The notes beneath the pieces were generated by a model. The model was not told the origin of the DNA. It saw only the letters and a program-made list of their open reading frames with translations, and did no database searches. 64,000 nucleotides of DNA from an uncultured Planctomycetaceae bacterium (lineage in GTDB: Bacteria; Planctomycetota; Phycisphaerae; SM23-33). Position numbers and translations under genes: made by a program. This document shows, piece after piece, positions 1 through 64,000 of the stretch (position 1 is the stretch's first letter; each line of letters begins with the position of its first letter). Where the stretch lies: positions 25,046 to 89,045 of the forward strand of contig CAYNYF010000002.1 of assembly GCA_964401385.1 (NCBI GenBank), in the 5' to 3' direction.

Positions 1-1470
1 AGACGTTCAGAATGCCGTTGGCGTCGATGAGGAACGTCACGCGGATCCGCGGCGCCCCGGCGGGCATGGGCGGAATGCCGCGAAGCTGAAACCGTCCCAG
101 CGAGCGGCAGTCGGCGGCCAGCTCGCGCTCGCCTTGCAGCACGTGGATGTCCACCGCAGTTTGCCCGTCCACGTACGTGGTGAATACCTCGGAGGTCTGG
201 CAGGGGATGGTCGTGTTCCGCATGATCAGCTTGCCCGTCGCCCCGCCGAGCGTCTCGATCCCCAGCGACAGGGGGGTCACGTCCAGCAGCAGCATGTCGC
301 GGCGGACGCCGGCGAGGATTCCCGCCTGCACCGCCGCCCCCAGGGCGACGACCTCTTCGGGATTCACGGCCGTGTAGAGCTTCTCGGCGCCGAACAGCTC
401 TCCCACCCGGCGGCGGACGTAGGGGATCCGGGTGCAGCCGCCGACCATGACCACGCGGTCAATCTGCTCGGGCGCCAGGCGCGCGTCCGCCAGCGCCCTT
501 CGGCAGTGCTCGATCGTGTGATCGATCCACTTGGCCGCCAGCGACTCAAACTCCTCTCGCGAAATGGTTCGCCGGAACGTCCTGCCCTCGCCGAGGTCCA
601 CCTCGACCGCGGCCTCGTCGGAATCACTGAGGCGGATCTTGGCCGCCTCGGCGAAGCTCCGCAGCGCCTGCCGTGTGGCCGGCGGGAAGGTGATGTTCTG
701 GCCGTACCGGCGGCGGATCTCGCCCGCGATCAGGTCGATCAGCTCCCGGTCCAGGTCGTCGCCGCCCAGATGCGTGTCGCCATGAGTGGCCAGCACCTGG
801 CAGACCCCGCCGGCGATCTTCAGGATGCTGATGTCGAAGGTGCCGCCGCCGAGATCGAACACGGTCACGGTGGCGTCCTCCTGCCGGTCCAGGCCGTAGG
901 CCAACGTCGCGGCGGTCGGCTCGTTGACGATCCGCTTGACCTCCAGGCCGGCGATCCGCCCGGCGTCGCGCGTGGCCTGACGCTGGGCGTCGTCGAAGTA
1001 GGCCGGCACCGTGACCACCGCCTGAGTGATGGGCCTGCCCAGGGCCTTGGCGGCGCGGGCGCGGACCTCCGAAAGGATGATGGCGCTGAGCTGCTCGGGC
1101 GTCATCAAGCGCCCGTTGACGTCGACTTTGACCAGATCGCGCCCTCCGGCCGGGGCTTCGGTCGAGACGGCTGAGCCTTCCCCGCCGACCACGTGGTACG
1201 GCAGCACGCGCCGGTCCTCTGCCAGATCCGCCAGCCCCTTGCCCATCAGCCGCTTGACGGAATACACGGTCGTCAGCGGGTTGGCCACCGCGCCGGACTT
1301 GGCCTCGCTGCCGACGGAGACCGACCTGTCGGGATGGAAGGCGATCACGCTGGGCATAAGGGAGTTGCCGGACTCGTCGCGGATGATCTCCGGCCCGGCG
1401 GGCGTCATCACCGCCGCCAGCGAATTGGTCGTGCCCAGGTCAATGCCGACTATAGCGTCGTCACTCATCG
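1..1470 (-). CDS. hscA: Fe-S cluster assembly chaperone HscA (Hsp70 family), N-terminal ~490 aa; C-terminus lies beyond the left window edge. Not in the supplied ORF track.
   Basis: Reverse-complement translation from the ATG at 1470 reads [20 protein letters not shown]...[14 protein letters not shown]...[14 protein letters not shown], the Hsp70 signature blocks. It lies directly downstream of hscB in the isc operon. Confidence 0.85.
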
Positions 1471-1501
1471 CTGCTCTGTCCGTCGATTTATGTTTCAGCT
1501 T

Positions 1502-2149
1502 TCAGCTTTGCTCTTGTCGTGCCTGCGAGAGCAGTTTCCGCACGTAGGCCACGGCATTGAGCTGCTTGCGGATCTCGTGCAGCAGGTCCTGGCGCGTGGC
1601 CTTGCAGGAAACGGCTTGGTCCAGTTCCGCGTACAGCCCGGCGACGTGCTTCATCAGCCCTTCCTGCTGGGTTTGCAGGACCGCGCCCAGGCGGGCCAGC
1701 TCCTCGGCCTTGCCGGCCGAGCGCGCGTCCATCAGCTCCTCCTGCATCATCATCATCGTTTCAAGAAAGCCGTCCGGAACGGACTTGTCCTCGGCCGAGG
1801 GCGGCCCGCCCAACAGCTCCAGCAGATAGGCGGCGCGGCGGATCGGGTCGGACAGGGTCCGGTAGGCCTCGTTGATGGCCGCCGACACCGTCATCGACAG
1901 CGCCTGGGCCTCCGCCGAGTCGTCCACGTGATAGTCCGGGTGGGTGTGGCGCGAGAGGGCGACGTAGCTTTCGTGAAGGGCCTGCTGGTCGGCGTCAAAC
2001 CGCCGCGGCAGCCCCAGGAGCTGGAAATGGTCGACCACGCCGGGAACGGGGTGGAGCGTCTGGCAGTAATCGCAGAACAGGGGGCTGGTCATCGGCCGGC
2101 TGCACCGAACGCATTTCTCCGGCAGCGCCTGATTGGTTTTCTCTTCCAT
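1502..2149 (-). CDS. hscB: Fe-S cluster co-chaperone HscB (J-domain) with an N-terminal CxxC-x9-CxxC extension
   Basis: 215 aa. J-domain-like HFQLLGLPRRFDADQQALHESYVALSRHTHPD plus an HscB C-terminal helical region. Position between iscA and hscA. Confidence 0.8.
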   Translation of the reverse strand: MEEKTNQALPEKCVRCSRPMTSPLFCDYCQTLHPVPGVVDHFQLLGLPRRFDADQQALHESYVALSRHTHPDYHVDDSAEAQALSMTVSAAINEAYRTLSDPIRRAAYLLELLGGPPSAEDKSVPDGFLETMMMMQEELMDARSAGKAEELARLGAVLQTQQEGLMKHVAGLYAELDQAVSCKATRQDLLHEIRKQLNAVAYVRKLLSQARQEQS

Positions 2150-2243
2150 GGCGTTGGCCCCACTTTCTCAGGACCGCCGGACTGGGGCTCGCCGCGGAGC
2201 TTGTGGGCCTCCCGAACGTGTAGGATCCGACATAGCGGTGCCT

Positions 2244-2573
2244 TTACGTCCGGAAGCTTGCCCCGCAGCCGCAGCGGGCCTTGGCGTTGGGGTTGTTGAA
2301 GACGAACCCGCCGCCGAGGAGCTTGTCGTCGTAGTCGACTTCGGTGCCGTTGAGGTAGAGATAGCTCTTGGGATCGCAGATGATCTTGACCCCGCTGGAG
2401 TCGAACGCCTCGTCGTCATCGGCCGGGCTTTTCGCCACATCCAGGGTGTAGGAGAACCCGCTGCACCCGCCGCCTTTGACGCCCACACGCAGACACGCCC
2501 CCTCGGGCATCTCGTTTTCGCCGAAGGCCTTCTTGACCTTCGCGGCAGCCTTTTCCGTCAGCGTAATGACCAT
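2244..2573 (-). CDS. iscA: Fe-S cluster insertion protein IscA/ErpA (HesB family)
   Basis: MVITLTEKAAAKVKK...GGGCSGFSY...CGCGASF, with the three conserved Cys of A-type carriers. The real start is internal to the 234-aa track ORF 2244..2948; the ATG at 2571-2573 was checked. Confidence 0.85.
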   Translation of the reverse strand: MVITLTEKAAAKVKKAFGENEMPEGACLRVGVKGGGCSGFSYTLDVAKSPADDDEAFDSSGVKIICDPKSYLYLNGTEVDYDDKLLGGGFVFNNPNAKARCGCGASFRT

Positions 2574-2575
2574 GA

Positions 2576-3055
2576 TCAACCTCCGGGTCGACCGAGCCGC
2601 AGGCCGACCTGTCGTTGTGAACTCTCGTCGGGCGAGCCCTCGCCGGCCTCCTCGGCCGAGGAGGCCGCCTCCGATCCACCGTTCTTCCGCTTCCAGTCCG
2701 CGATGGCGGCCTTGACCGCGTCCTCGGCCAGGACCGAGCAGTGAATCTTGACCGGCGGCAGGGCCAGCTCCTCGGCCAGGGCGGTGTTCTTCAGCTCCTG
2801 GGCATTTTCCACCGTCCTGCCCTTGAGCCACTCGGTGGCCAGCGAGCTGGCGGCGATGGCCGCCCCGCAGCCGAACGTCTTGAACTTGGCGTCGGTGATG
2901 ACGCCATCGTCGTCCACCTTGATCTGGAGCTTCATCACGTCTCCGCATTCGGGGGCCCCGACCACGCCGGTGCCCACGTCGTCGGCGCTCTTGTCCAGCG
3001 ACCCGATGTTCCGCGGGTTGTTGAAGTGGTCCAGTACTTTGTCCGAGTACGTCAC
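2576..3055 (-). CDS. iscU: Fe-S cluster scaffold IscU/NifU-like, with a ~30-aa acidic C-terminal tail
   Basis: The GTG start gives MTYSDKVLDHFNNPRNIGSL...GAPECGDVMKLQI...FGCGAAIASS...HCSVLAEDA, the IscU signature Cys/His residues. It is embedded in the 619-aa track ORF, which is otherwise an out-of-frame shadow of iscS. Confidence 0.85.
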   Translation of the reverse strand: MTYSDKVLDHFNNPRNIGSLDKSADDVGTGVVGAPECGDVMKLQIKVDDDGVITDAKFKTFGCGAAIAASSLATEWLKGRTVENAQELKNTALAEELALPPVKIHCSVLAEDAVKAAIADWKRKNGGSEAASSAEEAGEGSPDESSQRQVGLRLGRPGG

Positions 3056-3057
3056 GG

Positions 3058-4269
3058 TCAGTGTCCTTCCGTCGTTCCTGCCGCTCCCTCCTGTGCTGTT
3101 TCGTACAGCGGCGAGAGTTCGCGAAGCTGGTTTACGCTCTCGACGACGCGGGCGATGGCGTAACCAACCTCCTCGGGCGTATTGAACCGGCCCAGCGAAA
3201 AGCGGATCGAGCCGTGGGCCAGCTCGTCGGAGACGCCCAGCGCTCGCAGCACGAAGCTCGGCTCCAGCGACGCGCTGGTGCAGGCGGAGCCGGAGGAAAC
3301 GGCCACGTCGCTCATCTTCATCATCAGCGACTCGCCTTCCACGTATCCGAAGGACAGGTTCAGCGTGTTGGGCAGCCGCCGGGTCGGATGGCCGTTCAGC
3401 TTGACGTGATCTAGCCCGGCCGTAATGCCCTGATGCAGGCGATCGCGCAGCGCCTCCAACCGCCGGGCCTCGGCGGGCATCTCCCGGCCGCAGATGTCCG
3501 CCGCCGCGGCCAGCCCGACGATGCCGGCGACGTTCAGGGTGCCGCTGCGCATTCCCCGCTCGTGCCCGCCGCCGTGCATCTGAATCGCCAGGCGCACGCG
3601 CGGGCCCTTGCGGCGAACGTACAGCGCCCCGATTCCCTTCGGACCGTAAATCTTGTGGGCCGAGAGGCTTAGCAGGTCGATCCCCATCGCTTCCACGTCG
3701 ATGGGTATCTTGCCGTAAGCCTGGGTCGCGTCGGTGTGGAACAGGACGCCCCTTTCCTTGGCCACCGCGGCGATCTCGGCGACCGGGTGGATCGTGCCGA
3801 TCTCGTTGTTGGCGACCATGATGGTGATGAGGATGGTCTTGTCGGTGATCGCCTCGGCCACCTGCTCGGGCGTGACCAGGCCGTACTCGTCGGTCGGCAG
3901 AAACGTCACCCGGCAGCCGTGCCGGGCAAGGTATGCGCAGGTGTCCAAGACGGCCTTGTGCTCCGTGGCACAGGTGATGATGTGATCGCCCTTGTCGCGA
4001 CGCATCTCGGCCACGCCCTTGATGGCGAGGTTGTCGCTCTCGGTGGCGCCGCTGGTGAAGATGATCTCCTTGGGCGTTGCCCCGATCAGGGCCGCGACCT
4101 GCTCGCGGGCGGCCTCGACGGCAGCCTCGGCCTTCCAGCCGAACGAGTGCGAGTGGCTGGCGGCGTTGCCGAACTGGTCCTTGAAATAGGGGAGCATTGT
4201 CTCGAGCACGCGCGGGTCCACGGGCGTGGTCGCATTGTTGTCGAGATAGATCGGCGTTTTGACGGTCAT
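3058..4269 (-). CDS. iscS: Cysteine desulfurase IscS (class V aminotransferase)
   Basis: 403 aa. [21 protein letters not shown]...[23 protein letters not shown]...[21 protein letters not shown]; PLP-Lys and active-site Cys motifs. Confidence 0.9.
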
Positions 4270-4280
4270 GGGACGTCTCT

Positions 4281-4724
4281 CTACTTGTCCGCCGCGGGCA
4301 GCGACGGCTTGACGATGTCGGCCAGCGACACCGTCCTGAGGAAGTCGCTGAGCCTTCGCTGTACGCGGTGGACCGGGTCGGCGATGGGGCAGCGATCCAG
4401 CAGGCGGCAGGGGGCGCCGTTGTCGACTTCCTCACCTTCGGCGACGCACTCGGCCAGCCGGATGGGGCCCTCTACGGCTGTGATCAGATCGGCCAGAGAA
4501 ATCTCCGCCGGACCGCGCGCCAGGCGGTAACCGCCGCGGACGCCGCGGACCGACTCGACGAACCCGGCCGATGAAAGCTGCTTCAGCACGTTCATCAGCA
4601 GCGACAGCGGCACGCCGGATCGGCCGGCTATCTCCCGGGCGCTGGAGACCTGCTCCTCGGCCAGCCTCGCCAGGTGCGTCATCGCGATCAACCCGTAACC
4701 GGTCTTCTTGGTCAGAGCTAACAT
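4281..4724 (-). CDS. iscR: Rrf2-family transcriptional regulator, IscR-like
   Basis: 147 aa. [20 protein letters not shown]...[43 protein letters not shown], the Rrf2 wHTH, with C-terminal Cys residues. First gene of the isc operon. Confidence 0.8.
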
Positions 4725-4754
4725 TCAAATATCCATTGACATCAGGTCCATTGA

Positions 4755-4818
4755 AATATAGCACCCTTTTGGTACTATTTCCAGCCCAATATAGGACTAT
4801 TTCGGTACGATTTCCAGC
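4755..4818 (-). promoter_or_regulatory. Tandem duplicated 31-bp unit (26/31 identical, period 33 bp) in the iscR 5' region. On the minus strand each unit reads GCTGGAAAT-N-GTACC-N9-CTATATT. Candidate dual promoter and/or IscR operators.
   Basis: Units at 4755-4785 and 4788-4818 (plus-strand ggtactatttccagc / ggtacgatttccagc, each preceded by aatata). A TATATT -10-like hexamer lies ~30 and ~64 nt upstream of the iscR ATG. The region is AT-rich. Confidence 0.35.
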
Positions 4819-4961
4819 AAAATTCTCAGAAAAACAGGCGAATCCAGCAGATCCCCGTGATTTCTCTAAGTTGCTGCTTTGACAAGGCTAACGCGACGAA
4901 CAAACGTCTCGCCTGGCCGGGGTCGCCCCCCGGTGCCGGCCCGCTGGCGGTCCGCTGCCAC

Positions 4962-5690
4962 TCAGACGGGGAGGCCCCATTCTCGCAGGGGGTCGATGAT
5001 TTGGCCAACGCTGCTCACGGCCGCGTCGGCTGCGGTCGCGGGCTCGCCGTCCGGATGCACGATCCGGATCGCCCGCATGCCGGCCTGCCTGGCTCCGACG
5101 ATGTCGGTCTCCTCCAAGTCGCCGACGTGGACGGCCTGTGTCGGCTTGCAGCCCAGCCGGTACAAGGTGTGATGAAACTGGCGAACCTCCGGCTTGGTCG
5201 TGCCGGTCTGGTCGGAGAAGGTGAAATGGTCCAGCAACTGTGCGATGCCGTCTTGCTCCATGACCGCGTACAGGTCGTGGCCGAGGGTCATTCCCGTGTC
5301 GCTGATGATCGCCAGCGCCACCCGCCCGTGCAGTGCCGTCAAGAGCGGCATGGCCCCGTCGGCCGGCACTGGCGGCTCGTCGCGCCCGGCCGAAGATATC
5401 AGCTCCCCCAGCCGGGCCGCCTCGGAGGCGCCCAGTCTGATTCCCATGGCTCCGGCCAGCCGCCGACCCATCTCCTCGGCGTCGAAGGCGGCGTGGCGGA
5501 CGGCGCGATAGTGGTCCAGGTCGTGCCGGAGAATGCCAAAGGCGTAGCTCAACTGGCTGTCGGCGACTTCCTTGCCGACTCTCGCCAGAAATCCCCGGCT
5601 GTAGTCCTCACGCAGTCGCTGCCGGCGGTTCATGGCCGGCCCCTCCACGTACAGCGTGTTCCAGAAGTCGAACGTCACCGCCCGGATCAC
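4962..5690 (-). CDS. HAD-superfamily hydrolase (haloacid dehalogenase-like phosphatase)
   Basis: The GTG start gives MIRAVTFDFWNTL, HAD motif I DxD-like; ...GHDLYAVME..., and GDLEETDIVGARQAGMRAI (motif IV). The start overlaps the stop of the upstream gene as GTGA. The 608-aa track ORF is an artefactual fusion with antisense frame. Confidence 0.7.
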   Translation of the reverse strand: MIRAVTFDFWNTLYVEGPAMNRRQRLREDYSRGFLARVGKEVADSQLSYAFGILRHDLDHYRAVRHAAFDAEEMGRRLAGAMGIRLGASEAARLGELISSAGRDEPPVPADGAMPLLTALHGRVALAIISDTGMTLGHDLYAVMEQDGIAQLLDHFTFSDQTGTTKPEVRQFHHTLYRLGCKPTQAVHVGDLEETDIVGARQAGMRAIRIVHPDGEPATAADAAVSSVGQIIDPLREWGLPV

Positions 5691-6730
5691 GATCGCACCG
5701 CCGCCGGCCGGCCGGACTCGATGCTCTCGTGGATGGCGGCGATGGCGGCGACGTTGGCCAGGCCGTCTTCCAGCGGGCATGGCGGGGCGTTGCCGGCGAC
5801 CAGGGCCGAAACGAACTCCGCGAACATCAGCGCCGGCGGCGAAGCGGCCGCGCCCGTCAGCGTCACCCCGATGGTGGAGGGATGCTCGTACCGCCCAGTC
5901 GCCTTGTGTAGCATCTGGTCGGTCAGGTCCGCCCGCACCGAACCGGATTGCCCGACCATCTCGTGGCGAAACTGGAAGATCAGCGGCAGCGAGACTGGCA
6001 GCACCCAGCAGGAGCTGAACGACCCGACCATCCCGCCGTCGAACTGGATGAGGGCGTGGATGGCGTCGTACGTGTCGATGCCCCGCCCGGTCAGAATGCC
6101 TTTGTGCCCGGCCGCGTGCACGCCGACGGGCCTTTGGTTGGCGATCCAGCCCGCCAGCTCCACCGTGTGGGCCATGAGAAACCACCCCGGCGAGGACTTG
6201 CCCAGCCAGCTCAGCAGCTTTGTCGGTACGTCGATGCGGTCGTCGAGCTGGGAGTTGCAGGAGATGATCGCTCCCAACTCGCCGGCCTCGGCCGCGGCCT
6301 TCATCGCCGACAGCGGCGGGTTCCAGTGGTTCTCGAAGGCGACCATTGCCCGCACGCCCGCGTCGGCCACGGCCCGGCATACCTTGCGGGCATCGGCCAC
6401 GCTCATGGCCAGGGGCTTTTCGATCAAGAGGTGGCAGCCCGCGCCGGCGGCCGCGAGGGCGGGGACGACGTGGGCAAAGTCCGGCGTCGCGACCACCACC
6501 GCCTCCGGCGAGCACTTCCGGCACATCTCGCCCGTCTCGGCAAAACCGGGAACGCCGAGCTCCCCCTGCCCGGCGGCGCGGGCGGCGGCGTCGAGGTCGC
6601 AAAACCCCGCCAGCTCGACGTTCGCCATGGAACGGCAAATCGCGGCGTACATCCGACCGCGGATGCCCATCCCCACGATGCCCACGCGAATCGGGCCTTT
6701 CCTGCCGCTGCTCGTCCGTCGTGCTGCCAT
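5687..6730 (-). CDS. Gfo/Idh/MocA-family NAD(P)-dependent oxidoreductase
   Basis: 347 aa. IRVGIVGMGIRGRMYA (Rossmann GxGxxG), EKPLAMSVADARKV motif, C-terminal alpha/beta domain. Confidence 0.8.
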   Translation of the reverse strand: MAARRTSSGRKGPIRVGIVGMGIRGRMYAAICRSMANVELAGFCDLDAAARAAGQGELGVPGFAETGEMCRKCSPEAVVVATPDFAHVVPALAAAGAGCHLLIEKPLAMSVADARKVCRAVADAGVRAMVAFENHWNPPLSAMKAAAEAGELGAIISCNSQLDDRIDVPTKLLSWLGKSSPGWFLMAHTVELAGWIANQRPVGVHAAGHKGILTGRGIDTYDAIHALIQFDGGMVGSFSSCWVLPVSLPLIFQFRHEMVGQSGSVRADLTDQMLHKATGRYEHPSTIGVTLTGAAASPPALMFAEFVSALVAGNAPPCPLEDGLANVAAIAAIHESIESGRPAAVRS

Positions 6731-6849
6731 CGGCTGTCTTTTCCTGATCCGCCGCGCTTGACTCCCGCGTGCCGGTGGATTCTAACACAGCGCGTGAGAG
6801 AAGACCTCCGACAGCGTCAAGATTGACGTAACGCCAAGGGAGAGGACCA

Positions 6850-8430
6850 ATGGGCCTTCAAATCGGATGCTCCGCCGCCGTGATCGTGATGTCGCTCGCG
6901 CTGACCGGCAACGCTCTGGCCGCGGGCGTCGAGAGCATCGTCATCGACACCGACCGTAGCGTCAACTGCGCCTCGCTGGAGACGATTGTCGCCGACGTCA
7001 CCCGCGGCTGCAAGGGAGACCAGGAGCGGGCCGTCGCCATTTACGACTTCATGGTCCGCATGATGTGGATGCACTACGACTACGACCTGCCGAAGGAGAT
7101 GGAGAAAGGCCGGATGCGATCGGTGACGGACCCGCTGAAGGCCCTGAACGTCTACGGCATCGGCGGCTGCGGGATGCAGTCGGTGGTCTTCTCCACGCTG
7201 CTGAAGGCCGCGGGCCTGGAGCCTCGCCAGGTTGCCCCCGGCTTCGCCCACATCTCCAACGAGGTTCGCTGGGGCGGCAAGTGGCACTGGATGGACGTGT
7301 GGCTGCCGCTGTACCTGCTCGACGAGAAGGGCGAGATCTACTCCTACGACGAGCTCATGGCCAACCGCGCCCTGATTACCAAGGCTGTCAAGGAGGGGCG
7401 GCACTCGCCCAACTTCATGTATAACCCCGGCTCGGACACCCGCACCATGCTCGGCGCAAAGCCGCACCGCGCGCTGGGCTCGGGAGCGCGTGAGGTCAAC
7501 TACGTGGAGAACCTCCGCCTGCGCCCGGGCGAGCGCGTCACCTGGCTGTGGGACAACGTCGGCAAGTGGTACTTCCCCGGGGAGAAGTTCGCGTTCCCGG
7601 CCTTCAAGTTCCCGGCCGATAGGAACGCCAAGCGGGCCTTCCCCTACTGGGAGCCCTACCGCAAGGACCTGGTCGGCGGGTCTCACCCCTGGTCCAAGGT
7701 CTATTACCGCTACTACGGCAACGCGATCTTCGAGCATCGGGTGCCGCTGACGAAGGACGGGCTGGCTGGCTGGGGGGCGAAGCTGACGAACGTCGCCGAG
7801 GTGGCGGCCGGGGCCGACGACCCGAAGACAAATGGCCCGGTCGTCGGCGTCGGTTGCCGGGATGCGACGGCTCCGGCGGTCATCGAGATCCCCTTCGACC
7901 TGCCTTACGTCATCGCCGACTCCCAGATCGAGTGCGACGCCGAGCCCGCCGCCGGCGGGAATGTCACCTTCGCCTACTCCCTCGACGGCGGCAAGACCTG
8001 GAAGCTCGCCGCCTCCGGTGGCGAGCCGGGCAAGCCCGCCCGCAAGTTCAGCATCGGCAGGCCCAACGCCAGGAAATATCCCGCCGGCACCACCAGCGGA
8101 CAATACGCCTACCGCCTGCGGATCACGCTGGCGCCCGGCAAGGGCATCGGCGCGATCAAGCGGCTGACCGTTACCAACACCACCATGCTGAACTTCTACT
8201 CCCGCCCGCAGCTCGAGGTCGGAAAGAACGTGGTCACCGTGGCCGCCGCCGCCGGTTCACCGCTGGACAAGACGCCCCTGGAGATCACCTGGCGCTGGCT
8301 GGAGGATTGGAAGGACGAGAAGAGCTTTACCCACAAGGTCGCGCGCAGCGGCCAGAGCTGCGTCATCCAGGTCGGCGGGACCAAGCGGCCGAAGATGAAG
8401 TCCATCACCATCCACTGCCCGCTGCGATGA
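6850..8430 (+). CDS. Secreted hypothetical protein, paralog 1 of a tandem trio; putative transglutaminase-like/papain-like Cys-His-Asp core
   Basis: 526 aa. Signal peptide MGLQIGCSAAVIVMSLALTGNALAAG. Conserved blocks shared with the next two genes: GVESIV-DTDRSVNC-SLETIVADVTRGCK, VYG-GGCG-Q, GF-H-S-EV-WGGKWHW-DVWLP, LRLRPGE-TWLW-NVGKWY, YYRYYGN-IF, TNTTMLNFYSRP-LE, TWRWLEDWKDEKSFTHKVARSG, VGGTKRPKMKSITI. RBS GGGAGAGGA. Confidence 0.7.
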   Translation: MGLQIGCSAAVIVMSLALTGNALAAGVESIVIDTDRSVNCASLETIVADVTRGCKGDQERAVAIYDFMVRMMWMHYDYDLPKEMEKGRMRSVTDPLKALNVYGIGGCGMQSVVFSTLLKAAGLEPRQVAPGFAHISNEVRWGGKWHWMDVWLPLYLLDEKGEIYSYDELMANRALITKAVKEGRHSPNFMYNPGSDTRTMLGAKPHRALGSGAREVNYVENLRLRPGERVTWLWDNVGKWYFPGEKFAFPAFKFPADRNAKRAFPYWEPYRKDLVGGSHPWSKVYYRYYGNAIFEHRVPLTKDGLAGWGAKLTNVAEVAAGADDPKTNGPVVGVGCRDATAPAVIEIPFDLPYVIADSQIECDAEPAAGGNVTFAYSLDGGKTWKLAASGGEPGKPARKFSIGRPNARKYPAGTTSGQYAYRLRITLAPGKGIGAIKRLTVTNTTMLNFYSRPQLEVGKNVVTVAAAAGSPLDKTPLEITWRWLEDWKDEKSFTHKVARSGQSCVIQVGGTKRPKMKSITIHCPLR

Positions 8431-8443
8431 GGAGTCCGCCGCC

Positions 8444-9997
8444 ATGGGGAAAGAGCTGAGCCGAATCGTCGTCCGAACCGACCACAGTGTGGACTGCTCC
8501 AGCCCGGCCAGCATCGTCGCCGACGTCTGCCGAGGCTGCCGCAGCGACCGCGACAAGGCCGTGGCCATTTACAATTTCCTGGTCCGCACCGTGTACATGC
8601 CCAACCACTCCCATCGCCCGGTCGAGCCGGCGGACGAGGCCACCCGGCGAAAGGTGGGCCTGGACCTGTGGTTCGTTAACGACCCGATCAAGTACGTGAC
8701 GGTTTATGGCTGCTGCGGCTGCGGGCCGCAGGCGCACCTGTTTGCGACCCTCCTGGGCCAGGCGGGGCTGTCGTGCAGGCTGCTCGCCCCGGGCTTCGGG
8801 CACGTCAGTACGGAGGTTCGGTGGGGCGGCAAGTGGCACTGGCTGGACGTCTGGCTGCCGGCCTACGTCACCGACGGCACGGGTGAGATCTGCTGCTACG
8901 ACGAGCTGATGGCCGACCGCTCGCTGGTCGCCGACGCCCTGGCCGAGGGCCGCGCTTCGGGGAACTTCATCTGCAACCGCCGCGATCACCTGCCGGCCGT
9001 CATCCATGCCGGGAGGCACAAGCCCGGCGGGCGGGCCGGATACCGCCAGACGACCGTCGAGGACCTCCGCCTGCGCCCGGGCGAGTCGTGCACTTGGCTG
9101 TGGGGCAACGTCGGCAAGTGGTACTGGCCGGCGGCGTACTACCCCGGCGAGCTTCCCTGCGGCCCGGCGTTCAAGTACACCGGCGACCGGCACTGCGCCG
9201 ACGCCTTCGAGCACTGGCGCCCGTACCGCAAGCTCATCCGGCACGGGCCGCACGCGCCGGACAACGTGTACTACCGGTATTACGGCAACGCCATCTTCGA
9301 GTGCTGCCCGCCTCTGACGCGGCGCGGGCTGAAGGGCGTGGGCGCGAAGCTGGAGCACGTCGCCTTTGCCGGCGGCGGCGTCCGTTGCGGGAGGGCGCCG
9401 AAGGGCGGCGGCGCGGCCGTCGGCAGCATCGAGATCGATTTCGCCCTGCCGTACGTCATCGCTGACACCGAGATCGCCGGCACCGCCGACGTACCCTGCG
9501 GGGCCATCAGCTTCTGCTATTCCCTCGATGGCGGCCGAAACTGGCTGCTGGGAGGGGAGGTGAGAAAGAGCGGCAGCTTCGGACCCATCCACATCGGCCG
9601 GCCCAACACCTACGAGTATCCTGCGGGCAGCACGACGGGGCGGTATGGCTTCCGGCTGCGCGTGGTGCTCCGCGGCGGGGAGGCCGGCAAGGCCGCCACC
9701 CTGAAGTCCATGATCTTCACCAACACGACCATGCTGAACTTCTACTCCCGGCCGTGGCTGGAGGTGGGAGCGAACACAGTCACCGTCACCGCCCTAGGGG
9801 GCAAGGCCGTGAGGGCGGCGCCGCTGGAGGTCACCTGGCGGTGGCTGGAGGACTGGAAAGACGAGAAGAGCTTCACCCACAAGGTCGCCAGGAGCGGCGC
9901 GAAGGCCGTCATTAAGGTCGGCGGCAGGAAGCGCCCGAAGATGAAATCCATAACCATCGCCCGCCCGGCCGCGGGGCCCGGGCGGAATGACGAATGA
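8444..9997 (+). CDS. Hypothetical protein, paralog 2 of the trio; lacks the N-terminal signal peptide and is Cys-enriched
   Basis: 517 aa. Starts MGKELSRIVVRTDHSVDCSS, aligning to the mature N-terminus of paralogs 1 and 3. GGAG RBS 9 nt upstream and only 13 nt after the paralog-1 stop. Extra Cys: CCGCG, ICCYDE, FECCPP, VRCGRAP, FCYS. Confidence 0.7.
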   Translation: MGKELSRIVVRTDHSVDCSSPASIVADVCRGCRSDRDKAVAIYNFLVRTVYMPNHSHRPVEPADEATRRKVGLDLWFVNDPIKYVTVYGCCGCGPQAHLFATLLGQAGLSCRLLAPGFGHVSTEVRWGGKWHWLDVWLPAYVTDGTGEICCYDELMADRSLVADALAEGRASGNFICNRRDHLPAVIHAGRHKPGGRAGYRQTTVEDLRLRPGESCTWLWGNVGKWYWPAAYYPGELPCGPAFKYTGDRHCADAFEHWRPYRKLIRHGPHAPDNVYYRYYGNAIFECCPPLTRRGLKGVGAKLEHVAFAGGGVRCGRAPKGGGAAVGSIEIDFALPYVIADTEIAGTADVPCGAISFCYSLDGGRNWLLGGEVRKSGSFGPIHIGRPNTYEYPAGSTTGRYGFRLRVVLRGGEAGKAATLKSMIFTNTTMLNFYSRPWLEVGANTVTVTALGGKAVRAAPLEVTWRWLEDWKDEKSFTHKVARSGAKAVIKVGGRKRPKMKSITIARPAAGPGRNDE

Positions 9998-10121
9998 CCA
10001 AGCCCGAATGACGGGCCACGAAGCCCCCGCCTCTTCGACGTTCGGCCTTCGGGGCTGTCTGGTCGTTGGGGTTTGGCTATGGGTCATTCGCCAGTGGCTG
10101 CCCCGATGAAAGGAGTTGGTT

Positions 10122-11720
10122 ATGCACGAGTGCGCATTGATTCTTCTGGTTCTCACCATGTCGACGGCTGTCGGCGCCGCCGGCGTCGAGAGCATCGTCG
10201 TCGACACCGACCGCAGCGTCAACTGCACCTCGCTGGAAACGATCGTCGCCGACGTCACCCGCGGCTGCAAGACGCAGCAGGACAAGGCGATCGCCATCTA
10301 CAACTTCATGGTGCGGGCCGTGTGGATGGACTGGCACTCCCACCGCCCGCTGGAGATGAAGAACATCCAGTACCAGGGCAAGCGCCAGGACAAGCTGGTG
10401 TTCGCCAACGACCCGATTAAGTACATCGTGGTGTACGGCTTCTGCGGCTGCGGGCCGCAGGCGGGCGTCTACGGGGCGCTGTGCGAGGCCGCCGGGCTGA
10501 AATTCCGGCAGCTTGACCCCGGCTTCGGGCACGTCAGCGGCGAGGTCTTCTGCGAGGGAAAGTGGCGCTGGCTGGACGTGTGGCTGCCGGCCTACGTGAC
10601 CGACGGGAAAGGCGAGATCTACTCCTATGACGAGATCATGCAGGATCGGACGCGCTTCACCAAGGCCAGGGACGAAGGCCGCTGCCCGGTCAACTTCATG
10701 GTCAACTACAGCGCGGACGTCAACGCCGTAAAGAACGCGAAGAACCACAAGGCCGGCGGCCGGCCGTACTCGCAGAAGCACGTCGAGAACCTCGCCCTCC
10801 GTCCGGGCGAGTCGGTCACCTGGCTGTGGGGCAACGTGGGCAAGTGGTACTCGCCGGCGGGCCCGTACCTGGGAAGGCACCTCGACCGCCAGTTTCCCTC
10901 CGGCCCGGCCACCAAGTTCGCCAACGAGCGCGTCCTCAAGGACGCCTTCGGCTACTGGGAGCCGTACGCCAAGACGATTCCGGACGGCCCGCGTTCGAGG
11001 TGGAACAAGACCTACTACCGCTACTACGGCAACGGGATCTTCACCCACCAGCCGGCGCTGACGAAGCAGGGCGTCGACGACTTCGACATGAAGCTGGACA
11101 ACGTCCGCCCCCTGCCCGACGGCGGACTGGCGCTGACCGGGGGCGCCGGAGGGCGCGCCGAGCTGAGCTTCAAGCTGCCCTACGTCATCGCCGACACTGA
11201 GATCGAGGGCAGCGCGGAAGTGGGCAACGGGGGCGGGCTGAGCTTCTGCTTCTCCACCGACGGCGGGAAGACGTGGCTGCTCGGCGGGGAGGTCAAGACC
11301 AGCGGCGAGTTCGGCCCCATCCGGATCGGCAAGCCCAACACCTACGAGTTCCCCGCCGGCTCGACCAGCGGGCAGTACGGCTTTGCCCTGCGGATTGTTT
11401 TCCGCTGCGACGCCGACAGAAAGCCGGCGGTGCTCAAGAAGCTGAAGGTCACCAACACCACCATGCTGAACTTCTATTCGCGCCCTTGGCTGGAACCGGG
11501 CAGGAACAAGGTGACCGTCACCTGCAAGAGCGCCCGCGCCCTGGCCGCCACGCCGCTGGAGGTCACTTGGCGGTGGGTGGAAGGCTGGGACACAAAAGAC
11601 CCAAAGGCAAAGTCCTTCCAGCACAAGGTCACCAGGAACGGAGCGGAGTCCACCGTCCAGGTTGGCGGGACCAAGCGGCCGAAGATGAAGTCCGTGACCA
11701 TCTCCTGCCCGGCCCGATAG
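10122..11720 (+). CDS. Secreted hypothetical protein, paralog 3 of the trio
   Basis: ATG at 10122 preceded by AGGAG; the track start at 10116 is a TTG inside the RBS. Signal peptide MHECALILLVLTMSTAVGAAG, then the same conserved blocks as paralog 1. Confidence 0.7.
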   Translation: MHECALILLVLTMSTAVGAAGVESIVVDTDRSVNCTSLETIVADVTRGCKTQQDKAIAIYNFMVRAVWMDWHSHRPLEMKNIQYQGKRQDKLVFANDPIKYIVVYGFCGCGPQAGVYGALCEAAGLKFRQLDPGFGHVSGEVFCEGKWRWLDVWLPAYVTDGKGEIYSYDEIMQDRTRFTKARDEGRCPVNFMVNYSADVNAVKNAKNHKAGGRPYSQKHVENLALRPGESVTWLWGNVGKWYSPAGPYLGRHLDRQFPSGPATKFANERVLKDAFGYWEPYAKTIPDGPRSRWNKTYYRYYGNGIFTHQPALTKQGVDDFDMKLDNVRPLPDGGLALTGGAGGRAELSFKLPYVIADTEIEGSAEVGNGGGLSFCFSTDGGKTWLLGGEVKTSGEFGPIRIGKPNTYEFPAGSTSGQYGFALRIVFRCDADRKPAVLKKLKVTNTTMLNFYSRPWLEPGRNKVTVTCKSARALAATPLEVTWRWVEGWDTKDPKAKSFQHKVTRNGAESTVQVGGTKRPKMKSVTISCPAR

Positions 11721-11778
11721 CCCGCCGCTGACCGCCTTGCCGACCGGCCCCGGCGGCGCGCGACACGCCCGGCCGAAT

Positions 11779-11787
11779 TGGTACAAT
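11779..11787 (+). promoter_or_regulatory. Extended -10 promoter element TGgTACAAT upstream of mnmG
   Basis: ttgGTACAATggg lies ~70 nt upstream of the mnmG ATG in an intergenic region. The -35 is weak (CGACAC). Confidence 0.3.
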
Positions 11788-11856
11788 GGGCGTTCGCCGA
11801 GGCTCCGGCGACGGCTTGTCTCGGCCGGCCTGCCCGACAGATGGTAGGCGGGCGGC

Positions 11857-13755
11857 ATGGTGATGAACCAGCTTGACTTTGACATCGTGGTCATCGGCGG
11901 CGGCCACGCCGGGGCGGAGGCCGCCTGGGCGGCGGCGCGTCTGGGCGTGCGGACGGTGCTGGCGACCATGCGTCGCTCGACCATTGCCCAGATGTCGTGC
12001 AACCCGGCCATCGGCGGCGTGGGCAAGGGCCAGATCGTCCGCGAGATCGACGCCCTCGGCGGACTGATGGGCATCGCCGCCGACGCCACGGCCATGCAGT
12101 TCCGCATGCTCAACCGCTCCAGGGGCCCGGCCGTGTGGGGGCCGCGCTGCCAATCCGACCGGCATGCCTACGCAGCGTTCGTGCAGAAGCTTTTGGCGGG
12201 CCTGGAGAACCTGACGATCCTCGAAGGCGAAGTTACGGATATCGTCACGGAGGACGGCTGCGTCGTCGGGGTAAGAGTGAGCGCCGCCCGGGAGGGAGAG
12301 GCCGTCGGGTCCAGCTCCGGGCAAATGGAGCTTTCCTGTCGGGCCGTGATCCTCACGGCCGGAACGTTCCTGGGAGGCCGGATGCACTGCGGGGACCGGA
12401 TCTGGCCCGGCGGGCGCTACGGCGAGCCGGCGGCCGAGACGCTCGGCCGATCGCTGCAAGCCCTGGGCATCCGATTGGGCCGGCTGAAGACCGGAACCTG
12501 CCCCCGCGTCGCCAGCGAGAGCATCGACCACGAGAAATGCACCCGCCAGGACGGAGATGATTCGCCCGTTCCGTTCTCATTCATGAACGATCGGGTGGAC
12601 CTGTGGCAGATTCCGTGCTGGCTGACCGCCACCAATGCCACGATCCATCAAGCCATCCGGGACAACCTCCCGCGGCTGCCGCTGTTTTCCGGGCAGATCC
12701 AATCCACCGGGCCGCGTTATTGCCCGTCGCTGGAGCTGAAGGTGTATCGTTTCGCCGAAAAGGACAGCCACCAGGTATTCCTGGAGCCCGAGGGGCGGCA
12801 GACCAACTGGGTGTACCTGAACGGCGTTGCCACCTCCGTGCCGGTCGACTTACAGGAGTTCATCGTGCACAACCTGCCCGGTTTGGAGCGGGCCGAGGTG
12901 CTTCGCTGGGGCTATGCCATCGAGTACGACTTCGCCGACCCGACGCAGTTGAGGCCGACGCTGGAGGCCAAGCAGGTAGGGCGGCTGTTCCTTGCCGGCC
13001 AGGTCAACGGCACCACCGGCTACGAGGAAGCTGCCGGACAGGGCCTGATCGCCGCGGTCAACGCCGTGGCCGGGCTGCGCGGCTTGGCGCCGCTGATTTT
13101 GCGGCGCGACCAGGCGTATATCGGCGTCATGATCGACGATCTGGTCACCAAGGGCGTGGTCGAGCCGTACCGCATGTTCACCAGCCGAGCCGAGCACCGC
13201 CTGCTGCTGCGCAGCGACAACGCCGACCGGCGGCTCACGCCCGTCGGCCGGCAGATCGGGCTGGTGGATGAAGGCCGGTGGGGAAAATTCTCCGCCAAAA
13301 GGCAGGCGGCGGGTGAGGCCGAGGAATTGTTCCACGCCGTCCGCATCGACCGGAAAACTCTCGCCCAAGAGTTGGCCATGCCGGGCGTGGGCGTCGAGCA
13401 GCTCCTGGTCGGCGGCCCAGACGGACGGGAGCCGCGGGCCTCGCGCCGGCTGCGGACGTTGCTTTCCCTCTGGCGCGAGCATCGCGACGCCCTCCAGACG
13501 GTTGCCATCGATTGCCGCTACGCCGGCTACGTCGCCAGGCAGCGCGCCGCGGCCGGCAAGCTGGTGGAGCTGGAGGAGAGGGTGATCCCCGAGCGGCTGG
13601 ACTACTCGGCCGTGCCGCACCTGCGGGCAGAGGCCAGGCAGCGTCTGAAGTCCATCCGCCCCAAGACGCTCGGCCAGGCCCTGCGCGTCAGCGGCATCAC
13701 GCCCGCCGACATCACCGTGCTGATGATTCACTTGGCCGGGAGAGCCAGAGCCTAA
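11857..13755 (+). CDS. mnmG: tRNA uridine 5-carboxymethylaminomethyl modification enzyme MnmG (GidA)
   Basis: 632 aa. FDIVVIGGGHAGAEAAWAAARLG, the FAD-binding GxGxxG; ...SCNPAIGGVGKG...; full-length MnmG architecture. Confidence 0.9.
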   Translation: MVMNQLDFDIVVIGGGHAGAEAAWAAARLGVRTVLATMRRSTIAQMSCNPAIGGVGKGQIVREIDALGGLMGIAADATAMQFRMLNRSRGPAVWGPRCQSDRHAYAAFVQKLLAGLENLTILEGEVTDIVTEDGCVVGVRVSAAREGEAVGSSSGQMELSCRAVILTAGTFLGGRMHCGDRIWPGGRYGEPAAETLGRSLQALGIRLGRLKTGTCPRVASESIDHEKCTRQDGDDSPVPFSFMNDRVDLWQIPCWLTATNATIHQAIRDNLPRLPLFSGQIQSTGPRYCPSLELKVYRFAEKDSHQVFLEPEGRQTNWVYLNGVATSVPVDLQEFIVHNLPGLERAEVLRWGYAIEYDFADPTQLRPTLEAKQVGRLFLAGQVNGTTGYEEAAGQGLIAAVNAVAGLRGLAPLILRRDQAYIGVMIDDLVTKGVVEPYRMFTSRAEHRLLLRSDNADRRLTPVGRQIGLVDEGRWGKFSAKRQAAGEAEELFHAVRIDRKTLAQELAMPGVGVEQLLVGGPDGREPRASRRLRTLLSLWREHRDALQTVAIDCRYAGYVARQRAAAGKLVELEERVIPERLDYSAVPHLRAEARQRLKSIRPKTLGQALRVSGITPADITVLMIHLAGRARA

Positions 13756-14113
13756 CCGGCGCAGTACGACCCTGTGAACATGGGAAATCTGAGGAATCTG
13801 CGCGCCCTTTCCCGGCCGACTGAGAGGCAAAGAATTCCGGCGAAGACCCGCCCGGAATCGAGAAAACGCGCGCACGCCCTGTTACTACGGACACTTACCG
13901 GACATTGCGATTTCCAGCAATCATTGAACGGATCGGGCATTCCTGACCGATATTCCAACAGCAAGGACGGGATCGAGGGAGCCTGAAGGATCGGGCTCCG
14001 GCAGTTGGTACAGGCAGGCCGGCGCGTGGCCCATGCACTCCAACACGCACCCAGCGCCAAGGATGGCAGGCGGGTGAATTTTTGCGCCTGCATGTGGCCG
14101 CGTCTCCGGTTGA

Positions 14114-14395
14114 TTGGACTGGAAAATGGACCAAGGCAATCGCAAGTCGACTTCGGCCAAGAACGGACGTCGCCCGGCGAAGGCCGGGGCGGCAGGGCGT
14201 GGCCCGCGCCGGGCTAAGCGGGCCAAGAAGGCGGGCGAGCCGGCTGAATGGATCCGCAAGGCGCGAAAGCTGCCTCCCGTCCGGAAGGACCTGGTCCGCC
14301 GCGTAAAGGCCGAAATCGCCGCCGGCAAGTACGAGACCCCCGAAAAGCTCGAGATAGCGATACAGCAGCTTCTGGACGGTCTAATGCAGGAATGA
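14114..14395 (+). CDS. flgM: Anti-sigma-28 factor FlgM-like protein
   Basis: 93 aa. Basic, disordered N-terminus. The C-terminal VRKDLVRRVKAEIAAGKYETPEKLEIAIQQLLDGL matches the FlgM sigma-28-binding helix pattern (V-E-K-AI--G-Y--D--K-A--LL). Confidence 0.5.
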   Translation: MDWKMDQGNRKSTSAKNGRRPAKAGAAGRGPRRAKRAKKAGEPAEWIRKARKLPPVRKDLVRRVKAEIAAGKYETPEKLEIAIQQLLDGLMQE

Positions 14396-14459
14396 CCCCG
14401 GCCGAGCAAGGCCGCCAGCGCAAATCGAAGACAAGCCCCAAGACGATCTTGCCGATAGT

Positions 14460-14729
14460 ATGGATACCTCCGTCGGGCGCGCCAAGCCCGGCTGGCGCTC
14501 GCCAGGGCCTTTGCTCATGAGCGCGAAACGAAAGGACAGACCCCTCCCAGAGGCCAAGTCGATGAGCCGCCAAGAGCTCGTCGAGGGCATCCTCAGGATG
14601 AAGTGCGACTTCCCGCTCGACTTCACCGCCGAGTACCTCAGCGGCCTGCCGATGGAAAAGCTGCGTCACCTGTACCTGGCCCTGCGCCCACTGACGAACC
14701 AACAACAAGGACCGCCCGCCGGCGCGTGA
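14460..14729 (+). CDS. Small hypothetical protein; start uncertain (possibly the ATG at 14564, giving ~55 aa)
   Basis: ORF in the gap between the flgM-like gene and lpxI. No recognisable motif; retained only because it fills an otherwise empty same-strand gap. Confidence 0.25.
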   Translation: MDTSVGRAKPGWRSPGPLLMSAKRKDRPLPEAKSMSRQELVEGILRMKCDFPLDFTAEYLSGLPMEKLRHLYLALRPLTNQQQGPPAGA

Positions 14730-14798
14730 CGGCCGGTGGGGACGATGCGGGCGCCGGATCGCCAACGGGGGGATTCGCCCGTGAACCAAACGGCCTTT

Positions 14799-15641
14799 TC
14801 AGGTCCGCTTTCCCAGTACCGCGATGCCGTAGCGGTCGGCCGAGGCCAGCGCGTCAGGCTTGTCGAGGATGATCGTCCTGCCGGCCTCGAGGACCAGACA
14901 GATGCACCCGGCGGCGCGCAGACGTTTCATCGTGTCCGGCCCGACGGTGGGCACGTCGAAGCGCATGTCCTGATCGGGCCGGGCGACCTTCACCAGTGTC
15001 CAACCGCCGCTGCGGCAGAGCCGGCCGGCACGGTCGATCATCTCGTCGGTTCCCTCCATCGCCTCGACCGCGATGATGTCGCCTTCCTTGACCGCCAGAC
15101 ACTGGCCGATGTCCAGGTCGGCGCTGCGGCGGGCGATGCGAAAGCCGAATTCCACGTCCGCCTCCGCCGATCGCGGAACCGCCCGTTTCGTCATCAACCC
15201 CTCGCTGGCAAGATGTTCGCGACAGTATTCCACGCTGGACATCAGTCTGATGCCCTCCCGTGCCAGCTCGTCGGCCACTGCCAGCAAGACGGCGTTATCG
15301 CGCCGGTCGTGCCGCAGCCGTCGGTACCACAACCTGGCCGTGCGGAGATCCGGCAGGTACCGCAGGAGCCGAAGCGGCGAATACATGTCCGCTTTCCGCA
15401 CCCCGCCGGCGAGAATGGCCTCGCGCACCCGGTGCCGGCGCAGCAGCCCGATCCACCTGCTGATGCGGGCCACGCCCGCCCAGGCGAACTCATCGGCCAG
15501 CTCGCGCAGGGTCGAGTCAGCCTGGCCGCGAAGGCCCACCACGATCAGGGGCCGCGCCGTCCGCCGGACGCCCCGGGCAATCAGCACGGGCAGCCGTCCG
15601 CGGCCGGCGATCAGCCCAAGTGGTTCGGCGGTCTGACTCAC
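14799..15641 (-). CDS. lpxI: UDP-2,3-diacylglucosamine pyrophosphatase LpxI (DUF1009 family)
   Basis: 280 aa. LGLIAGRGRLP N-terminus and overall LpxI-like pattern. 4-bp overlap with upstream lpxD. Confidence 0.7.
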   Translation of the reverse strand: MSQTAEPLGLIAGRGRLPVLIARGVRRTARPLIVVGLRGQADSTLRELADEFAWAGVARISRWIGLLRRHRVREAILAGGVRKADMYSPLRLLRYLPDLRTARLWYRRLRHDRRDNAVLLAVADELAREGIRLMSSVEYCREHLASEGLMTKRAVPRSAEADVEFGFRIARRSADLDIGQCLAVKEGDIIAVEAMEGTDEMIDRAGRLCRSGGWTLVKVARPDQDMRFDVPTVGPDTMKRLRAAGCICLVLEAGRTIILDKPDALASADRYGIAVLGKRT

Positions 15642-16708
15642 GTGTCCTGCCCGTTGGACGCCTCGCCTTGCGCCTGGAGCTTTGCCACCTCAGCCGACAG
15701 CTTCCGCAACTTCTCCCGGAAGGCCGGAAGCTGGCTCAGCAAAGAATACACCCGCCGGGCCTGGGCCCGCGGAATCGCCGGGGCCCCCATCACGTCCTGG
15801 CCGCTGGGAACGTCATCCACGACGCCGGCCTGAGCGGCCACGCCCACGTTGTCGCCGATGGTCCTGTGCCCGACAACACCGCTCTGTCCGCCGAAGACGC
15901 AGTAGTCTCCGATGGTAGTCGAGCCGGCCACGCCCGACTGGGCCACGAACAGGCAGTGCCGGCCCACCCGGGTGCCGTGCCCGATGGCGACGAGATTGGA
16001 GAACTTCGTTCCCGCGGCAATCACGGTTGGGCCCACAGTGGCCCGGTCGATGGTGCAGCAGGCGCCGATCTCCACATCGTCGCCGATCTCCACCCAGCCG
16101 GCGGCGGGAATCTTCTCATGCCGCCCGGCGTGCGTGGCGTAGCCGAGGCCGTCCTGGCCGACGACGGTGCAGGCGTGAATGGCGACCCGATCGCCCAGAA
16201 TCGTCCCTTCGTAGAGGACCACGTTGGGATACAGCACGCAGTCGCGCCCGATCTTGCAGTCGGCGGCCACGAAAACGCCGGGATACAGCACCGCGCCGTC
16301 GCCGATCTCCGCGTTCGCCCTGACCGTGGCGAACTGGGCCACCGCGACGTTGGGGCCCAGCCGTGCGGTCGGATCCACCCGGGCCAAGGCGTCCACCCCG
16401 CTGAAGGGGTGCTCGCGGAAACCGTATAGAAGCACCATCGCCTCGCGGAAGGCGAAATACGGATCGTCGCAGCGGATGAGGCTCTGGCCGGGCCCATCGT
16501 AGTCGGTCGAGACGATCACCGCGGCCGCGGCGGTGGTGGACATGAACTTTCTGTACCGGGCGTTGGCCAGGAAGGAAACTTCGTCTTCGCTGGCCTCGGC
16601 GAGTCCGTTTGCCCCGCGGACCAGCTTCCCGGCCTCGCCGGAGAGGCTGCCGCCGAGCCTGTCGGCCAGTTCGCCCAGCGTGATTTCCTTGGCTTTGGCT
16701 TTGTCCAT
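15638..16708 (-). CDS. lpxD: UDP-3-O-acylglucosamine N-acyltransferase LpxD
   Basis: MDKAKAKEITLGELADRLGG...VSFLANARYRKF..., followed by long left-handed beta-helix hexapeptide repeats (IGDGAVLYPGVFVAADCKIGRDCVLYPNVVLYEG...). The start was trimmed from the 410-aa track ORF to the ATG at 16706-16708. Confidence 0.85.
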   Translation of the reverse strand: MDKAKAKEITLGELADRLGGSLSGEAGKLVRGANGLAEASEDEVSFLANARYRKFMSTTAAAAVIVSTDYDGPGQSLIRCDDPYFAFREAMVLLYGFREHPFSGVDALARVDPTARLGPNVAVAQFATVRANAEIGDGAVLYPGVFVAADCKIGRDCVLYPNVVLYEGTILGDRVAIHACTVVGQDGLGYATHAGRHEKIPAAGWVEIGDDVEIGACCTIDRATVGPTVIAAGTKFSNLVAIGHGTRVGRHCLFVAQSGVAGSTTIGDYCVFGGQSGVVGHRTIGDNVGVAAQAGVVDDVPSGQDVMGAPAIPRAQARRVYSLLSQLPAFREKLRKLSAEVAKLQAQGEASNGQDT

Positions 16709-16960
16709 GGCGAGAGTGAAGGTAATGCCGCCGGCGGACGGCGTCAAGGACGGTAAGTGTCCGCCAGCGACGGCGCCCGCCGACGGGCGGCTGCGGCGGG
16801 ATTGTCCGACCCGCACGGCGCCTCGGCATGGTCGTGGTCCCGGACGGCCTTCGGCCATGGCCTGCGACATATCTACCTGTGGCGAAAGGCCCTGCCGGTG
16901 GCAGTCGGCCCGCCGAGCCGTAGTGCAGCGCCGCCGTCGGCAGGGAACAACTTGTAACCT

Positions 16961-16989
16961 TTGACGAAATGGGCATTCGCAGTTATGAT
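16961..16989 (+). promoter_or_regulatory. Sigma-70-like promoter TTGACG-N17-TATGAT
   Basis: ttgacg aaatgggcattcgcagt tatgat. The track's ATG start at 16961 lies inside this element. A GGAGG-cGGAG RBS follows at 17011-17020, then a GTG at 17021. Confidence 0.4.
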
Positions 16990-17020
16990 AGTATCAGAGC
17001 CGTGGTTTCTGGAGGCGGAG

Positions 17021-17473
17021 GTGAACCCATCCCGGCAAAAGCGTGTCGTGGCACTTATTGGTCCGGGTGCGCACCAGCCGGAGCTGCCTGATGCGGTCGA
17101 GGGGGTCTGCTGCACCAGCGGGTACGAGGCCGCGGCCGAGCTGCTGGTCGCTCCCGCTTCGGCGCTGCTGGTGGACCTGGGTCGAATCACCCGGTCTCAC
17201 GTGCGCCTGCTGGACATCGCCGGGCGGGTGGGCGTGCCCGTTGTGGCGTTCGGGGCCATCTCGGCCACCCTCAACGGAGCGACGCTGGCAACGGTGCGAC
17301 TGGTCAGCGCCGAGAACGTATCCGCGGCGCTTGCGGAGGTCCTCTCGGCTGCCGGCGTGTACGAGCCGTCCGAGCGGGACCTGGCCGACCGACCGACTCC
17401 GGCCGGGCCGCAGCCGCCCGCCGAGCGGCTCACGCGGGCCGAACTGGACGCCCTGATCGAGGAGAATCAGTGA
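17021..17473 (+). CDS. Degenerate receiver (pseudo-REC) domain protein
   Basis: The GTG start after a GGAGG RBS gives MNPSRQKRVVALIGPG...ALLVDLG...VPVVAFGA. This is REC-like topology, but the acidic pocket and the conserved Lys are missing. The stop overlaps the GTG start of the downstream GGDEF gene as GTGA. Confidence 0.5.
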   Translation: MNPSRQKRVVALIGPGAHQPELPDAVEGVCCTSGYEAAAELLVAPASALLVDLGRITRSHVRLLDIAGRVGVPVVAFGAISATLNGATLATVRLVSAENVSAALAEVLSAAGVYEPSERDLADRPTPAGPQPPAERLTRAELDALIEENQ

Positions 17474-18711
17474 ACCAGGGCGACGAGAAAACCTTGCTGC
17501 TCTCAGATAAGCATGTGGCCGCCGAGCTGGCGTCGCTGATGCCCTCGGAGGACTTCGTGCACCGGGCCGACGCCTATGACGCCCTGGAGGAGCTCGCCCG
17601 CAGGGGGTATCGAGCGGTGATCCTTACCCACCCGTATCCGGAATTCGCCGCCCTGGTTCAGGCGATTCGCCGCCTCCAGCCGGCCGCGGCGACCTTTGCG
17701 ATGTGCTCGCCGGGCGGCGAGGCCAACCTGCGCCTCCTGGGCTTGAAGGAACTGGACGATTATTTCATCTACCCGCCTTCCAGGGCCGAACTCGAACGGG
17801 CCCTGCACCCCGGTCGGCCGGGCGTGCCGCCGGCCGGGGCCGCCCCCGAGCGGGCCGACCTGGCCCCGCAGGAAATCGTGCAGTTGGTTGAAGCGGCTAA
17901 CTCCGTGGCCGACCTTGCCGAACAGGTTCAGCGGCTGGTGGGCAAATGGACCGGCCTGAACGTCCGCTGGGCCGGCGCGAACGAAGACCCCGGCGGCGGC
18001 GAGGAGCTCCTGCTGCTCGATGGTGATCCACCGTCGGTCCTGGTTACCGACAAGCCGGGTCAACTGGCGCCCGGGCTGCGGAGGAAACTTCAGACGCTGC
18101 AAATCCTCCTCGGACCCGTGGCCGGACAGGCCCGCCGGACCGAGACACTCCACCGGCTAGCCATTACCGATTACCTCACCGGTGCCTACAACCGGCGGTA
18201 CTTCTACCGCTTCACGGATCAACTGCTGGGGCGGGCACAGTCCCAGCGGTCGCGGGTGACGCTGCTGCTGTTCGACATCGACGACTTCAAGCGCTACAAC
18301 GACGCCTACAGCCATGCCGCCGGCGATCAGATCCTCCGGGAGGCGACCGCGCTGATGAGGCAGGTCACCCGGGAGCACGACATCGTCGCCCGCATCGGGG
18401 GCGACGAGTTCGCCGTCCTGTTCTGGGACGCCGAGCCCCCTCGCCGGCCCGACAGCCAGCATCCGCAGGAGGCCTTCGCCCTGGCCGGCCGGTTCGTGGA
18501 TGCCCTGGCCAAACACGAGTTCGACTCCCTTGGCCCCGAGGCAAAGGGCGTGCTGACGATCTCCGGCGGGCTGGCAACGTTCCCCTGGGACGGGAACACT
18601 TGCCGGGAACTGCTGCGACACGCCGACGGGGCCCTCCACCAGGCCAAGGAGTCGGGCAAGAACGCCATCTACCTGGTCGGGCGGGGGCCGATCAATCAGG
18701 CTCTGCAATAG
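17470..18711 (+). CDS. Diguanylate cyclase (GGDEF domain) with an N-terminal degenerate receiver domain
   Basis: 413 aa. ITDYLTGAYNRRYF...LLLFDIDDFKRYND...RIGGDEFAVLF, the GGDEF active site with I-site RxxD. The N-terminal REC-like domain reads RAVILTH where the phospho-acceptor Asp is expected. Confidence 0.85.
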   Translation: MNQGDEKTLLLSDKHVAAELASLMPSEDFVHRADAYDALEELARRGYRAVILTHPYPEFAALVQAIRRLQPAAATFAMCSPGGEANLRLLGLKELDDYFIYPPSRAELERALHPGRPGVPPAGAAPERADLAPQEIVQLVEAANSVADLAEQVQRLVGKWTGLNVRWAGANEDPGGGEELLLLDGDPPSVLVTDKPGQLAPGLRRKLQTLQILLGPVAGQARRTETLHRLAITDYLTGAYNRRYFYRFTDQLLGRAQSQRSRVTLLLFDIDDFKRYNDAYSHAAGDQILREATALMRQVTREHDIVARIGGDEFAVLFWDAEPPRRPDSQHPQEAFALAGRFVDALAKHEFDSLGPEAKGVLTISGGLATFPWDGNTCRELLRHADGALHQAKESGKNAIYLVGRGPINQALQ

Positions 18712-18784
18712 TAGGCCCGCCTGGAGAAAGCATAGCGGCCGGCCCGGACGATGGCACGGGCGGCCATGCGGGGCAACCGGCCTG

Positions 18785-19762
18785 CTAGCGACTGTCCTCG
18801 AAGTGCCGCCAGACCTTTATCGCGTAGGAGGCGAAGTACGCCCCGTCGTCAGCGATCGCGCCCGGCTGGGTCAGGCAGTTGGCCGCAACGGTCCCGTCGT
18901 CGCGCAGAGTCCGGACCGCGCCGTTACCGTACAAGACGTTGAACTTCTCGGCGTGGCACCATCCGGCGCGGACCTCGTAGGCGATCAGGCCCGTCTTGGG
19001 CACGGGCGGCTTGGAGTAATCCTGATACCAGAACGTATCCGCCATGACCGGCACGTCCACCCAGTTGACCGTGCGCGCCTGGTCGGTGTCAGGATCGATC
19101 TCGCGATAACTGACGTCCGTCCGCAGGTACGGCACGGTCACCAGGTCCTTGCCGACGGGAAATGGAAAGCCGCTACCCGCTTCTATGTAGATCCCCAGCA
19201 GGCCGAGGCCGCTCCAGTTGGCCAGCTTGGGCACCTGGTCGAAGATGTCTTCGCTGTAGAGCATGCGCAGGCAATAGGTGCTGAACTTGGAACTGTAGGG
19301 AAAGTAACTTTTCGTCGGGTCGTCGGGCGAGCATTCGGCTCCCGGACAGATCAAGTGTCTCCGCGCAACCAGCCCGTCGGCCACGAGCCGTCCGAGATTG
19401 ACGTTTTCCACGGCGTGCCGGGAGAAACAGTCCGGATCGCCGCTTTGACTCATCCCGCCCCAGTGCCCGCTGAGCGGGAGATTGCCCAAGTAGTCGCTGA
19501 AGGCAAAGCCGGGAAGCCGGTTCCGACGGCTGGCAGTGTAATGGTTCAGTCCGACGGACACGGCTCGCATCTGGACGGCGCAGGCCGCCAGCCTGGCTTG
19601 CGCCTTGACCTCCGAAAGCGACGGGAGCAGCACCGCCACCAGCAGCGCGATCACGGTCAGGACGACCAGCAGCTCGATGAGGGTGAAACCGAGGCGCCGG
19701 CAACCGGCCGTATCCTGGACTACGGACCTCGCCGGCGCCTGAAATGACCGTCGGCCAAACAC
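18785..19762 (-). CDS. Prepilin-type N-terminal cleavage/methylation domain protein (DUF1559 family, planctomycete-type pseudopilin)
   Basis: 325 aa. GFTLIELLVVLTVIALLVAVLLPSL prepilin leader/TM, followed by a DUF1559-like body. Confidence 0.75.
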   Translation of the reverse strand: MFGRRSFQAPARSVVQDTAGCRRLGFTLIELLVVLTVIALLVAVLLPSLSEVKAQARLAACAVQMRAVSVGLNHYTASRRNRLPGFAFSDYLGNLPLSGHWGGMSQSGDPDCFSRHAVENVNLGRLVADGLVARRHLICPGAECSPDDPTKSYFPYSSKFSTYCLRMLYSEDIFDQVPKLANWSGLGLLGIYIEAGSGFPFPVGKDLVTVPYLRTDVSYREIDPDTDQARTVNWVDVPVMADTFWYQDYSKPPVPKTGLIAYEVRAGWCHAEKFNVLYGNGAVRTLRDDGTVAANCLTQPGAIADDGAYFASYAIKVWRHFEDSR

Positions 19763-19950
19763 CCTAGATCACGCCTTTCAGAATTGCAGACCCCTGTAGG
19801 ATCAGGTGCTGCGTCGGTGGTGTCAACATTATGTCACCCTAAATCGCCGCCGTTGGCGCAAAGCTTGTGTGTGATGGCGTTTTCGCCGCTCTCGGCGGCC
19901 GTGATTGCCGGGCGCGACAAAACTCGGGATGAGTTCAATCCGCCAGGCAG

Positions 19951-19979
19951 TTGACTGGCGGGCCTCCGGCCGCTATCTT
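19951..19979 (+). promoter_or_regulatory. Sigma-70-like promoter TTGACT-N17-TATCTT upstream of the STAS gene
   Basis: ttgact ggcgggcctccggccgc tatctt, 36 nt upstream of the ATG at 20015. Confidence 0.3.
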
Positions 19980-20014
19980 GTTAGTCAGTCCTCCAGCAAC
20001 AGGAACGAAAGCGC

Positions 20015-20365
20015 ATGACGATTCAGAATTGGTCAGACGAAATTATTGTTGCCGAGATGGCCGACGACCCTCAGTTTGCCGACGAGATGGCGGCTCTGGC
20101 GGAGATGCTTGCCGGAAAGGGCGCCAACGTCGTGCTGAACCTGGGAGCTGTCAGTTTCATCAACTCATCGAGCATTTCCAGGCTGCTTCGCCTGCGAAAG
20201 CAGATGCTCGCCAGCGGCAAGCGACTGATCATTTGCGGCGTCAATGACCAGGTCGGGGGCGTCTTCGTGGTGACGGGACTGGACAATATCTTTGAGTTCA
20301 CCAAGGACGTGGCGACCGCCCTGACGAAGTTGCAGCTCGCCCAGGGCCAAGCGACCACGAGTTGA
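20015..20365 (+). CDS. STAS-domain anti-sigma-factor antagonist (SpoIIAA-like)
   Basis: 116 aa. VVLNLGAVSFINSSSISRLLRLRKQMLASGKRLIICGVNDQV, the STAS fold pattern with the conserved Ser. Confidence 0.75.
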   Translation: MTIQNWSDEIIVAEMADDPQFADEMAALAEMLAGKGANVVLNLGAVSFINSSSISRLLRLRKQMLASGKRLIICGVNDQVGGVFVVTGLDNIFEFTKDVATALTKLQLAQGQATTS

Positions 20366-20454
20366 TGGCGGCACGGCCGGTGAGTCGGCGCCAAAGGCGG
20401 CCTCGGGCCCGATCCGGCTGGCCGATGTCCTCGCTGCTGGCGGCTCATTTAGGC

Positions 20455-20482
20455 TTGCATCGGACGCGCCGGGGGCTATAAT
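20455..20482 (+). promoter_or_regulatory. Sigma-70-like promoter TTGCAT-N16-TATAAT for rpsU
   Basis: ttgcat cggacgcgccgggggc tataat, ~45 nt upstream of the rpsU ATG. Consensus -10. Confidence 0.45.
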
Positions 20483-20529
20483 TCTGCTTTTCGGGCGGTT
20501 AGCCAAGAGAAAGGAACCGTGGATTTAGC

Positions 20530-20739
20530 ATGATCAGGGTCAAGGCCAGAGGCAACGAATCGGTGGAGCAGATGTTGCGCCGGTTCAAGAAGATGTGTGA
20601 GAAGGAAGGTCTTACGAAGGACATCAAGCGCACCAGCTATTACGAGAAGCCTTCGGAACGACGCCGTCGCCGCATGCGCAAGAGCGTGAAGCGGCAAATG
20701 CAGGATGATAAGGGACGAGGCGGCCCGCGCTTTAGGTAA
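20530..20739 (+). CDS. rpsU: 30S ribosomal protein S21
   Basis: 69 aa. MIRVKARGNESVEQMLRRFKKMCEKEGLTKDIKRTSYYEKPSERRRRRMRK, the canonical bS21 sequence. Confidence 0.9.
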   Translation: MIRVKARGNESVEQMLRRFKKMCEKEGLTKDIKRTSYYEKPSERRRRRMRKSVKRQMQDDKGRGGPRFR

Positions 20740-21027
20740 AGAGTCAGGGAGACCATCAATCCACGAGCCCGGCCGCGGACGCCCCAGGCGCGCCGGACGG
20801 CATTCAGCGAAGTCTTCGGGGCTTGCCGCGCGGCGCCATGAGTTTTTCCCGGAAGGCTCCGCGATGCTGAGCTAGTTTTCGCCTCCCGATCTCCCTGAAA
20901 CGCTCGACATCACTCTCCAGCGCCGCGAGGAGCCGTCTTTCCGGGCTTCGCCCGGGGACCCCCGGGGCAGGCGGTGGCTCGACCGGCGGAAGGCAATGAG
21001 GCAGCAACGGCATAAAGGAATATCGCT

Positions 21028-23772
21028 GTGATGGTAGAAGTCGACTCCGGTGCCCGCCGCAATCTCATTTTGTTGGGTCTTCTCGCCAGCTTGGTCGTGT
21101 TGGGCGTGGCCGGTGCCGCCGTAGCTGACGACGGTGCGGGGGGATCGTCCGCTGTCAGCTTGTCGGACTTCTCTCGTTGGCACCCCATCTTGATCTGGTG
21201 GGTGGCGCCGATCGGGTCGCTGGTTGCCCTGCTTTTCGCCTGGCTGTTCTACCGGCAGGTCAAGAGGGCCAACGAGGGCGATGAGAACATGAAGGCCATC
21301 GCCAAATACGTCCGCGAAGGCGCGTACGCCTACTTGAAGCGTCAGTACAAAGTCGTCCTCGTGTTTTTCATCATCATGTCGGCGGTCCTGGCCGTGATGG
21401 GCCTGATCGGCGTGCAGCACCAGATCGTCTTTGTGGCGTTCCTGAGCGGGGGGTTCTTTTCGGGTCTGTGCGGCTTTTTCGGGATGAAGACCGCCACCAT
21501 GGCCTCCAACCGCGCCACCCAGGGCGCCAAGGAGAGTCTTAACCGCGGGTTGCAGGTGGCCTTCCGTGCAGGGGCGGTCATGGGGCTGGTGGTGGTGGGC
21601 TTCGGGCTGCTGGACATCAGCATGTGGTTCCTGATCCTGACCCAGTTTTCTCCCTGGCTGTACGGTGTGATGGGATGGGGTCCCTTCGAGATGTCCCTGG
21701 TGGAAGTGACGGTGGTGATGCTGACGTTCGGGATGGGGGCCAGCTCGCAGGCGTTGTTCGCCCGGGTCGGCGGGGGGATCTTCACCAAGGCGGCCGACGT
21801 CGGGGCCGACCTGGTCGGCAAGGTGGAGGCGGGCATCCCCGAGGACGACTCCCGCAACCCGGCTACCATCGCCGATAACGTCGGCGACAACGTCGGGGAC
21901 GTCGCCGGCATGGGGGCGGACCTGTACGAGAGCTACTGCGGCTCGATCCTGGCCACGGCCGCTCTGGGCGTGGCGGCGGCGACCTCGCTGACACTGGGCT
22001 TTGACGGCCAGATGCGACTGCTGGCGGCGCCGATGGTGCTGGCGGGCATCGGCATCGCCCTTTCCATCGTCGGCATTTTCATGGTCCGCACCCGCGAAGG
22101 GGCATCCATGAAGCAGCTCCTGGGCGCCCTGGGATTGGGCGTGAACGGCTCGACCGTTCTGATCGCCGGCGCCGCCGGGGCGGTCTGCTGGGTGCTGCTG
22201 AGCGGGATTCATCCGGACCTGCACTGGTGGGGCGTCTGGCTTTCGATCGTCAGCGGACTGCTCGCCGGCCTGGTCATCGGCAAGAGCGCCGAATACTACA
22301 CCAGCTACGACTACAAGCCGACCCGGGGCATCGCCGAGCAGTCCGAGACGGGTCCGGCGACGGTCATCATCGGCGGCGTCGCCGAGGGCATGAAGAGTAC
22401 CTGGGCGGCGCTGGCGACGGTGATCGTGGCCATCATGTGTGCCTACGCCTTCGCCGGCGGCTTCTCCAGCCCGCCGCTGGGTCTGTACGGGGTGGGCATC
22501 GCGGCCGTGGGAATGCTGGCGACACTGGGTATCACCCTGGCGACCGACGCCTACGGCCCCATCGCCGACAACGCCGGGGGCAACGCCGAGATGACGCACC
22601 AGCCGCCGGAGGTTCGTCAGCGGACCGACGCCCTGGACTCACTTGGTAACACCACGGCCGCGACGGGCAAGGGCTTCGCCATCGGCTCGGCCGCCCTGAC
22701 CGCGCTGGCCCTGCTGGCCGCCTACGTCGAGGAGGTCCGCGTCGGTCAGAACCGCCAGGCAATGACCGCCATCGTCAAGTACATGCCCGAGGCGAAGACC
22801 GACCCCGCGGCCGGGTTGGGCAAACTGTTCTATCTGGGCAAGAGAAAGTTCGGCGTGAAGATTAAGGAAGGCGTCAGGCAGGGCTGCTTCGGCGCGTTCA
22901 TGGCCGGGTCGCCCGTGCCCGAGAATTTGCGCGTCGGCCCGCTCAACGTCAAGCCCAGCAAGCCCATCTCGCCGGAACAATCGACGATAATGGTGATAAC
23001 GCCCAAGACCGAAAAGGACTTCAACACTTTCAAAACCGGCTATGAGCGCGCGCCCGACAGAGTGGGCCCTGCCTACGTGATGCCCCCTGACCCGGGGCTG
23101 AAGATCGAGGACGACCGGGTGATTTGCACGCTCGTCTCCACCCGCAAGGCCGGCCTGGGGCGGTTCATGAGCTTTTACGACGTGACGTTGATGAACCCCA
23201 AGGTTCTGTGTGGTCTGTTCTCCGGGGCGCTGCTGGTGTTCCTGTTCAGCGCCCTGACGATGAAGGCCGTCGGCCGGGCCGCCAACGCGATGGTCAAGGA
23301 GGTCCGCCGGCAGTTCAAGGAGATCCCCGGCATTATGGAGGGCACCGCAAAGCCGGATTATGCCCGCTGCGTGGCTATTTCCACGGCCGGGGCGCAGAGG
23401 GAAATGGTCCTGCCTTCGCTGCTGGCGCTGATCGTGCCGGTGGCGGTGGGGCTGCTGCTGGACGTGGGCGGCGTTCTGGGCCTGCTGGCGGGGGGGCTGA
23501 CCTGCGGCTTCGCCATGGCGATCTTCATGGCAAACGCCGGCGGGGCGTGGGACAATGCTAAGAAGTGGATTGAGACGGGCCAGCTCGGCGGCAAGGGCTC
23601 CGACAACCACAAGGCCGCCATCGTGGGCGATACTGTGGGCGATCCGTTCAAGGACACCTCCGGGCCGAGCCTGAACATCCTGATCAAGCTGATGAGCATG
23701 GTTTCGGTGGTCTTCGCCGGCATGACCGTCAAGTACGGTGCCCAGATCGCCGAGTGGCTGCACCTGCAATAA
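21028..23772 (+). CDS. hppA: Membrane-bound proton-translocating pyrophosphatase (H+-PPase) with an unusually long internal loop
   Basis: 914 aa. GIPEDDSRNPATIADNVGDNVGDVAGMGADLYESY and GDTVGDPFKDTSGPSLNILIKLMS signature motifs; multiple TM helices; ~150-aa insertion around residues 570-725. Confidence 0.9.
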   Translation: MMVEVDSGARRNLILLGLLASLVVLGVAGAAVADDGAGGSSAVSLSDFSRWHPILIWWVAPIGSLVALLFAWLFYRQVKRANEGDENMKAIAKYVREGAYAYLKRQYKVVLVFFIIMSAVLAVMGLIGVQHQIVFVAFLSGGFFSGLCGFFGMKTATMASNRATQGAKESLNRGLQVAFRAGAVMGLVVVGFGLLDISMWFLILTQFSPWLYGVMGWGPFEMSLVEVTVVMLTFGMGASSQALFARVGGGIFTKAADVGADLVGKVEAGIPEDDSRNPATIADNVGDNVGDVAGMGADLYESYCGSILATAALGVAAATSLTLGFDGQMRLLAAPMVLAGIGIALSIVGIFMVRTREGASMKQLLGALGLGVNGSTVLIAGAAGAVCWVLLSGIHPDLHWWGVWLSIVSGLLAGLVIGKSAEYYTSYDYKPTRGIAEQSETGPATVIIGGVAEGMKSTWAALATVIVAIMCAYAFAGGFSSPPLGLYGVGIAAVGMLATLGITLATDAYGPIADNAGGNAEMTHQPPEVRQRTDALDSLGNTTAATGKGFAIGSAALTALALLAAYVEEVRVGQNRQAMTAIVKYMPEAKTDPAAGLGKLFYLGKRKFGVKIKEGVRQGCFGAFMAGSPVPENLRVGPLNVKPSKPISPEQSTIMVITPKTEKDFNTFKTGYERAPDRVGPAYVMPPDPGLKIEDDRVICTLVSTRKAGLGRFMSFYDVTLMNPKVLCGLFSGALLVFLFSALTMKAVGRAANAMVKEVRRQFKEIPGIMEGTAKPDYARCVAISTAGAQREMVLPSLLALIVPVAVGLLLDVGGVLGLLAGGLTCGFAMAIFMANAGGAWDNAKKWIETGQLGGKGSDNHKAAIVGDTVGDPFKDTSGPSLNILIKLMSMVSVVFAGMTVKYGAQIAEWLHLQ

Positions 23773-23835
23773 TGCGTCGAGAGCGCGAGACGCCGGTCGA
23801 ACCGGCCGGCGGACCGGGCGAACAATACCTCAGGA

Positions 23836-24282
23836 ATGTCCACGGACCCGGCAGACATACGCCGCGTGAAGAAACCCAAGCCGCGGCCCCCCTCGCCGCG
23901 TCGGTTGGCGGTTGAGATTGCCCGAACGGCGCATGACCGGCACTGCGTCGACATCGCGGTGCTGGATTTGCGCGGGATCAGCCCGGTGACGGATTACTTC
24001 GTGATCTGCACGGGCACCTCCGACCGGCAGATGCGTTCCGTTGCCGAGGAGGTGGTCACCGAGGCGGCCAAATCCGGCCAGCCGGTGTACAACGTTGCGG
24101 GGCTGGATTCGACCAAGTGGGTCCTGCTGGACTTCGTGGACGTGGTGGTACACATCTTCGACGCGGAATACAGGCGGCATTACGACCTGGAACTGATCTG
24201 GGGAGACGCCCGATCGGTCAGTTGGCGGCCGCCGCAGAGAAGGCACGCCAAAGACGCGAAAGGGAACGGCGATGGATCTTGA
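23836..24282 (+). CDS. rsfS: Ribosomal silencing factor RsfS (Iojap family)
   Basis: 148 aa. CVDIAVLDLRGISPVTDYFVICTGTSDRQMRSVAEEV...WVLLDFVDVVVHIF, the RsfS/DUF143 core. Confidence 0.8.
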   Translation: MSTDPADIRRVKKPKPRPPSPRRLAVEIARTAHDRHCVDIAVLDLRGISPVTDYFVICTGTSDRQMRSVAEEVVTEAAKSGQPVYNVAGLDSTKWVLLDFVDVVVHIFDAEYRRHYDLELIWGDARSVSWRPPQRRHAKDAKGNGDGS

Positions 24283-24613
24283 GCAGCAACTGAGAGAGGA
24301 GTTCCGCCGGGCCATCGACGAACTGGTCAAGCCGCCCGTGCTGGTGGGGGCGAATTGGCTTCGGTCGTGCCCCAGCGGCAAGCCGGCCGATTTCCAGTTC
24401 ATGGGCACGGGAAAGATGGCCAAGGCCACCGGCAAAGCGCCCAGGCGCATTGCACGCGGCCTCCTGAAGATAGTGAAGCTCAAGGAAATAGGACTGCGGG
24501 CCGAGCTCGCGCCCAACGGGACCATCAACCTCTGGAAGGTCAAGTCGCCCAAGAAGCCCCCATCCGGGAGCAAGGAAAAGAAAGGGTCCCAGGCCGAAAA
24601 CGGCAAGCCGTAA
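24272..24613 (+). CDS. Standalone paralog of the arginyl-tRNA synthetase N-terminal (tRNA D-loop-binding) domain, with a Lys-rich C-terminal tail
   Basis: 113 aa. LREEFRRAI...KPADFQFMGTGKMAKATGKAPRRIARGLLKI...AELAPNGTINLW aligns colinearly with ArgS residues 1-87 (LEDRLRDAL...RPEFGDYQANGVMPAAKAIGTNPRKLAEKVL...AEVAGPGFINIRL). Tail KVKSPKKPPSGSKEKKGSQAENGKP. Same reading frame as argS, separated by TAA plus 4 codons. Confidence 0.55.
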   Translation: MDLEQQLREEFRRAIDELVKPPVLVGANWLRSCPSGKPADFQFMGTGKMAKATGKAPRRIARGLLKIVKLKEIGLRAELAPNGTINLWKVKSPKKPPSGSKEKKGSQAENGKP

Positions 24614-24625
24614 GCGTCCGCTCGC

Positions 24626-26467
24626 ATGAACATTCGTCGGCAGCTTGAAGATCGTCTGCGAGACGCCCTCGCGACCGCCACGGGCAAGCCGGACCTTCCC
24701 GCCCTCATCACCCCGTCAACCCGCCCGGAATTCGGCGACTATCAGGCCAATGGCGTGATGCCCGCGGCCAAGGCGATCGGCACCAACCCGCGCAAGCTCG
24801 CGGAGAAGGTGCTGGCCGCCGCCGGTCTGTCCGATCTGGCCGAAAGCGCCGAGGTCGCCGGGCCGGGGTTCATCAACATCCGCCTCGGCGACGACTGGCT
24901 GGGGCAGCGACTCGTCGAACTGGCCGGCGACGGACGCCTGGGAGCGGAGAGCCCCGACAGGCCGCAGACGATCGTGGTCGACTATTCCGCCCCCAACCTC
25001 GCCAAGGAGATGCACGTCGGCCACCTTCGCTCCACCATCATCGGAGACGCCCTGACTCGCGTCCTGGAGTTCCTCGGCCACAACGTCATCCGACAGAACC
25101 ACGTCGGCGACTGGGGAACGCAGTTCGGGATGCTCGTGGCGAACTGGGACGACATGGTCCGGGGCAAGACGAGGGCGCCGGACGGAGATTACGGTCCGAA
25201 GTCCGCCTACGTCGGAATCGAAGACATGGAGGAGTTCTATCGAGAGGCAAAGAAGAAGTTCGACACGGACCCCGAGTTCCAGGCCCGCGCCCGACAAGCC
25301 GTGGTCGACCTTCAGACCGGCAAACAACAAGTGCTGGGCAAATGGCAGAAGGTCGTCTCGGAATCGCTTTCGCACGTCGCAACGGTGTATCGTCGCGTTG
25401 GAGTCGGACTCTACGAAGACCACGAGCGCGGGGAGAGCTACTACGGCGGACTCGTCCGGGATGAATTCGGAGGACACAAGTACTTACCCGGACGGAATAT
25501 GCTGCCAAAGGTTGTCGAGGCCCTGCGGGCCAAGGGCCTGCTGGAAGAGTCCGAGGGCGCCCAGTGCGTTTTCGTCGATGAGTTCAAGGGCAAGGACGGC
25601 GAGCGGCTGCCGCTGATCGTCCAGAAGTCGGATGAAGGGTATCTCTATTCCACGACGGACCTTGCGGCGATTTGGTTCCGCTGTGGGAAGGGCCAAGCCG
25701 CCGGGCAGGTCGATTGGAAGGCGGATCGGATCCTGTACGTGGTGGACGCCCGGCAGAGCCTGCACTTCCGCATGGTCTTCGCCGTCGCCCGCGCCGCCGG
25801 CTTCGCCCCGGAGGCGGTCCGCCTGGAGCACGTGGCCTTCGGGACGATGATGGGCGCTGACGGCCGGCCGTTCAAGACCCGTGAAGGCGGAACGGTCAAG
25901 CTTATCGACCTGCTGGACGAGGGCGAGAGCCGGGCAAAGGCCGTGGTCTTGGAAAAGAACCCCGAGCTGAATGGCGACGCGCGGGCCGACGAGATCGCCC
26001 GCATCGTCGGCATCGGTGCGATCAAGTACGCCGACCTGTCCCAGAACCGCACCAGTGACTACGTCTTCAGCTTCGACAAGATGCTCGCCCTGGACGGCAA
26101 CACCGCCCCGTACATGCAGTACGCCTACGCCCGGATCCGCAGCATTTTCCGCAAGGGCGGTGAGACCGATTTCGACCCGGCCGGCGTGAAAATCGCCCTG
26201 GCCGCCCCGGCCGAACGAGTTCTGGCAGTCAAGCTGCTGCAATTCCCCGAGACGCTCCAGGCCGTTGCCGACGAGTGCCTGCCGAACCTCCTGTGCGCCT
26301 ACCTGTACGACCTCGCCGTCGCCCTTACCAGGTTCTACGAGAACTGCCCCGTGCTCCAATCCCCCGAGCCGGTTCGCTCCAGCCGGCTGGCGCTGTGCGC
26401 CTTGACGGCCGGCCTCATCCGCACCGGGCTGGACCTCCTCGGCATCCAGACCGTCGAGCAGATGTAG
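24626..26467 (+). CDS. argS: Arginine--tRNA ligase
   Basis: 613 aa. Class I HIGH motif (PNLAKEMHVGHLRSTIIGD), anticodon-binding C-terminal domain, N-terminal Arg_tRNA_synt_N-like domain. Confidence 0.9.
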   Translation: MNIRRQLEDRLRDALATATGKPDLPALITPSTRPEFGDYQANGVMPAAKAIGTNPRKLAEKVLAAAGLSDLAESAEVAGPGFINIRLGDDWLGQRLVELAGDGRLGAESPDRPQTIVVDYSAPNLAKEMHVGHLRSTIIGDALTRVLEFLGHNVIRQNHVGDWGTQFGMLVANWDDMVRGKTRAPDGDYGPKSAYVGIEDMEEFYREAKKKFDTDPEFQARARQAVVDLQTGKQQVLGKWQKVVSESLSHVATVYRRVGVGLYEDHERGESYYGGLVRDEFGGHKYLPGRNMLPKVVEALRAKGLLEESEGAQCVFVDEFKGKDGERLPLIVQKSDEGYLYSTTDLAAIWFRCGKGQAAGQVDWKADRILYVVDARQSLHFRMVFAVARAAGFAPEAVRLEHVAFGTMMGADGRPFKTREGGTVKLIDLLDEGESRAKAVVLEKNPELNGDARADEIARIVGIGAIKYADLSQNRTSDYVFSFDKMLALDGNTAPYMQYAYARIRSIFRKGGETDFDPAGVKIALAAPAERVLAVKLLQFPETLQAVADECLPNLLCAYLYDLAVALTRFYENCPVLQSPEPVRSSRLALCALTAGLIRTGLDLLGIQTVEQM

Positions 26468-26506
26468 TCGAGCCCTCCGGCTCCGGCCGGCTGTGTCGGG
26501 CGGCGG

Positions 26507-26530
26507 CATGCTTCTGGAAGCAGAAGCATG
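26507..26530 (+). terminator. Perfect 10-bp stem / 4-nt loop hairpin (CATGCTTCTG-gaag-CAGAAGCATG) 40 nt downstream of the argS stop
   Basis: Inverted repeat read directly from the sequence. There is only a short T-run afterwards (gtcttt), so rho-independent termination is unproven. Confidence 0.3.
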
Positions 26531-26548
26531 GCACCATCGCCCTAAGTC

Positions 26549-26577
26549 TTTGCGAAACCGACAAAAGCGGTTAGAAT
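26549..26577 (+). promoter_or_regulatory. Sigma-70-like promoter TTGCGA-N17-TAGAAT upstream of the dockerin-repeat protein gene
   Basis: ttgcga aaccgacaaaagcggt tagaat, ~130 nt upstream of the ATG at 26708. Confidence 0.35.
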
Positions 26578-26707
26578 ACGGGCTGTGCAGTGCTCGTCGA
26601 CGGGACGATCACAACCCCAGCGGGAAACGAGGAGGAACAGGTCCGTCGGGCCTGCAACCAAGCCGCGGCAGCAGCGCCAAGAGGACCCGTTCTCAAAGGA
26701 CCGCGCC

Positions 26708-29305
26708 ATGAAAAACAACCGAACGGACAGGATCCGATGTTTGGCCGGGGTAATCCTTCTGGCGGTGGGGGCCTTCTGCTGGGCCGACGAGCCCCCGCTG
26801 CCGGGCGACGCCAACAACGACGGCGCCGTAGATGGCGCCGACTACACCATCTGGGCCGACAACTACGAGCCCGGGGTGGCGGGCAAGACCTGGGAGCAGG
26901 GCGACTTCAACGGCGACGGCATCGTCGACGGCGGCGACTACACCATCTGGTCCGACAACTACAACGCCGTCCCATTCCGCGCCGATATCCAGATCTACAA
27001 TAACACCGGCTCCGCCAAGACGAATTGGCCGGTCCTGCTGACCGTCTGGAAGGTCTTCGGGGCGAACCTGGACCTGGACAAGCTCAATTCGGCCGGCTTT
27101 CACGTCTACGACCAGACGGGCGCGGAAGTCCCGCACATGATCCGGCCGATCCCGCCGGATTTCAGCCTGGGCAACGACGAGATCGTGTTCATCATCCCCC
27201 AGATGGCCGCCGGCCAGACGCTGAACTATCGCGTCACCAACACCTCCCTGCCGGGCATGACCCAGCAGATTAACCTGATCGACAACCCCAACAACATGCT
27301 GCCCAACGGCGGCTTCGAGACCGATACCGGCGGGGTGCCGACGGGCTACTACGTGGCCTCGGGCAGCGCGTCGACGATTTCGTACGACACCGCCACCAAG
27401 CACTCGGGAATGCGCTCGATGAAGCTGACCCTGCCGGTCGGCATGGCCGTCACGCTGAAGACTAGCGCCACCGTGCCCATCGGCCAGGGGCTGCATTACC
27501 ACTTCAGCATCTGGGGCAAGACCGACAACCTCGCCTACACCGGCTACGGCTTCACGGGCGGCGGCAGGATCCGGTTTGAATCGACGGCCTTCACCGGGCG
27601 GAGCGAGCTGACCCTTCGCGACTACCGCCCGTGGTTCTGTTACCGCTTCGATTCAGACGACCCCGACGCCTGGGGCGTTCCCTGCAACGGCTCCAAGGGC
27701 GTCGCCAGTCGCCAGGTCCGGCTGTCGCTGTCCGCCTACCAGGAGAACAAGCCCTTCCTGACCGGCACCCGGACCGGCAGGATCTGGCTCGACGAGGCGC
27801 TGCTGCTGGTCCAGCCGAAGATCACCGTGGACCGGCAGACGCCGCTGGCGAACGTGGCCAAGAAGGGGGCGGTGATCGTCGCCCGCCCGGTAAACATGCC
27901 GCGGTACAAGGCCTTCGCCCACGAGGCCGTCAGCAGCTTGAAGGCCTTCGCCATGCGCGGGCAGCGCCATCAGCTTCGCTTCGGCGTCCACGCCGTGCAG
28001 ACGCTTCAGAACGTTCAGGTCTACGTCATGCCCCTGAACGGGCCCGGCGGGCAACTGTCCGGCGGGAACCTGGATCTGGAGAGGCTGGGCAGCTTCGTCG
28101 AGGACTACGCAAGCCTGATCGAGCTGGCCGCCGGCAACACGGCCGAGTACCTGCTGGGCATCGACGTGCCGGCCGGCTTGCAGCCGGGGACGTACAAGGG
28201 CCTGGTCATCGTCACGGCCGGTACGCGGACGCTGGGCGTCCTGCCGTTGGAGATGGAGGTCCTGCCGATTGACGTACCGTCCATGGAGGGGACCTACGTG
28301 GGGGGCATCTACAACATCGGCTACCCACTGGATCGCGACGACCGATTCTACACCTGCTACGGCAAGGTGCGCTTCAACTTCCTGATGCTGTTCGATTACT
28401 TCTCGACGCACATGGGCGGAGATGAGATCGACCTGGCAGGCGCCCAGCAGCAGGTGGACAAGATGGCCACGCTGGCCCACGTCACCGGCGGCATCGGCTT
28501 GTACCGCGAGCCGAACATGAGCCGCGACCAGCCCCGGAAGTGGTACCAGATCGCCAGCAACACCGAGTTCGACCCGCTGGACCCCTACGGCAGCAGCACC
28601 ACCGACCCGCAGTACATGAGCGGCTACCAGGACCTGGCCGAGCAGCTTGAGACGTATGCAATCCAGCACAACTGGCCCGACATGATCTACATGGTCAGCG
28701 ACGAGCCGGACAGAGCGGCCGACGTCGACCCGTCCATGGGCTGGCTGAACGATCGCCTGCCCAATGCCATCACCAACTGCGACACCCAGTACCACGACAT
28801 GGTCAAGACCTGGAGTTGGTACAACATGCCGGTGCTGGACGATCCGGCCCACTGGACCGGTCCGCTGATGTACGACTACGTTCGGGCCAATTCAGGACGG
28901 TTCGGCATCTGCGGGACGGCCTTGGGCCTGTCGGCCGGGCGCTACCAGCCGGGGTTGATGATGGCGTCTTCCGGGGCGTGCTACTGGCACTGGTGGCACA
29001 CGCAAAGGGCCATCCAGGAGATCGGCGGGAAGGTGCTTCGGATGCACCACGTGGCGGCCATGGGCGCCGGCGCCAACGACCTGCGCTACTACCTGGTGCT
29101 GAAGGACAGGATCGCCAACTGCACCGACCCCGCCCTGGCAACCGCCGCCCAGGCCTGGCTGGACGACATCTTCTCCTTCTGCTCGGCCGATCACGACCGT
29201 CACCTGCTGCCTTACAACGGCGTGCCGGTCGACTGGGGCTACGACCGCTGGTATGACGACTGGCGCTCCGACATGAAGGACATCATCCTCACGCTGCCAC
29301 AGTAG
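26708..29305 (+). CDS. Large secreted protein with two N-terminal dockerin-like repeats and a CBM/jelly-roll-like region; function unknown (possibly carbohydrate-active)
   Basis: ATG at 26708 (the track ORF starts upstream at 26585). Signal peptide MKNNRTDRIRCLAGVILLAVGAFCWA; repeats DANNDGAVDGADYTIWADNY and GDFNGDGIVDGGDYTIWSDNY; ~865 aa total. Confidence 0.7.
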   Translation: MKNNRTDRIRCLAGVILLAVGAFCWADEPPLPGDANNDGAVDGADYTIWADNYEPGVAGKTWEQGDFNGDGIVDGGDYTIWSDNYNAVPFRADIQIYNNTGSAKTNWPVLLTVWKVFGANLDLDKLNSAGFHVYDQTGAEVPHMIRPIPPDFSLGNDEIVFIIPQMAAGQTLNYRVTNTSLPGMTQQINLIDNPNNMLPNGGFETDTGGVPTGYYVASGSASTISYDTATKHSGMRSMKLTLPVGMAVTLKTSATVPIGQGLHYHFSIWGKTDNLAYTGYGFTGGGRIRFESTAFTGRSELTLRDYRPWFCYRFDSDDPDAWGVPCNGSKGVASRQVRLSLSAYQENKPFLTGTRTGRIWLDEALLLVQPKITVDRQTPLANVAKKGAVIVARPVNMPRYKAFAHEAVSSLKAFAMRGQRHQLRFGVHAVQTLQNVQVYVMPLNGPGGQLSGGNLDLERLGSFVEDYASLIELAAGNTAEYLLGIDVPAGLQPGTYKGLVIVTAGTRTLGVLPLEMEVLPIDVPSMEGTYVGGIYNIGYPLDRDDRFYTCYGKVRFNFLMLFDYFSTHMGGDEIDLAGAQQQVDKMATLAHVTGGIGLYREPNMSRDQPRKWYQIASNTEFDPLDPYGSSTTDPQYMSGYQDLAEQLETYAIQHNWPDMIYMVSDEPDRAADVDPSMGWLNDRLPNAITNCDTQYHDMVKTWSWYNMPVLDDPAHWTGPLMYDYVRANSGRFGICGTALGLSAGRYQPGLMMASSGACYWHWWHTQRAIQEIGGKVLRMHHVAAMGAGANDLRYYLVLKDRIANCTDPALATAAQAWLDDIFSFCSADHDRHLLPYNGVPVDWGYDRWYDDWRSDMKDIILTLPQ

Positions 29306-29325
29306 CAGCACAGGGCCCAACCGCC

Positions 29326-29346
29326 ACGTCTGCTGTTCGCAGACGT
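29326..29346. terminator. 8-bp stem hairpin (ACGTCTGC-tgttc-GCAGACGT) between convergent genes; possible bidirectional terminator
   Basis: Inverted repeat in the 62-nt gap between the convergent stops at 29305 (+) and 29368 (-). No flanking T-run. Confidence 0.2.
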
Positions 29347-29367
29347 CTGCGCCCGGGCCGGAGCGGG

Positions 29368-30144
29368 CTAGGACGATTGATTTGTGCTGGCGGGTTGGCC
29401 GGTGGGGCGTTTTGGCTTGGTCACGCCGAACCAGTCCCACCAGGGCCTCTTGGGCTCCGGCGGCTTGGCGAAGGGATCAGCCTTGGCGGCGAGGACCCTC
29501 TGCCATTCGTCGGCCTCGGGGCCGGCGTCCTCGCCGGTCAGCTCCCGGAGGGCCTGACTCGCGCGAAAGCGGACGCCGTAGGCCGGGTCTTGCAAGCATA
29601 CAAGCAGCGTCGCCAGTACCTCGCGCCGCTGGTAGTGACGAAGCGCCCCCGCGGCGGCGGCGCGGACATCGACGGAGTCGTCGGTCGTGGCCGCTTCGGA
29701 GAGGATCTTGACGGGCAAGTCGGCTTCCTCCCTGGCGCCGGCGGCTAGGTCGACCATCCGATCCAGCGCCACGGCCGCATCCCACCGCACAACCGCGTCG
29801 GGGTCCTTCAGCGATGCCGCGACCACTTTGACGTACTTCACATTCCCCGACCGGCCGAGGGCCCGCAGGGCGGCGCTTCGGACGGTGGCGGCCGGGTCGC
29901 CCGTCATGGCCGCGTAGTAGGTCAGATACGGCTCCCGCCTGCCCCGGCCCTTGCCGGAAAGCTTTTCAACGGCCTGGCGGCGCAGGTCGGCGTCGCACGA
30001 CTTGAGCATCTGCTTGACCAATTGGTCGCGCGACGGCCCGAACAGCCTGGTCATCAGTCTGCCGCGGGCTTTCCCATCACCGGAGCCGCACCCGGCCGCC
30101 GCAACCGCCGTCGCAAGAACAAGCAAGCGCGGGAAATACTTCAT
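29368..30144 (-). CDS. HEAT-repeat lipoprotein (hypothetical)
   Basis: Only the C-terminal 258 aa of the 469-aa track ORF is credible. MKYFPRLLVLATAVAAAGCGSG is a lipobox-type signal, followed by HEAT/PBS-like repeats (...AVRWDAAVALDRM...VRAAAAGALRHY...VRFRASQALREL). The ATG overlaps the murI stop as ATGA. Confidence 0.6.
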   Translation of the reverse strand: MKYFPRLLVLATAVAAAGCGSGDGKARGRLMTRLFGPSRDQLVKQMLKSCDADLRRQAVEKLSGKGRGRREPYLTYYAAMTGDPAATVRSAALRALGRSGNVKYVKVVAASLKDPDAVVRWDAAVALDRMVDLAAGAREEADLPVKILSEAATTDDSVDVRAAAAGALRHYQRREVLATLLVCLQDPAYGVRFRASQALRELTGEDAGPEADEWQRVLAAKADPFAKPPEPKRPWWDWFGVTKPKRPTGQPASTNQSS

Positions 30145-31013
30145 ATCTCTTGTGCTCCGCGTCCGCCGACCATGGGCAGGCAGGCGGCCAGTTCGTCGGT
30201 GCCGACCCAGGCCACCTCGCCGACCTCCCGGCCGGCGAAGCGTCGGGCTACCCTGGCAAATCGCTCCGGGTTGTCGGTGGAAAAGCATCGCAGCGTGCCG
30301 CTGGAGCGGGCGCTGAGCAGCCCGCTGTCGCACAGATGCGCCTGGATGCGCTCGGCGGCGGCCTGCCCGGGGTCCAGCAGCAGGGCCTCCGGGCCCATCA
30401 ACTTGGCGATGGCGTCCGAAAGCAGCGGATAGTGCGTGCAGCCGAGAATGAGCACGGCCGGACGGGCACGCTGGAGGTCGTGCAGGTAGTCGCTCAGGAC
30501 GTGCAGCACGATGGGGTCGTCCTGCGACCGGCCCTCCTCGACGATCGGCACCAGCAGCGGGGCGGCGGCCGCCAGAACCCGGCAACTGCCGTCCAGCGCC
30601 CGAATCGCCCGCTGGTACGCCCCGGAGATGATGGTCGCCTCGGTGCCAATCACGCCGATGGTTCGCCCCTGGGCCAACTGGACGGCTCGCACCGCCGCCG
30701 GCTGGACGACCCCGATCACCGGCACGGGGCAAATCCGGCAGATCGCATCCAGTGCCACGGCCGAGGCCGTGTTGCACGCCACCACCAGCAGTTTCGGATC
30801 GAACCGCAGGAGAAAGGCCGCGTCCTGCAAGGCGAAGTCCCGAACGGTGCGGGCCGACTTGATGCCGTAGGGTACCCGGGCCGAATCGCCCAGATACACC
30901 ACGTCTTCGGTCGGCATTCGCTCCAGCAGTTGCCTGACGACCGTCAGCCCGCCCAGGCCGGAATCGAAGACGGCGATCGGCCGCTCCGCGCTCTTGCTGG
31001 CTCCCGCGTCCAT
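30141..31013 (-). CDS. murI: Glutamate racemase MurI
   Basis: IAVFDSGLGGLTVV...LVVACNTASA...LGCTHYPLL, canonical MurI motifs. Start trimmed to the ATG at 31011-31013. Confidence 0.85.
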   Translation of the reverse strand: MDAGASKSAERPIAVFDSGLGGLTVVRQLLERMPTEDVVYLGDSARVPYGIKSARTVRDFALQDAAFLLRFDPKLLVVACNTASAVALDAICRICPVPVIGVVQPAAVRAVQLAQGRTIGVIGTEATIISGAYQRAIRALDGSCRVLAAAAPLLVPIVEEGRSQDDPIVLHVLSDYLHDLQRARPAVLILGCTHYPLLSDAIAKLMGPEALLLDPGQAAAERIQAHLCDSGLLSARSSGTLRCFSTDNPERFARVARRFAGREVGEVAWVGTDELAACLPMVGGRGAQEI

Positions 31014-31033
31014 TCGAGCAACGAGAGTATCAG

Positions 31034-31888
31034 TCAAGGGGCAACTCTGGCAAGAAGTTGTTGCACGGCGGCCAGGGGGACCCTCGGCCGTCCAAGGCGG
31101 GCTTCCGGCTTGCCGGAGCCGTGGAAGTCCGAGCCGCCGGTCACCAGTAGGCTCAGGCGCCTGGCCAGACCCAGGTAGGCGCGGGTCTGGGCGGGGCTGT
31201 GGTCGGAGTGATAGACCTCGACGCCGTCCAGGCCGTAGCCGACCAGCCAGCGCACGGCCCGCTCGAGCTGGGCGAAGTTGGCGCATTGAAGCTGCAAGGG
31301 GTGGGCCAGGATAGCCAGCCCGCCGGCGGCGTGAATGGCCTCGACCGCCTGGGCCGGCGCGAGCCGCTCCTTGTCAACGAAGGCCGCCGCCCCGTAGCCC
31401 AGGTAACGCCGGAAGGCCTCCGTGACGGTGCGGGCGTAGCCCTTCTGGCAGATGAGCTTGGCCATGTGCAACCGGCCCAGAACGGCCGTGTCGGAATCGG
31501 CACCGCCGGCAACCTGCCGGAGTTGGTCCATCGTCACGTCCACGCCCAAGGCCTGCAACTTGGCGATCATCTTGGGGTTTCGCTGGTTGCGCTGCTCCAG
31601 GAGGTCCCTCAGGGTTTCGGTCAAGACCGCCGAGGCCGGATCGAGCCCCAACCCGAGGATGTGCAGCGTTCCGCCGGAGAACCGGGCGGATATCTCCACG
31701 CCCGGGATGAAGCGAACGGGCAACCCCGCGGCGGCGCGGGCGGCCTCGGCCAAGCCGGCCAGCGTGTCGTGGTCGGTCAGCGCGATGGCCGCGAGGCGCT
31801 TGGACTCAGCTTGTTGGACCACTTCCGCGGGGGTTAGGTCCCCGTCGGACGCAACGGAGTGGATGTGCAGGTCGACGAAATTTCGCAT
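31034..31888 (-). CDS. PHP-domain phosphoesterase (TrpH/YciV-like 3',5'-nucleoside bisphosphate phosphatase family)
   Basis: 284 aa. MRNFVDLHIHSVASDGDLTPAEVV...ALTDHDTLAG...LAHP, the PHP metal-binding His/Asp motifs. Confidence 0.8.
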   Translation of the reverse strand: MRNFVDLHIHSVASDGDLTPAEVVQQAESKRLAAIALTDHDTLAGLAEAARAAAGLPVRFIPGVEISARFSGGTLHILGLGLDPASAVLTETLRDLLEQRNQRNPKMIAKLQALGVDVTMDQLRQVAGGADSDTAVLGRLHMAKLICQKGYARTVTEAFRRYLGYGAAAFVDKERLAPAQAVEAIHAAGGLAILAHPLQLQCANFAQLERAVRWLVGYGLDGVEVYHSDHSPAQTRAYLGLARRLSLLVTGGSDFHGSGKPEARLGRPRVPLAAVQQLLARVAP

Positions 31889-31912
31889 GTCGCGTGTGCA
31901 GCGGACCGAAAC

Positions 31913-34273
31913 TCACTTTTCCCGACCAAAGGCTGCCGCCATCTCGCGAACGGCGGCGTCCGGGTCCTTCGCAAATACCTCCAGCAGCGTCTTGTAGCCC
32001 TTGGTCCGCTGGCCGGCCAACAGCTCGATCAGGCGCATCCGAACCAGGGGCGATGGATCCTCAACGTTCGGGCCCATCAGGGCGATGATCCTCCCGTCCA
32101 AGTCCACGTGCTGAAGGGCGGCAAGCATCTCGGCCCGGACCAGCGCCGAGGGCGCCTTGAGGAAAGCCCGCGTCATGCTCAGCAGGATGGGCTTCGTCAG
32201 CACCTTGGGGAAGGCCGCCTCGGCCTTTCCCTGCTCGACGCTTCGAACGTATCCCAAAAGCGAGGCGGTCAGCCGCGCCGCCCGGAGCTGGGCGGGCAGG
32301 TCGCCCTGTTGGAGGTCCCCCACGATGCAGGCCAGGGCGTACCTGACGGCGGTCTCGTCCGCCGACGCCTGGATGAATCCCGCCCGTTCGATCTCCACCG
32401 GTGGGATCTTCACGCCAGGCGCTGAAGACATCACCTTGTCGCCGCGCTGGAGCGGGTCGAGGACCGCACTGACGGTAAGTTTCAGGTCCGCGATCGGGTG
32501 CGCCATCAGGAATGTCTGGGCCGGGCCGACGTCCAAGCGAACTCTCTGGCGGACGCTTTGGCCCGGCGGAAGATACCTCGGTGCGGGCAGGTGCGCCGCC
32601 GTAAGGTTAGGCAGGGCGGTCTTGGCGGCGCCTTCGACGGTGAGGCTCAGAAACACCACCGGCGTAAACAGCCCGTCCGGGCCGAGGGTAAGGCGATGCT
32701 GCGAGACGTTCTTTAGCTCGAGTGTGACGGCAATGGGTTCGCCGGGCGCGACCCTGTTGGCCGCGGCGGCCAGCGTGATGCTGACGAGCCGTTCGGGGAA
32801 ACGGCCGATTTGAAAGACGTCCGCCGGCAGCTTCGCCTGAACGTCCCGGAGTTGCTTGGCGTGCGGCACCGGCGGCAGAGCTACCTTGTGCTTGCTGGCG
32901 ACAGCGGCCAGCTCGCGCCAGGCCGGGCCGGTGCGCGGGTTGCCTGCGGCCTCAAGCAGCACCGCTTGCGCCTTGGCCGGCGCGCCCGCCGCGAAGTAGT
33001 GCCGCGCGAGGATGGCCGCCGCGAAGGGGTCTTTGGCCGCCAGCGGGGTCAGGAGCTTCAGGCCCCCCTGGACTTGGCCCGCCTCCATTCTGGCGGCCCC
33101 GAGCACGCGCTGGATGAAGGGGTCGTCCCCGGCCGACATTTCCGCGGCCTTGGCCCATTCCAGAGCCACCTTGGGCTGGGCGCGGAAGTGAAGATCGAAC
33201 CATCCCAGCTCGGCCATTTGCGACCCGGTGCGCTTGACGGCGGGGGCGCTGAGCGGCTCGTACACCCTGGCCATGAAATCGACGTGTGCCTTCGCCTGGT
33301 CGTCTTGCCCCAACGAGCGGCAGGCCTCCACCATCAGCGCCCGCAGAGCCAGGCTGTGCCCGTGCTCCTTGGCGACGGACTGGAACAGCTCCAGGGCCTT
33401 GGCGGCCTGGCCGGAGTCGAGCATCGCGTTGGCATAGTCGATCAGGAACGTGTTCAGAACGTTCTGGGCCGGGGGCCTGTCCTTGGAAAGGGCGTAGCCG
33501 TGCTCGTAGAACTTCAGCGACTCCAGGTACAGCCCGGCCGACTGAAGCCTCTGGGCTAGCTCCCAGGCGGCGTCGAGGTCTCGGGGATTGGCCTGAAGGG
33601 ATTTCAGCGTCAACTGGAAGGCGTCGATCAGGCCGGTTTTCTTCTCCAACCGCGCCTGCTCCCGAAGCGCAGTCGGCTCGTCGGGATCGAGCTCCAGCGC
33701 CCGGCGGCAGGCCGCCTTCGACTTTGCGGTGTCTCCCTGGCGGAAGTAGACTTGACAAAGCTCGGCCTCGGCCGCGGCGCGGAACTCCGGCAGGAACCGT
33801 TCGCGGGCGACGATCTCCTCCAGCAGTGCCCGGCGCTGGTCGGCCCGGTTGAGCGTAGCCTGGCCCAGGTGCATCCAGCGGACGGCCATGGCGTAGTCAT
33901 TCGGGCGGGCCCGCAGGTAGCGGTCGGCCGCGGCGGTCGCTCGCTCCAGCTCGCCGGAGCCCTCGTACAGGTCAACCAACTGCCGGTTGGTCCGGACATG
34001 ATCGCCCCGGAGACGACTGGCGTATCCCAGCAGGGCGCGGATCCTGCCAAAGCGCGCGACGACGGACTCGTCCCGGAGGTGTCCGAGGCAGCGGGCGGCG
34101 TGATTGAGGCTGTCCACCGTCAGCGCTGCCTCGGGCGCCGGCGCGGTGCTCGGCGCCGTGGCCGTTCCGGCCGGGGCCGACTGAGCCCCGGCAACAACCC
34201 ACGTGGGAAAGATCCACAGCAGCGCCGCCGCCCCTGCCGCCCACAATGTTGAGCTGATCGCTCGTGTCTGCAT
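31913..34273 (-). CDS. Secreted TPR-repeat protein with a C-terminal HEAT-like region (hypothetical)
   Basis: 786 aa. N-terminal signal peptide, multiple TPR-like helical repeats, C-terminal HEAT-like repeats. Confidence 0.65.
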   Translation of the reverse strand: MQTRAISSTLWAAGAAALLWIFPTWVVAGAQSAPAGTATAPSTAPAPEAALTVDSLNHAARCLGHLRDESVVARFGRIRALLGYASRLRGDHVRTNRQLVDLYEGSGELERATAAADRYLRARPNDYAMAVRWMHLGQATLNRADQRRALLEEIVARERFLPEFRAAAEAELCQVYFRQGDTAKSKAACRRALELDPDEPTALREQARLEKKTGLIDAFQLTLKSLQANPRDLDAAWELAQRLQSAGLYLESLKFYEHGYALSKDRPPAQNVLNTFLIDYANAMLDSGQAAKALELFQSVAKEHGHSLALRALMVEACRSLGQDDQAKAHVDFMARVYEPLSAPAVKRTGSQMAELGWFDLHFRAQPKVALEWAKAAEMSAGDDPFIQRVLGAARMEAGQVQGGLKLLTPLAAKDPFAAAILARHYFAAGAPAKAQAVLLEAAGNPRTGPAWRELAAVASKHKVALPPVPHAKQLRDVQAKLPADVFQIGRFPERLVSITLAAAANRVAPGEPIAVTLELKNVSQHRLTLGPDGLFTPVVFLSLTVEGAAKTALPNLTAAHLPAPRYLPPGQSVRQRVRLDVGPAQTFLMAHPIADLKLTVSAVLDPLQRGDKVMSSAPGVKIPPVEIERAGFIQASADETAVRYALACIVGDLQQGDLPAQLRAARLTASLLGYVRSVEQGKAEAAFPKVLTKPILLSMTRAFLKAPSALVRAEMLAALQHVDLDGRIIALMGPNVEDPSPLVRMRLIELLAGQRTKGYKTLLEVFAKDPDAAVREMAAAFGREK

Positions 34274-34286
34274 CGTTTTACCGCCG

Positions 34287-35684
34287 CTACTGCGGAGGCA
34301 GCGTGATCATCAGCATCTGGCGGTCCTGTTCGCCGCGCTTGACCAGGAACTGCACCGGCTCTGTCGCGGCGGACAGTTCCTTGAGCACCTTGCCCAGCGT
34401 CTCCACGTCCGGAATCGGCTTGTCGCCGACGTGGGTGATGATGTCGCCGGGCTGCAACTTGCCCGTCGCCGCCGGCGAATTCGGCAGCACCAGCGTCGCC
34501 AGCACGCCCCGGGTGGTGAGCGCGCTCACCCGGCCGGGGTAGCGGTCGAAGTCCACCAGATTGCGGCAGGCGATGCCCAGCGCTTGGTTGTAGTAGCGGG
34601 GCGCCTCGTGCGGCTGGAGCGGCATCAGCTCCAGCGTCACCTGGGCCTCAAAGGTCGACCCTTCGCGGAAGAGGGTCAGCGAGATTCGATCCCCGGCCTT
34701 GAAGCGATACAGCAGCCGCCGGAAATTCGTGGCAATCAGTGCTGGCGTGGGCAGCTCCGGCAGCGGCTTGCCGTTCAGGCCGACGATGGCGTCGCCCTGC
34801 TTGACGTTGGCCTTATCGGCCGGCCCGCCCGATCGCAGTTGCTCGATCAGAACGGCCGGCTTGCCCGCCGGCAGCTTCTTGATCTCGGCCTCTTCGGCGG
34901 CAACGCGCTTGTATCTCCACACGCCCATCCACGCCAGCCTGCGCGACTCTCCCTTTTGGGGGATCCGGCCCAGGACATGGGCGAATTCCGCAACGGGGAG
35001 GAAGAATCTGGTGCTTTGCAGGCCCGCCAGACCGATCTCCGTCCATCGATTTCGCAGCAGCATTCGGAATTCCATCGGAATCTGCTGGGAGACGATGCCG
35101 ACCATCCGACCGTCCGAGGCGAACACCGGGCTGGAGGCATTGGTCAAATCCCCGCCGCTGACATAGATCACCTCGCCGGGCATGCGAAGCTTGGCCGCCA
35201 CCCGGGCGACGCCGACGTACGGCACGTTCCCCGTCTGCGGGCCGAGCAGCCCCACGCCGATCACCTGCTGACCCAGTTTCAAGTCCACGCGGACGAACTT
35301 CAGGTCCTTCCAAGGGTGCTTGCCCGTGACGCGAAGGAAGGTGAGGTTCTCTTCCGGATCGGTGCCCATCAGCTCGGCTTTGAACTTTTTCTCGGTCGAG
35401 CCGCTGGGAATCAGGAAGAAGTCTCTGAATTCATCAGCCGGCACGGCCCCGGAGACATCGCGCGTGAGGAAGACGCCGTTGGCCGCATCGATGCAGACGC
35501 ACTGCCCGATGCGCTTCTGCACGCCCACCATTTCGTTGTGGTAGACGTACTCCAGGCGTGCCAGGGCGCTGCTTGCCTTGGCCGCTATTTGCGCGATGGC
35601 ATCCTCCGACGCCCCTTGCCCGTACGACGCCGCCGTCAGAGAGCATATCAGGCCCAGCGCGAGCGGCACCTTGTTTCTATTCAT
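34287..35684 (-). CDS. HtrA/DegP-like periplasmic protein with two PDZ domains; catalytic triad apparently substituted
   Basis: 465 aa. Signal peptide, trypsin-fold region, then two PDZ-like segments (GDAIVGLNGKPL, GDIITHVGDKPI). The expected GNSGGP Ser motif reads TNASSPVF, and the His/Asp positions read TRDV and NLTFL. Confidence 0.7.
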   Translation of the reverse strand: MNRNKVPLALGLICSLTAASYGQGASEDAIAQIAAKASSALARLEYVYHNEMVGVQKRIGQCVCIDAANGVFLTRDVSGAVPADEFRDFFLIPSGSTEKKFKAELMGTDPEENLTFLRVTGKHPWKDLKFVRVDLKLGQQVIGVGLLGPQTGNVPYVGVARVAAKLRMPGEVIYVSGGDLTNASSPVFASDGRMVGIVSQQIPMEFRMLLRNRWTEIGLAGLQSTRFFLPVAEFAHVLGRIPQKGESRRLAWMGVWRYKRVAAEEAEIKKLPAGKPAVLIEQLRSGGPADKANVKQGDAIVGLNGKPLPELPTPALIATNFRRLLYRFKAGDRISLTLFREGSTFEAQVTLELMPLQPHEAPRYYNQALGIACRNLVDFDRYPGRVSALTTRGVLATLVLPNSPAATGKLQPGDIITHVGDKPIPDVETLGKVLKELSAATEPVQFLVKRGEQDRQMLMITLPPQ

Positions 35685-36799
35685 GATTTGCTTCCTTTCC
35701 GTTGTCTGGCGGAGGCTGATTTTCTCGTTTCCGCAGCGGCGAGTCGTTCACGCCACGACGGGCCGGCCTCTGCGGACATCCACCGCAATACAAACCATAT
35801 CAGCAGCCCCGAGAGCAGCATGGCCACGGAGGTGTACTGGTTGTGCGTCAGTTCCAATTGGAGCAGGGCATGTGGGTTGTCGCCGCGCAGGCTTTCAAGG
35901 ACAAAGCGCGTAATGGGATACAGCACCAACATTAACGCGAAGACTTGTCCTTCGCGCCGCCGCAGCCGGGAAAAGCCCAGCAGCACGCCTGTGATCAGCA
36001 AAGCGTTGATCGCTCCGAAGGCCTGCGCAGGCTGGATGGGTAACGAGCGAAGCGCCGCCGCTTGGCGGGCCTGCGCCGGCGTCAACTCCGAGGGCATCTT
36101 CACGAGCCGTTCACCGCTCTTGCTTCGTTGGACGTTCCCGTCCCGGTCTTTCCGGAAAAGCCACGAGCGCACGCCGATTTCGCGCAGGGCTTCCTCTGGC
36201 AAGGTGGCGGCCTGGCTGTGAAAAGCCGGCGACGACGCGGCCCCGCCGAAGGAATTCGGCCCCTTGCCGTACCGCAGCAGGGGCTTGGCGGCATAGGGGA
36301 AACGCATCCCAAGGGAATAATGGGCACCGCAGCGGGCACCGTAACAGCAACCGTTCAACAGACAGCCCATCCGCCCGAAGGCCAGGCCGATCATCAGCGA
36401 GGGGGCGATGATGTCCATATACCGTCGCATCGGCAGTCGCCGCAGACGCAGGTAAGCCGCGATGGCGATCACCGCCAGGGCGGCCCCACCGTAGTAGATA
36501 AGCCCCCCGGAGGTGATGTTGAAAATCTCCGGCAGCGGGTGCTTGTGCCAGGCGAATTGACTGTCCCAGCGCTCGATGACGAACGCCGCCCGCGAGCCGG
36601 CCACCCCGGCCACTAACGCCAGCAGCCCCAAGCTTGTGACCGCGTCCTGATCTTCGCCAAAACGCCTTGCCCGCCACCGTGCAAGATAAATCCCGACGAG
36701 AAATCCCAGCACGAGCATCAGCCCGTAGCCGTAAATGCGCAGACCAACCGACTGGCCGAACAGGTTGATCTCGCCAAAATCAATAATGACCTGTTGCAT
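35681..36799 (-). CDS. lgt: Prolipoprotein diacylglyceryl transferase Lgt, with a long C-terminal extension
   Basis: 372 aa. LVLGFLVGIYLA, the Lgt signature region MGCLLNGCCYG, and multiple TM helices. Confidence 0.85.
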   Translation of the reverse strand: MQQVIIDFGEINLFGQSVGLRIYGYGLMLVLGFLVGIYLARWRARRFGEDQDAVTSLGLLALVAGVAGSRAAFVIERWDSQFAWHKHPLPEIFNITSGGLIYYGGAALAVIAIAAYLRLRRLPMRRYMDIIAPSLMIGLAFGRMGCLLNGCCYGARCGAHYSLGMRFPYAAKPLLRYGKGPNSFGGAASSPAFHSQAATLPEEALREIGVRSWLFRKDRDGNVQRSKSGERLVKMPSELTPAQARQAAALRSLPIQPAQAFGAINALLITGVLLGFSRLRRREGQVFALMLVLYPITRFVLESLRGDNPHALLQLELTHNQYTSVAMLLSGLLIWFVLRWMSAEAGPSWRERLAAAETRKSASARQRKGSKS

Positions 36800-36887
36800 G
36801 AATCTCTTGTCGGCGCGAGCTATGCGCTAACCTGCCCTGCAATCACGCTAGTAGCCGTCCCCGGTCAGGAAAGCCAGAGGCCGCATT

Positions 36888-37754
36888 CTATTCGCTGCTC
36901 CCGGGCGGTTCCAGGGCCATGTTGTCAATCAGTCTCGCCGAGGAGAACCTCACCGCCACGGCCATGACAGCCGGGCGCTGTATCATTTCTACGTCGGCCA
37001 GGCTCTCGGCGTCGACAACTTCTACGTAGTCAATCTCGGCCAATGAAGCCCGTTTGGCCAGGTGTTTGCGCGCCGCCTCGGCCACGCGGCCGGCCCGGCG
37101 CTCGCCTGCGTCGACCAGCCGCCGAGCCAGTTGCAGCGATTCGTGCAGCGCCGTCGCCTGGGAACGTTCTTCGGCGCTGAGGCGGACGTTTCGGCTGGAC
37201 ATCGCCAGGCCGTCTTTCTCGCGGACGGTCGGACGCACCTCGACCAGGACCGGCATGTTCAGATCGGCGACCATCCGCCTGATGACGGCCGCCTGCTGGT
37301 AGTCCTTGGCGCCGAAATAGATGCGGTCGGGGCCGACAATGGCGATCAGCTTGGCCACTACGGTGCAGACGCCGTCGAAGTGCCCCGGCCGAGAGGCCCC
37401 GCACATGCGTTCGGTCAGCCCGGAAACATGCACCGACGTGGCGAAGCCGGCCGGATACATCGTCGCCGGCTCCGGTGTAAAGACCGCGTCCACGCCGTGG
37501 GCTTCGCATCCGGGCAGATCCGCCTCCAGAGTCCGGGGGTACTGCTCGTAGTCTTCACCCGGCCCGAACTGGGTGGGATTGACAAAGATGCTGACGACGA
37601 CGAAGCCGCAGCCCTCGCCGGCGGCGTCGATGAGGCTGTAATGGCCGTCGTGCATCGCTCCCATTGTCGGCACGAGGCCGACCGCTCCCGCCCCGCCGCG
37701 CCTGGCCTCGGCGACAGCCTGGCGAATCTCCGCAATCGTTCTGGCCTGCTTCAT
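36888..37754 (-). CDS. panC: Pantoate--beta-alanine ligase
   Basis: VGLVPTMGAMHDGHYSLI (HIGH-type motif), ...IYFGAKDYQQ..., ...LAMSSRNVRLS. Start trimmed to the ATG at 37752-37754. Confidence 0.85.
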   Translation of the reverse strand: MKQARTIAEIRQAVAEARRGGAGAVGLVPTMGAMHDGHYSLIDAAGEGCGFVVVSIFVNPTQFGPGEDYEQYPRTLEADLPGCEAHGVDAVFTPEPATMYPAGFATSVHVSGLTERMCGASRPGHFDGVCTVVAKLIAIVGPDRIYFGAKDYQQAAVIRRMVADLNMPVLVEVRPTVREKDGLAMSSRNVRLSAEERSQATALHESLQLARRLVDAGERRAGRVAEAARKHLAKRASLAEIDYVEVVDAESLADVEMIQRPAVMAVAVRFSSARLIDNMALEPPGSSE

Positions 37755-38344
37755 TTCAGGGCCTCCCGAACTTCCCCGATCAGTTTCGCTCGGGCGTCGC
37801 CCGCCAGCAAGTCCACCGCACACACATCGACGGACAGCACCGGGCAGTCGGCCGCAGCCACGACTTCGCGATACGCCTGGCGCAAGCCGTTGATGAACTC
37901 GGGCATAAAGGTCAGCTCGTGCCGCCGCCGGCGCCGCGCAATCCGCTCCAACAGGACCGTCTCATCACCGTCCAGGGCGATTAGCAGGTCGGGCGGCTTG
38001 ACCGTTTTGGCGCCGGGTTCGGCCAGGCGGCGATAGACAGCGAGGTCCTCGGCCGACAGGTTGCTCGCGGCGTGGACGCTGTCCTGGCAAAAACCGTAGT
38101 CGCTCACCGCCAGGCCGGTCTCCGGCCAGGTAGCCACGTCCAACTGTGACAGGCGGGAGAACAAGAAGTACAACTGCGCCCGCAGCGCGAATTCCCGCCG
38201 GCCGAGATAGGCGCCCTCCAGAAACGGGTTGCCGGCATAGTCCTCGCGGATCAGCCGGGCCGGCAGGGCTTGGGAAAGCCATTCGGCCGTGGTGGTCTTG
38301 CCGGAGGCGGGCGGGCCGATGATGCTGATCAGGGCCGCGCTCAC
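37751..38344 (-). CDS. Deoxynucleoside kinase family P-loop kinase
   Basis: 197 aa. ISIIGPPASGKTTTAEWL (Walker A), DYGFCQDSVHAASN motif typical of dNK/dCK-like kinases. Confidence 0.7.
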   Translation of the reverse strand: MSAALISIIGPPASGKTTTAEWLSQALPARLIREDYAGNPFLEGAYLGRREFALRAQLYFLFSRLSQLDVATWPETGLAVSDYGFCQDSVHAASNLSAEDLAVYRRLAEPGAKTVKPPDLLIALDGDETVLLERIARRRRRHELTFMPEFINGLRQAYREVVAAADCPVLSVDVCAVDLLAGDARAKLIGEVREALK

Positions 38345-38817
38345 CCGCCGGCCTCCAGCACCGCAAGCAGCTCCGCGATGGTCCTGCCCAGGACGGGATG
38401 GACCAGCTCGGCGGCGATCTCGGCCAGGGGGCGCAGCACGAAGTCGCGCTCGTGCATCCGGGGATGCGGCAGGACGAGCGTTTCACTTTCGGCGACCAAG
38501 TCATCGTACAGCAGCAGGTCCAGGTCGCACGTCCTTGGCCCCCAGCGCTGCTCCCGGCTGCGGTCGCGCCCGAGCTGCGCCTCCACCTCATGCAGCAGCG
38601 ACAGCAGTTCCTCGGCCGTCAGGTCGGCGGCCAGCTCGGCGACGCCGTTGACATAAGCCCCCTGTCCGGGCGGCCCGAGAGGCTCGGTCTCGATCATCTG
38701 GCTGATGCGCTTGACGGTGACGTCGTCCCGCTGGTCGAGTATCGTCAACGCCTGAATCAGCGTCGCCGCCCGTGGCTCGATGTTGCTGCCGAAGGCAATG
38801 TATGCCACATGCGCCAT
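38341..38817 (-). CDS. folK: 2-amino-4-hydroxy-6-hydroxymethyldihydropteridine pyrophosphokinase (HPPK)
   Basis: MAHVAYIAFGSNIEP...ETEPLGPPGQGAYVNGV...GPRTCDLDLLLY...LPHPRMHERDFVLRPL, canonical HPPK motifs. Start trimmed to the ATG at 38815-38817. Confidence 0.8.
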   Translation of the reverse strand: MAHVAYIAFGSNIEPRAATLIQALTILDQRDDVTVKRISQMIETEPLGPPGQGAYVNGVAELAADLTAEELLSLLHEVEAQLGRDRSREQRWGPRTCDLDLLLYDDLVAESETLVLPHPRMHERDFVLRPLAEIAAELVHPVLGRTIAELLAVLEAGG

Positions 38818-38860
38818 ATGAGGACGTCCGCAAACGGACCGGGCTCCGGCAAGTCTGCGT

Positions 38861-40020
38861 TCACAGCCTCCCCAGCCGGTCGATGGCCTCTTCGATCCGT
38901 TCAGTTTCAACAGTCAGCGCCGCGCGGAAGTATCCCTCGCCCGGCGGGCCGAAGCCGACGCCGGGAATGAACACCACGTCCGCCCCGACCAGGCAGCGCT
39001 TGGCAAAGCTCATCGAGTCCACTCCGTTGGGGCATTTCGCCCAGACGTAGAAGGTGGCGGGCGAGCGGGCCACGTCGTAGCCGAGCCTGGCCAGGCCGTC
39101 GCAGAGGGCATCGCGCCGGGCCCGGTACAACTGGCGCTGCTGGCGCACTTCCTCGCGATCGTAGCCTTCCAGGGCGGCAACGCCCGCCCACTGGACGGCG
39201 TTGAACTGCCCGGAATCGACGTTGCCCTTGACGGCCGCCAGGGCGGAGATGACCTCGGCGTTGCCGGCTACCCAGCCGATCCGCCAGCCGGTCATGTTGA
39301 AGGTCTTGCTGAGCGAGTGGACCTCCACCGCCACGTCCCTGGCGCCCGGAACCTGGAATACGCTGGGCGGCGGCGACTCGAAGTACAGCTCGTTGTAGGC
39401 CGCGTCGGAGGCGACGATGATTTCGTGCGCCTTGGCCCAGGCTATGAGTCTTCGGTACCAGGCCAGATCGGCCACGGCCGCGGTGGGGTTGTTGGGGTAA
39501 TTGACGTAGATGAGCTTGGCCTTGTCGGCGACGGCCGGGGCGATCGCGTCGATGTCCGGCAGCCAGTGGTTCTCGGCCGTCAGCGCGAGGTACTCCGGGA
39601 TTGCCCCGGCAAAGACAGCCGCCGAGTTGTACACCGGATAGCCCGGCCGGGGGACCAGGACGACCTCCTCGGGATTGACCACCGCCAACGGCAGGTGGGC
39701 GATGGCGTCCTTGGACCCAATGATGGTGATGATCTCCGTGGTGGGCTCCAGCTCGACGCCGTAGCGCTTCTTCATGAACTCCGCGGCCGCTGAGCGGAAC
39801 CGTGGCACGCCTTCGTCGAAAGGGTAGCGGTGGTTGGCCGGGTCTGCGACGGCCTTATTCATCGCCTCGATGATGAACTCGAACGTCGGGCGGTCCGGAT
39901 CGCCCACGCCGAAGTTGATCACGTCCCGGCCGGCCGCGATGGCCTCGCGCTTCGCCCGGTCGATTTCCATGAACAGATACGGCGGCAATGCCTGCAAACG
40001 CTGCGATCTTTCCCAAGCCA
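38861..40020 (-). CDS. Class I/II PLP-dependent aminotransferase (LL-diaminopimelate/aspartate aminotransferase-like)
   Basis: MAWERSQRLQALPPYLFMEID...INFGVGDPDRPT...SLSKTFNMTGWRIGW (PLP-Lys). Start trimmed from the 527-aa track ORF. The exact start coordinate is +/-1 nt uncertain because my hand count (40020) and the track frame do not reconcile. Confidence 0.75.
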
Positions 40021-40319
40021 TTGCTTCGATCACTCCTGTCCGGCAGAGAGGCCCCGCGCCCGCCTGGCGCGGAATGGGCATTGTAGCAGCGCCGGCACAC
40101 AGGGCAAGAAGCGGCGTGGGGCAGCCCCGCCCCAGGCCGCGGGCGGGGATTGCGGCCTTTGCGCGGCAGCAAGATGCTGCTTGAGCTGCGTCCCGGGCAG
40201 ACAGCACCTTCCATTTCTGCCCTGGCCGGACGAAAATGGAGGCCGTAGAGGTTCGGACTGGTGTGCACGGGCCGCAGATCGAGAAACCGGCAACCGAGGA
40301 CTGCTTGAGGGAGCTTGCC

Positions 40320-41390
40320 ATGCGCGTGGCGATGGTGGGTCTGCCATTTTCGGGCAAGAGTACGTTATTCGCGGCCGTGGCGGAGGCGGGGGGTTCGCAG
40401 GTGCACCTGGAGCGGGCCGACCAGGAGCACCTCGTTGTGGCCAAGGTCCCCGACGAGCGGCTGGACTGGATCGAGCAGCACTACAAGCCCAAGAAGCGCG
40501 CCAACGCCGAGCTGGAGTTTCTGGACGTGCCGGGGCTGGACCTGTCGACCGAGCCCGCCCGCCAGCGGGCGCGTGCCCACTGGCCGGCCGTCCGGGAGAG
40601 CGAGGCGATCGTCTTTGTCCTGCGGGACTTTCACAGCGATTCCGTGCCGCCCTATCGCGACCGCGTGGACATGACGGCCGACCTGGAGGAGCTGCGGACC
40701 GAGATGCTCTTTTCCGACCTGGAGCAGGTGGTCGCCCGGATCGAAAAGCTCCAGGCCCGGCTGAAAAGGCCCAGCCCCGAGCGCGAGCAGGACGCCCGCG
40801 AGCTGGAACTGATGCAGCGCCTGCGCGAAACCTTGGAGGCCGAGAGGCCCCTTTCCGAGGCCGTCGCCAACGAGGCCGAGGAGAAGATGATCCGGGCGTT
40901 CGCCTTCCTGACGCTCAAGCCGGCGGTGGTGGTGGTCAACTGCGACGAGCAGGCCGGCGGCGCCGATCGGCCGGAACAGATCGCCGGCTGCAAGGCCGTG
41001 CACCTGTCAGGCAAGATCGAAGAGGAGATCGCCGCCCTGGCTGAGGACGATCGCGGGGAGTTCCTGGAGGCGATGGGCATCACCGAGCCCGCCCGCGACC
41101 GACTGATCCGCTGCTGCTACGAGGCGATGAATCTGGTGAGCTTCTTCACGGTCAACCAGAACGAATGCCGGGCCCGGCCGGTGCCGGCCGGGACGGACGC
41201 GCTGACGGCGGCGGGGGAGATTCACACCGACATGGCCCGCGGCTTCATCCGGGCCGAGGTGATTGCCTTCGAGGAGCTGCGCGCCGCCGGCGACGCCAAG
41301 GGCGCCCGCGCCGCCGGCAAGTTCCGCCTGGAAGGCAAGAGCTACGTCGTCCAGGACGGGGACGTGATCCAGTTTCGATTCAACGTCTAG
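40320..41390 (+). CDS. ychF: Ribosome-binding ATPase YchF (Obg-family GTPase)
   Basis: MRVAMVGLPFSGKSTLF, the G1 motif; C-terminal TGS domain (GEIHTDMARGFIRAEVIAFEEL...YVVQDGDVIQFRFNV). Start trimmed to the ATG at 40320. Confidence 0.85.
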   Translation: MRVAMVGLPFSGKSTLFAAVAEAGGSQVHLERADQEHLVVAKVPDERLDWIEQHYKPKKRANAELEFLDVPGLDLSTEPARQRARAHWPAVRESEAIVFVLRDFHSDSVPPYRDRVDMTADLEELRTEMLFSDLEQVVARIEKLQARLKRPSPEREQDARELELMQRLRETLEAERPLSEAVANEAEEKMIRAFAFLTLKPAVVVVNCDEQAGGADRPEQIAGCKAVHLSGKIEEEIAALAEDDRGEFLEAMGITEPARDRLIRCCYEAMNLVSFFTVNQNECRARPVPAGTDALTAAGEIHTDMARGFIRAEVIAFEELRAAGDAKGARAAGKFRLEGKSYVVQDGDVIQFRFNV

Positions 41391-41401
41391 CGGATGATGG
41401 G

Positions 41402-42151
41402 ATGTGTCTTTTGATCTGTCTTCACCGCCGCGACGGCTCTTTGGTCATTGCCGCCAATCGCGATGAGCGCTACGACCGGCCGACACGGCCGCCGTTCGTG
41501 TGGGAGACTCACCCGCCCCTTCTGGCAGGTCGGGATGAGGTCGCCGGCGGCACCTGGCTGGCGCTGAGCGCCCGGGGCGTGGTCGCGGCCATCACCAACC
41601 GCCCGACGCTTGACGGGGATGACCCGACGCGCCCCTCGCGCGGCCAGCTCCCGCTGCTGGCATGCGGCTGCGACTCGGCCGCGTCGGCCCGGAGCGTTCT
41701 CCAGGAACACCTGAGGGCCGTCCGATACAACGGATTCAACCTTCTTGTCGCCGAAGCCGGCGAGGGGTTCGTGATTCAGTGTCCCGCCGCCCACGCCGCC
41801 ATTGAGGACCTTCGGGTCGGGGTGCATGTTGTGGCCAACGGCGGATGGAATGACCCGTCGGACCCGCGCGTGGCCCGGGCGCGGACGCTGCTGGGCGAGC
41901 GGGAAATCTACGCGGCCCGGACCGACCGGGACCCGGAGGTGATCGCCGACCTCCGGCGGATCTGTCGGGACCATCAAGGGGCTGCCGACCGGGGAACTTT
42001 GTGCATGCACGGCCAGTCGGCCGGGACGGTGAGTTCGACGATCATCGCCGTCGACGCCGACGGGCGCGTGCGGCGGCACCTGCACGCCGAAGGGCCGCCA
42101 TGTCAGAGCGAATACCATGACCTCACCGAGCTTGCGCAATTTGGCGGTTAA
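41402..42151 (+). CDS. NRDE-family protein (DUF833)
   Basis: MCLLICLHRRDGSLVIAANRDERYDRPTRPP...GGTWLALSARGVVAAITN, the NRDE motif. Start trimmed to the ATG at 41402. Confidence 0.65.
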   Translation: MCLLICLHRRDGSLVIAANRDERYDRPTRPPFVWETHPPLLAGRDEVAGGTWLALSARGVVAAITNRPTLDGDDPTRPSRGQLPLLACGCDSAASARSVLQEHLRAVRYNGFNLLVAEAGEGFVIQCPAAHAAIEDLRVGVHVVANGGWNDPSDPRVARARTLLGEREIYAARTDRDPEVIADLRRICRDHQGAADRGTLCMHGQSAGTVSSTIIAVDADGRVRRHLHAEGPPCQSEYHDLTELAQFGG

Positions 42152-42178
42152 TCGGCCAAGCTGATACAATGCGACTCG

Positions 42179-45100
42179 ATGAGCGCGGGCGGTCAAACCA
42201 ACGCGAAGTCTCGAACTCCCCGCCGCAGGCGTCGCTTGTGGCAGAGAATCATCCGCGCGGCCGTGTGGGTGGGGGTGGTCCTGGCGGTGCTGTATGCGAC
42301 GCTGCCGTGGTGGCTTCCGAAACAGTTCCTGGCCGACAGGGTTGCCGCTTCCCTGGGCGCCGAGCTGGGCCTGCCGGTGAAAATCGGGCGGATGACGATC
42401 TCCTGGCGCGACGGCATCAGCATCGAGGGGTTCCGCATCGGCTGCGACGAATCCTTCGGCGGCGGAGACATGGTGGTCGTCGGGTCTATGCGGTGCGACT
42501 TTTCACCGATCCGCCTCATCGTGGAGCAGCGGATGAGGTGGGTGGAGATGACCGACGCCGAACTCCGCGCCGTGATCAATGAGCGCGGGGAGGTGAACCT
42601 GGCGGCGCTGGAGCGGGGGAATCGGTTCTATCCGCCGGAACATCTGACGGTGCGCCGGGCGCGGGCCACGGTTCAACTGCCCCGGCACGATCGGCTGCTG
42701 TGTCTGAGCGTGTCCGATCTGGAATACCGGGCCGGTAGATTGCAGACCCTCGGCCGGATCACCATGTCGGCCGTGCTGGACCAGAGTGGGCCGGACGCGC
42801 CGGTGGCGCTGCTGGCATCGGCCGGCGGCGCGCAAGGGCAAATCGGTGACGCAGCGGCGCCCGGCAAGGCCAGCGGGCCGGTGGCCGCGACCTGTGGTTT
42901 CCGTTTCGCCGGGGTGGACATTGCCCAGTTGAACCTGACGCTGCTGCTGGGCCTGCCGCTGGAGCGGCTCAATGGGTGGGGCTCGGGCCGGCTGGACTGT
43001 CGAATTAGCCGCTCCGGAAGGGTGGATGACTTCTCGTTCCTGGTGCGCGTCAAGGACCTGGATGCCCAACCCGTCGGCGGCCCGACCCTGCCGGTAATCG
43101 AGCAGGCCGAGGTGCGCGTGGTAGGTGCCTACGACCCGCTGACGAACCGCGCTGACATTCAGACCGTCCGCATCCGCCTGCCCGGAGTGGAGCTGGAGGC
43201 CAACGGCAGCATGGGCGCCGACGTCCTTCGCGGAAACCTGGAAGCGGTGCAGTTTCTTGAGATGGACGGGAAGGTCAACCCCAACACGCTGGCGGCGTTG
43301 TGTGCCTGGGAGGCGCCGGGCGGGCTGGCCGTCGATGGTGACGTCGAAGTGCACGTGAGGCTGTCAGAGCGGGAGCAGCGGTTTTCCTGGGAGGCGAAGC
43401 TGGACGCCACGGCCGCGCGCGTGCTGGCGGGAGGCCGCGTCGTCAAGCGCAACCAGCGAAAGCTTGCCGTGGAACTCGAAGGCTCCTTCGAAAAGCGGAC
43501 GAGGGAGTTTTTGGGCGATCGGGCTGACGTCCGCATCGGCAGGAACCTCTTTTCCTGCCGGAAGGCGGTGGAAAACGTCCAGCAGCTATTGAGCGAACTG
43601 AGTCAAGCCGGTCGATCCATCACCACGGCCGCGGCCTTGGAGGGCATCACCAACCTGGACTGGAATGGCTCCTGGGAGATCGTCGAGCTGGATTCGCTGC
43701 TGGAGCTGGTCGGCGGCGCGCCTCACAGGAACGTGGAGCTGGAGGGGCAAATCCTCGGGCAGTGGTTCATCCAGCGCGGCGGGACGGTCAGATTGGAAGG
43801 CGTGCGCGTGCCGGCGGAAACGCGGCTGTCGGCGGGCAAGTGGTTCGTCAAGCCGCCCGGCCAGCCAATGCGCCTGGCCGCCTCCGCGGTGATCCGCACG
43901 GACCCGGCCGGGCTCGGCGAGGTGCATCTTGCCGCTGACGCCGGCGGGGCCCGCGTGAGCCTGGACGAGGCGGAGCTGACCTTTTCCGACGCCGCCGGGC
44001 CGGGCGGTATGCCATTCGTCGAAGCGAAGGGCAGGTACGGCTTTCGAGACGCCGCGGCCCTGTTGGCCTGCGTTCCCGCGGCCGAGGCTTGGCGGGGGCG
44101 GGTCGGGGGCGACCTCAGCGGAGAGTTCAGGGCCATCCTCTCGGCGTCGTTCCTCCGGCTGCGGGTCGAGGCCAACGCGACTCAGTTGGAGGCATCCGTT
44201 GGGGACATCTTTCGAAAGCGCGCCGGTCAACTGGCCGACGTCGCGGTGGACTTCCAGGCCGACGCCAGCCTGTCTGCCGCGTTCGCCAGGCGGCTGACGG
44301 TACACGCCGACCTGGGCTCGGCCAAGCTGGAGACTTACCTGTCCTTCCCGCGGGCAGGCACGGCCGGCGGGGAGGTTCGCTGCGCGGCGCGGCTGTCAGT
44401 CTCAGACGCCGGCGGGCTGTTGCAGAGGATTCCGGCCGCTCGGGGCCTGCTGGAGGCCGTCAAGGTCGGCGGCTCGACCGTGCTGTCCCTTGAGGGGCGG
44501 ATTTCCCAGCGGGCCGTCACGGGGGAGCTGAGATGCGACGCTGACGACCTCGAACTCACCTGGCCGGGGGGCAAGAGGAGCAAAGCGCGGGGCAAGCCGC
44601 TGCGCGTCCGCCTGGCCGGAGCGATCGACGACGCGTCGGCCACGATCGACCTGCTGTCAATCGATCTGGGGCGGTCTTCAGTTTCGCTCAGCGGCACGGT
44701 CGCCCCGGCCGCGTCAGAAAAGCTTCCGCCGGAGCGGCAGTGGTGGCCGCCGCCGGGTGTGGCGGGAGTGAATTTCACGCTGCGCGGGCGGTTCGTGCTG
44801 GACTCGGCACTGAGGGCATTGCTGCCGGAGCTTGACAGGCAGGCCAAACGCCTGGGGCTCACCGGCGCCGTCCGAACGAAGATGGATATTCGCGGCGATG
44901 CCAGGGGCCTCGACCTGGACGGCGACTTCGACGCCGTCGACCTGGCCGTGGCAAGCGACAAGTCATTCGTCAAGCCGGCCGGCGAGACCGCCCGCGGGAC
45001 GTTCGAGCTGACGGTGCCCGCGGAGCCCGCCCGGGTTCGTCTGCGGAATCTGTTCCTGGACACGGGGGCGTTTCAAGCCACTGCCGACGGCTCCTGGCCG

Positions 45101-46525
45101 CTGCTGAGCGATAAGCCGCTCGAGGCACACCTGGCGGTGAATGTTCCCGACCTCCGCCGGCTGGCCGGTTGCGTGCCGGAGCTGGCCGCCTACAGGCCCG
45201 CCGGCGCGGTCTTCGCCGAGTGCGAGCTTCAGCGCCGCGGTGGCCGCGACTGGTTCAAGTACATCACGATCAAGGCCCGGAACGTCACGGCTACGTACCG
45301 GGACGCCCCGTGCCGGCTGGACGGCACGCTGCTGCTGGAAAACGCGGAGCTGGCCGGCGAGGCAACCAAGATCGGACGGGTCTTCACCGATTCACTGTTG
45401 GTTGTCGTCGGAAAGAGCCGCGGCTATCTGATCGCCGACGTCCGCAAGCCGACCGAATCGCCGACCGGCGAGCTGGCACTGCTGGCCGGCAACCTGGACA
45501 TATACGAACTCCAGGGCCTCGGCGGGCTTCCAAAGCCGCCGGAGAGGGCCGGGCCCGGGCCGGTGACGCCGGAAGACAGAAAGGCATTGACCAGGCGGGC
45601 CGACCGGCTCATCGCGGAGGCGGCGAAGCTGCTGGCCTCGGCCGATCTCCGCTGTCGTGTTGAGGCCGGTCGCCTGTCGTACTTCGACCCGTTCGTCAAG
45701 TCGTTCTACGAAGTCCACGCCCTGGTCGCACAGACCAGCGCAAAAGACGGAGCCATCGAAGGCAGCTTCCGTTGCGGCCTGAACGGCGGGCTGATGAAAC
45801 AGAGATTCATGGTCGATCTGAACCGTCGGCCCGCCCGGGCGCTGACGCAGGCCGAGTATAGCCAGATCATGGCCAGCGAGAGCATGCTGGCCCAACTGGC
45901 CCAGGAGTTTCCCGGCAACGTCTTCCGGGGCGATTTCAACCGCACCGAGGAGATCACGTGCGGGCTGCGCGAGTTGGTGATGCAGTCGCTGGACCCACGG
46001 CACCGGGCCGTAAGAGTGGGCACGTCCACGACGATCACCGAGGACGGCCACATCCGCGGGCGGGCCGCCCCGAAGTTCATGACGCGTTTCTTCCCCGGGC
46101 TGAACCTCGCCACCTACCGCTACCGCCGGATGACCGGGTATGCCGAGTACCTGCCGGACGACTCGGCCCGCAACGATATGATCTTCTCCGGAGCCAACTA
46201 CGATATGTTCATCGAGGGCACTACCGATGCGAATCGCATCGGACGATACACCATTGGGCTGATCCTCCTGGGCACGCCGCAGACCGCGACCTTCCAGCAC
46301 CGCTTCCGGCAGGGGCGCATCCCCGTTCTGAAATTCAAGGCGCGCATCGAGGGCGGAAAGTTTTACGACGAGGAGGTGTGGTACCCGCTGCCGACGGAAA
46401 CGGCGTACAAGCTCTTCCTGGAGAACAACATCTTCTATCGGCTGTGGCTCGCGGCCAGACACAAGCCCCGTGCCGGCGCGATCATCAATGGGAAGGTGTC
46501 CAGCTCGACCGACCGGGGAGGGTAG
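42179..46525 (+). CDS. Very large (1448 aa) AsmA/TamB-like envelope-spanning protein
   Basis: N-terminal TM anchor (IIRAAVWVGVVLAVLYATLPWW), then a long low-complexity, beta-rich sequence with AsmA-like patterns (LPVKIGRMTISWRDGISIEGFRI) and a C-terminal conserved region. Confidence 0.6.
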   Translation: MSAGGQTNAKSRTPRRRRRLWQRIIRAAVWVGVVLAVLYATLPWWLPKQFLADRVAASLGAELGLPVKIGRMTISWRDGISIEGFRIGCDESFGGGDMVVVGSMRCDFSPIRLIVEQRMRWVEMTDAELRAVINERGEVNLAALERGNRFYPPEHLTVRRARATVQLPRHDRLLCLSVSDLEYRAGRLQTLGRITMSAVLDQSGPDAPVALLASAGGAQGQIGDAAAPGKASGPVAATCGFRFAGVDIAQLNLTLLLGLPLERLNGWGSGRLDCRISRSGRVDDFSFLVRVKDLDAQPVGGPTLPVIEQAEVRVVGAYDPLTNRADIQTVRIRLPGVELEANGSMGADVLRGNLEAVQFLEMDGKVNPNTLAALCAWEAPGGLAVDGDVEVHVRLSEREQRFSWEAKLDATAARVLAGGRVVKRNQRKLAVELEGSFEKRTREFLGDRADVRIGRNLFSCRKAVENVQQLLSELSQAGRSITTAAALEGITNLDWNGSWEIVELDSLLELVGGAPHRNVELEGQILGQWFIQRGGTVRLEGVRVPAETRLSAGKWFVKPPGQPMRLAASAVIRTDPAGLGEVHLAADAGGARVSLDEAELTFSDAAGPGGMPFVEAKGRYGFRDAAALLACVPAAEAWRGRVGGDLSGEFRAILSASFLRLRVEANATQLEASVGDIFRKRAGQLADVAVDFQADASLSAAFARRLTVHADLGSAKLETYLSFPRAGTAGGEVRCAARLSVSDAGGLLQRIPAARGLLEAVKVGGSTVLSLEGRISQRAVTGELRCDADDLELTWPGGKRSKARGKPLRVRLAGAIDDASATIDLLSIDLGRSSVSLSGTVAPAASEKLPPERQWWPPPGVAGVNFTLRGRFVLDSALRALLPELDRQAKRLGLTGAVRTKMDIRGDARGLDLDGDFDAVDLAVASDKSFVKPAGETARGTFELTVPAEPARVRLRNLFLDTGAFQATADGSWPLLSDKPLEAHLAVNVPDLRRLAGCVPELAAYRPAGAVFAECELQRRGGRDWFKYITIKARNVTATYRDAPCRLDGTLLLENAELAGEATKIGRVFTDSLLVVVGKSRGYLIADVRKPTESPTGELALLAGNLDIYELQGLGGLPKPPERAGPGPVTPEDRKALTRRADRLIAEAAKLLASADLRCRVEAGRLSYFDPFVKSFYEVHALVAQTSAKDGAIEGSFRCGLNGGLMKQRFMVDLNRRPARALTQAEYSQIMASESMLAQLAQEFPGNVFRGDFNRTEEITCGLRELVMQSLDPRHRAVRVGTSTTITEDGHIRGRAAPKFMTRFFPGLNLATYRYRRMTGYAEYLPDDSARNDMIFSGANYDMFIEGTTDANRIGRYTIGLILLGTPQTATFQHRFRQGRIPVLKFKARIEGGKFYDEEVWYPLPTETAYKLFLENNIFYRLWLAARHKPRAGAIINGKVSSSTDRGG

Positions 46526-46571
46526 CGGCGGTGGGGCGGCCGGCGTAACCGGAAGCGTTGACAAAAGCTCG

Positions 46572-46600
46572 TTGCATTGCCGATGCCTATGCGGAAGAAT
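46572..46600 (+). promoter_or_regulatory. Sigma-70-like promoter TTGCAT-N17-AAGAAT upstream of the GH130 gene
   Basis: ttgcat tgccgatgcctatgcgg aagaat, ~70 nt upstream of the ATG at 46672. An overlapping TTGACA at 46558 is an alternative -35. Confidence 0.3.
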
Positions 46601-46671
46601 TCGGCCGGCGGCGGTTACGTGGAACTGTCGCAGCAAAGCCAGCGCCAGCAAGAGAGGAAAAGTGCAAGACA

Positions 46672-47589
46672 ATGTTCAAGGACATCATCACACGGCATCC
46701 GGCCAATCCGATCCTGACGGCCGACGACATCCCCGGTGGGGCCAGCTCGGTCTTCAACAGCGCCCTGGTACGGCACAAGGGGAAAATCGTGGCCCTGCTG
46801 CGGGTCGAGAAGCGGGACGGAACACAGTCGATCCGTTACGGTGAGAGCGCCGACGGGCTGCGCTTCGACATCACCGACGAGGTGCTGCTGTCGCCCACCG
46901 CCGAGCCGTTCCTGACCTACCAGGAGGCGATCTACGACCCGCGCATCACCCGGATCGAGGGCACCTATTACGTCACCTACGCTTGTGAGAATCGGTTCGG
47001 CTGCCAGATCGGGCTGGACCGCAGCAGGGATCTCAAGCGCTGGGAGAAGATGGAGGTCATTGCCGAGCCGGACAACCGCAACATAGTGCTGTTTCCCGAA
47101 AAGATCAACGGGCTGTACTGCCGGCTGGACCGGCCCTTCAGCGGGCAGCAGGGAGGCGTGTGGGTGAGCTACTCGCCCGACCTGATCTTCTGGGGCAGGC
47201 ACCGGAACATCATGGAGTCGCGCAGGTTCCACTGGGACCGGGGCAAGATCGGACCGGGCGCCCCGCCGATCAAGACCGAAAAGGGCTGGCTGATCATCTA
47301 TCACGGCACCACGCCCTACTGCAACGGTCTGGTGTATCGGCTCGGCCTGGCCTTGCTGGATCTGGAAGATCCCACCCGGGTCCTGGGCCGGCCGCCGCAA
47401 TACCTGCTCACTCCCACCGAGCCTTACGAACGCGTCGGCGACGTGCCGAACGTGTGTTTTGCCTGTGCGGCCATCCCCAGCGAGGACGGCGAAAAGGTCG
47501 ACATCTATTACGGCGGGGCCGACACGTGCCTGTGCCTGGCCACCGCCAGGATCGACGACCTGGTCGAGGCCTGTTTGAAGTCGAGCTGA
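46672..47589 (+). CDS. Glycoside hydrolase family 130 (beta-mannoside phosphorylase-like)
   Basis: MFKDIITRHPANPILTADDI...FNSALVRHKGKIVALLRVE...YDPRITRIEGTYYVTYA...IIYHGT...VDIYYGGADT, the GH130 beta-propeller motifs. Start trimmed to the ATG at 46672. Confidence 0.8.
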   Translation: MFKDIITRHPANPILTADDIPGGASSVFNSALVRHKGKIVALLRVEKRDGTQSIRYGESADGLRFDITDEVLLSPTAEPFLTYQEAIYDPRITRIEGTYYVTYACENRFGCQIGLDRSRDLKRWEKMEVIAEPDNRNIVLFPEKINGLYCRLDRPFSGQQGGVWVSYSPDLIFWGRHRNIMESRRFHWDRGKIGPGAPPIKTEKGWLIIYHGTTPYCNGLVYRLGLALLDLEDPTRVLGRPPQYLLTPTEPYERVGDVPNVCFACAAIPSEDGEKVDIYYGGADTCLCLATARIDDLVEACLKSS

Positions 47590-47623
47590 CAGGCGCGGCC
47601 CAGGCCGGCACGAGAGACAAACC

Positions 47624-49384
47624 GTGGCCGAGGCGACCACCGAAAACTCGGACCCTCGCAAGCCCCCGCGGGACACCGGACCCCTTCTGCGCCGAACCTC
47701 GACGGTTCGGGGGGTGTTCTTCGTCTCGGCCAACCTGGCCGGTTTCCTGGCGATCAACGCCTTCCTGCACTATCTCAGCACGCGGCTGTGGCTGGACTTT
47801 TCCCTGGCGGGCTACCGCGAGGCCCTGACCACGCCTCTCAGCGAGACGTTTCTGCATCCGCTGAGCATCTTCTCCCACCCGTGGATGATGGTGCTGATCG
47901 CACTGCTGCTGTCGGCGGTGATTTTGGTGCCGATCGTGGTGGCAGTGCTGTACCGGCTTTGGGTGTCGGGCCTGTTCGTGCTGACGGTTGCGGTGATCGG
48001 GCACTGGCCCCTGCTGGCAGCGTTCCTGGCGGTCGGGTGCATCCTGGCCGGACGCACTCGCCTCCGCAGAAGCCTGCCGTTCCTGGCGCTGCTGGTAGGG
48101 TTGGCGCCGGTGGGGGCGTACCTGGGCCTCTTCTCCCGCAGCACGGACATCGTGTTGACTCCGCTGCAATGGTTCGTCCTGTACATGCTGCTGGTGTTCG
48201 TGGTGGTGGCGGCAATGCTGGCCGGGGTAGGCGTGCTTGCGCTGGCGCGGGCAACGCGCTTCCGCCCGGGTGTGATCTGGCCGGCGCTGCTAGTGTTCCT
48301 GGTTCCGCCGGTGTGGCTGTTCTACCAGAAAATCGGGCCGGCGGAGCTGGATTACGCCTTGATCGCCGGACGCCTTCAGCGGTCGGACGCGATGTTTGCC
48401 TCTGAAACGCTGGCCGACTTCGCCCGCTCCCATCTGGAGGTTTCCGGGGCGAAGGTCGGCGACGCGATGCTCCAGGCGGTCAGAAAGGCTCTTTCCCGGC
48501 GGCGAGAGGCCCTGCTTGCCGAGTGCGATGCCTTCCTGCGGCGGCATCCTCACAGCCCGCGCGGAGCAGCCGTTTTGTGGATTCGGGCGGTGGTCGTGGA
48601 CGTAAAAATCGACCTGCAAGCCTTCGACCAGGGGTTTATCAAGTACCGTACCTCCAGCCCGTCGAAGTCCTCGATCGGCCGCTGGGGCGAGATCGCCTAT
48701 CCCCAGCGCTATGCTCTGGCGCCTCAGGCCATGGTGGCCCACCAGCGATTGGGAATCGACGCCCTCCGCGACGGACGCATGCAGAAGGCGTTCGAAGACT
48801 TGCACATAGCCAAGTCCTCATTGATGACGCACCTGGGCAACAAGGGCGCGGAAGCCAGCGCGTCCCTCTGGGCACGGGTGTTCATTCCGGCCGAGTCCCT
48901 CCCCGGAGAGGAATACTACCGCGAGGTACTGGCCGAGACGGAAGGGCTGCTCTGGCTGATGAACGAGAACAAAGTGGTGGAAGGTGACAAGGCCAATGCG
49001 GACGCCTTCTCCGATTACATGAGGCTGTGGCCGTTCGGCGACCTCACGTCGGCGGCTCTGGCAGAGCTTGCCGCCAGCTCCAAAGGCACGGAGTTGGAGG
49101 ACAACTTCCAGCTGCTCATGGCGATGGCCGAAAAGGACGAGCTGGAGCGTGCCCGGAAGCTGGCCCCGGTGACGGCGGGGCTGAAAGACGCCGCCATCAT
49201 AGCCAACTATGAGCTGGGGCACCTGGCCATGCGGCACGGCAACGACCCTGCCTGGGCTGCCCGAAGCCTGAAGGCCGCCGAACATTATTTCGACATCGTC
49301 AGGGCAGCCCGCAGGAATCCCTATAAGGCCCTGGCCGAAAAACACCTCGCCAGGCTGGCCGCCAGAAAGACGCCCGGGCCGTGA
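47624..49384 (+). CDS. Hypothetical polytopic membrane protein with a C-terminal soluble helical domain
   Basis: 586 aa. ~8 predicted TM segments in the first 250 aa, then a helical, TPR-like soluble region. Confidence 0.55.
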   Translation: MAEATTENSDPRKPPRDTGPLLRRTSTVRGVFFVSANLAGFLAINAFLHYLSTRLWLDFSLAGYREALTTPLSETFLHPLSIFSHPWMMVLIALLLSAVILVPIVVAVLYRLWVSGLFVLTVAVIGHWPLLAAFLAVGCILAGRTRLRRSLPFLALLVGLAPVGAYLGLFSRSTDIVLTPLQWFVLYMLLVFVVVAAMLAGVGVLALARATRFRPGVIWPALLVFLVPPVWLFYQKIGPAELDYALIAGRLQRSDAMFASETLADFARSHLEVSGAKVGDAMLQAVRKALSRRREALLAECDAFLRRHPHSPRGAAVLWIRAVVVDVKIDLQAFDQGFIKYRTSSPSKSSIGRWGEIAYPQRYALAPQAMVAHQRLGIDALRDGRMQKAFEDLHIAKSSLMTHLGNKGAEASASLWARVFIPAESLPGEEYYREVLAETEGLLWLMNENKVVEGDKANADAFSDYMRLWPFGDLTSAALAELAASSKGTELEDNFQLLMAMAEKDELERARKLAPVTAGLKDAAIIANYELGHLAMRHGNDPAWAARSLKAAEHYFDIVRAARRNPYKALAEKHLARLAARKTPGP

Positions 49385-49469
49385 GGCACGTTCCCGGCCC
49401 GGTCGTCTTCGGCGTCCCGCCGAGGGCCTCTGTCGATCACCGGCCGAGCGTGAGCATTATCGTGACAGC

Positions 49470-50618
49470 GTGAACGGGAAGATTTCAGACAACAGCAAGC
49501 GGGTGATCTTCGTCAGCACCTCTGTGGGAGCCGGGCATCACCAGGCCGCGGCCGCACTGATGACCAGGCTGGGCGAGGTCCGCCCGGACGTGGAAACCGA
49601 GTTCCTGGATGCGCTGGAATTCGTCCCCTGGTGGTTCCGCCTGGTCTACGGCGGCGGCTACAACGTGCTGGTGACCAGCCTGCCGCGGATCTACGGGGTG
49701 GGATATCGGTGGCACAACCGGCCCGACACGCCCCGGCGGACCCTGCTCGAACGGAACAGGCTGTTGATCGAGCGTTTCGCCCTGCGTCGGCTCAGGAGGC
49801 ACCTGCTCGATCGCCGCCCCACGCTGGTGATGGCCACGCACTATCTGGCCATGCCCATGATCGGCCGCCTCATCGGCCGCGGCGAGCGCCTGCGGATGTT
49901 TGCCGTCATCACCGATAACGAGCCTCACCGCTGGTGGTTCGCCGAGAACGTGGAGCGCTACTTCGTGGCCAACCAGCGCGTCAGGGAGCTCATCTCGCGG
50001 TGGGGGATCGCGCCGGGTCGGATCACCGTCAGCGGCATTCCGGTCCATCCCAAGTGGACGGCCGGCCTGGACCGCCAGAGCATCTTTCGCGACTGGCGCT
50101 TGCCGACCGACAGGCCGATTGTCATTCTCAGCGGGGGGACCTTCTTCACCGTCGGTCCGGTCGAGCGGATCGCCCAGGCCATCCTCAACAACACCGACGC
50201 TCACGTGGTCGTGCTGGCCGGCAACAACAAGAAGTTGCTCGCCGCCCTGGCGAGCCTGCCCGAGTCGGGCCGGCGGCTCACCCCCGTCGCCTTCACCGAT
50301 CGCGTTCAGGAGCTGGCCGAGGTCGCCTCGGTCTTCATCACCAAGCCCGGCGGGCTGATGACCTCCGAGTGCATCGCCAAAGGGGTAGCCATGGTCCTGA
50401 CCAAGCCCGTGCCGGGTCAGGAAGCTGCGAACGCCGAGATGCTCGCCCGCGAAGGGGCGGCCATAACCGCACCTGTCACCGAGGACGTCATCCGCGAGGT
50501 GATACGGCTGCTGGAGACGCCCGCGGCGGTTGAGGCTCTCCGGGACAATGCCCGGCGGCTGTATCAGCCCGCGACGGAGACCATCGTCTCGAGAATCTGC
50601 GAGGCGATCGACAGCTAG
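49470..50618 (+). CDS. GT28-family glycosyltransferase (MGDG synthase / UgtP-like diacylglycerol glycosyltransferase)
   Basis: 382 aa. RVIFVSTSVGAGHHQAAAAL N-terminal MGDG_synth pattern; C-terminal Glyco_tran_28_C-like region (FITKPGGLMTSECIAKGVAMVL). Confidence 0.75.
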   Translation: MNGKISDNSKRVIFVSTSVGAGHHQAAAALMTRLGEVRPDVETEFLDALEFVPWWFRLVYGGGYNVLVTSLPRIYGVGYRWHNRPDTPRRTLLERNRLLIERFALRRLRRHLLDRRPTLVMATHYLAMPMIGRLIGRGERLRMFAVITDNEPHRWWFAENVERYFVANQRVRELISRWGIAPGRITVSGIPVHPKWTAGLDRQSIFRDWRLPTDRPIVILSGGTFFTVGPVERIAQAILNNTDAHVVVLAGNNKKLLAALASLPESGRRLTPVAFTDRVQELAEVASVFITKPGGLMTSECIAKGVAMVLTKPVPGQEAANAEMLAREGAAITAPVTEDVIREVIRLLETPAAVEALRDNARRLYQPATETIVSRICEAIDS

Positions 50619-50702
50619 TACTACAGTTCGCGCTTCGGTTGGATCTCGTGCTCGGTAGTGACAGCGGCGGGCCATAGCTTGGTGGCGTCGGCGCCATACT
50701 GA

Positions 50703-51294
50703 TCAGGCCAAGGGCCGTTCGATGTCGGTCAGCCGGGGCGAGGCGATGGCCAAAAGCAGCCGATGCACCTCCGGCTCAGTCAACGGCACCAGATCGGCCG
50801 GCTTTTTTTGTCGGTTCGGCGGCTTGGGCTCGCACCGTCGCCAGGAACACCAACGCCAGCATCGACAGCGTGATGTGCCGATGCCAGCCGTGCCAGGAGC
50901 GCACCTCGTAATCGTCCAGGCCGGTTTCCTGCTTGGCCGCGTCGAAGCAACTTTCAATCGCGCAGCGTTGTCCGGCCGTGATGGCAAGGTCTTGCGGGGA
51001 GATGTCGGTTGGGGCGGTGCACAGGTAGTACGCCCGCTCGGTTGGATGCTCGATGCTCCGCCGCACCAGCAGCGATCGCACCAACTCATGGTCGGCGTGT
51101 CCCGGCAGTCGTCCGGCCGTCCAGTCGTACAGGCGAGGCCCCTTGGAACCTTCGCTGATGCTCAAGCCGAACCAAGCCTCCTGGAGAACGCCGTCGGCGA
51201 TGGCGTCCACCCGTTGCTGACGCATCTGCATCGCCAACGGGGGTTTGGTCGCGAAGGTTACCTCCGCCGGTATCGAGGCCCCTGTCCGAGGCAT
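50703..51294 (-). pseudogene. IS701-family (IS4-like DDE) transposase remnant: 3' ~40% only, with an internal frameshift
   Basis: Frame a (51294-50776): ...VTFATKPPLAMQM...YEVRSWHGWHRHITLSMLALVFLA, the IS701 C-terminal DDE signature. The homology continues in another frame to 50703 (KKPADLVPLTEPEVHRLLLAI). No N-terminal half and no recognisable terminal IR. Confidence 0.65.
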
Positions 51295-51403
51295 GGGATC
51301 GTCACATCAACACTTTGGAAGGTATAACGCCCGGTCGATCAGCGCCCGGTCCCGCAAACGCGGCCTGCCAGGAAGCCGTGCCACGCGGTGCCGCGTTGCG
51401 TGC

Positions 51404-51856
51404 TTACTTACTGGCGTTCTTCCGCCAGTCTCCCTTCTCAAGGAATTCCCAGAAACTGGCTGTTCTTGCACGATCCGCGGAGAACCCCTCCACGGTCCAA
51501 CCGCCTCCCGGGTAGACCAGCATCTCCACAATGGTGTCACCCCTGTCATCCTCAAACCTTAGGATGTAGGCGGCAAGAGACCTCTCCTCTGCTCCGATCC
51601 AATCGAAGCTCATCCGCGGCATCAGTTCCCGCACGAACGCCGGTGCGCTCAGCGTCCAGGTCTCAGGTCGTGGCGGACGATGAGCGTAGTCCCTGTGTTC
51701 GATGTGGACCACGCTTGCTCGACGCATGGCCTTTCGAACCCTCCAGTTGCGCCAAGCGGACATGGGCCAGTAGTCCCGATACGCGAGGTACCCCATGCCC
51801 AGGCCGATAGCCGCGCCGACAATCAGCAATGTCAGATACGGTCGCCTTCTCTTCAT
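51404..51856 (-). CDS. Hypothetical N-terminally membrane-anchored protein
   Basis: 150 aa. N-terminal TM (LTLLIVGAAIGLGMGYLAY); no recognisable domain. Confidence 0.4.
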   Translation of the reverse strand: MKRRRPYLTLLIVGAAIGLGMGYLAYRDYWPMSAWRNWRVRKAMRRASVVHIEHRDYAHRPPRPETWTLSAPAFVRELMPRMSFDWIGAEERSLAAYILRFEDDRGDTIVEMLVYPGGGWTVEGFSADRARTASFWEFLEKGDWRKNASK

Positions 51857-52136
51857 GGCCTACGCACCTCACCTAAGTGCTCAGCCGCGCGAAATCCAGC
51901 ACGGCCCGCCCACCGAACACGACTCCCAGCCAAGGCGTACCGGCGGCCGAGAGGGCGGCGCATTGGTTTTCGATCTCCCCTGACGGCTGGGTCGCATCAG
52001 CCCGCCCTTTCCAGGCGGCATTGTAACCACCGTCTCGGTTGGACGCGTCAGCTTTGCGGCATTTTCTTTGACAGTCCGCGCCGGGCGGGGAGAATAGTCG
52101 ACTACTCGTTTGCGGAAAGGCGGAAAGGACGACAAC

Positions 52137-52988
52137 ATGAAGTTGGGATATCTGTGCCGGTACAGCAGGGAAGAGGTGGCCCGGGCGGCGCGTCTGGGCT
52201 TTGATTGCCTGGAGCTTCAGGCCGGGTCGATCTGCAAGGAGGTGAAGCCGAACCTGAAGATGCGCTCGGCCGCGAAGGAGGCCCGGGCCGTCCTGGACGA
52301 CTACGGCGTTTCCGTCTCGGCCCTGGCCCACTACGGTAACCCGCTGGCGGGCGACGCGAAGGCGGCGTTGGCCGGCTACAAGGCCGCCTTCGGCATGGCC
52401 GGCATCCTGGGCACGGACACGGTGGCGACGCTGGCCGGCTCGCGCCCGGAGGAGTCCACCGAGGACAACGTCAAGCGTTTCGCCCGGGTCTTCCGGCCGA
52501 TCGCCCGCGCGGCCGAGCGGGCCGGGGTCAAACTGGCCGTGGAGAACTGGACCGGCTTCGGCGGCGAGCTGCCGCTCAAGTCGGTCAACGTCGCCCGCAG
52601 CCCCGCCCTGTGGCGGCGGATGTTCGAGGCCGTCCCGTCCGAGGCCCTGGGCCTGGAGTTCGACCCGTCGCACCTGGTGCGGATCGGCGTGGACCATATC
52701 GCCGCCCTGAAGGCCTTCGCCGACCGCGTCTACCACGTCCACGCCAAGGATACCGAACTCCTGTACGATTCCATCGCCGAGCACGGCTACTACGGCGGCC
52801 GGCCGTTCCGCTATCGCATTCCCGGCTACGGCCAGATCGACTGGGCCGAGTTCATCTCCGCCGTGGTCGAGATCGGATACGACGGCGGCGTGGTCATCGA
52901 GCACGAAGACCCCGTCTTCAGCGGCGAGCGCTTCGAGGAAGGCCTGGTCCGCGGCTACGACGTCCTCCGCCCGCTGATTCAGCCTTAG
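52137..52988 (+). CDS. Sugar phosphate isomerase/epimerase (xylose-isomerase-like TIM barrel)
   Basis: ATG at 52137 preceded by AAGGA. ...FDCLEL...KLAVEN...EFDPSHL...HVHAKD...VIEHED, the metal-binding motifs of the AP-endonuclease-2/XI-like TIM barrel family. Confidence 0.75.
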   Translation: MKLGYLCRYSREEVARAARLGFDCLELQAGSICKEVKPNLKMRSAAKEARAVLDDYGVSVSALAHYGNPLAGDAKAALAGYKAAFGMAGILGTDTVATLAGSRPEESTEDNVKRFARVFRPIARAAERAGVKLAVENWTGFGGELPLKSVNVARSPALWRRMFEAVPSEALGLEFDPSHLVRIGVDHIAALKAFADRVYHVHAKDTELLYDSIAEHGYYGGRPFRYRIPGYGQIDWAEFISAVVEIGYDGGVVIEHEDPVFSGERFEEGLVRGYDVLRPLIQP

Positions 52989-53018
52989 CTTCGGGGGGGC
53001 GAGGAAGGAGAAGCCCCC

Positions 53019-54071
53019 ATGGCAGAGGCGGACGAGTTCACCGCCCGGCACTTGCCGGCCGTCTGCGGTTTCAACCTGCTGGAGAAGTTCGGCTGGACCA
53101 AGCGGGCCCCGCGCGGACGGCGCTTTCGCCGGTGGGACTTCGACTTCATGGCCAAACACGGCTTCCGCTTCGTCCGGCTGCCGATGGACTACCGCGTGTG
53201 GACTTCAGACCTGGACGGGCCTCGCCGCCAGATCGACCACAGCGTGCTCGAAGAGATCCGCCAGGCCGTGGAGATGGGGCGGACCCGCGGCATTCACGTC
53301 TGCATCAACATGCACCGCGGGCCGGGTTACTGCATCAACCGCCCGGAGATCGAGCCGTACAACCTCTGGACCGACGCCGAGGCCCAGGAGACCTTCGCCC
53401 ATCACTGGCACGCGCTGGCGGAGTTCTTCGCGGACTACTCTAAGGCCGAGTGCAGCTTCGACCTGCTGAACGAGCCGCCCACGCACGGGCAGAGGGGTTT
53501 TTCGCCGGAGGCCCACCGCAAGGTCATGCACCTGGCGGCCGGGGCGATCCGCCAAGTCACGCCCGACCGGCTGATCATCTGCGACGGCCACGGCGGGGGG
53601 CACTGGCCCAGCGAGGAGCTGCGCGACCTGAACGTCGCCCAGTCCATGCGCGGGTACGTCCCCTTCGAGGTGACGCACTACCAGGCGAGCTGGTGCAAGC
53701 GCGACCAGCCCTGGCCGGAGCCGGCCTGGCCCATGCCGGACGCGGACGCCGGCCGGCCGTGGGACAAGCAGCGACTCCAGCACGACCTCTACCAGCTCTG
53801 GCGCGACCTCCAGGCCACCGGCGTCGGCGTCCACTGCGGGGAGATGGGCGTCTACAGCCGCACGCCGGCGAAGGTGACCTACGCCTTCCTGGAGGACCTG
53901 CTGTCGATCCTCTACGACAACGGCTGGGGCTGGGCGTTCTGGAACCTCCGCGGGGCGTTCGGCGTGCTCGACAACGGCCGCGAAGGCGTCGAAACCGAGA
54001 CCGTCGGCTCCCACCAGCTCGACCGGAAAATGCTGGACCTACTCAAGGCCCACCTGCCGGAGACGAACTAG
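53019..54071 (+). CDS. Glycoside hydrolase family 5 (cellulase-like)
   Basis: 350 aa. GFRFVRLPMDY, HVCINMHRGPGY, FDLLNEPP (the NEP acid/base motif), GEMG (nucleophile region). Confidence 0.75.
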   Translation: MAEADEFTARHLPAVCGFNLLEKFGWTKRAPRGRRFRRWDFDFMAKHGFRFVRLPMDYRVWTSDLDGPRRQIDHSVLEEIRQAVEMGRTRGIHVCINMHRGPGYCINRPEIEPYNLWTDAEAQETFAHHWHALAEFFADYSKAECSFDLLNEPPTHGQRGFSPEAHRKVMHLAAGAIRQVTPDRLIICDGHGGGHWPSEELRDLNVAQSMRGYVPFEVTHYQASWCKRDQPWPEPAWPMPDADAGRPWDKQRLQHDLYQLWRDLQATGVGVHCGEMGVYSRTPAKVTYAFLEDLLSILYDNGWGWAFWNLRGAFGVLDNGREGVETETVGSHQLDRKMLDLLKAHLPETN

Positions 54072-54085
54072 CGGCCGGCCGGCGA

Positions 54086-54964
54086 TCAGGCCAACTGCTC
54101 CAGCCGCCGGCGGATCTCGCGGACGTGGGCGGGCGTGGTGCCGCAGCAGCCGCCGATGAAGCTGGCCCCGGCCTCCACCAAAGCGGGAACGAACCCGGCA
54201 AACTCAGCGGGACCCATCGGGAAAACCGTCTGGCCGTCGCGCATGACCGGCAGCCCGGCGTTGGGCTTGACCCACACCGGCAGCTCCGTCGCCTCCCGCA
54301 GCAGCCGGGTGATGTTGACGTAATTGGCCGGCCCGGCGCCGCAGTTGGCGCCGATGGCCGCGGCCCCCAGCTCGCCGGCGGCCGCCGCCAAATCGCCCGG
54401 GGCCACGCCCATCATCGTGTGGCACTTGTCCGGCCCGGAGTCGAAGGTCATGCTGGCCACGACGGGCAGGTCGGTGCTCTGCACGCCCGCGCGAATGGCC
54501 AGCCTCAGCTCGTCCAACTCTGTGAAGGTCTCGCACAGGATGGCGTCGGCGCCGCCGCGGGCCAGGGCGGCCGCCTGCTCGGCAAAGGCCGATTCGATCT
54601 CCTCGGGGGGGACCTCGCGCATCATGACGATCTTTCCCGTGGGCCCGATGGAGCCGAAGACGGCCGCCGCCTCGCCGGCGGCCTTGCGGCTGATGGCGGC
54701 GCCGGCCTCGGCCAGCTCGCCGGCCCGGTCCGCCAGAGACCAGTGGCCCAGGACGAAGCGATTCGCGCGGAAGGTATTGGTCAGGATGATCCGCGAGCCG
54801 GCCGCGACGTATTCGGCCGCGATGGCCTCGACGACCGAGGGCTTCTCCACGTTCCAGGCGTCCGGACACCCGCCGGGCGGAAGCCCGCGAGCCTGTAGCT
54901 GCGTTCCCCACGCGCCGTCCGTGACGGTCACCCGGCCGACGAAGTCGCCAATCCTCATGGCCAT
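54086..54964 (-). CDS. Homocysteine S-methyltransferase domain protein (MmuM/MetH-N-like)
   Basis: MAMRIGDFVGRVTVTDGAWGTQL...ILTNTF...GANCG...GGCCGTTP, Zn-binding Cys motifs. Start trimmed to the ATG at 54962-54964. Confidence 0.75.
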   Translation of the reverse strand: MAMRIGDFVGRVTVTDGAWGTQLQARGLPPGGCPDAWNVEKPSVVEAIAAEYVAAGSRIILTNTFRANRFVLGHWSLADRAGELAEAGAAISRKAAGEAAAVFGSIGPTGKIVMMREVPPEEIESAFAEQAAALARGGADAILCETFTELDELRLAIRAGVQSTDLPVVASMTFDSGPDKCHTMMGVAPGDLAAAAGELGAAAIGANCGAGPANYVNITRLLREATELPVWVKPNAGLPVMRDGQTVFPMGPAEFAGFVPALVEAGASFIGGCCGTTPAHVREIRRRLEQLA

Positions 54965-55165
54965 TGCTGCTCCCGTTGCCGGACAGGATTGTATCCCCAC
55001 ACCTTGCAGCGGGCAAACGCCATCCGGCCGACGTGCCCAACGCCGGTGCCGGGCCGGAGCAGAGGCGGTCTGTTCGCATCTGCTTCAGAGGCCCGGCGGA
55101 AGGCCGCTACGGGCCGGGCCGCGGCCCTCTGACGTGAGAAAGCTGAGCTCGGGTACGATGTCTGC

Positions 55166-55193
55166 TTGACGGGGCCTCGAAACGCGCTAGAAT
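55166..55193 (+). promoter_or_regulatory. Sigma-70-like promoter TTGACG-N16-TAGAAT
   Basis: ttgacg gggcctcgaaacgcgc tagaat, ~90 nt upstream of the HEAT-protein ATG at 55284. Confidence 0.4.
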
Positions 55194-55283
55194 CACAGGC
55201 AGCAACGGCGGCGGTCGTGGGCAGAAAGTCGCAGGGAAGACCGCGGCCAAGGCCGCCGCGCGAGGGAAGAGGGCTTCGTGAAC

Positions 55284-55856
55284 ATGGCCAGCAAGGCGCC
55301 AAAGCCTGACGAGCAGAAGGCCGACCCGGCCGAGCGGGTGTTTGACTTGCTCTGCCGTCGCCGGCCGCGGGACGACCAGCCAGGGGTCGGCTGGGTCCAG
55401 CTCGCCAAGGAGTTGGGCGAGATCGGCCCGAGTGGCCTGGACGGCTACGTGCGGGCGATGGCCTGCCCATACTGGGCGGCGCGGAAAACGGCCGTGAGCC
55501 TGATGCGCTTCTGTGAGTCCCCGGAGACCGTCGAAACGCTCGTCGTCTTGATGACCCGGGCCCTCTCCGACAGCCACAAGAAGGTCCGCCGCAGCGCGGC
55601 CGAAGACCTGCTGGGGCTGGACGTGCCCGAGGAGCGGAAGCGCCGCGAGTTCGTCCCGCGGGTGCTGCCGCTTCTGGACGATGCCAGCAAACGTGTGCGG
55701 CTCATGGCGGCCTGGTCGCTGCGGCGGTTCGCCGAGGTGGTGCCGCTGGCGACCGCCGCCAGGTCCGTGGTGAACGAGACCGACCCGAAGGTGCGCCACT
55801 TCAAGGACCGGCTGCTGGGGTCGGTTCTGGACGCCGGGGAGAGGGCCGCACAATAG
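55284..55856 (+). CDS. HEAT-repeat hypothetical protein
   Basis: ~190 aa. HEAT-like repeats (...VRRSAAEDLLGL..., ...VRLMAAWSLRRF...). Confidence 0.5.
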   Translation: MASKAPKPDEQKADPAERVFDLLCRRRPRDDQPGVGWVQLAKELGEIGPSGLDGYVRAMACPYWAARKTAVSLMRFCESPETVETLVVLMTRALSDSHKKVRRSAAEDLLGLDVPEERKRREFVPRVLPLLDDASKRVRLMAAWSLRRFAEVVPLATAARSVVNETDPKVRHFKDRLLGSVLDAGERAAQ

Positions 55857-55933
55857 AACAACATGGCGGCGTAAGGCTGCCGGACCTGGCGAACGTGGGT
55901 GTTGTGTCCATTCACGCGAAAGGCCGGCGGCTG

Positions 55934-55962
55934 CCGGGGGAGCGCGACACACGCTCCCCCGG
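55934..55962 (+). terminator. Perfect 11-bp stem / 7-nt loop GC-rich hairpin (CCGGGGGAGCG-cgacaca-CGCTCCCCCGG), with TTTT 12 nt downstream
   Basis: Inverted repeat read directly, 78 nt after the HEAT-protein stop. Candidate terminator; the spacing to the T-run is not classic. Confidence 0.3.
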
Positions 55963-56431
55963 CTCGTCGCCTCCTTTTGCGCTCAGACCCAGGCAGGCCG
56001 AGCCCGTAAACTCCGCGCGGCCTCGCACGTCGGCGGGCGCTTCTTACCGCTGGCGGCGTCCGCGAAACGCGTCTCCCCTCGACGTACCATCAAGATACGC
56101 CTGCGGCGTCCGCCGGGCGTCCCGATTCCCATCCGGCCGAGCAGGGCACCGGCCGCCTCGGCTCTGCCGGCGCCGGCCCTCCGGGGTACATTGGGCCCCA
56201 GGAGTCAAACTTGCCAGCGCAGGCATTTCCGGCCCCGGCGGCTTGCCCGCCCGGGGGAGACGCCGGGCGTCCCGGAAGGTGCCGTTCAACCATAAGATAT
56301 TTCCATAATTGCGCTTGTGGCTCGCGGCCGGAAGCAGCCAGTGGGAGTCGCGGCTGCCGAGAGCGGCGGGCGGCGGCCTGAAGTTTTTTTGCAAAGGCCT
56401 GAAAATTTGATTGACAGGGTCAGCCAGTCGG

Positions 56432-56458
56432 ATACCTTTTGCGAATCGTAAAAGGTAT
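56432..56458 (+). promoter_or_regulatory. Perfect 9-bp inverted repeat ATACCTTTT-N9-AAAAGGTAT immediately upstream of / overlapping the translation-start region of the MerR-family gene; candidate operator
   Basis: Palindrome read directly. A TTGACA hexamer lies 21 nt upstream at 56411. Confidence 0.3.
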
Positions 56459-56464
56459 TTGATA

Positions 56465-56785
56465 GTGCTTCGCGGCGGCTCATCTCGGTTGGCTCAGGAG
56501 GGCGGGGAGGCCTCTTCCTCGACCGCTGCCCCGGCGCGCCGGCGCATCCCGCCGAAGGTCTACCGCATCAGCGACATCGTGGAGTATTCCGGCGTATCGC
56601 GCCAGACGATTCACAACTACACCACCATGGGTCTGATTACCGAGTCTCGCCGGACGGCCGGGGGCCACAGGCTTTATGACGAATCCGTCTTCGGCCGGCT
56701 GGACATGATCGAGCACCTGAAACGGCAAAAGAGGACGCTTCGCGAGATCCGTGCGCAGTTGGACAGGCTGGACCGGGCTGGATAG
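56465..56785 (+). CDS. Small MerR-family transcriptional regulator; start uncertain (GTG 56465 or TTG 56489)
   Basis: HTH KVYRISDIVEYSGVSRQTIHNYTTMGLI...GGHRLYDE in the MerR arrangement, followed by a short coiled-coil tail. The track's TTG start at 56411 is more likely a -35 element. Confidence 0.5.
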   Translation: MLRGGSSRLAQEGGEASSSTAAPARRRIPPKVYRISDIVEYSGVSRQTIHNYTTMGLITESRRTAGGHRLYDESVFGRLDMIEHLKRQKRTLREIRAQLDRLDRAG

Positions 56786-57398
56786 GGCCCGCGGCCGGGT
56801 CTGTCCGATAGCGCGGCGCAGGGACGCGTCGTGGGCACGAGCCTGCTCCGGGTCGTGCCAAGAAGGTCAGGAAGACCGAAATGGCGTTTCAAGCGGCAAG
56901 GGCAGGGCAGCCGCCGCCGGTGCGGCCGCCCGTCACCCGTACCCGGCAAAGGCCAATCCGCACGATCGGCCTCCGCCCGCCAGGGGGGATCCCCAAGAAT
57001 CTCGAGTCCGTCGGCCTGGCTGCCGGCCGGTCAACGGGGCAAAAACCGCCCCGCGGCCGCTCGCCTCATCCCGGCCGTGAGGATCGCGCAGGAAGATATA
57101 AACCCTGTGTTTGCAAGTGGAAAGGGCATTATGCTGGGGCAAGGCTGTGTCCCGCGAGCAAGTTTTGCGCTTTTTTGAAGCGATTTGGCCTTGACTCCTC
57201 TTGGAGGGTTAGGAAGAATAAGTATTCTAAAGAGTCTGTAGAATATAGGCAAAATGGCCGATCTGAATGGAATGTTGATGGTGCAGGTCGGTTGCCTGCT
57301 GGGGGCGATCTGACAGGCCGAGAGGCCGAGGTCGTCGCCGGCCGGGTTTGCCGGCAGCGGTCCACGCGGTACTGAGCGGCAAGGAAGGAGCTCCGATC

Positions 57399-58181
57399 AT
57401 GCGTGCTACTGCGGTCGTTGATGCCGGGACGGTGCACCAGTGGTGGCGGCAATTCTCCCGGGCCCACACTGACAAGATGCGGAACAGGTTGATAGAGCAC
57501 TACTTGCCCATTGTCCGTTACACCGCCGACCGGCTGTACAGCAAGCTGCCGGATGAGGTGGAACTGGACGACCTGATCTCGGCCGGCACCTTCGGGCTGG
57601 TGGACGCCATCAACGCCTTCGACCTGACCCGCGGAGTGAAGTTCGAGACCTACTGCGCCCAGCGGATCCGCGGGGCGATCCTGGACGAGCTGCGGAGTAT
57701 GGACTGGGTGCCCCGGCTGGTCCGCAGCCGGGCCCACAAGGTCGAGGCCGCCCGCAGCGCCCTGGAGATGAACCTGGAGCGCAGGCCAACCGACCAGGAG
57801 CTGGCCAAAAAGCTCCGGATCAGCCTGAGGGAGTTCCGCAAGCTCCAGCGCGACGCCCGGGCGGTGGGGCTGGTCAGCCTGTCCAGGAAGTTCTTCGAGA
57901 CCGATTCCAGCCGCGACGTCCGCGAGATCGACCTGCTGGAGGACAAGCGCAGCGAGGACCCCTTCGCCCAGTTCCAGAGCAAGGACATCAAGGAGTGGAT
58001 CACGCGCGGGCTCAGCCGGGCCGAGCGGCTCATCATCATCCTGTACTACTTTGAAGAGATGACGATGAAGGAGATCGGGCAGACGCTGGCGCTGTCGGAG
58101 TCGCGCGTCTCGCAGATGCACTCGGCCATCATGGAGCGGCTGAAGGATCACCTCAGCGGGCGGAAGGAGGTCCACGCCTAA
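57399..58181 (+). CDS. fliA: RNA polymerase sigma factor FliA/WhiG (sigma-28) family
   Basis: ATG at 57399 preceded by AAGGAAGGAG. Regions 2, 3 and 4 recognisable (LIEHYLPIVRYTADRLY, DLISAGTFGLVDAINAFD, GVKFETYCAQRIRGAILDELR, LSRAERLIIILYYFEEMTMKEIGQTLALSESRVSQMHS). Confidence 0.8.
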   Translation: MRATAVVDAGTVHQWWRQFSRAHTDKMRNRLIEHYLPIVRYTADRLYSKLPDEVELDDLISAGTFGLVDAINAFDLTRGVKFETYCAQRIRGAILDELRSMDWVPRLVRSRAHKVEAARSALEMNLERRPTDQELAKKLRISLREFRKLQRDARAVGLVSLSRKFFETDSSRDVREIDLLEDKRSEDPFAQFQSKDIKEWITRGLSRAERLIIILYYFEEMTMKEIGQTLALSESRVSQMHSAIMERLKDHLSGRKEVHA

Positions 58182-58211
58182 GGGGCGAGCACGGCGCCAA
58201 GCGTTGGCGCG

Positions 58212-59231
58212 CTACTTGGCCGGCCGGCTGGTGGGGCGGGCGCACCGGCGGACGTGCTCGGCCCATTGGTTCTCGAGCGTGGAGAAGTCCGTTTTCAGCG
58301 TTTGGGTGATGATGGAGTAGGGGGACTTTCCCCGGTTGAAGGCGGCCACCACTTCGGGCAGCTTGTCGGCATAGCGCAGTCGGAGCAGCTCGATCAGCGT
58401 TCCCGCCTGCCAGTAGTCCTTTGGCTCGATTCTCGGCAGCGACATCAGCCGCTTCAGCGGCAGCATCCTGCCGGCCGCCATCCAGCGGGCAAAGTCGCGG
58501 CGGTTGCCGGAATCGGGGAAGAAGTGCAACTGCACGGCCGTGGCGACACCCTCGGTGAGCCAGTTGCCGTCGTTCCGCAGGCGGTGACGCTGATACAGCC
58601 ACACGTGGGCGAACTCGTGGCAGATGACCGACCTGCGGGCGGCGAACTTTTCGGCGCTGTCGTAGCTGGTGGCGCAGAACACGCGGTAGGAATAGCCCTG
58701 GGTGCGAATGGCCCCGAACCGCCCGCGGTAATACGCCGCCACCCGCCGCCACAGTGCCTGGTAGTCGGCGGCGGCGGCGTAGATGGCGACGGCGACGGGG
58801 CGGGCCCGCGCCGGCGGAGCGGAGGCGGGCCTCGTCGTGCCGGCCTGCTTCTGGCCGGCCGGGGGCCATCCCGCACGCAGGTATCTCTCTACCTTCCTAA
58901 GATGGGCGAAGACGGCCGCACCGTCCACCGCGGCGTCGGTCCAGAGGATGAGTCCGTCGGCCCGGAACGTCTTCACGCCGCCCGAGGCGGCTTGCGGAAA
59001 GCAGATCCGGCGCTGGGCGGGCAGGTCGGGGTCGGCCGGGGCGCGCGCCGGCTTCGTGGCCGCGGCCGCAAACGCCGCCGATCCGCTTAGCAGCGCCGCC
59101 GCCAGGGCGACCCGCGCCCGGCCGGGGCCGGGAAGCCGGATCGACCCGGCGCCGGGCCGGCGGGCCGACGCGTACAAATTCTCAAGTGGCAGATTGCCTT
59201 CCGCGGCAGACATCGTAGTTCGCTTCGTCAT
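58212..59231 (-). CDS. Secreted HExxH-x18-E (gluzincin-type) putative metallopeptidase
   Basis: 339 aa. N-terminal signal-like hydrophobic segment; SVICHEFAHVWLYQRHRLRNDGNWLTEGVA, the gluzincin zinc-binding arrangement. Confidence 0.55.
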   Translation of the reverse strand: MTKRTTMSAAEGNLPLENLYASARRPGAGSIRLPGPGRARVALAAALLSGSAAFAAAATKPARAPADPDLPAQRRICFPQAASGGVKTFRADGLILWTDAAVDGAAVFAHLRKVERYLRAGWPPAGQKQAGTTRPASAPPARARPVAVAIYAAAADYQALWRRVAAYYRGRFGAIRTQGYSYRVFCATSYDSAEKFAARRSVICHEFAHVWLYQRHRLRNDGNWLTEGVATAVQLHFFPDSGNRRDFARWMAAGRMLPLKRLMSLPRIEPKDYWQAGTLIELLRLRYADKLPEVVAAFNRGKSPYSIITQTLKTDFSTLENQWAEHVRRCARPTSRPAK

Positions 59232-59309
59232 GAGATGAGCTCGGCGGGGCTTGTTCTTTCGCGAAACCGGCGCCTGCTTGCTTGGCGCGCCCGGCCAGGC
59301 AGCCGCCTG

Positions 59310-60692
59310 CTACTCATCCACCGGCTCGCCCAACAGCCCCTGGACCTCGGAGAGCTTGCTCTCCAGCAGGCGGTTGTCGCTGGCCTCCACGTTCAGCCGC
59401 AGCAGCGGCTCGGTGTTGGACGGGCGGACGTTCAACCACCAGTCGTCGTACTCGATCGTCACCCCGTCCAGGCGGTCCTGCCGGGCGTCGGAGAACCTCT
59501 CGGCCAGCTCGTGCATCTTCTGCTGCTTGTCCGGAACGCGGAAGTTGATCTCGCCGCTCTGGACGTAGCGCTTCAGCGGGGCGATCAGCTCGCTCAGCGG
59601 GCGTTGGGCCAGGGAGACGACCGAGGCGACCACAGCGAAGATGATCGCCCCGGAGTCGGCGTTGAAGTTGTCGCGGAAGTAGAAATGCCCGCTGAGCTCA
59701 CCGCCGAAGACGGCGTGGGTGTCGGCCATGGTTTTCTTCATGAAGGCGTGCCCGACGCGCTCGCGCCGGGGAATGCCGCCGCCGGCGCGGATCTCTTCGG
59801 GGACCACCCGGGAGCTGCGGATGTCGTACAGCACGGTCGAGTCGGGGTGGAGCTGGAGGAAGTGCCTTCCCAGCAGGGCGGTGAGGTGGTCGCAGCGGAC
59901 GATCTGTCCGCGCTCGTCCACGAACATGCAGCGGTCGGCGTCGCCGTCGAAGCAGATGCCGAAGTCGCACTTATCCTCGCGGACGGCCTGGCAGACCTGC
60001 TCCATGGCGACTTCCAGCAGGGGGTTGGGCGGATGGGCGAAGCCCTTGCCGATCTCGAAGTTCAGCGGCAGGATTTCCAGGTCGGTGCCCTTAAAGACGG
60101 CCGGTATCATCCTGCCGGCCATGCCGTTGGAGGCGTCGACGGCGATCCGCAGCCGCCGGGAGAGCTTCAGGAAACCCAGCACGTGCTGGCGGTATGGCTC
60201 CCACAGGTCCATCTTCTGGACCGTGGCGGCGGTCTCGCTCGCCGGCGACCTCCGCAGGGTGGAAACCAGCAGGCGGATCTCCTTCAGCCCGGTGTTCTCC
60301 CCGACCGGGCGGGCCTTCTGCCCGGAGATCTTGAAGCCGTTGTACTCGATCGGGTTGTGGGAGGCGGTGACCTGTATGCCGCCGCAGGCGCCCAGGTGGT
60401 TGATGGCGAAGTACATCATGGGCGTGTCGATCATCTCCAGGTCCACGCAGGACAGCCCGCTGGCGTTGATTCCGGCCATGAGGTCCGCCGCCAGCGGCGC
60501 CCCGTGCGGCCGCATGTCCCTACCGACCACGAGCCGGTTGCCGCTGGCCTGGCCGCGGTCGTATCCGCTTAGCAGGCTGCGGAGGAACTGCCCCGAAGCG
60601 TGCCCGATCTTCCAGGCCAAGTCCTCGTCGATCTCGGTGGGATACACCCCGCGAATGTCGTAGGCCTTGAAAACCTTTTCCAGGTCGCTCAT
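59310..60692 (-). CDS. Phosphomannomutase/phosphoglucomutase (alpha-D-phosphohexomutase family)
   Basis: MSDLEKVFKAYDIRGVY...GIQVTASHNP (phosphoserine loop)...FDGDADR (metal-binding)...GGELSGH. Start trimmed to the ATG at 60690-60692. Confidence 0.85.
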   Translation of the reverse strand: MSDLEKVFKAYDIRGVYPTEIDEDLAWKIGHASGQFLRSLLSGYDRGQASGNRLVVGRDMRPHGAPLAADLMAGINASGLSCVDLEMIDTPMMYFAINHLGACGGIQVTASHNPIEYNGFKISGQKARPVGENTGLKEIRLLVSTLRRSPASETAATVQKMDLWEPYRQHVLGFLKLSRRLRIAVDASNGMAGRMIPAVFKGTDLEILPLNFEIGKGFAHPPNPLLEVAMEQVCQAVREDKCDFGICFDGDADRCMFVDERGQIVRCDHLTALLGRHFLQLHPDSTVLYDIRSSRVVPEEIRAGGGIPRRERVGHAFMKKTMADTHAVFGGELSGHFYFRDNFNADSGAIIFAVVASVVSLAQRPLSELIAPLKRYVQSGEINFRVPDKQQKMHELAERFSDARQDRLDGVTIEYDDWWLNVRPSNTEPLLRLNVEASDNRLLESKLSEVQGLLGEPVDE

Positions 60693-60930
60693 GGCGGAAA
60701 TCCTTCCGGTAGATGCGCCTTCAGAGTAGAGATGAGGGGGCGTGAATGCAATGCCCATGTGGGCGTGGGGATGCCCGCCCTGGCCCGGTCGGCGGCGGGC
60801 CGCCTCCGGCGGGAGCCGCCATTTTCTGATGTCTTTGCCGGGGCTTTGGTGATAAAAGCTAGCGACGGACGTGGCATACGGACGGTGCGGGCGAGAGCCC
60901 GGAAAACCACAGGAACAGAACGACTCAGGG

Positions 60931-62664
60931 ATGACTATGAAGCGCACAATATGGATCGCGTCGGCTTGCGGATGGGTGTGCCTCTGGCTGTCGGGCTGCG
61001 TGATGCCTTCCGAGGTGTCCGAGTCGCTGCTTACGCGCTACCACAGGACGATCCTGGATCGTTCGCCGCAGTGCCGGGCCGGCCGGGAGGGGCTGGACCT
61101 GCTGCGCCCGCTGCCGCAGGACGCGCGCAAGCCGCTGGAGGTCATCCAGGACGACCTGACCGGCGAGAAGGGCGTCCGGCTGTCGCTGGAGCAGGCCATT
61201 CGCATGGCACTGGCCAACAGCCCGGAGATCCGCGTGGTCAGCTTCGATCCGGCCATCTCGCGCGAGGAGATGGTGCAGGCAGCGGCGGCGTTCGACGTGA
61301 TCGTCTTCGCCTCGCTCAGCCGGAGCTGGACGGACCGCCACCAGGCCAGCACCTTCGGCAGCGACCAGACGGACGCCACCGCCGCCGAGGCCGGCCTGGG
61401 CAAGAGGAACGTTTACGGCGGGCAGGCGGAGTTGAAGTGGAGCCTCAGCCGGACCCACGACGACAACGCCTTCCTGACGCTCAACCCGGCTTATGAATCC
61501 ATGATGACGTTCCAGTTGACCCAGCCCTTGCTGCGCATGGCCGGGAAGGACTACAACCTGGCCGCCCTGCGCGTGGCCGAAGTCTCCCGCGACGCCAGCT
61601 ACGCCCAGTTCCGCCTGAAGGTCGAGGAGATCATCTCCCAGGTCGAGCAGATCTACTGGCTCCTGGTCCGCGCCCGCGGCGACATGAGGATCGTGCAGGA
61701 GATCCTCCAGTACGGGCAGGAGACGCTGAAGAAGGTCAGGAGGCGGCTGAACCTGGACGCCAGGGAAAAGCTGGAGCTGGCGCAGACCGTGGCCGCCGTG
61801 GAGCAGCGCCGGGCCGCCCTGATCGAGGCGCGCAAGGCCGTCGCCGACCTGGAGGACTCGCTGGTGAGGCTGCTGGGCGATCCGCAGCTGAACCTGATGA
61901 CGGGCTGCCGCATCGTTCCCAGCGACCGCCAGCCGGAGGTCGCCAAGCTGACCGTGGACCCGGCCGACCAGCTCATCAGCGCCCTGCGCCACAGCCCGGT
62001 GCTGGAGCAGGCCCGGCTGGCCATCCAGAGCACGGAGATCAACGTGCTCGTGGCCAGGAACGAGACGCTGCCGGTGTTGAACTTCGTCGGGTCGGTCGGC
62101 CTTCAGGGCCTCTCCGGCAACCGCGAAAGCGCCATCGAGGACATGAACACCTACAATTTCATGGATTACAGCATCGGCTTGCTGTTCGAGTACCCGCTGG
62201 GCAACCGTGCAGCCAAGGCCGCTTTCCGGCAGCGGCTCCTCGAGCAGGACAAGGCCATGGCCACCATGCAGAACGTGGCCGACCAGCTGGCCGTCGCCGT
62301 CAACGAAGCCATTCGGCAGATGCAGTCAAATCTGGAGGTGATCGCCGCTCAGGACAAGGTCATCCGGGCCCTGAAAGACAACCTCGATGGGCTGGAGTCG
62401 GCCCAGGAACTCAGGGGAGCCGACTACCTGATGCTGCTGGATCAGATGCTGCGGCAGCAGCAGTCGCTGGGCATGGCCAAGCAGACCAAGCTGCGGGCCC
62501 GGACCGACTTCAGGACCGCCCGGGCCAGGCTTACCCAGCTCACCGGCACGACGCTGCAGCAGCACCAGATCAAGCTGATCGCCGAGAGCGTGGCCGGCTA
62601 CCGGCCGGGCCGGGTGCGGACCACCGCGGCGACCACGGTTCCGGCCACGCAGCCGACGCCGTAG
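60931..62664 (+). CDS. TolC-family outer-membrane efflux protein
   Basis: Signal/lipobox-like MKRTIWIASACGWVCLWLSGC; two-repeat alpha-helical/beta-barrel OEP pattern (LSLEQAIRMALANSPEIR... and a second repeat LISALRHSPVLEQARLAIQS...); Q/L-rich C-terminus. Confidence 0.7.
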   Translation: MTMKRTIWIASACGWVCLWLSGCVMPSEVSESLLTRYHRTILDRSPQCRAGREGLDLLRPLPQDARKPLEVIQDDLTGEKGVRLSLEQAIRMALANSPEIRVVSFDPAISREEMVQAAAAFDVIVFASLSRSWTDRHQASTFGSDQTDATAAEAGLGKRNVYGGQAELKWSLSRTHDDNAFLTLNPAYESMMTFQLTQPLLRMAGKDYNLAALRVAEVSRDASYAQFRLKVEEIISQVEQIYWLLVRARGDMRIVQEILQYGQETLKKVRRRLNLDAREKLELAQTVAAVEQRRAALIEARKAVADLEDSLVRLLGDPQLNLMTGCRIVPSDRQPEVAKLTVDPADQLISALRHSPVLEQARLAIQSTEINVLVARNETLPVLNFVGSVGLQGLSGNRESAIEDMNTYNFMDYSIGLLFEYPLGNRAAKAAFRQRLLEQDKAMATMQNVADQLAVAVNEAIRQMQSNLEVIAAQDKVIRALKDNLDGLESAQELRGADYLMLLDQMLRQQQSLGMAKQTKLRARTDFRTARARLTQLTGTTLQQHQIKLIAESVAGYRPGRVRTTAATTVPATQPTP

Positions 62665-62813
62665 CCGGCAGAGGTCAGTCGCCCCGCCCGTCGGACTGGG
62701 CCTTGAGGATCAGTTCCAGCACCTCGCGGGCGGCGGTGAGGCAGGGGTGGCACAACTGGTTGTGGCTGGGCATGTACGTCACGCCGGCGTTGGTCACCGC
62801 CCGGGCGCCGGCC

Positions 62814-64000
62814 TCACGGGCCCAGCAGGTTGCGGAAGAGACGATCCGCCGCCGGGTCGTAGCTCTTGCTGTCCGGGTGGAGCCGGCGCTGGAATTGAAG
62901 CAGGCAGATGAGTAGCTCTCCGCGGCCGACGGGCAGGCTCAACGCCACCGTCTTTCCCGGGTTCTGCACCCACAAGAGCTTTTCGCCTTGGGCGAGGACG
63001 TCGCCCTGGATGGCGCCGCTGGCGATCGTGCCCGGCAGCCCGTTCCAGCGCTTCAGCATCTCCGGGTCGATCCCGCGCAGCAGGCGATGCCGCACGCGCG
63101 GATAAGCAAAGGCGCGGGAAGCGCCCAGCCGTCCCACGCGGAAGTCCGCCAGCTCCTTCCACGGCCAGCCGCGCCGGGTGAGGATCACCACCCGCCCGCC
63201 GGCCCTCGCGAAGTCTAGGACTGCCCTCGCCGCCGGCCGGCCGCCCTCCGGCAGGGCGGCCGCGTCCCAGACCAATACGACGTCCGCCTCGACCTTTCCC
63301 TTCTTCAACGCGGTCGAATAGGCAACACCGTGGGCCTTCAGGTACGCCTTCACTTCCTCGTCGGCGCCGAGGGCCAGGACGTGGCGGCCCTCGAGCCGGC
63401 CTTCCCGTGGGGTAAGCCCGACGGCCCGGAGGACGCGCTGGGAGACGACCGGGCTGTCGCCCTCGCGCCGGACGACCGCCGCCAGGTAGTACCTCCCCTG
63501 TTCTGCCGGCACCTTCCAGCGGATGGGCTTCCGCTGGATCCGACCGGCCTTGAAGAGCCACTCGAAGCTCTGGCGGGAAACGGCCGCCTTCAGCGACGCC
63601 TCGGTCGGCACGAACTGCGGGTCCTTCGGCGTGACGTACACGTCGACCTTGCCGGGCACGTCCTGATGCCTTTCGTTAATCAGCAGCAGGTCAGTCTCGA
63701 CGACCCGCCCCGCGAGAAAGTTGCGATCGAACAGGTCCAGGCTCGCCAGCACCGGGGCCATGGAGCTGTGCAGGGCGGCCGCCATCGGCGTGGGGTAGTC
63801 CTTGCGCCAGTTGTTCCCGCGCAGCCGCGTCCAGCCGGCGTACATGTACGGGAAGATGCCGTCGAAGTCCGCCCTGCGCATGGCCTCGGTGTGCTCCATG
63901 GCGAATTCGGCGAAGGTCAGGCGTTCTGCCGGGTGGTCCGGCCGGCCGAGCCAGCGCGTGGCGTAGGCCTGCCGCGGGCCGAACAGGTTCATGTACTCGG
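62814..64000 (-). CDS. Hypothetical protein, partial (the N-terminus probably lies beyond the right window edge)
   Basis: The ORF stays open to the window edge upstream of the ATG at 63990-63992. No confident domain; a DJ-1/class-I-amidotransferase-like stretch (GGRVVILTRRGWPW) is possible. Confidence 0.45.
   Translation of the reverse strand, partial: EYMNLFGPRQAYATRWLGRPDHPAERLTFAEFAMEHTEAMRRADFDGIFPYMYAGWTRLRGNNWRKDYPTPMAAALHSSMAPVLASLDLFDRNFLAGRVVETDLLLINERHQDVPGKVDVYVTPKDPQFVPTEASLKAAVSRQSFEWLFKAGRIQRKPIRWKVPAEQGRYYLAAVVRREGDSPVVSQRVLRAVGLTPREGRLEGRHVLALGADEEVKAYLKAHGVAYSTALKKGKVEADVVLVWDAAALPEGGRPAARAVLDFARAGGRVVILTRRGWPWKELADFRVGRLGASRAFAYPRVRHRLLRGIDPEMLKRWNGLPGTIASGAIQGDVLAQGEKLLWVQNPGKTVALSLPVGRGELLICLLQFQRRLHPDSKSYDPAADRLFRNLLGP

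Follow-up and report, generated by a model that had tools for sequence, protein, structure and literature searches.

Free-standing copies of aminoacyl-tRNA synthetase domains (e.g., AlaX, YbaK, Trbp111, PylSn, and HisZ) have repeatedly proved to function in editing, in regulation, or as tRNA chaperones. AlaX, YbaK/ProX, HisZ, and YadB/GluQRS are paralogs derived from editing or catalytic domains, and their activities are known. Trbp111, Arc1p, and EMAPII are OB-fold proteins (Pfam tRNA_bind) that originate from appendages of the MetRS or PheRS type; in Arc1p, as in the extensions of eukaryotic synthetases, Lys-rich segments confer nonspecific affinity for tRNA. In bacterial pyrrolysyl-tRNA synthetase, the N-terminal domain, which binds tRNA, is reportedly free-standing and is termed PylSn. 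It is the sole copy of its domain, which PylSc lacks, and the two halves therefore reconstitute one enzyme. In bacteria, arginyl-tRNA synthetase (ArgRS) is usually treated as a one-polypeptide system, in which the ArgRS-specific N-terminal domain (Add1) recognizes A20, the identity base of the D-loop.

Here, we describe a small gene (the mini-ORF) directly upstream of argS in a stretch of 64,000 nucleotides, referred to in its entirety as the window. The comparisons below, made on sequences and predicted structures, show it to be a genuine gene with its own predicted translation product, namely, a copy of the Add1 domain of about 90 residues followed by a disordered basic tail. The features of the locus are collected in Table 1. 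The searchable literature yielded no account of an ArgRS N-domain (Add1) that stands alone, and NCBIfam contains no model for the family.

Table 1. Features of the mini-ORF locus, in window coordinates
Feature	Position	Strand	Basis or remark
STAS anti-sigma antagonist	20015..20365	+	conserved cluster
rpsU/S21	20530..20739	+	conserved cluster
H+-pyrophosphatase (hppA)	21028..23772	+	conserved cluster
rsfS (ribosomal silencing factor), conserved upstream neighbor	23836..24282	+	PF02410, 103 bits
Shine-Dalgarno-like AAGGGA, purine rich, 6 nt upstream of mini-ORF ATG	24260..24265	+	sequence; putative function
Overlap of rsfS 3' end (TGA 24280-24282) and mini-ORF start, 11 nt	24272..24282	+	sequence
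Mini-ORF, free-standing ArgRS Add1 paralog	24272..24613	+	ATG to TAA, 113 aa; ORF list, PF03485
Folded core, residues 1-90, alpha-beta-beta-alpha-alpha-beta-beta Add1 topology	24272..24541	+	AlphaFold2, Foldseek, hhalign
Family-specific motif PPVLVGANWL, residues 21-30	24332..24361	+	family consensus PxPLIGxKW[FL]
Helix motif KMAKATG, residues 48-54	24413..24433	+	family consensus K[LIV]AKATG
Disordered Lys/Pro/Ser/Gly-rich C-terminal tail, residues 91-113, net charge +5	24542..24610	+	pLDDT 52-63
Spacer from mini-ORF stop to argS ATG, 12 nt, gcgtccgctcgc, without Shine-Dalgarno-like sequence	24614..24625	+	sequence
argS, complete ArgRS, 613 aa	24626..26467	+	PF03485 71.5, PF00750 378.6, PF05746 118.7 bits
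Stable hairpin 3' of argS stop, without T-run	26498..26542	+	RNA fold

Domain identity and predicted fold

The first-pass annotation of the window had proposed a stand-alone, diverged copy of the ArgS N-domain ending in a Lys-rich tail. The coordinates, length, and sequence of its ORF were confirmed, the tail is present and is predicted to be disordered (pLDDT ∼55), and profile searches support the domain assignment. The Pfam model Arg_tRNA_synt_N (PF03485) matched residues 6 to 87 at 27.5 bits (E 5e-6), above its gathering score of 21.5, and a Pfam search at E ≤ 10 returned nothing beyond this model. By BLASTP, the mini protein aligned with the downstream ArgS colinearly from residue 1 (28/89 identities, 31%, E 6e-9). 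Profile-profile alignment of the family with ArgS N-domains by hhalign gave a probability of 97.6% (E 4e-12) over 85 columns, and the only PDB sequences matched by the family profile at E < 0.001 were ArgRS. Third-codon-position GC was 0.82 in the mini-ORF and 0.85 in argS.

The AlphaFold2 model of the mini protein has a pLDDT of 86 overall, with block means of 90 to 97 across residues 1 to 90. When this model was compared with the PDB by Foldseek, the top 19 matches were all ArgRS N-domains (rmsd ∼2.0 to 4.3 Å), the best 11 of them superposing at 2.0 to 3.1 Å over 88 to 96 columns. No OB-fold protein occurred among the confident Foldseek matches.

At 113 residues, the protein comprises the N-domain only and lacks the DALR anticodon-binding domain as well as the class I catalytic domain with its HIGH and KMSK-like motifs; the NCBIfam ArgRS models TIGR00456 and NF002447 score it at 18.4 and 10.7 bits, compared with cutoffs of 460 and 262. 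The label "arginyl-tRNA synthetase" that some family members carry at JGI is a domain-level misannotation, and in current annotation, proteins of the family are either unnamed or mislabeled in this way. The downstream ArgS possesses a canonical N-domain of its own (FGDYQ and AGPGFIN intact) together with catalytic and DALR domains, and both motifs are invariant among the ArgS proteins co-resident with minis. Because ArgS keeps a complete N-domain, the mini protein represents an extra paralog and not one half of a split synthetase.

Family membership, origin, and selection

A deep homolog search of 1.84 billion proteins (E ≤ 0.001) retrieved 75 representatives, all of them short (92 to 217 aa), and not one full-length ArgS. 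Two or three of these representatives resemble chimeric ORFs or truncated ArgS. Across some 72 diverged clusters, the ORF is intact and its length similar, and four residues are invariant. The close homologs of the mini protein (50 to 100% identity) are equal to it in length and end at their own stop. PF03485 was detected (E ≤ 0.01) in just 25/76 family members, and a word-indexed search with the 76-sequence profile contributed few additions among the matches listed. Scanning a genome collection with overly narrow patterns from six close homologs yielded one locus, while a hand-made degenerate DNA pattern yielded 9 loci on metagenome contigs. The minis apparently constitute an undescribed small-protein family of free-standing synthetase-domain paralogs, whose assignment to Planctomycetota rests on one named genome and on common synteny.

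The conserved hallmarks of the family are the PxPLIGxKW motif and the KLAKA helix. Within the former, L24 and W29 are present in all 76 members and G26 in 70/76, and ArgS N-domains lack the inserted G-x-x-W-L-x-x-x stretch. Within the latter, all members carry K51 and A52, and the A-K pair has its counterpart in ArgS N-domains (A48, K49). The core is basic (median net charge across the family, +5). The tails vary from 1 to 125 aa and evolve faster than the core; six of the 76 are acidic and 24 are basic (+3 or more). Because it is basic in only these 24 members, the Lys-rich tail does not define the family.

In a neighbor-joining tree of 10 loci, the minis group together in a single clade that excludes every ArgS N-domain, that of Escherichia coli among them. 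This topology makes one ancient partial duplication, of the 5' end of argS, the likely source of the family, at least as sampled by these 10 loci. Identity to the ArgS N-domain is 22% whether the ArgS is a mini's own or a foreign one, and at the sequence level the mini is now unlike every ArgS N-domain examined. The dN/dS of the mini core (0.26 to 0.41, at dS ∼1) resembles that of argS (0.25 to 0.37), with rsfS at 0.18 to 0.25; in the closest pair (window versus L007), the mini dN/dS is ∼1, based on very few substitutions, and rsfS reaches 0.87 in the same comparison. Judged from these ratios, purifying selection acts on the core about as strongly as on argS.

These results bear on whether the mini-ORF could be a functionless, decaying remnant of a partial argS tandem duplication or an assembly artifact. 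Its position directly upstream of the parent gene resembles a fresh tandem duplication, and minis evolve faster than the ArgS N-domain, with mean identities of 37% among minis and 60% among the co-resident ArgS N-domains. We nevertheless give this reading next to no credence, given the intact ORF and invariant residues of ∼72 diverged clusters, the selection on the core, the monophyly of the minis with a motif of their own, the confidently predicted fold, and the persistence of the gene away from argS in one lineage (L021). The earlier view of an old, maintained duplication and not an assembly artifact is likewise borne out by the independent assemblies, the purifying selection, and the single mini clade.

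Gene order and the junction with argS

When relatives were checked, an ORF of similar length with its own stop was found in many independent assemblies, nearly always in the order rsfS-mini-argS. In 16/17 distinct contexts, argS lies directly downstream of the mini, with rsfS upstream in most; in the L021 subfamily, the neighbor of the mini is a pyrR-like gene, and argS is absent from the vicinity. The larger order (STAS)-rpsU-hppA-rsfS-mini-argS recurs unchanged in L016, L018, L033, and L034, and the mini would be expressed from this conserved string of genes. The region 3' of argS (26468-26560) folds at −42.1 kcal/mol (z −2.2), and its hairpin is the probable end of the transcription unit. 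Scanning for promoters and terminators near the mini-ORF gave nothing above shuffled expectation. Rfam detected no RNA family in the window, and tRNA genes were absent from the window and from 13 related loci.

As originally annotated, the mini-ORF and argS of the window share a reading frame, separated by TAA and 12 nt ("*ASAR" and then M), and argS has no obvious ribosome-binding site; in relatives, too, purine runs like the AAGGGA of the window precede the mini start. With 12 nt between the mini stop and an argS start devoid of a Shine-Dalgarno-like sequence, translation of argS in this genome most likely depends on termination-reinitiation coupling with the mini-ORF. Such coupling, already suggested in the first-pass annotation, is plausible on comparative grounds: the stop-start distance is −4 to +12 nt in 7/10 tabulated mini-argS junctions. 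Two junctions have gaps of 75 to 93 nt; thus, tight coupling is not universal. Termination-reinitiation across the 12-nt spacer would deliver the mini protein and ArgS together in fixed proportion.

The short spacing could also be taken to mean that the mini-ORF matters mainly in cis: as a coupling ORF ahead of argS, it would load ribosomes on the argS start, and its peptide would be incidental. Such a role would suit an argS without a Shine-Dalgarno-like sequence behind an ORF that has one, as well as the prevalence of close junctions. We regard it as very unlikely, because it would not conserve sequence, fold, and an invariant Trp and Lys across ∼72 clusters, and because the protein is kept at the loci with 75- to 93-nt gaps and at one without argS.

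The shared frame had prompted a second proposal, that readthrough of the stop yields an ArgS with a double N-domain. The window and its closest relatives do have a common frame, a single stop, and four codons between the two genes, and L018 and L020 are likewise in frame with a single stop. The frame is not conserved, however: mini and argS are out of frame in nine of ∼14 lineages (L001, L005, L013, L016, L014, L023, L024, L026, and L029), with 11-nt gaps, 4-nt ATGA overlaps, and one 4-nt gap, and the in-frame lineages, at about one-third, match chance expectation. The possibility of a sequencing error at TAA 24611-24613 was checked as well, and the stop is real, being present in every independent assembly. 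TAA is also the least leaky stop codon, and the L021 subfamily is not adjacent to argS at all. It is therefore extremely unlikely that the mini-ORF is an N-terminal extension of an ArgS with two tandem N-domains, through either readthrough or a miscalled TAA, and translational coupling is likelier than readthrough.

tRNA recognition, possible roles, and known systems

In E. coli ArgRS, the residue list given in PMC8975779 (from Stephen 2018) places F36, Q40, A78, F82 (stacking), and N84 in the pocket for tRNA base A20; the pocket includes a Tyr/Phe-x-Asn motif, with residues also listed in PMC3956977. The equivalent positions in the window mini protein are P38, Q42, A80, T84, and N86; thus, Q42, A80, and N86 are kept, while F36 and the stacking F82 (replaced by T84) are lost. 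Across the 76 members, the F36 equivalent is Pro in 52, the Q40 equivalent is Gln in 35, and the N84 equivalent is Asn in 21; at the stacking position, Trp occurs in 3, with Phe and Tyr outside the top eight residues. The co-resident ArgS proteins, by comparison, keep all residues of the pocket. Because the pocket is not conserved within the family, these data argue against the mini protein as a simple extra reader of the tRNA-Arg D-loop. The Arc1p/Trbp111-like role as a tRNA cofactor that was first suggested for it remains putative and is weakened by the loss of the A20 pocket and by the variable tail.

Another reading makes the mini protein a ribosome-associated partner of RsfS in silencing or hibernation, its Add1 fold reused for rRNA or a ribosomal protein and not as an ArgRS/tRNA-Arg factor. 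The conserved upstream rsfS overlaps the mini start by 11 to 35 nt in several lineages (11 nt in the window, L008, and L005; 35 nt in L001), rpsU (S21) heads the same cluster, the A20 pocket has been lost, and the basic core with frequent basic low-complexity tails is reminiscent of ribosomal proteins. However, mini-argS occurs without rsfS next to it in L014 and L024, and the rsfS-mini gaps (up to 130 nt) are larger and more variable than the mini-argS gaps. On balance, we consider a ribosome-associated RsfS partner unlikely.

Two further candidates were rejected. An arginine-sensing leader peptide is at odds with a folded, conserved domain of 113 aa in which Arg (8/113) is not obviously enriched. 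A decoy against ArgRS-targeting antibiotics was dismissed, as every locus lies amid housekeeping genes with no biosynthetic cluster.

Taken as a whole, the explanation that we favor with good confidence is that of a genuine Add1-copy gene whose expression is coupled to that of argS and whose product is a trans-acting accessory factor of ArgRS/tRNA-Arg. The mini protein is probably an accessory factor associated with RNA or with ArgRS. Acting in trans, this basic domain, whose fold is of an RNA-binding type and whose tail is often basic, may bind RNA (tRNA) or dock on ArgRS. It presumably does not read A20 as ArgRS does; the A20 pocket would have decayed while a new invariant surface, formed by PxPLIGxKW and the KLAKA helix, was fixed instead. 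If the mini protein binds tRNA or ArgRS, it would be a new accessory component of arginyl-tRNA charging and a clear example of functional change in a recognition domain after partial gene duplication. More tentatively, and with considerable doubt on our part, ArgRS in this clade may have a dedicated, cotranslated small subunit whose PxPLIGxKW/KLAKA surface binds tRNA or ArgRS and which tunes tRNA-Arg charging or links charging to RsfS. If true, bacterial ArgRS would thereby gain its first trans-acting cofactor, and a free-standing Add1 domain would for the first time have a function.

Among known systems, the theme of a synthetase domain duplicated and freed as an independent gene is shared with AlaX, YbaK/ProX, HisZ, and YadB/GluQRS. 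With Trbp111, Arc1p, and EMAPII, the mini protein possibly shares the logic of a small relative of a synthetase appendage operating in trans, its tRNA binding being putative; it differs from them in having the Add1 alpha/beta fold, with no OB-fold match. As with PylSn, an N-terminal tRNA-recognition domain of a synthetase occurs as a small gene beside the synthetase gene. The two folds are unrelated, however, and the ArgS of the window and all co-resident ArgS proteins examined keep a full N-domain. The closest counterpart is the Add1 domain of ArgRS itself (PF03485; PDB entries 3gdz, 5b63, 1iq0, and 2zue), with which the mini protein has the same fold and topology, detectable sequence homology, and, as retained features, the FQ of GDYQ and the A-K pair of helix 2. 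In contrast to that domain, it is a separate polypeptide with no catalytic domain fused, and it has gained the invariant PxPLIGxKW motif and a variable, disordered tail.

The mini-ORF and its homologues

The first-pass annotation had described a small gene just upstream of argS, in the same frame and with its own TAA stop, and had related its product to the N-terminal domain of arginyl-tRNA synthetase (ArgRS). The ORF is exactly as described, and its codon-position GC (0.60/0.45/0.82) is coding-like and similar to that of argS. A BLASTP comparison with the downstream ArgS gave a colinear alignment of mini residues 1-87 to residues 1-85 of ArgS, at 31% identity (E 6e-9). The N-domain relationship also has profile support, as Pfam Arg_tRNA_synt_N (PF03485, the ArgRS-specific Add1 domain) matched residues 6-87 with 27.5 bits, above the gathering score of 21.5. 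By Pfam, the downstream ArgS is itself complete, with an N-domain of its own as well as the catalytic and DALR domains. The antisense ORF resembles the shadow ORFs of high-GC DNA, with the conserved protein on the plus strand.

Features of the window and of two related loci
Locus	Feature	Coordinates	Strand	Remarks
Window	Long gene order	20015-35684		Common to L033 and L034
Window	Antisense ORF	23830-24711	-	293 aa; spans entire mini-ORF
Window	mini-ORF	24272-24613	+	113 residues, TAA end
Window	argS	24626-26467	+	12 nt downstream of mini-ORF; common reading frame
Window	Hairpin	26498-26542		Very stable; 31 nt past argS stop; long near-perfect G+C-rich stem, no T-run
Window	906-aa protein	26585-29305	+	Downstream of argS; dockerin-like repeats near N-terminus; no match in Pfam or NCBIfam
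L021	mini	577-861		Diverged subfamily; P0077 locus
L021	pyrR-like phosphoribosyltransferase	934-1473		Follows mini in place of argS; P0077 locus
L014	mini	2212-2730		P0045

Five more proteins of 113-115 aa (50-88% identity to the window mini) come from unrelated metagenome assemblies, and on all of their contigs rsfS is followed by a mini-ORF with its own stop and then by argS. A 38%-identical copy occupies the equivalent position in a Planctomycetaceae genome bin. This recurrence rules out both a sequencing error at the mini stop and an assembly artifact. At locus L003 (same contig as L028), argS sequence is lost from about position 1440, after about five codons (MNVRRTVWIIPH...); L005 carries an identical mini-ORF and then a normal argS. 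A chimeric assembly or a rearrangement probably explains the L003 departure.

Family conservation and predicted fold

When a profile built from the six close homologues was run against 1.84 billion representative proteins, 75 matches were retrieved at E≤0.001, every one 92-217 aa long and with no full-length ArgS among them. Two of the matches are evidently pieces of a truncated ArgS, and another appears chimeric. The minis form a sizeable, distinct family, whose members are unnamed or labelled "arginyl-tRNA synthetase" in the source annotations. No NCBIfam model covers it, and only 25 of 76 members reach Pfam significance for Add1. In the 76-sequence alignment, L24, W29, K51, and A52 are invariant, G26 and G45 near-invariant, and P21 (67/76) and K48 (64/76) strongly conserved. 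Conserved features include the segment PxPLIGxKW[FL], part of which is an insertion relative to ArgS in profile-profile comparison, and a K[LIV]AKATG helix. Members have a basic core, with a median net charge of +5. The low-complexity C-terminal tail varies from 1 to 125 residues and is strongly basic in just 24/76 members and acidic in 6/76; thus, the Lys-rich tail noted in the first-pass annotation is present in the window mini but is a lineage feature. One subfamily (P0045 and P0050) carries an extra conserved segment after the Add1-like core, PKA[VI]x[FY]xGRLVG[KR]RP[VL]VWGEMAK, which has no family match; these minis have no rsfS upstream.

AlphaFold2, run with the family alignment, predicted a helix, two strands, two helices, and two strands (overall mean pLDDT, 86; block means of 90-97 across residues 1-90), followed by a disordered tail (residues 91-113). 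The best 19 Foldseek matches in the PDB were all ArgRS N-domains (from Klebsiella, E. coli, Thermus, Pyrococcus, Neisseria, human, and Plasmodium), and the following matches were noise. PDB sequences matching the family profile at E<0.001 were ArgRS only, and profile-profile comparison with co-resident ArgS N-domains gave 97.6% probability (E 4e-12). The predicted structure has the Add1 fold of ArgRS.

Origin, selection, and the A20 pocket

A neighbor-joining tree built from ten mini/ArgS-N pairs and E. coli separated the minis, as a single clade, from a second clade of ArgS N-domains. Among these pairs, mini identity was 22% to both own and foreign ArgS N-domains, and hence nothing indicates that duplication recurred or that gene conversion took place. 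Divergence is faster among minis than among the ArgS N-domains of the same genomes (mean identity, 37% versus 60%). Despite this, the mini core is under purifying selection: at dS of about 1, its dN/dS is 0.26-0.41, versus 0.25-0.37 for argS and 0.18-0.25 for rsfS. For the closest pair, mini dN/dS is near 1, from very few changes, and rsfS behaves likewise. The evidence points to a single old duplication followed by divergence, in line with the maintained duplication proposed initially.

E. coli ArgRS holds tRNA base A20, on which F82 stacks, by F36, Q40, A78, and N84 (Stephen et al. 2018, summarised in PMC8975779; see also PMC3956977). All co-resident ArgS proteins keep the pocket residues. 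The window mini keeps Q42, A80, and N86, with P38 and T84 replacing F36 and F82, respectively. Across the family, Asn is kept in 21/76 and Gln in 35/76; the stacking position is W in 3/76, with F and Y outside its top eight residues. Given this lack of conservation, selection on the minis does not preserve canonical A20 reading.

Gene neighborhood and likely role

The mini lies in a conserved gene string, (STAS)-rpsU-hppA-rsfS-mini-argS, and its adjacency to argS is near-obligatory (16/17 distinct contexts). In the window, rsfS ends 11 nt inside the mini, AAGGGA lies ahead of the mini start, and the 12-nt spacer holds no Shine-Dalgarno-like sequence before the argS start. Among ten tabulated junctions, the argS start lies at -4 (ATGA overlap; three), +4 (one), +11 (two), or +12 (two) relative to the mini stop, and 75-93 nt away in the remaining two. 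Such distances are typical of translational coupling, which we infer here. Stop-codon readthrough, also entertained at first, is unsupported: the two genes share a frame in just the window's lineage, L018, L020, and L032, roughly the one-third expected by chance, and are out of frame at nine loci (L001, L005, L013, L014, L016, L023, L024, L026, and L029). In the window, the stop in question is TAA. The L021 subfamily, in which the mini adjoins a pyrR-like gene without argS, shows that the mini gene can persist on its own.

The hairpin past argS may be the terminator of the transcription unit. The long gene order common to the window and the distant family members L033 and L034 comprises, on one strand, STAS, rpsU, hppA, rsfS, mini, argS, and a dockerin-like protein of about 900 aa (missing from L034; weak Dockerin_1 match in L033), and, on the opposite strand, a HEAT-repeat protein, Asp/Glu racemase, PHP, PALP, ThiF, TPR, and a PDZ protease (downstream, confirmed in the window for PHP, TPR, and PDZ only). 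This synteny with two long contigs ties family members to one lineage; their Planctomycetota assignment rests on one genome bin, and a nearby prepilin-type N-terminal domain protein is weakly informative on taxon. Compared with its closest relative, L008, the window is 91-99% identical over most of rsfS, the mini-ORF, and both argS ends, falling to 35-77% in mid-argS (24900-25800) and about 76-82% in two H+-pyrophosphatase gene segments (21900-22350 and 22950-23250); ArgS is 613 aa in the window versus 575 aa in L008. The pattern resembles a recombination mosaic.

Judging from its fold and charge, and from the way it almost always adjoins argS and is apparently coupled to it, the mini is most likely an accessory RNA- or ArgRS-binding factor. 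The main alternative, that it acts with RsfS on the ribosome, is a live one, as rsfS is its conserved upstream neighbor. A literature search found no paper on a free-standing paralogue derived from ArgRS Add1. The mini resembles Add1 in sequence and fold but differs in the A20 pocket, and comparison with known systems rejects it as an ArgRS itself. Unlike Trbp111 and Arc1p, it is not of the OB-fold type, and because ArgS retains its own N-domain, the arrangement is not a PylSn/PylSc-type split synthetase. In general terms, the mini can be classed with the free-standing synthetase-domain paralogues.
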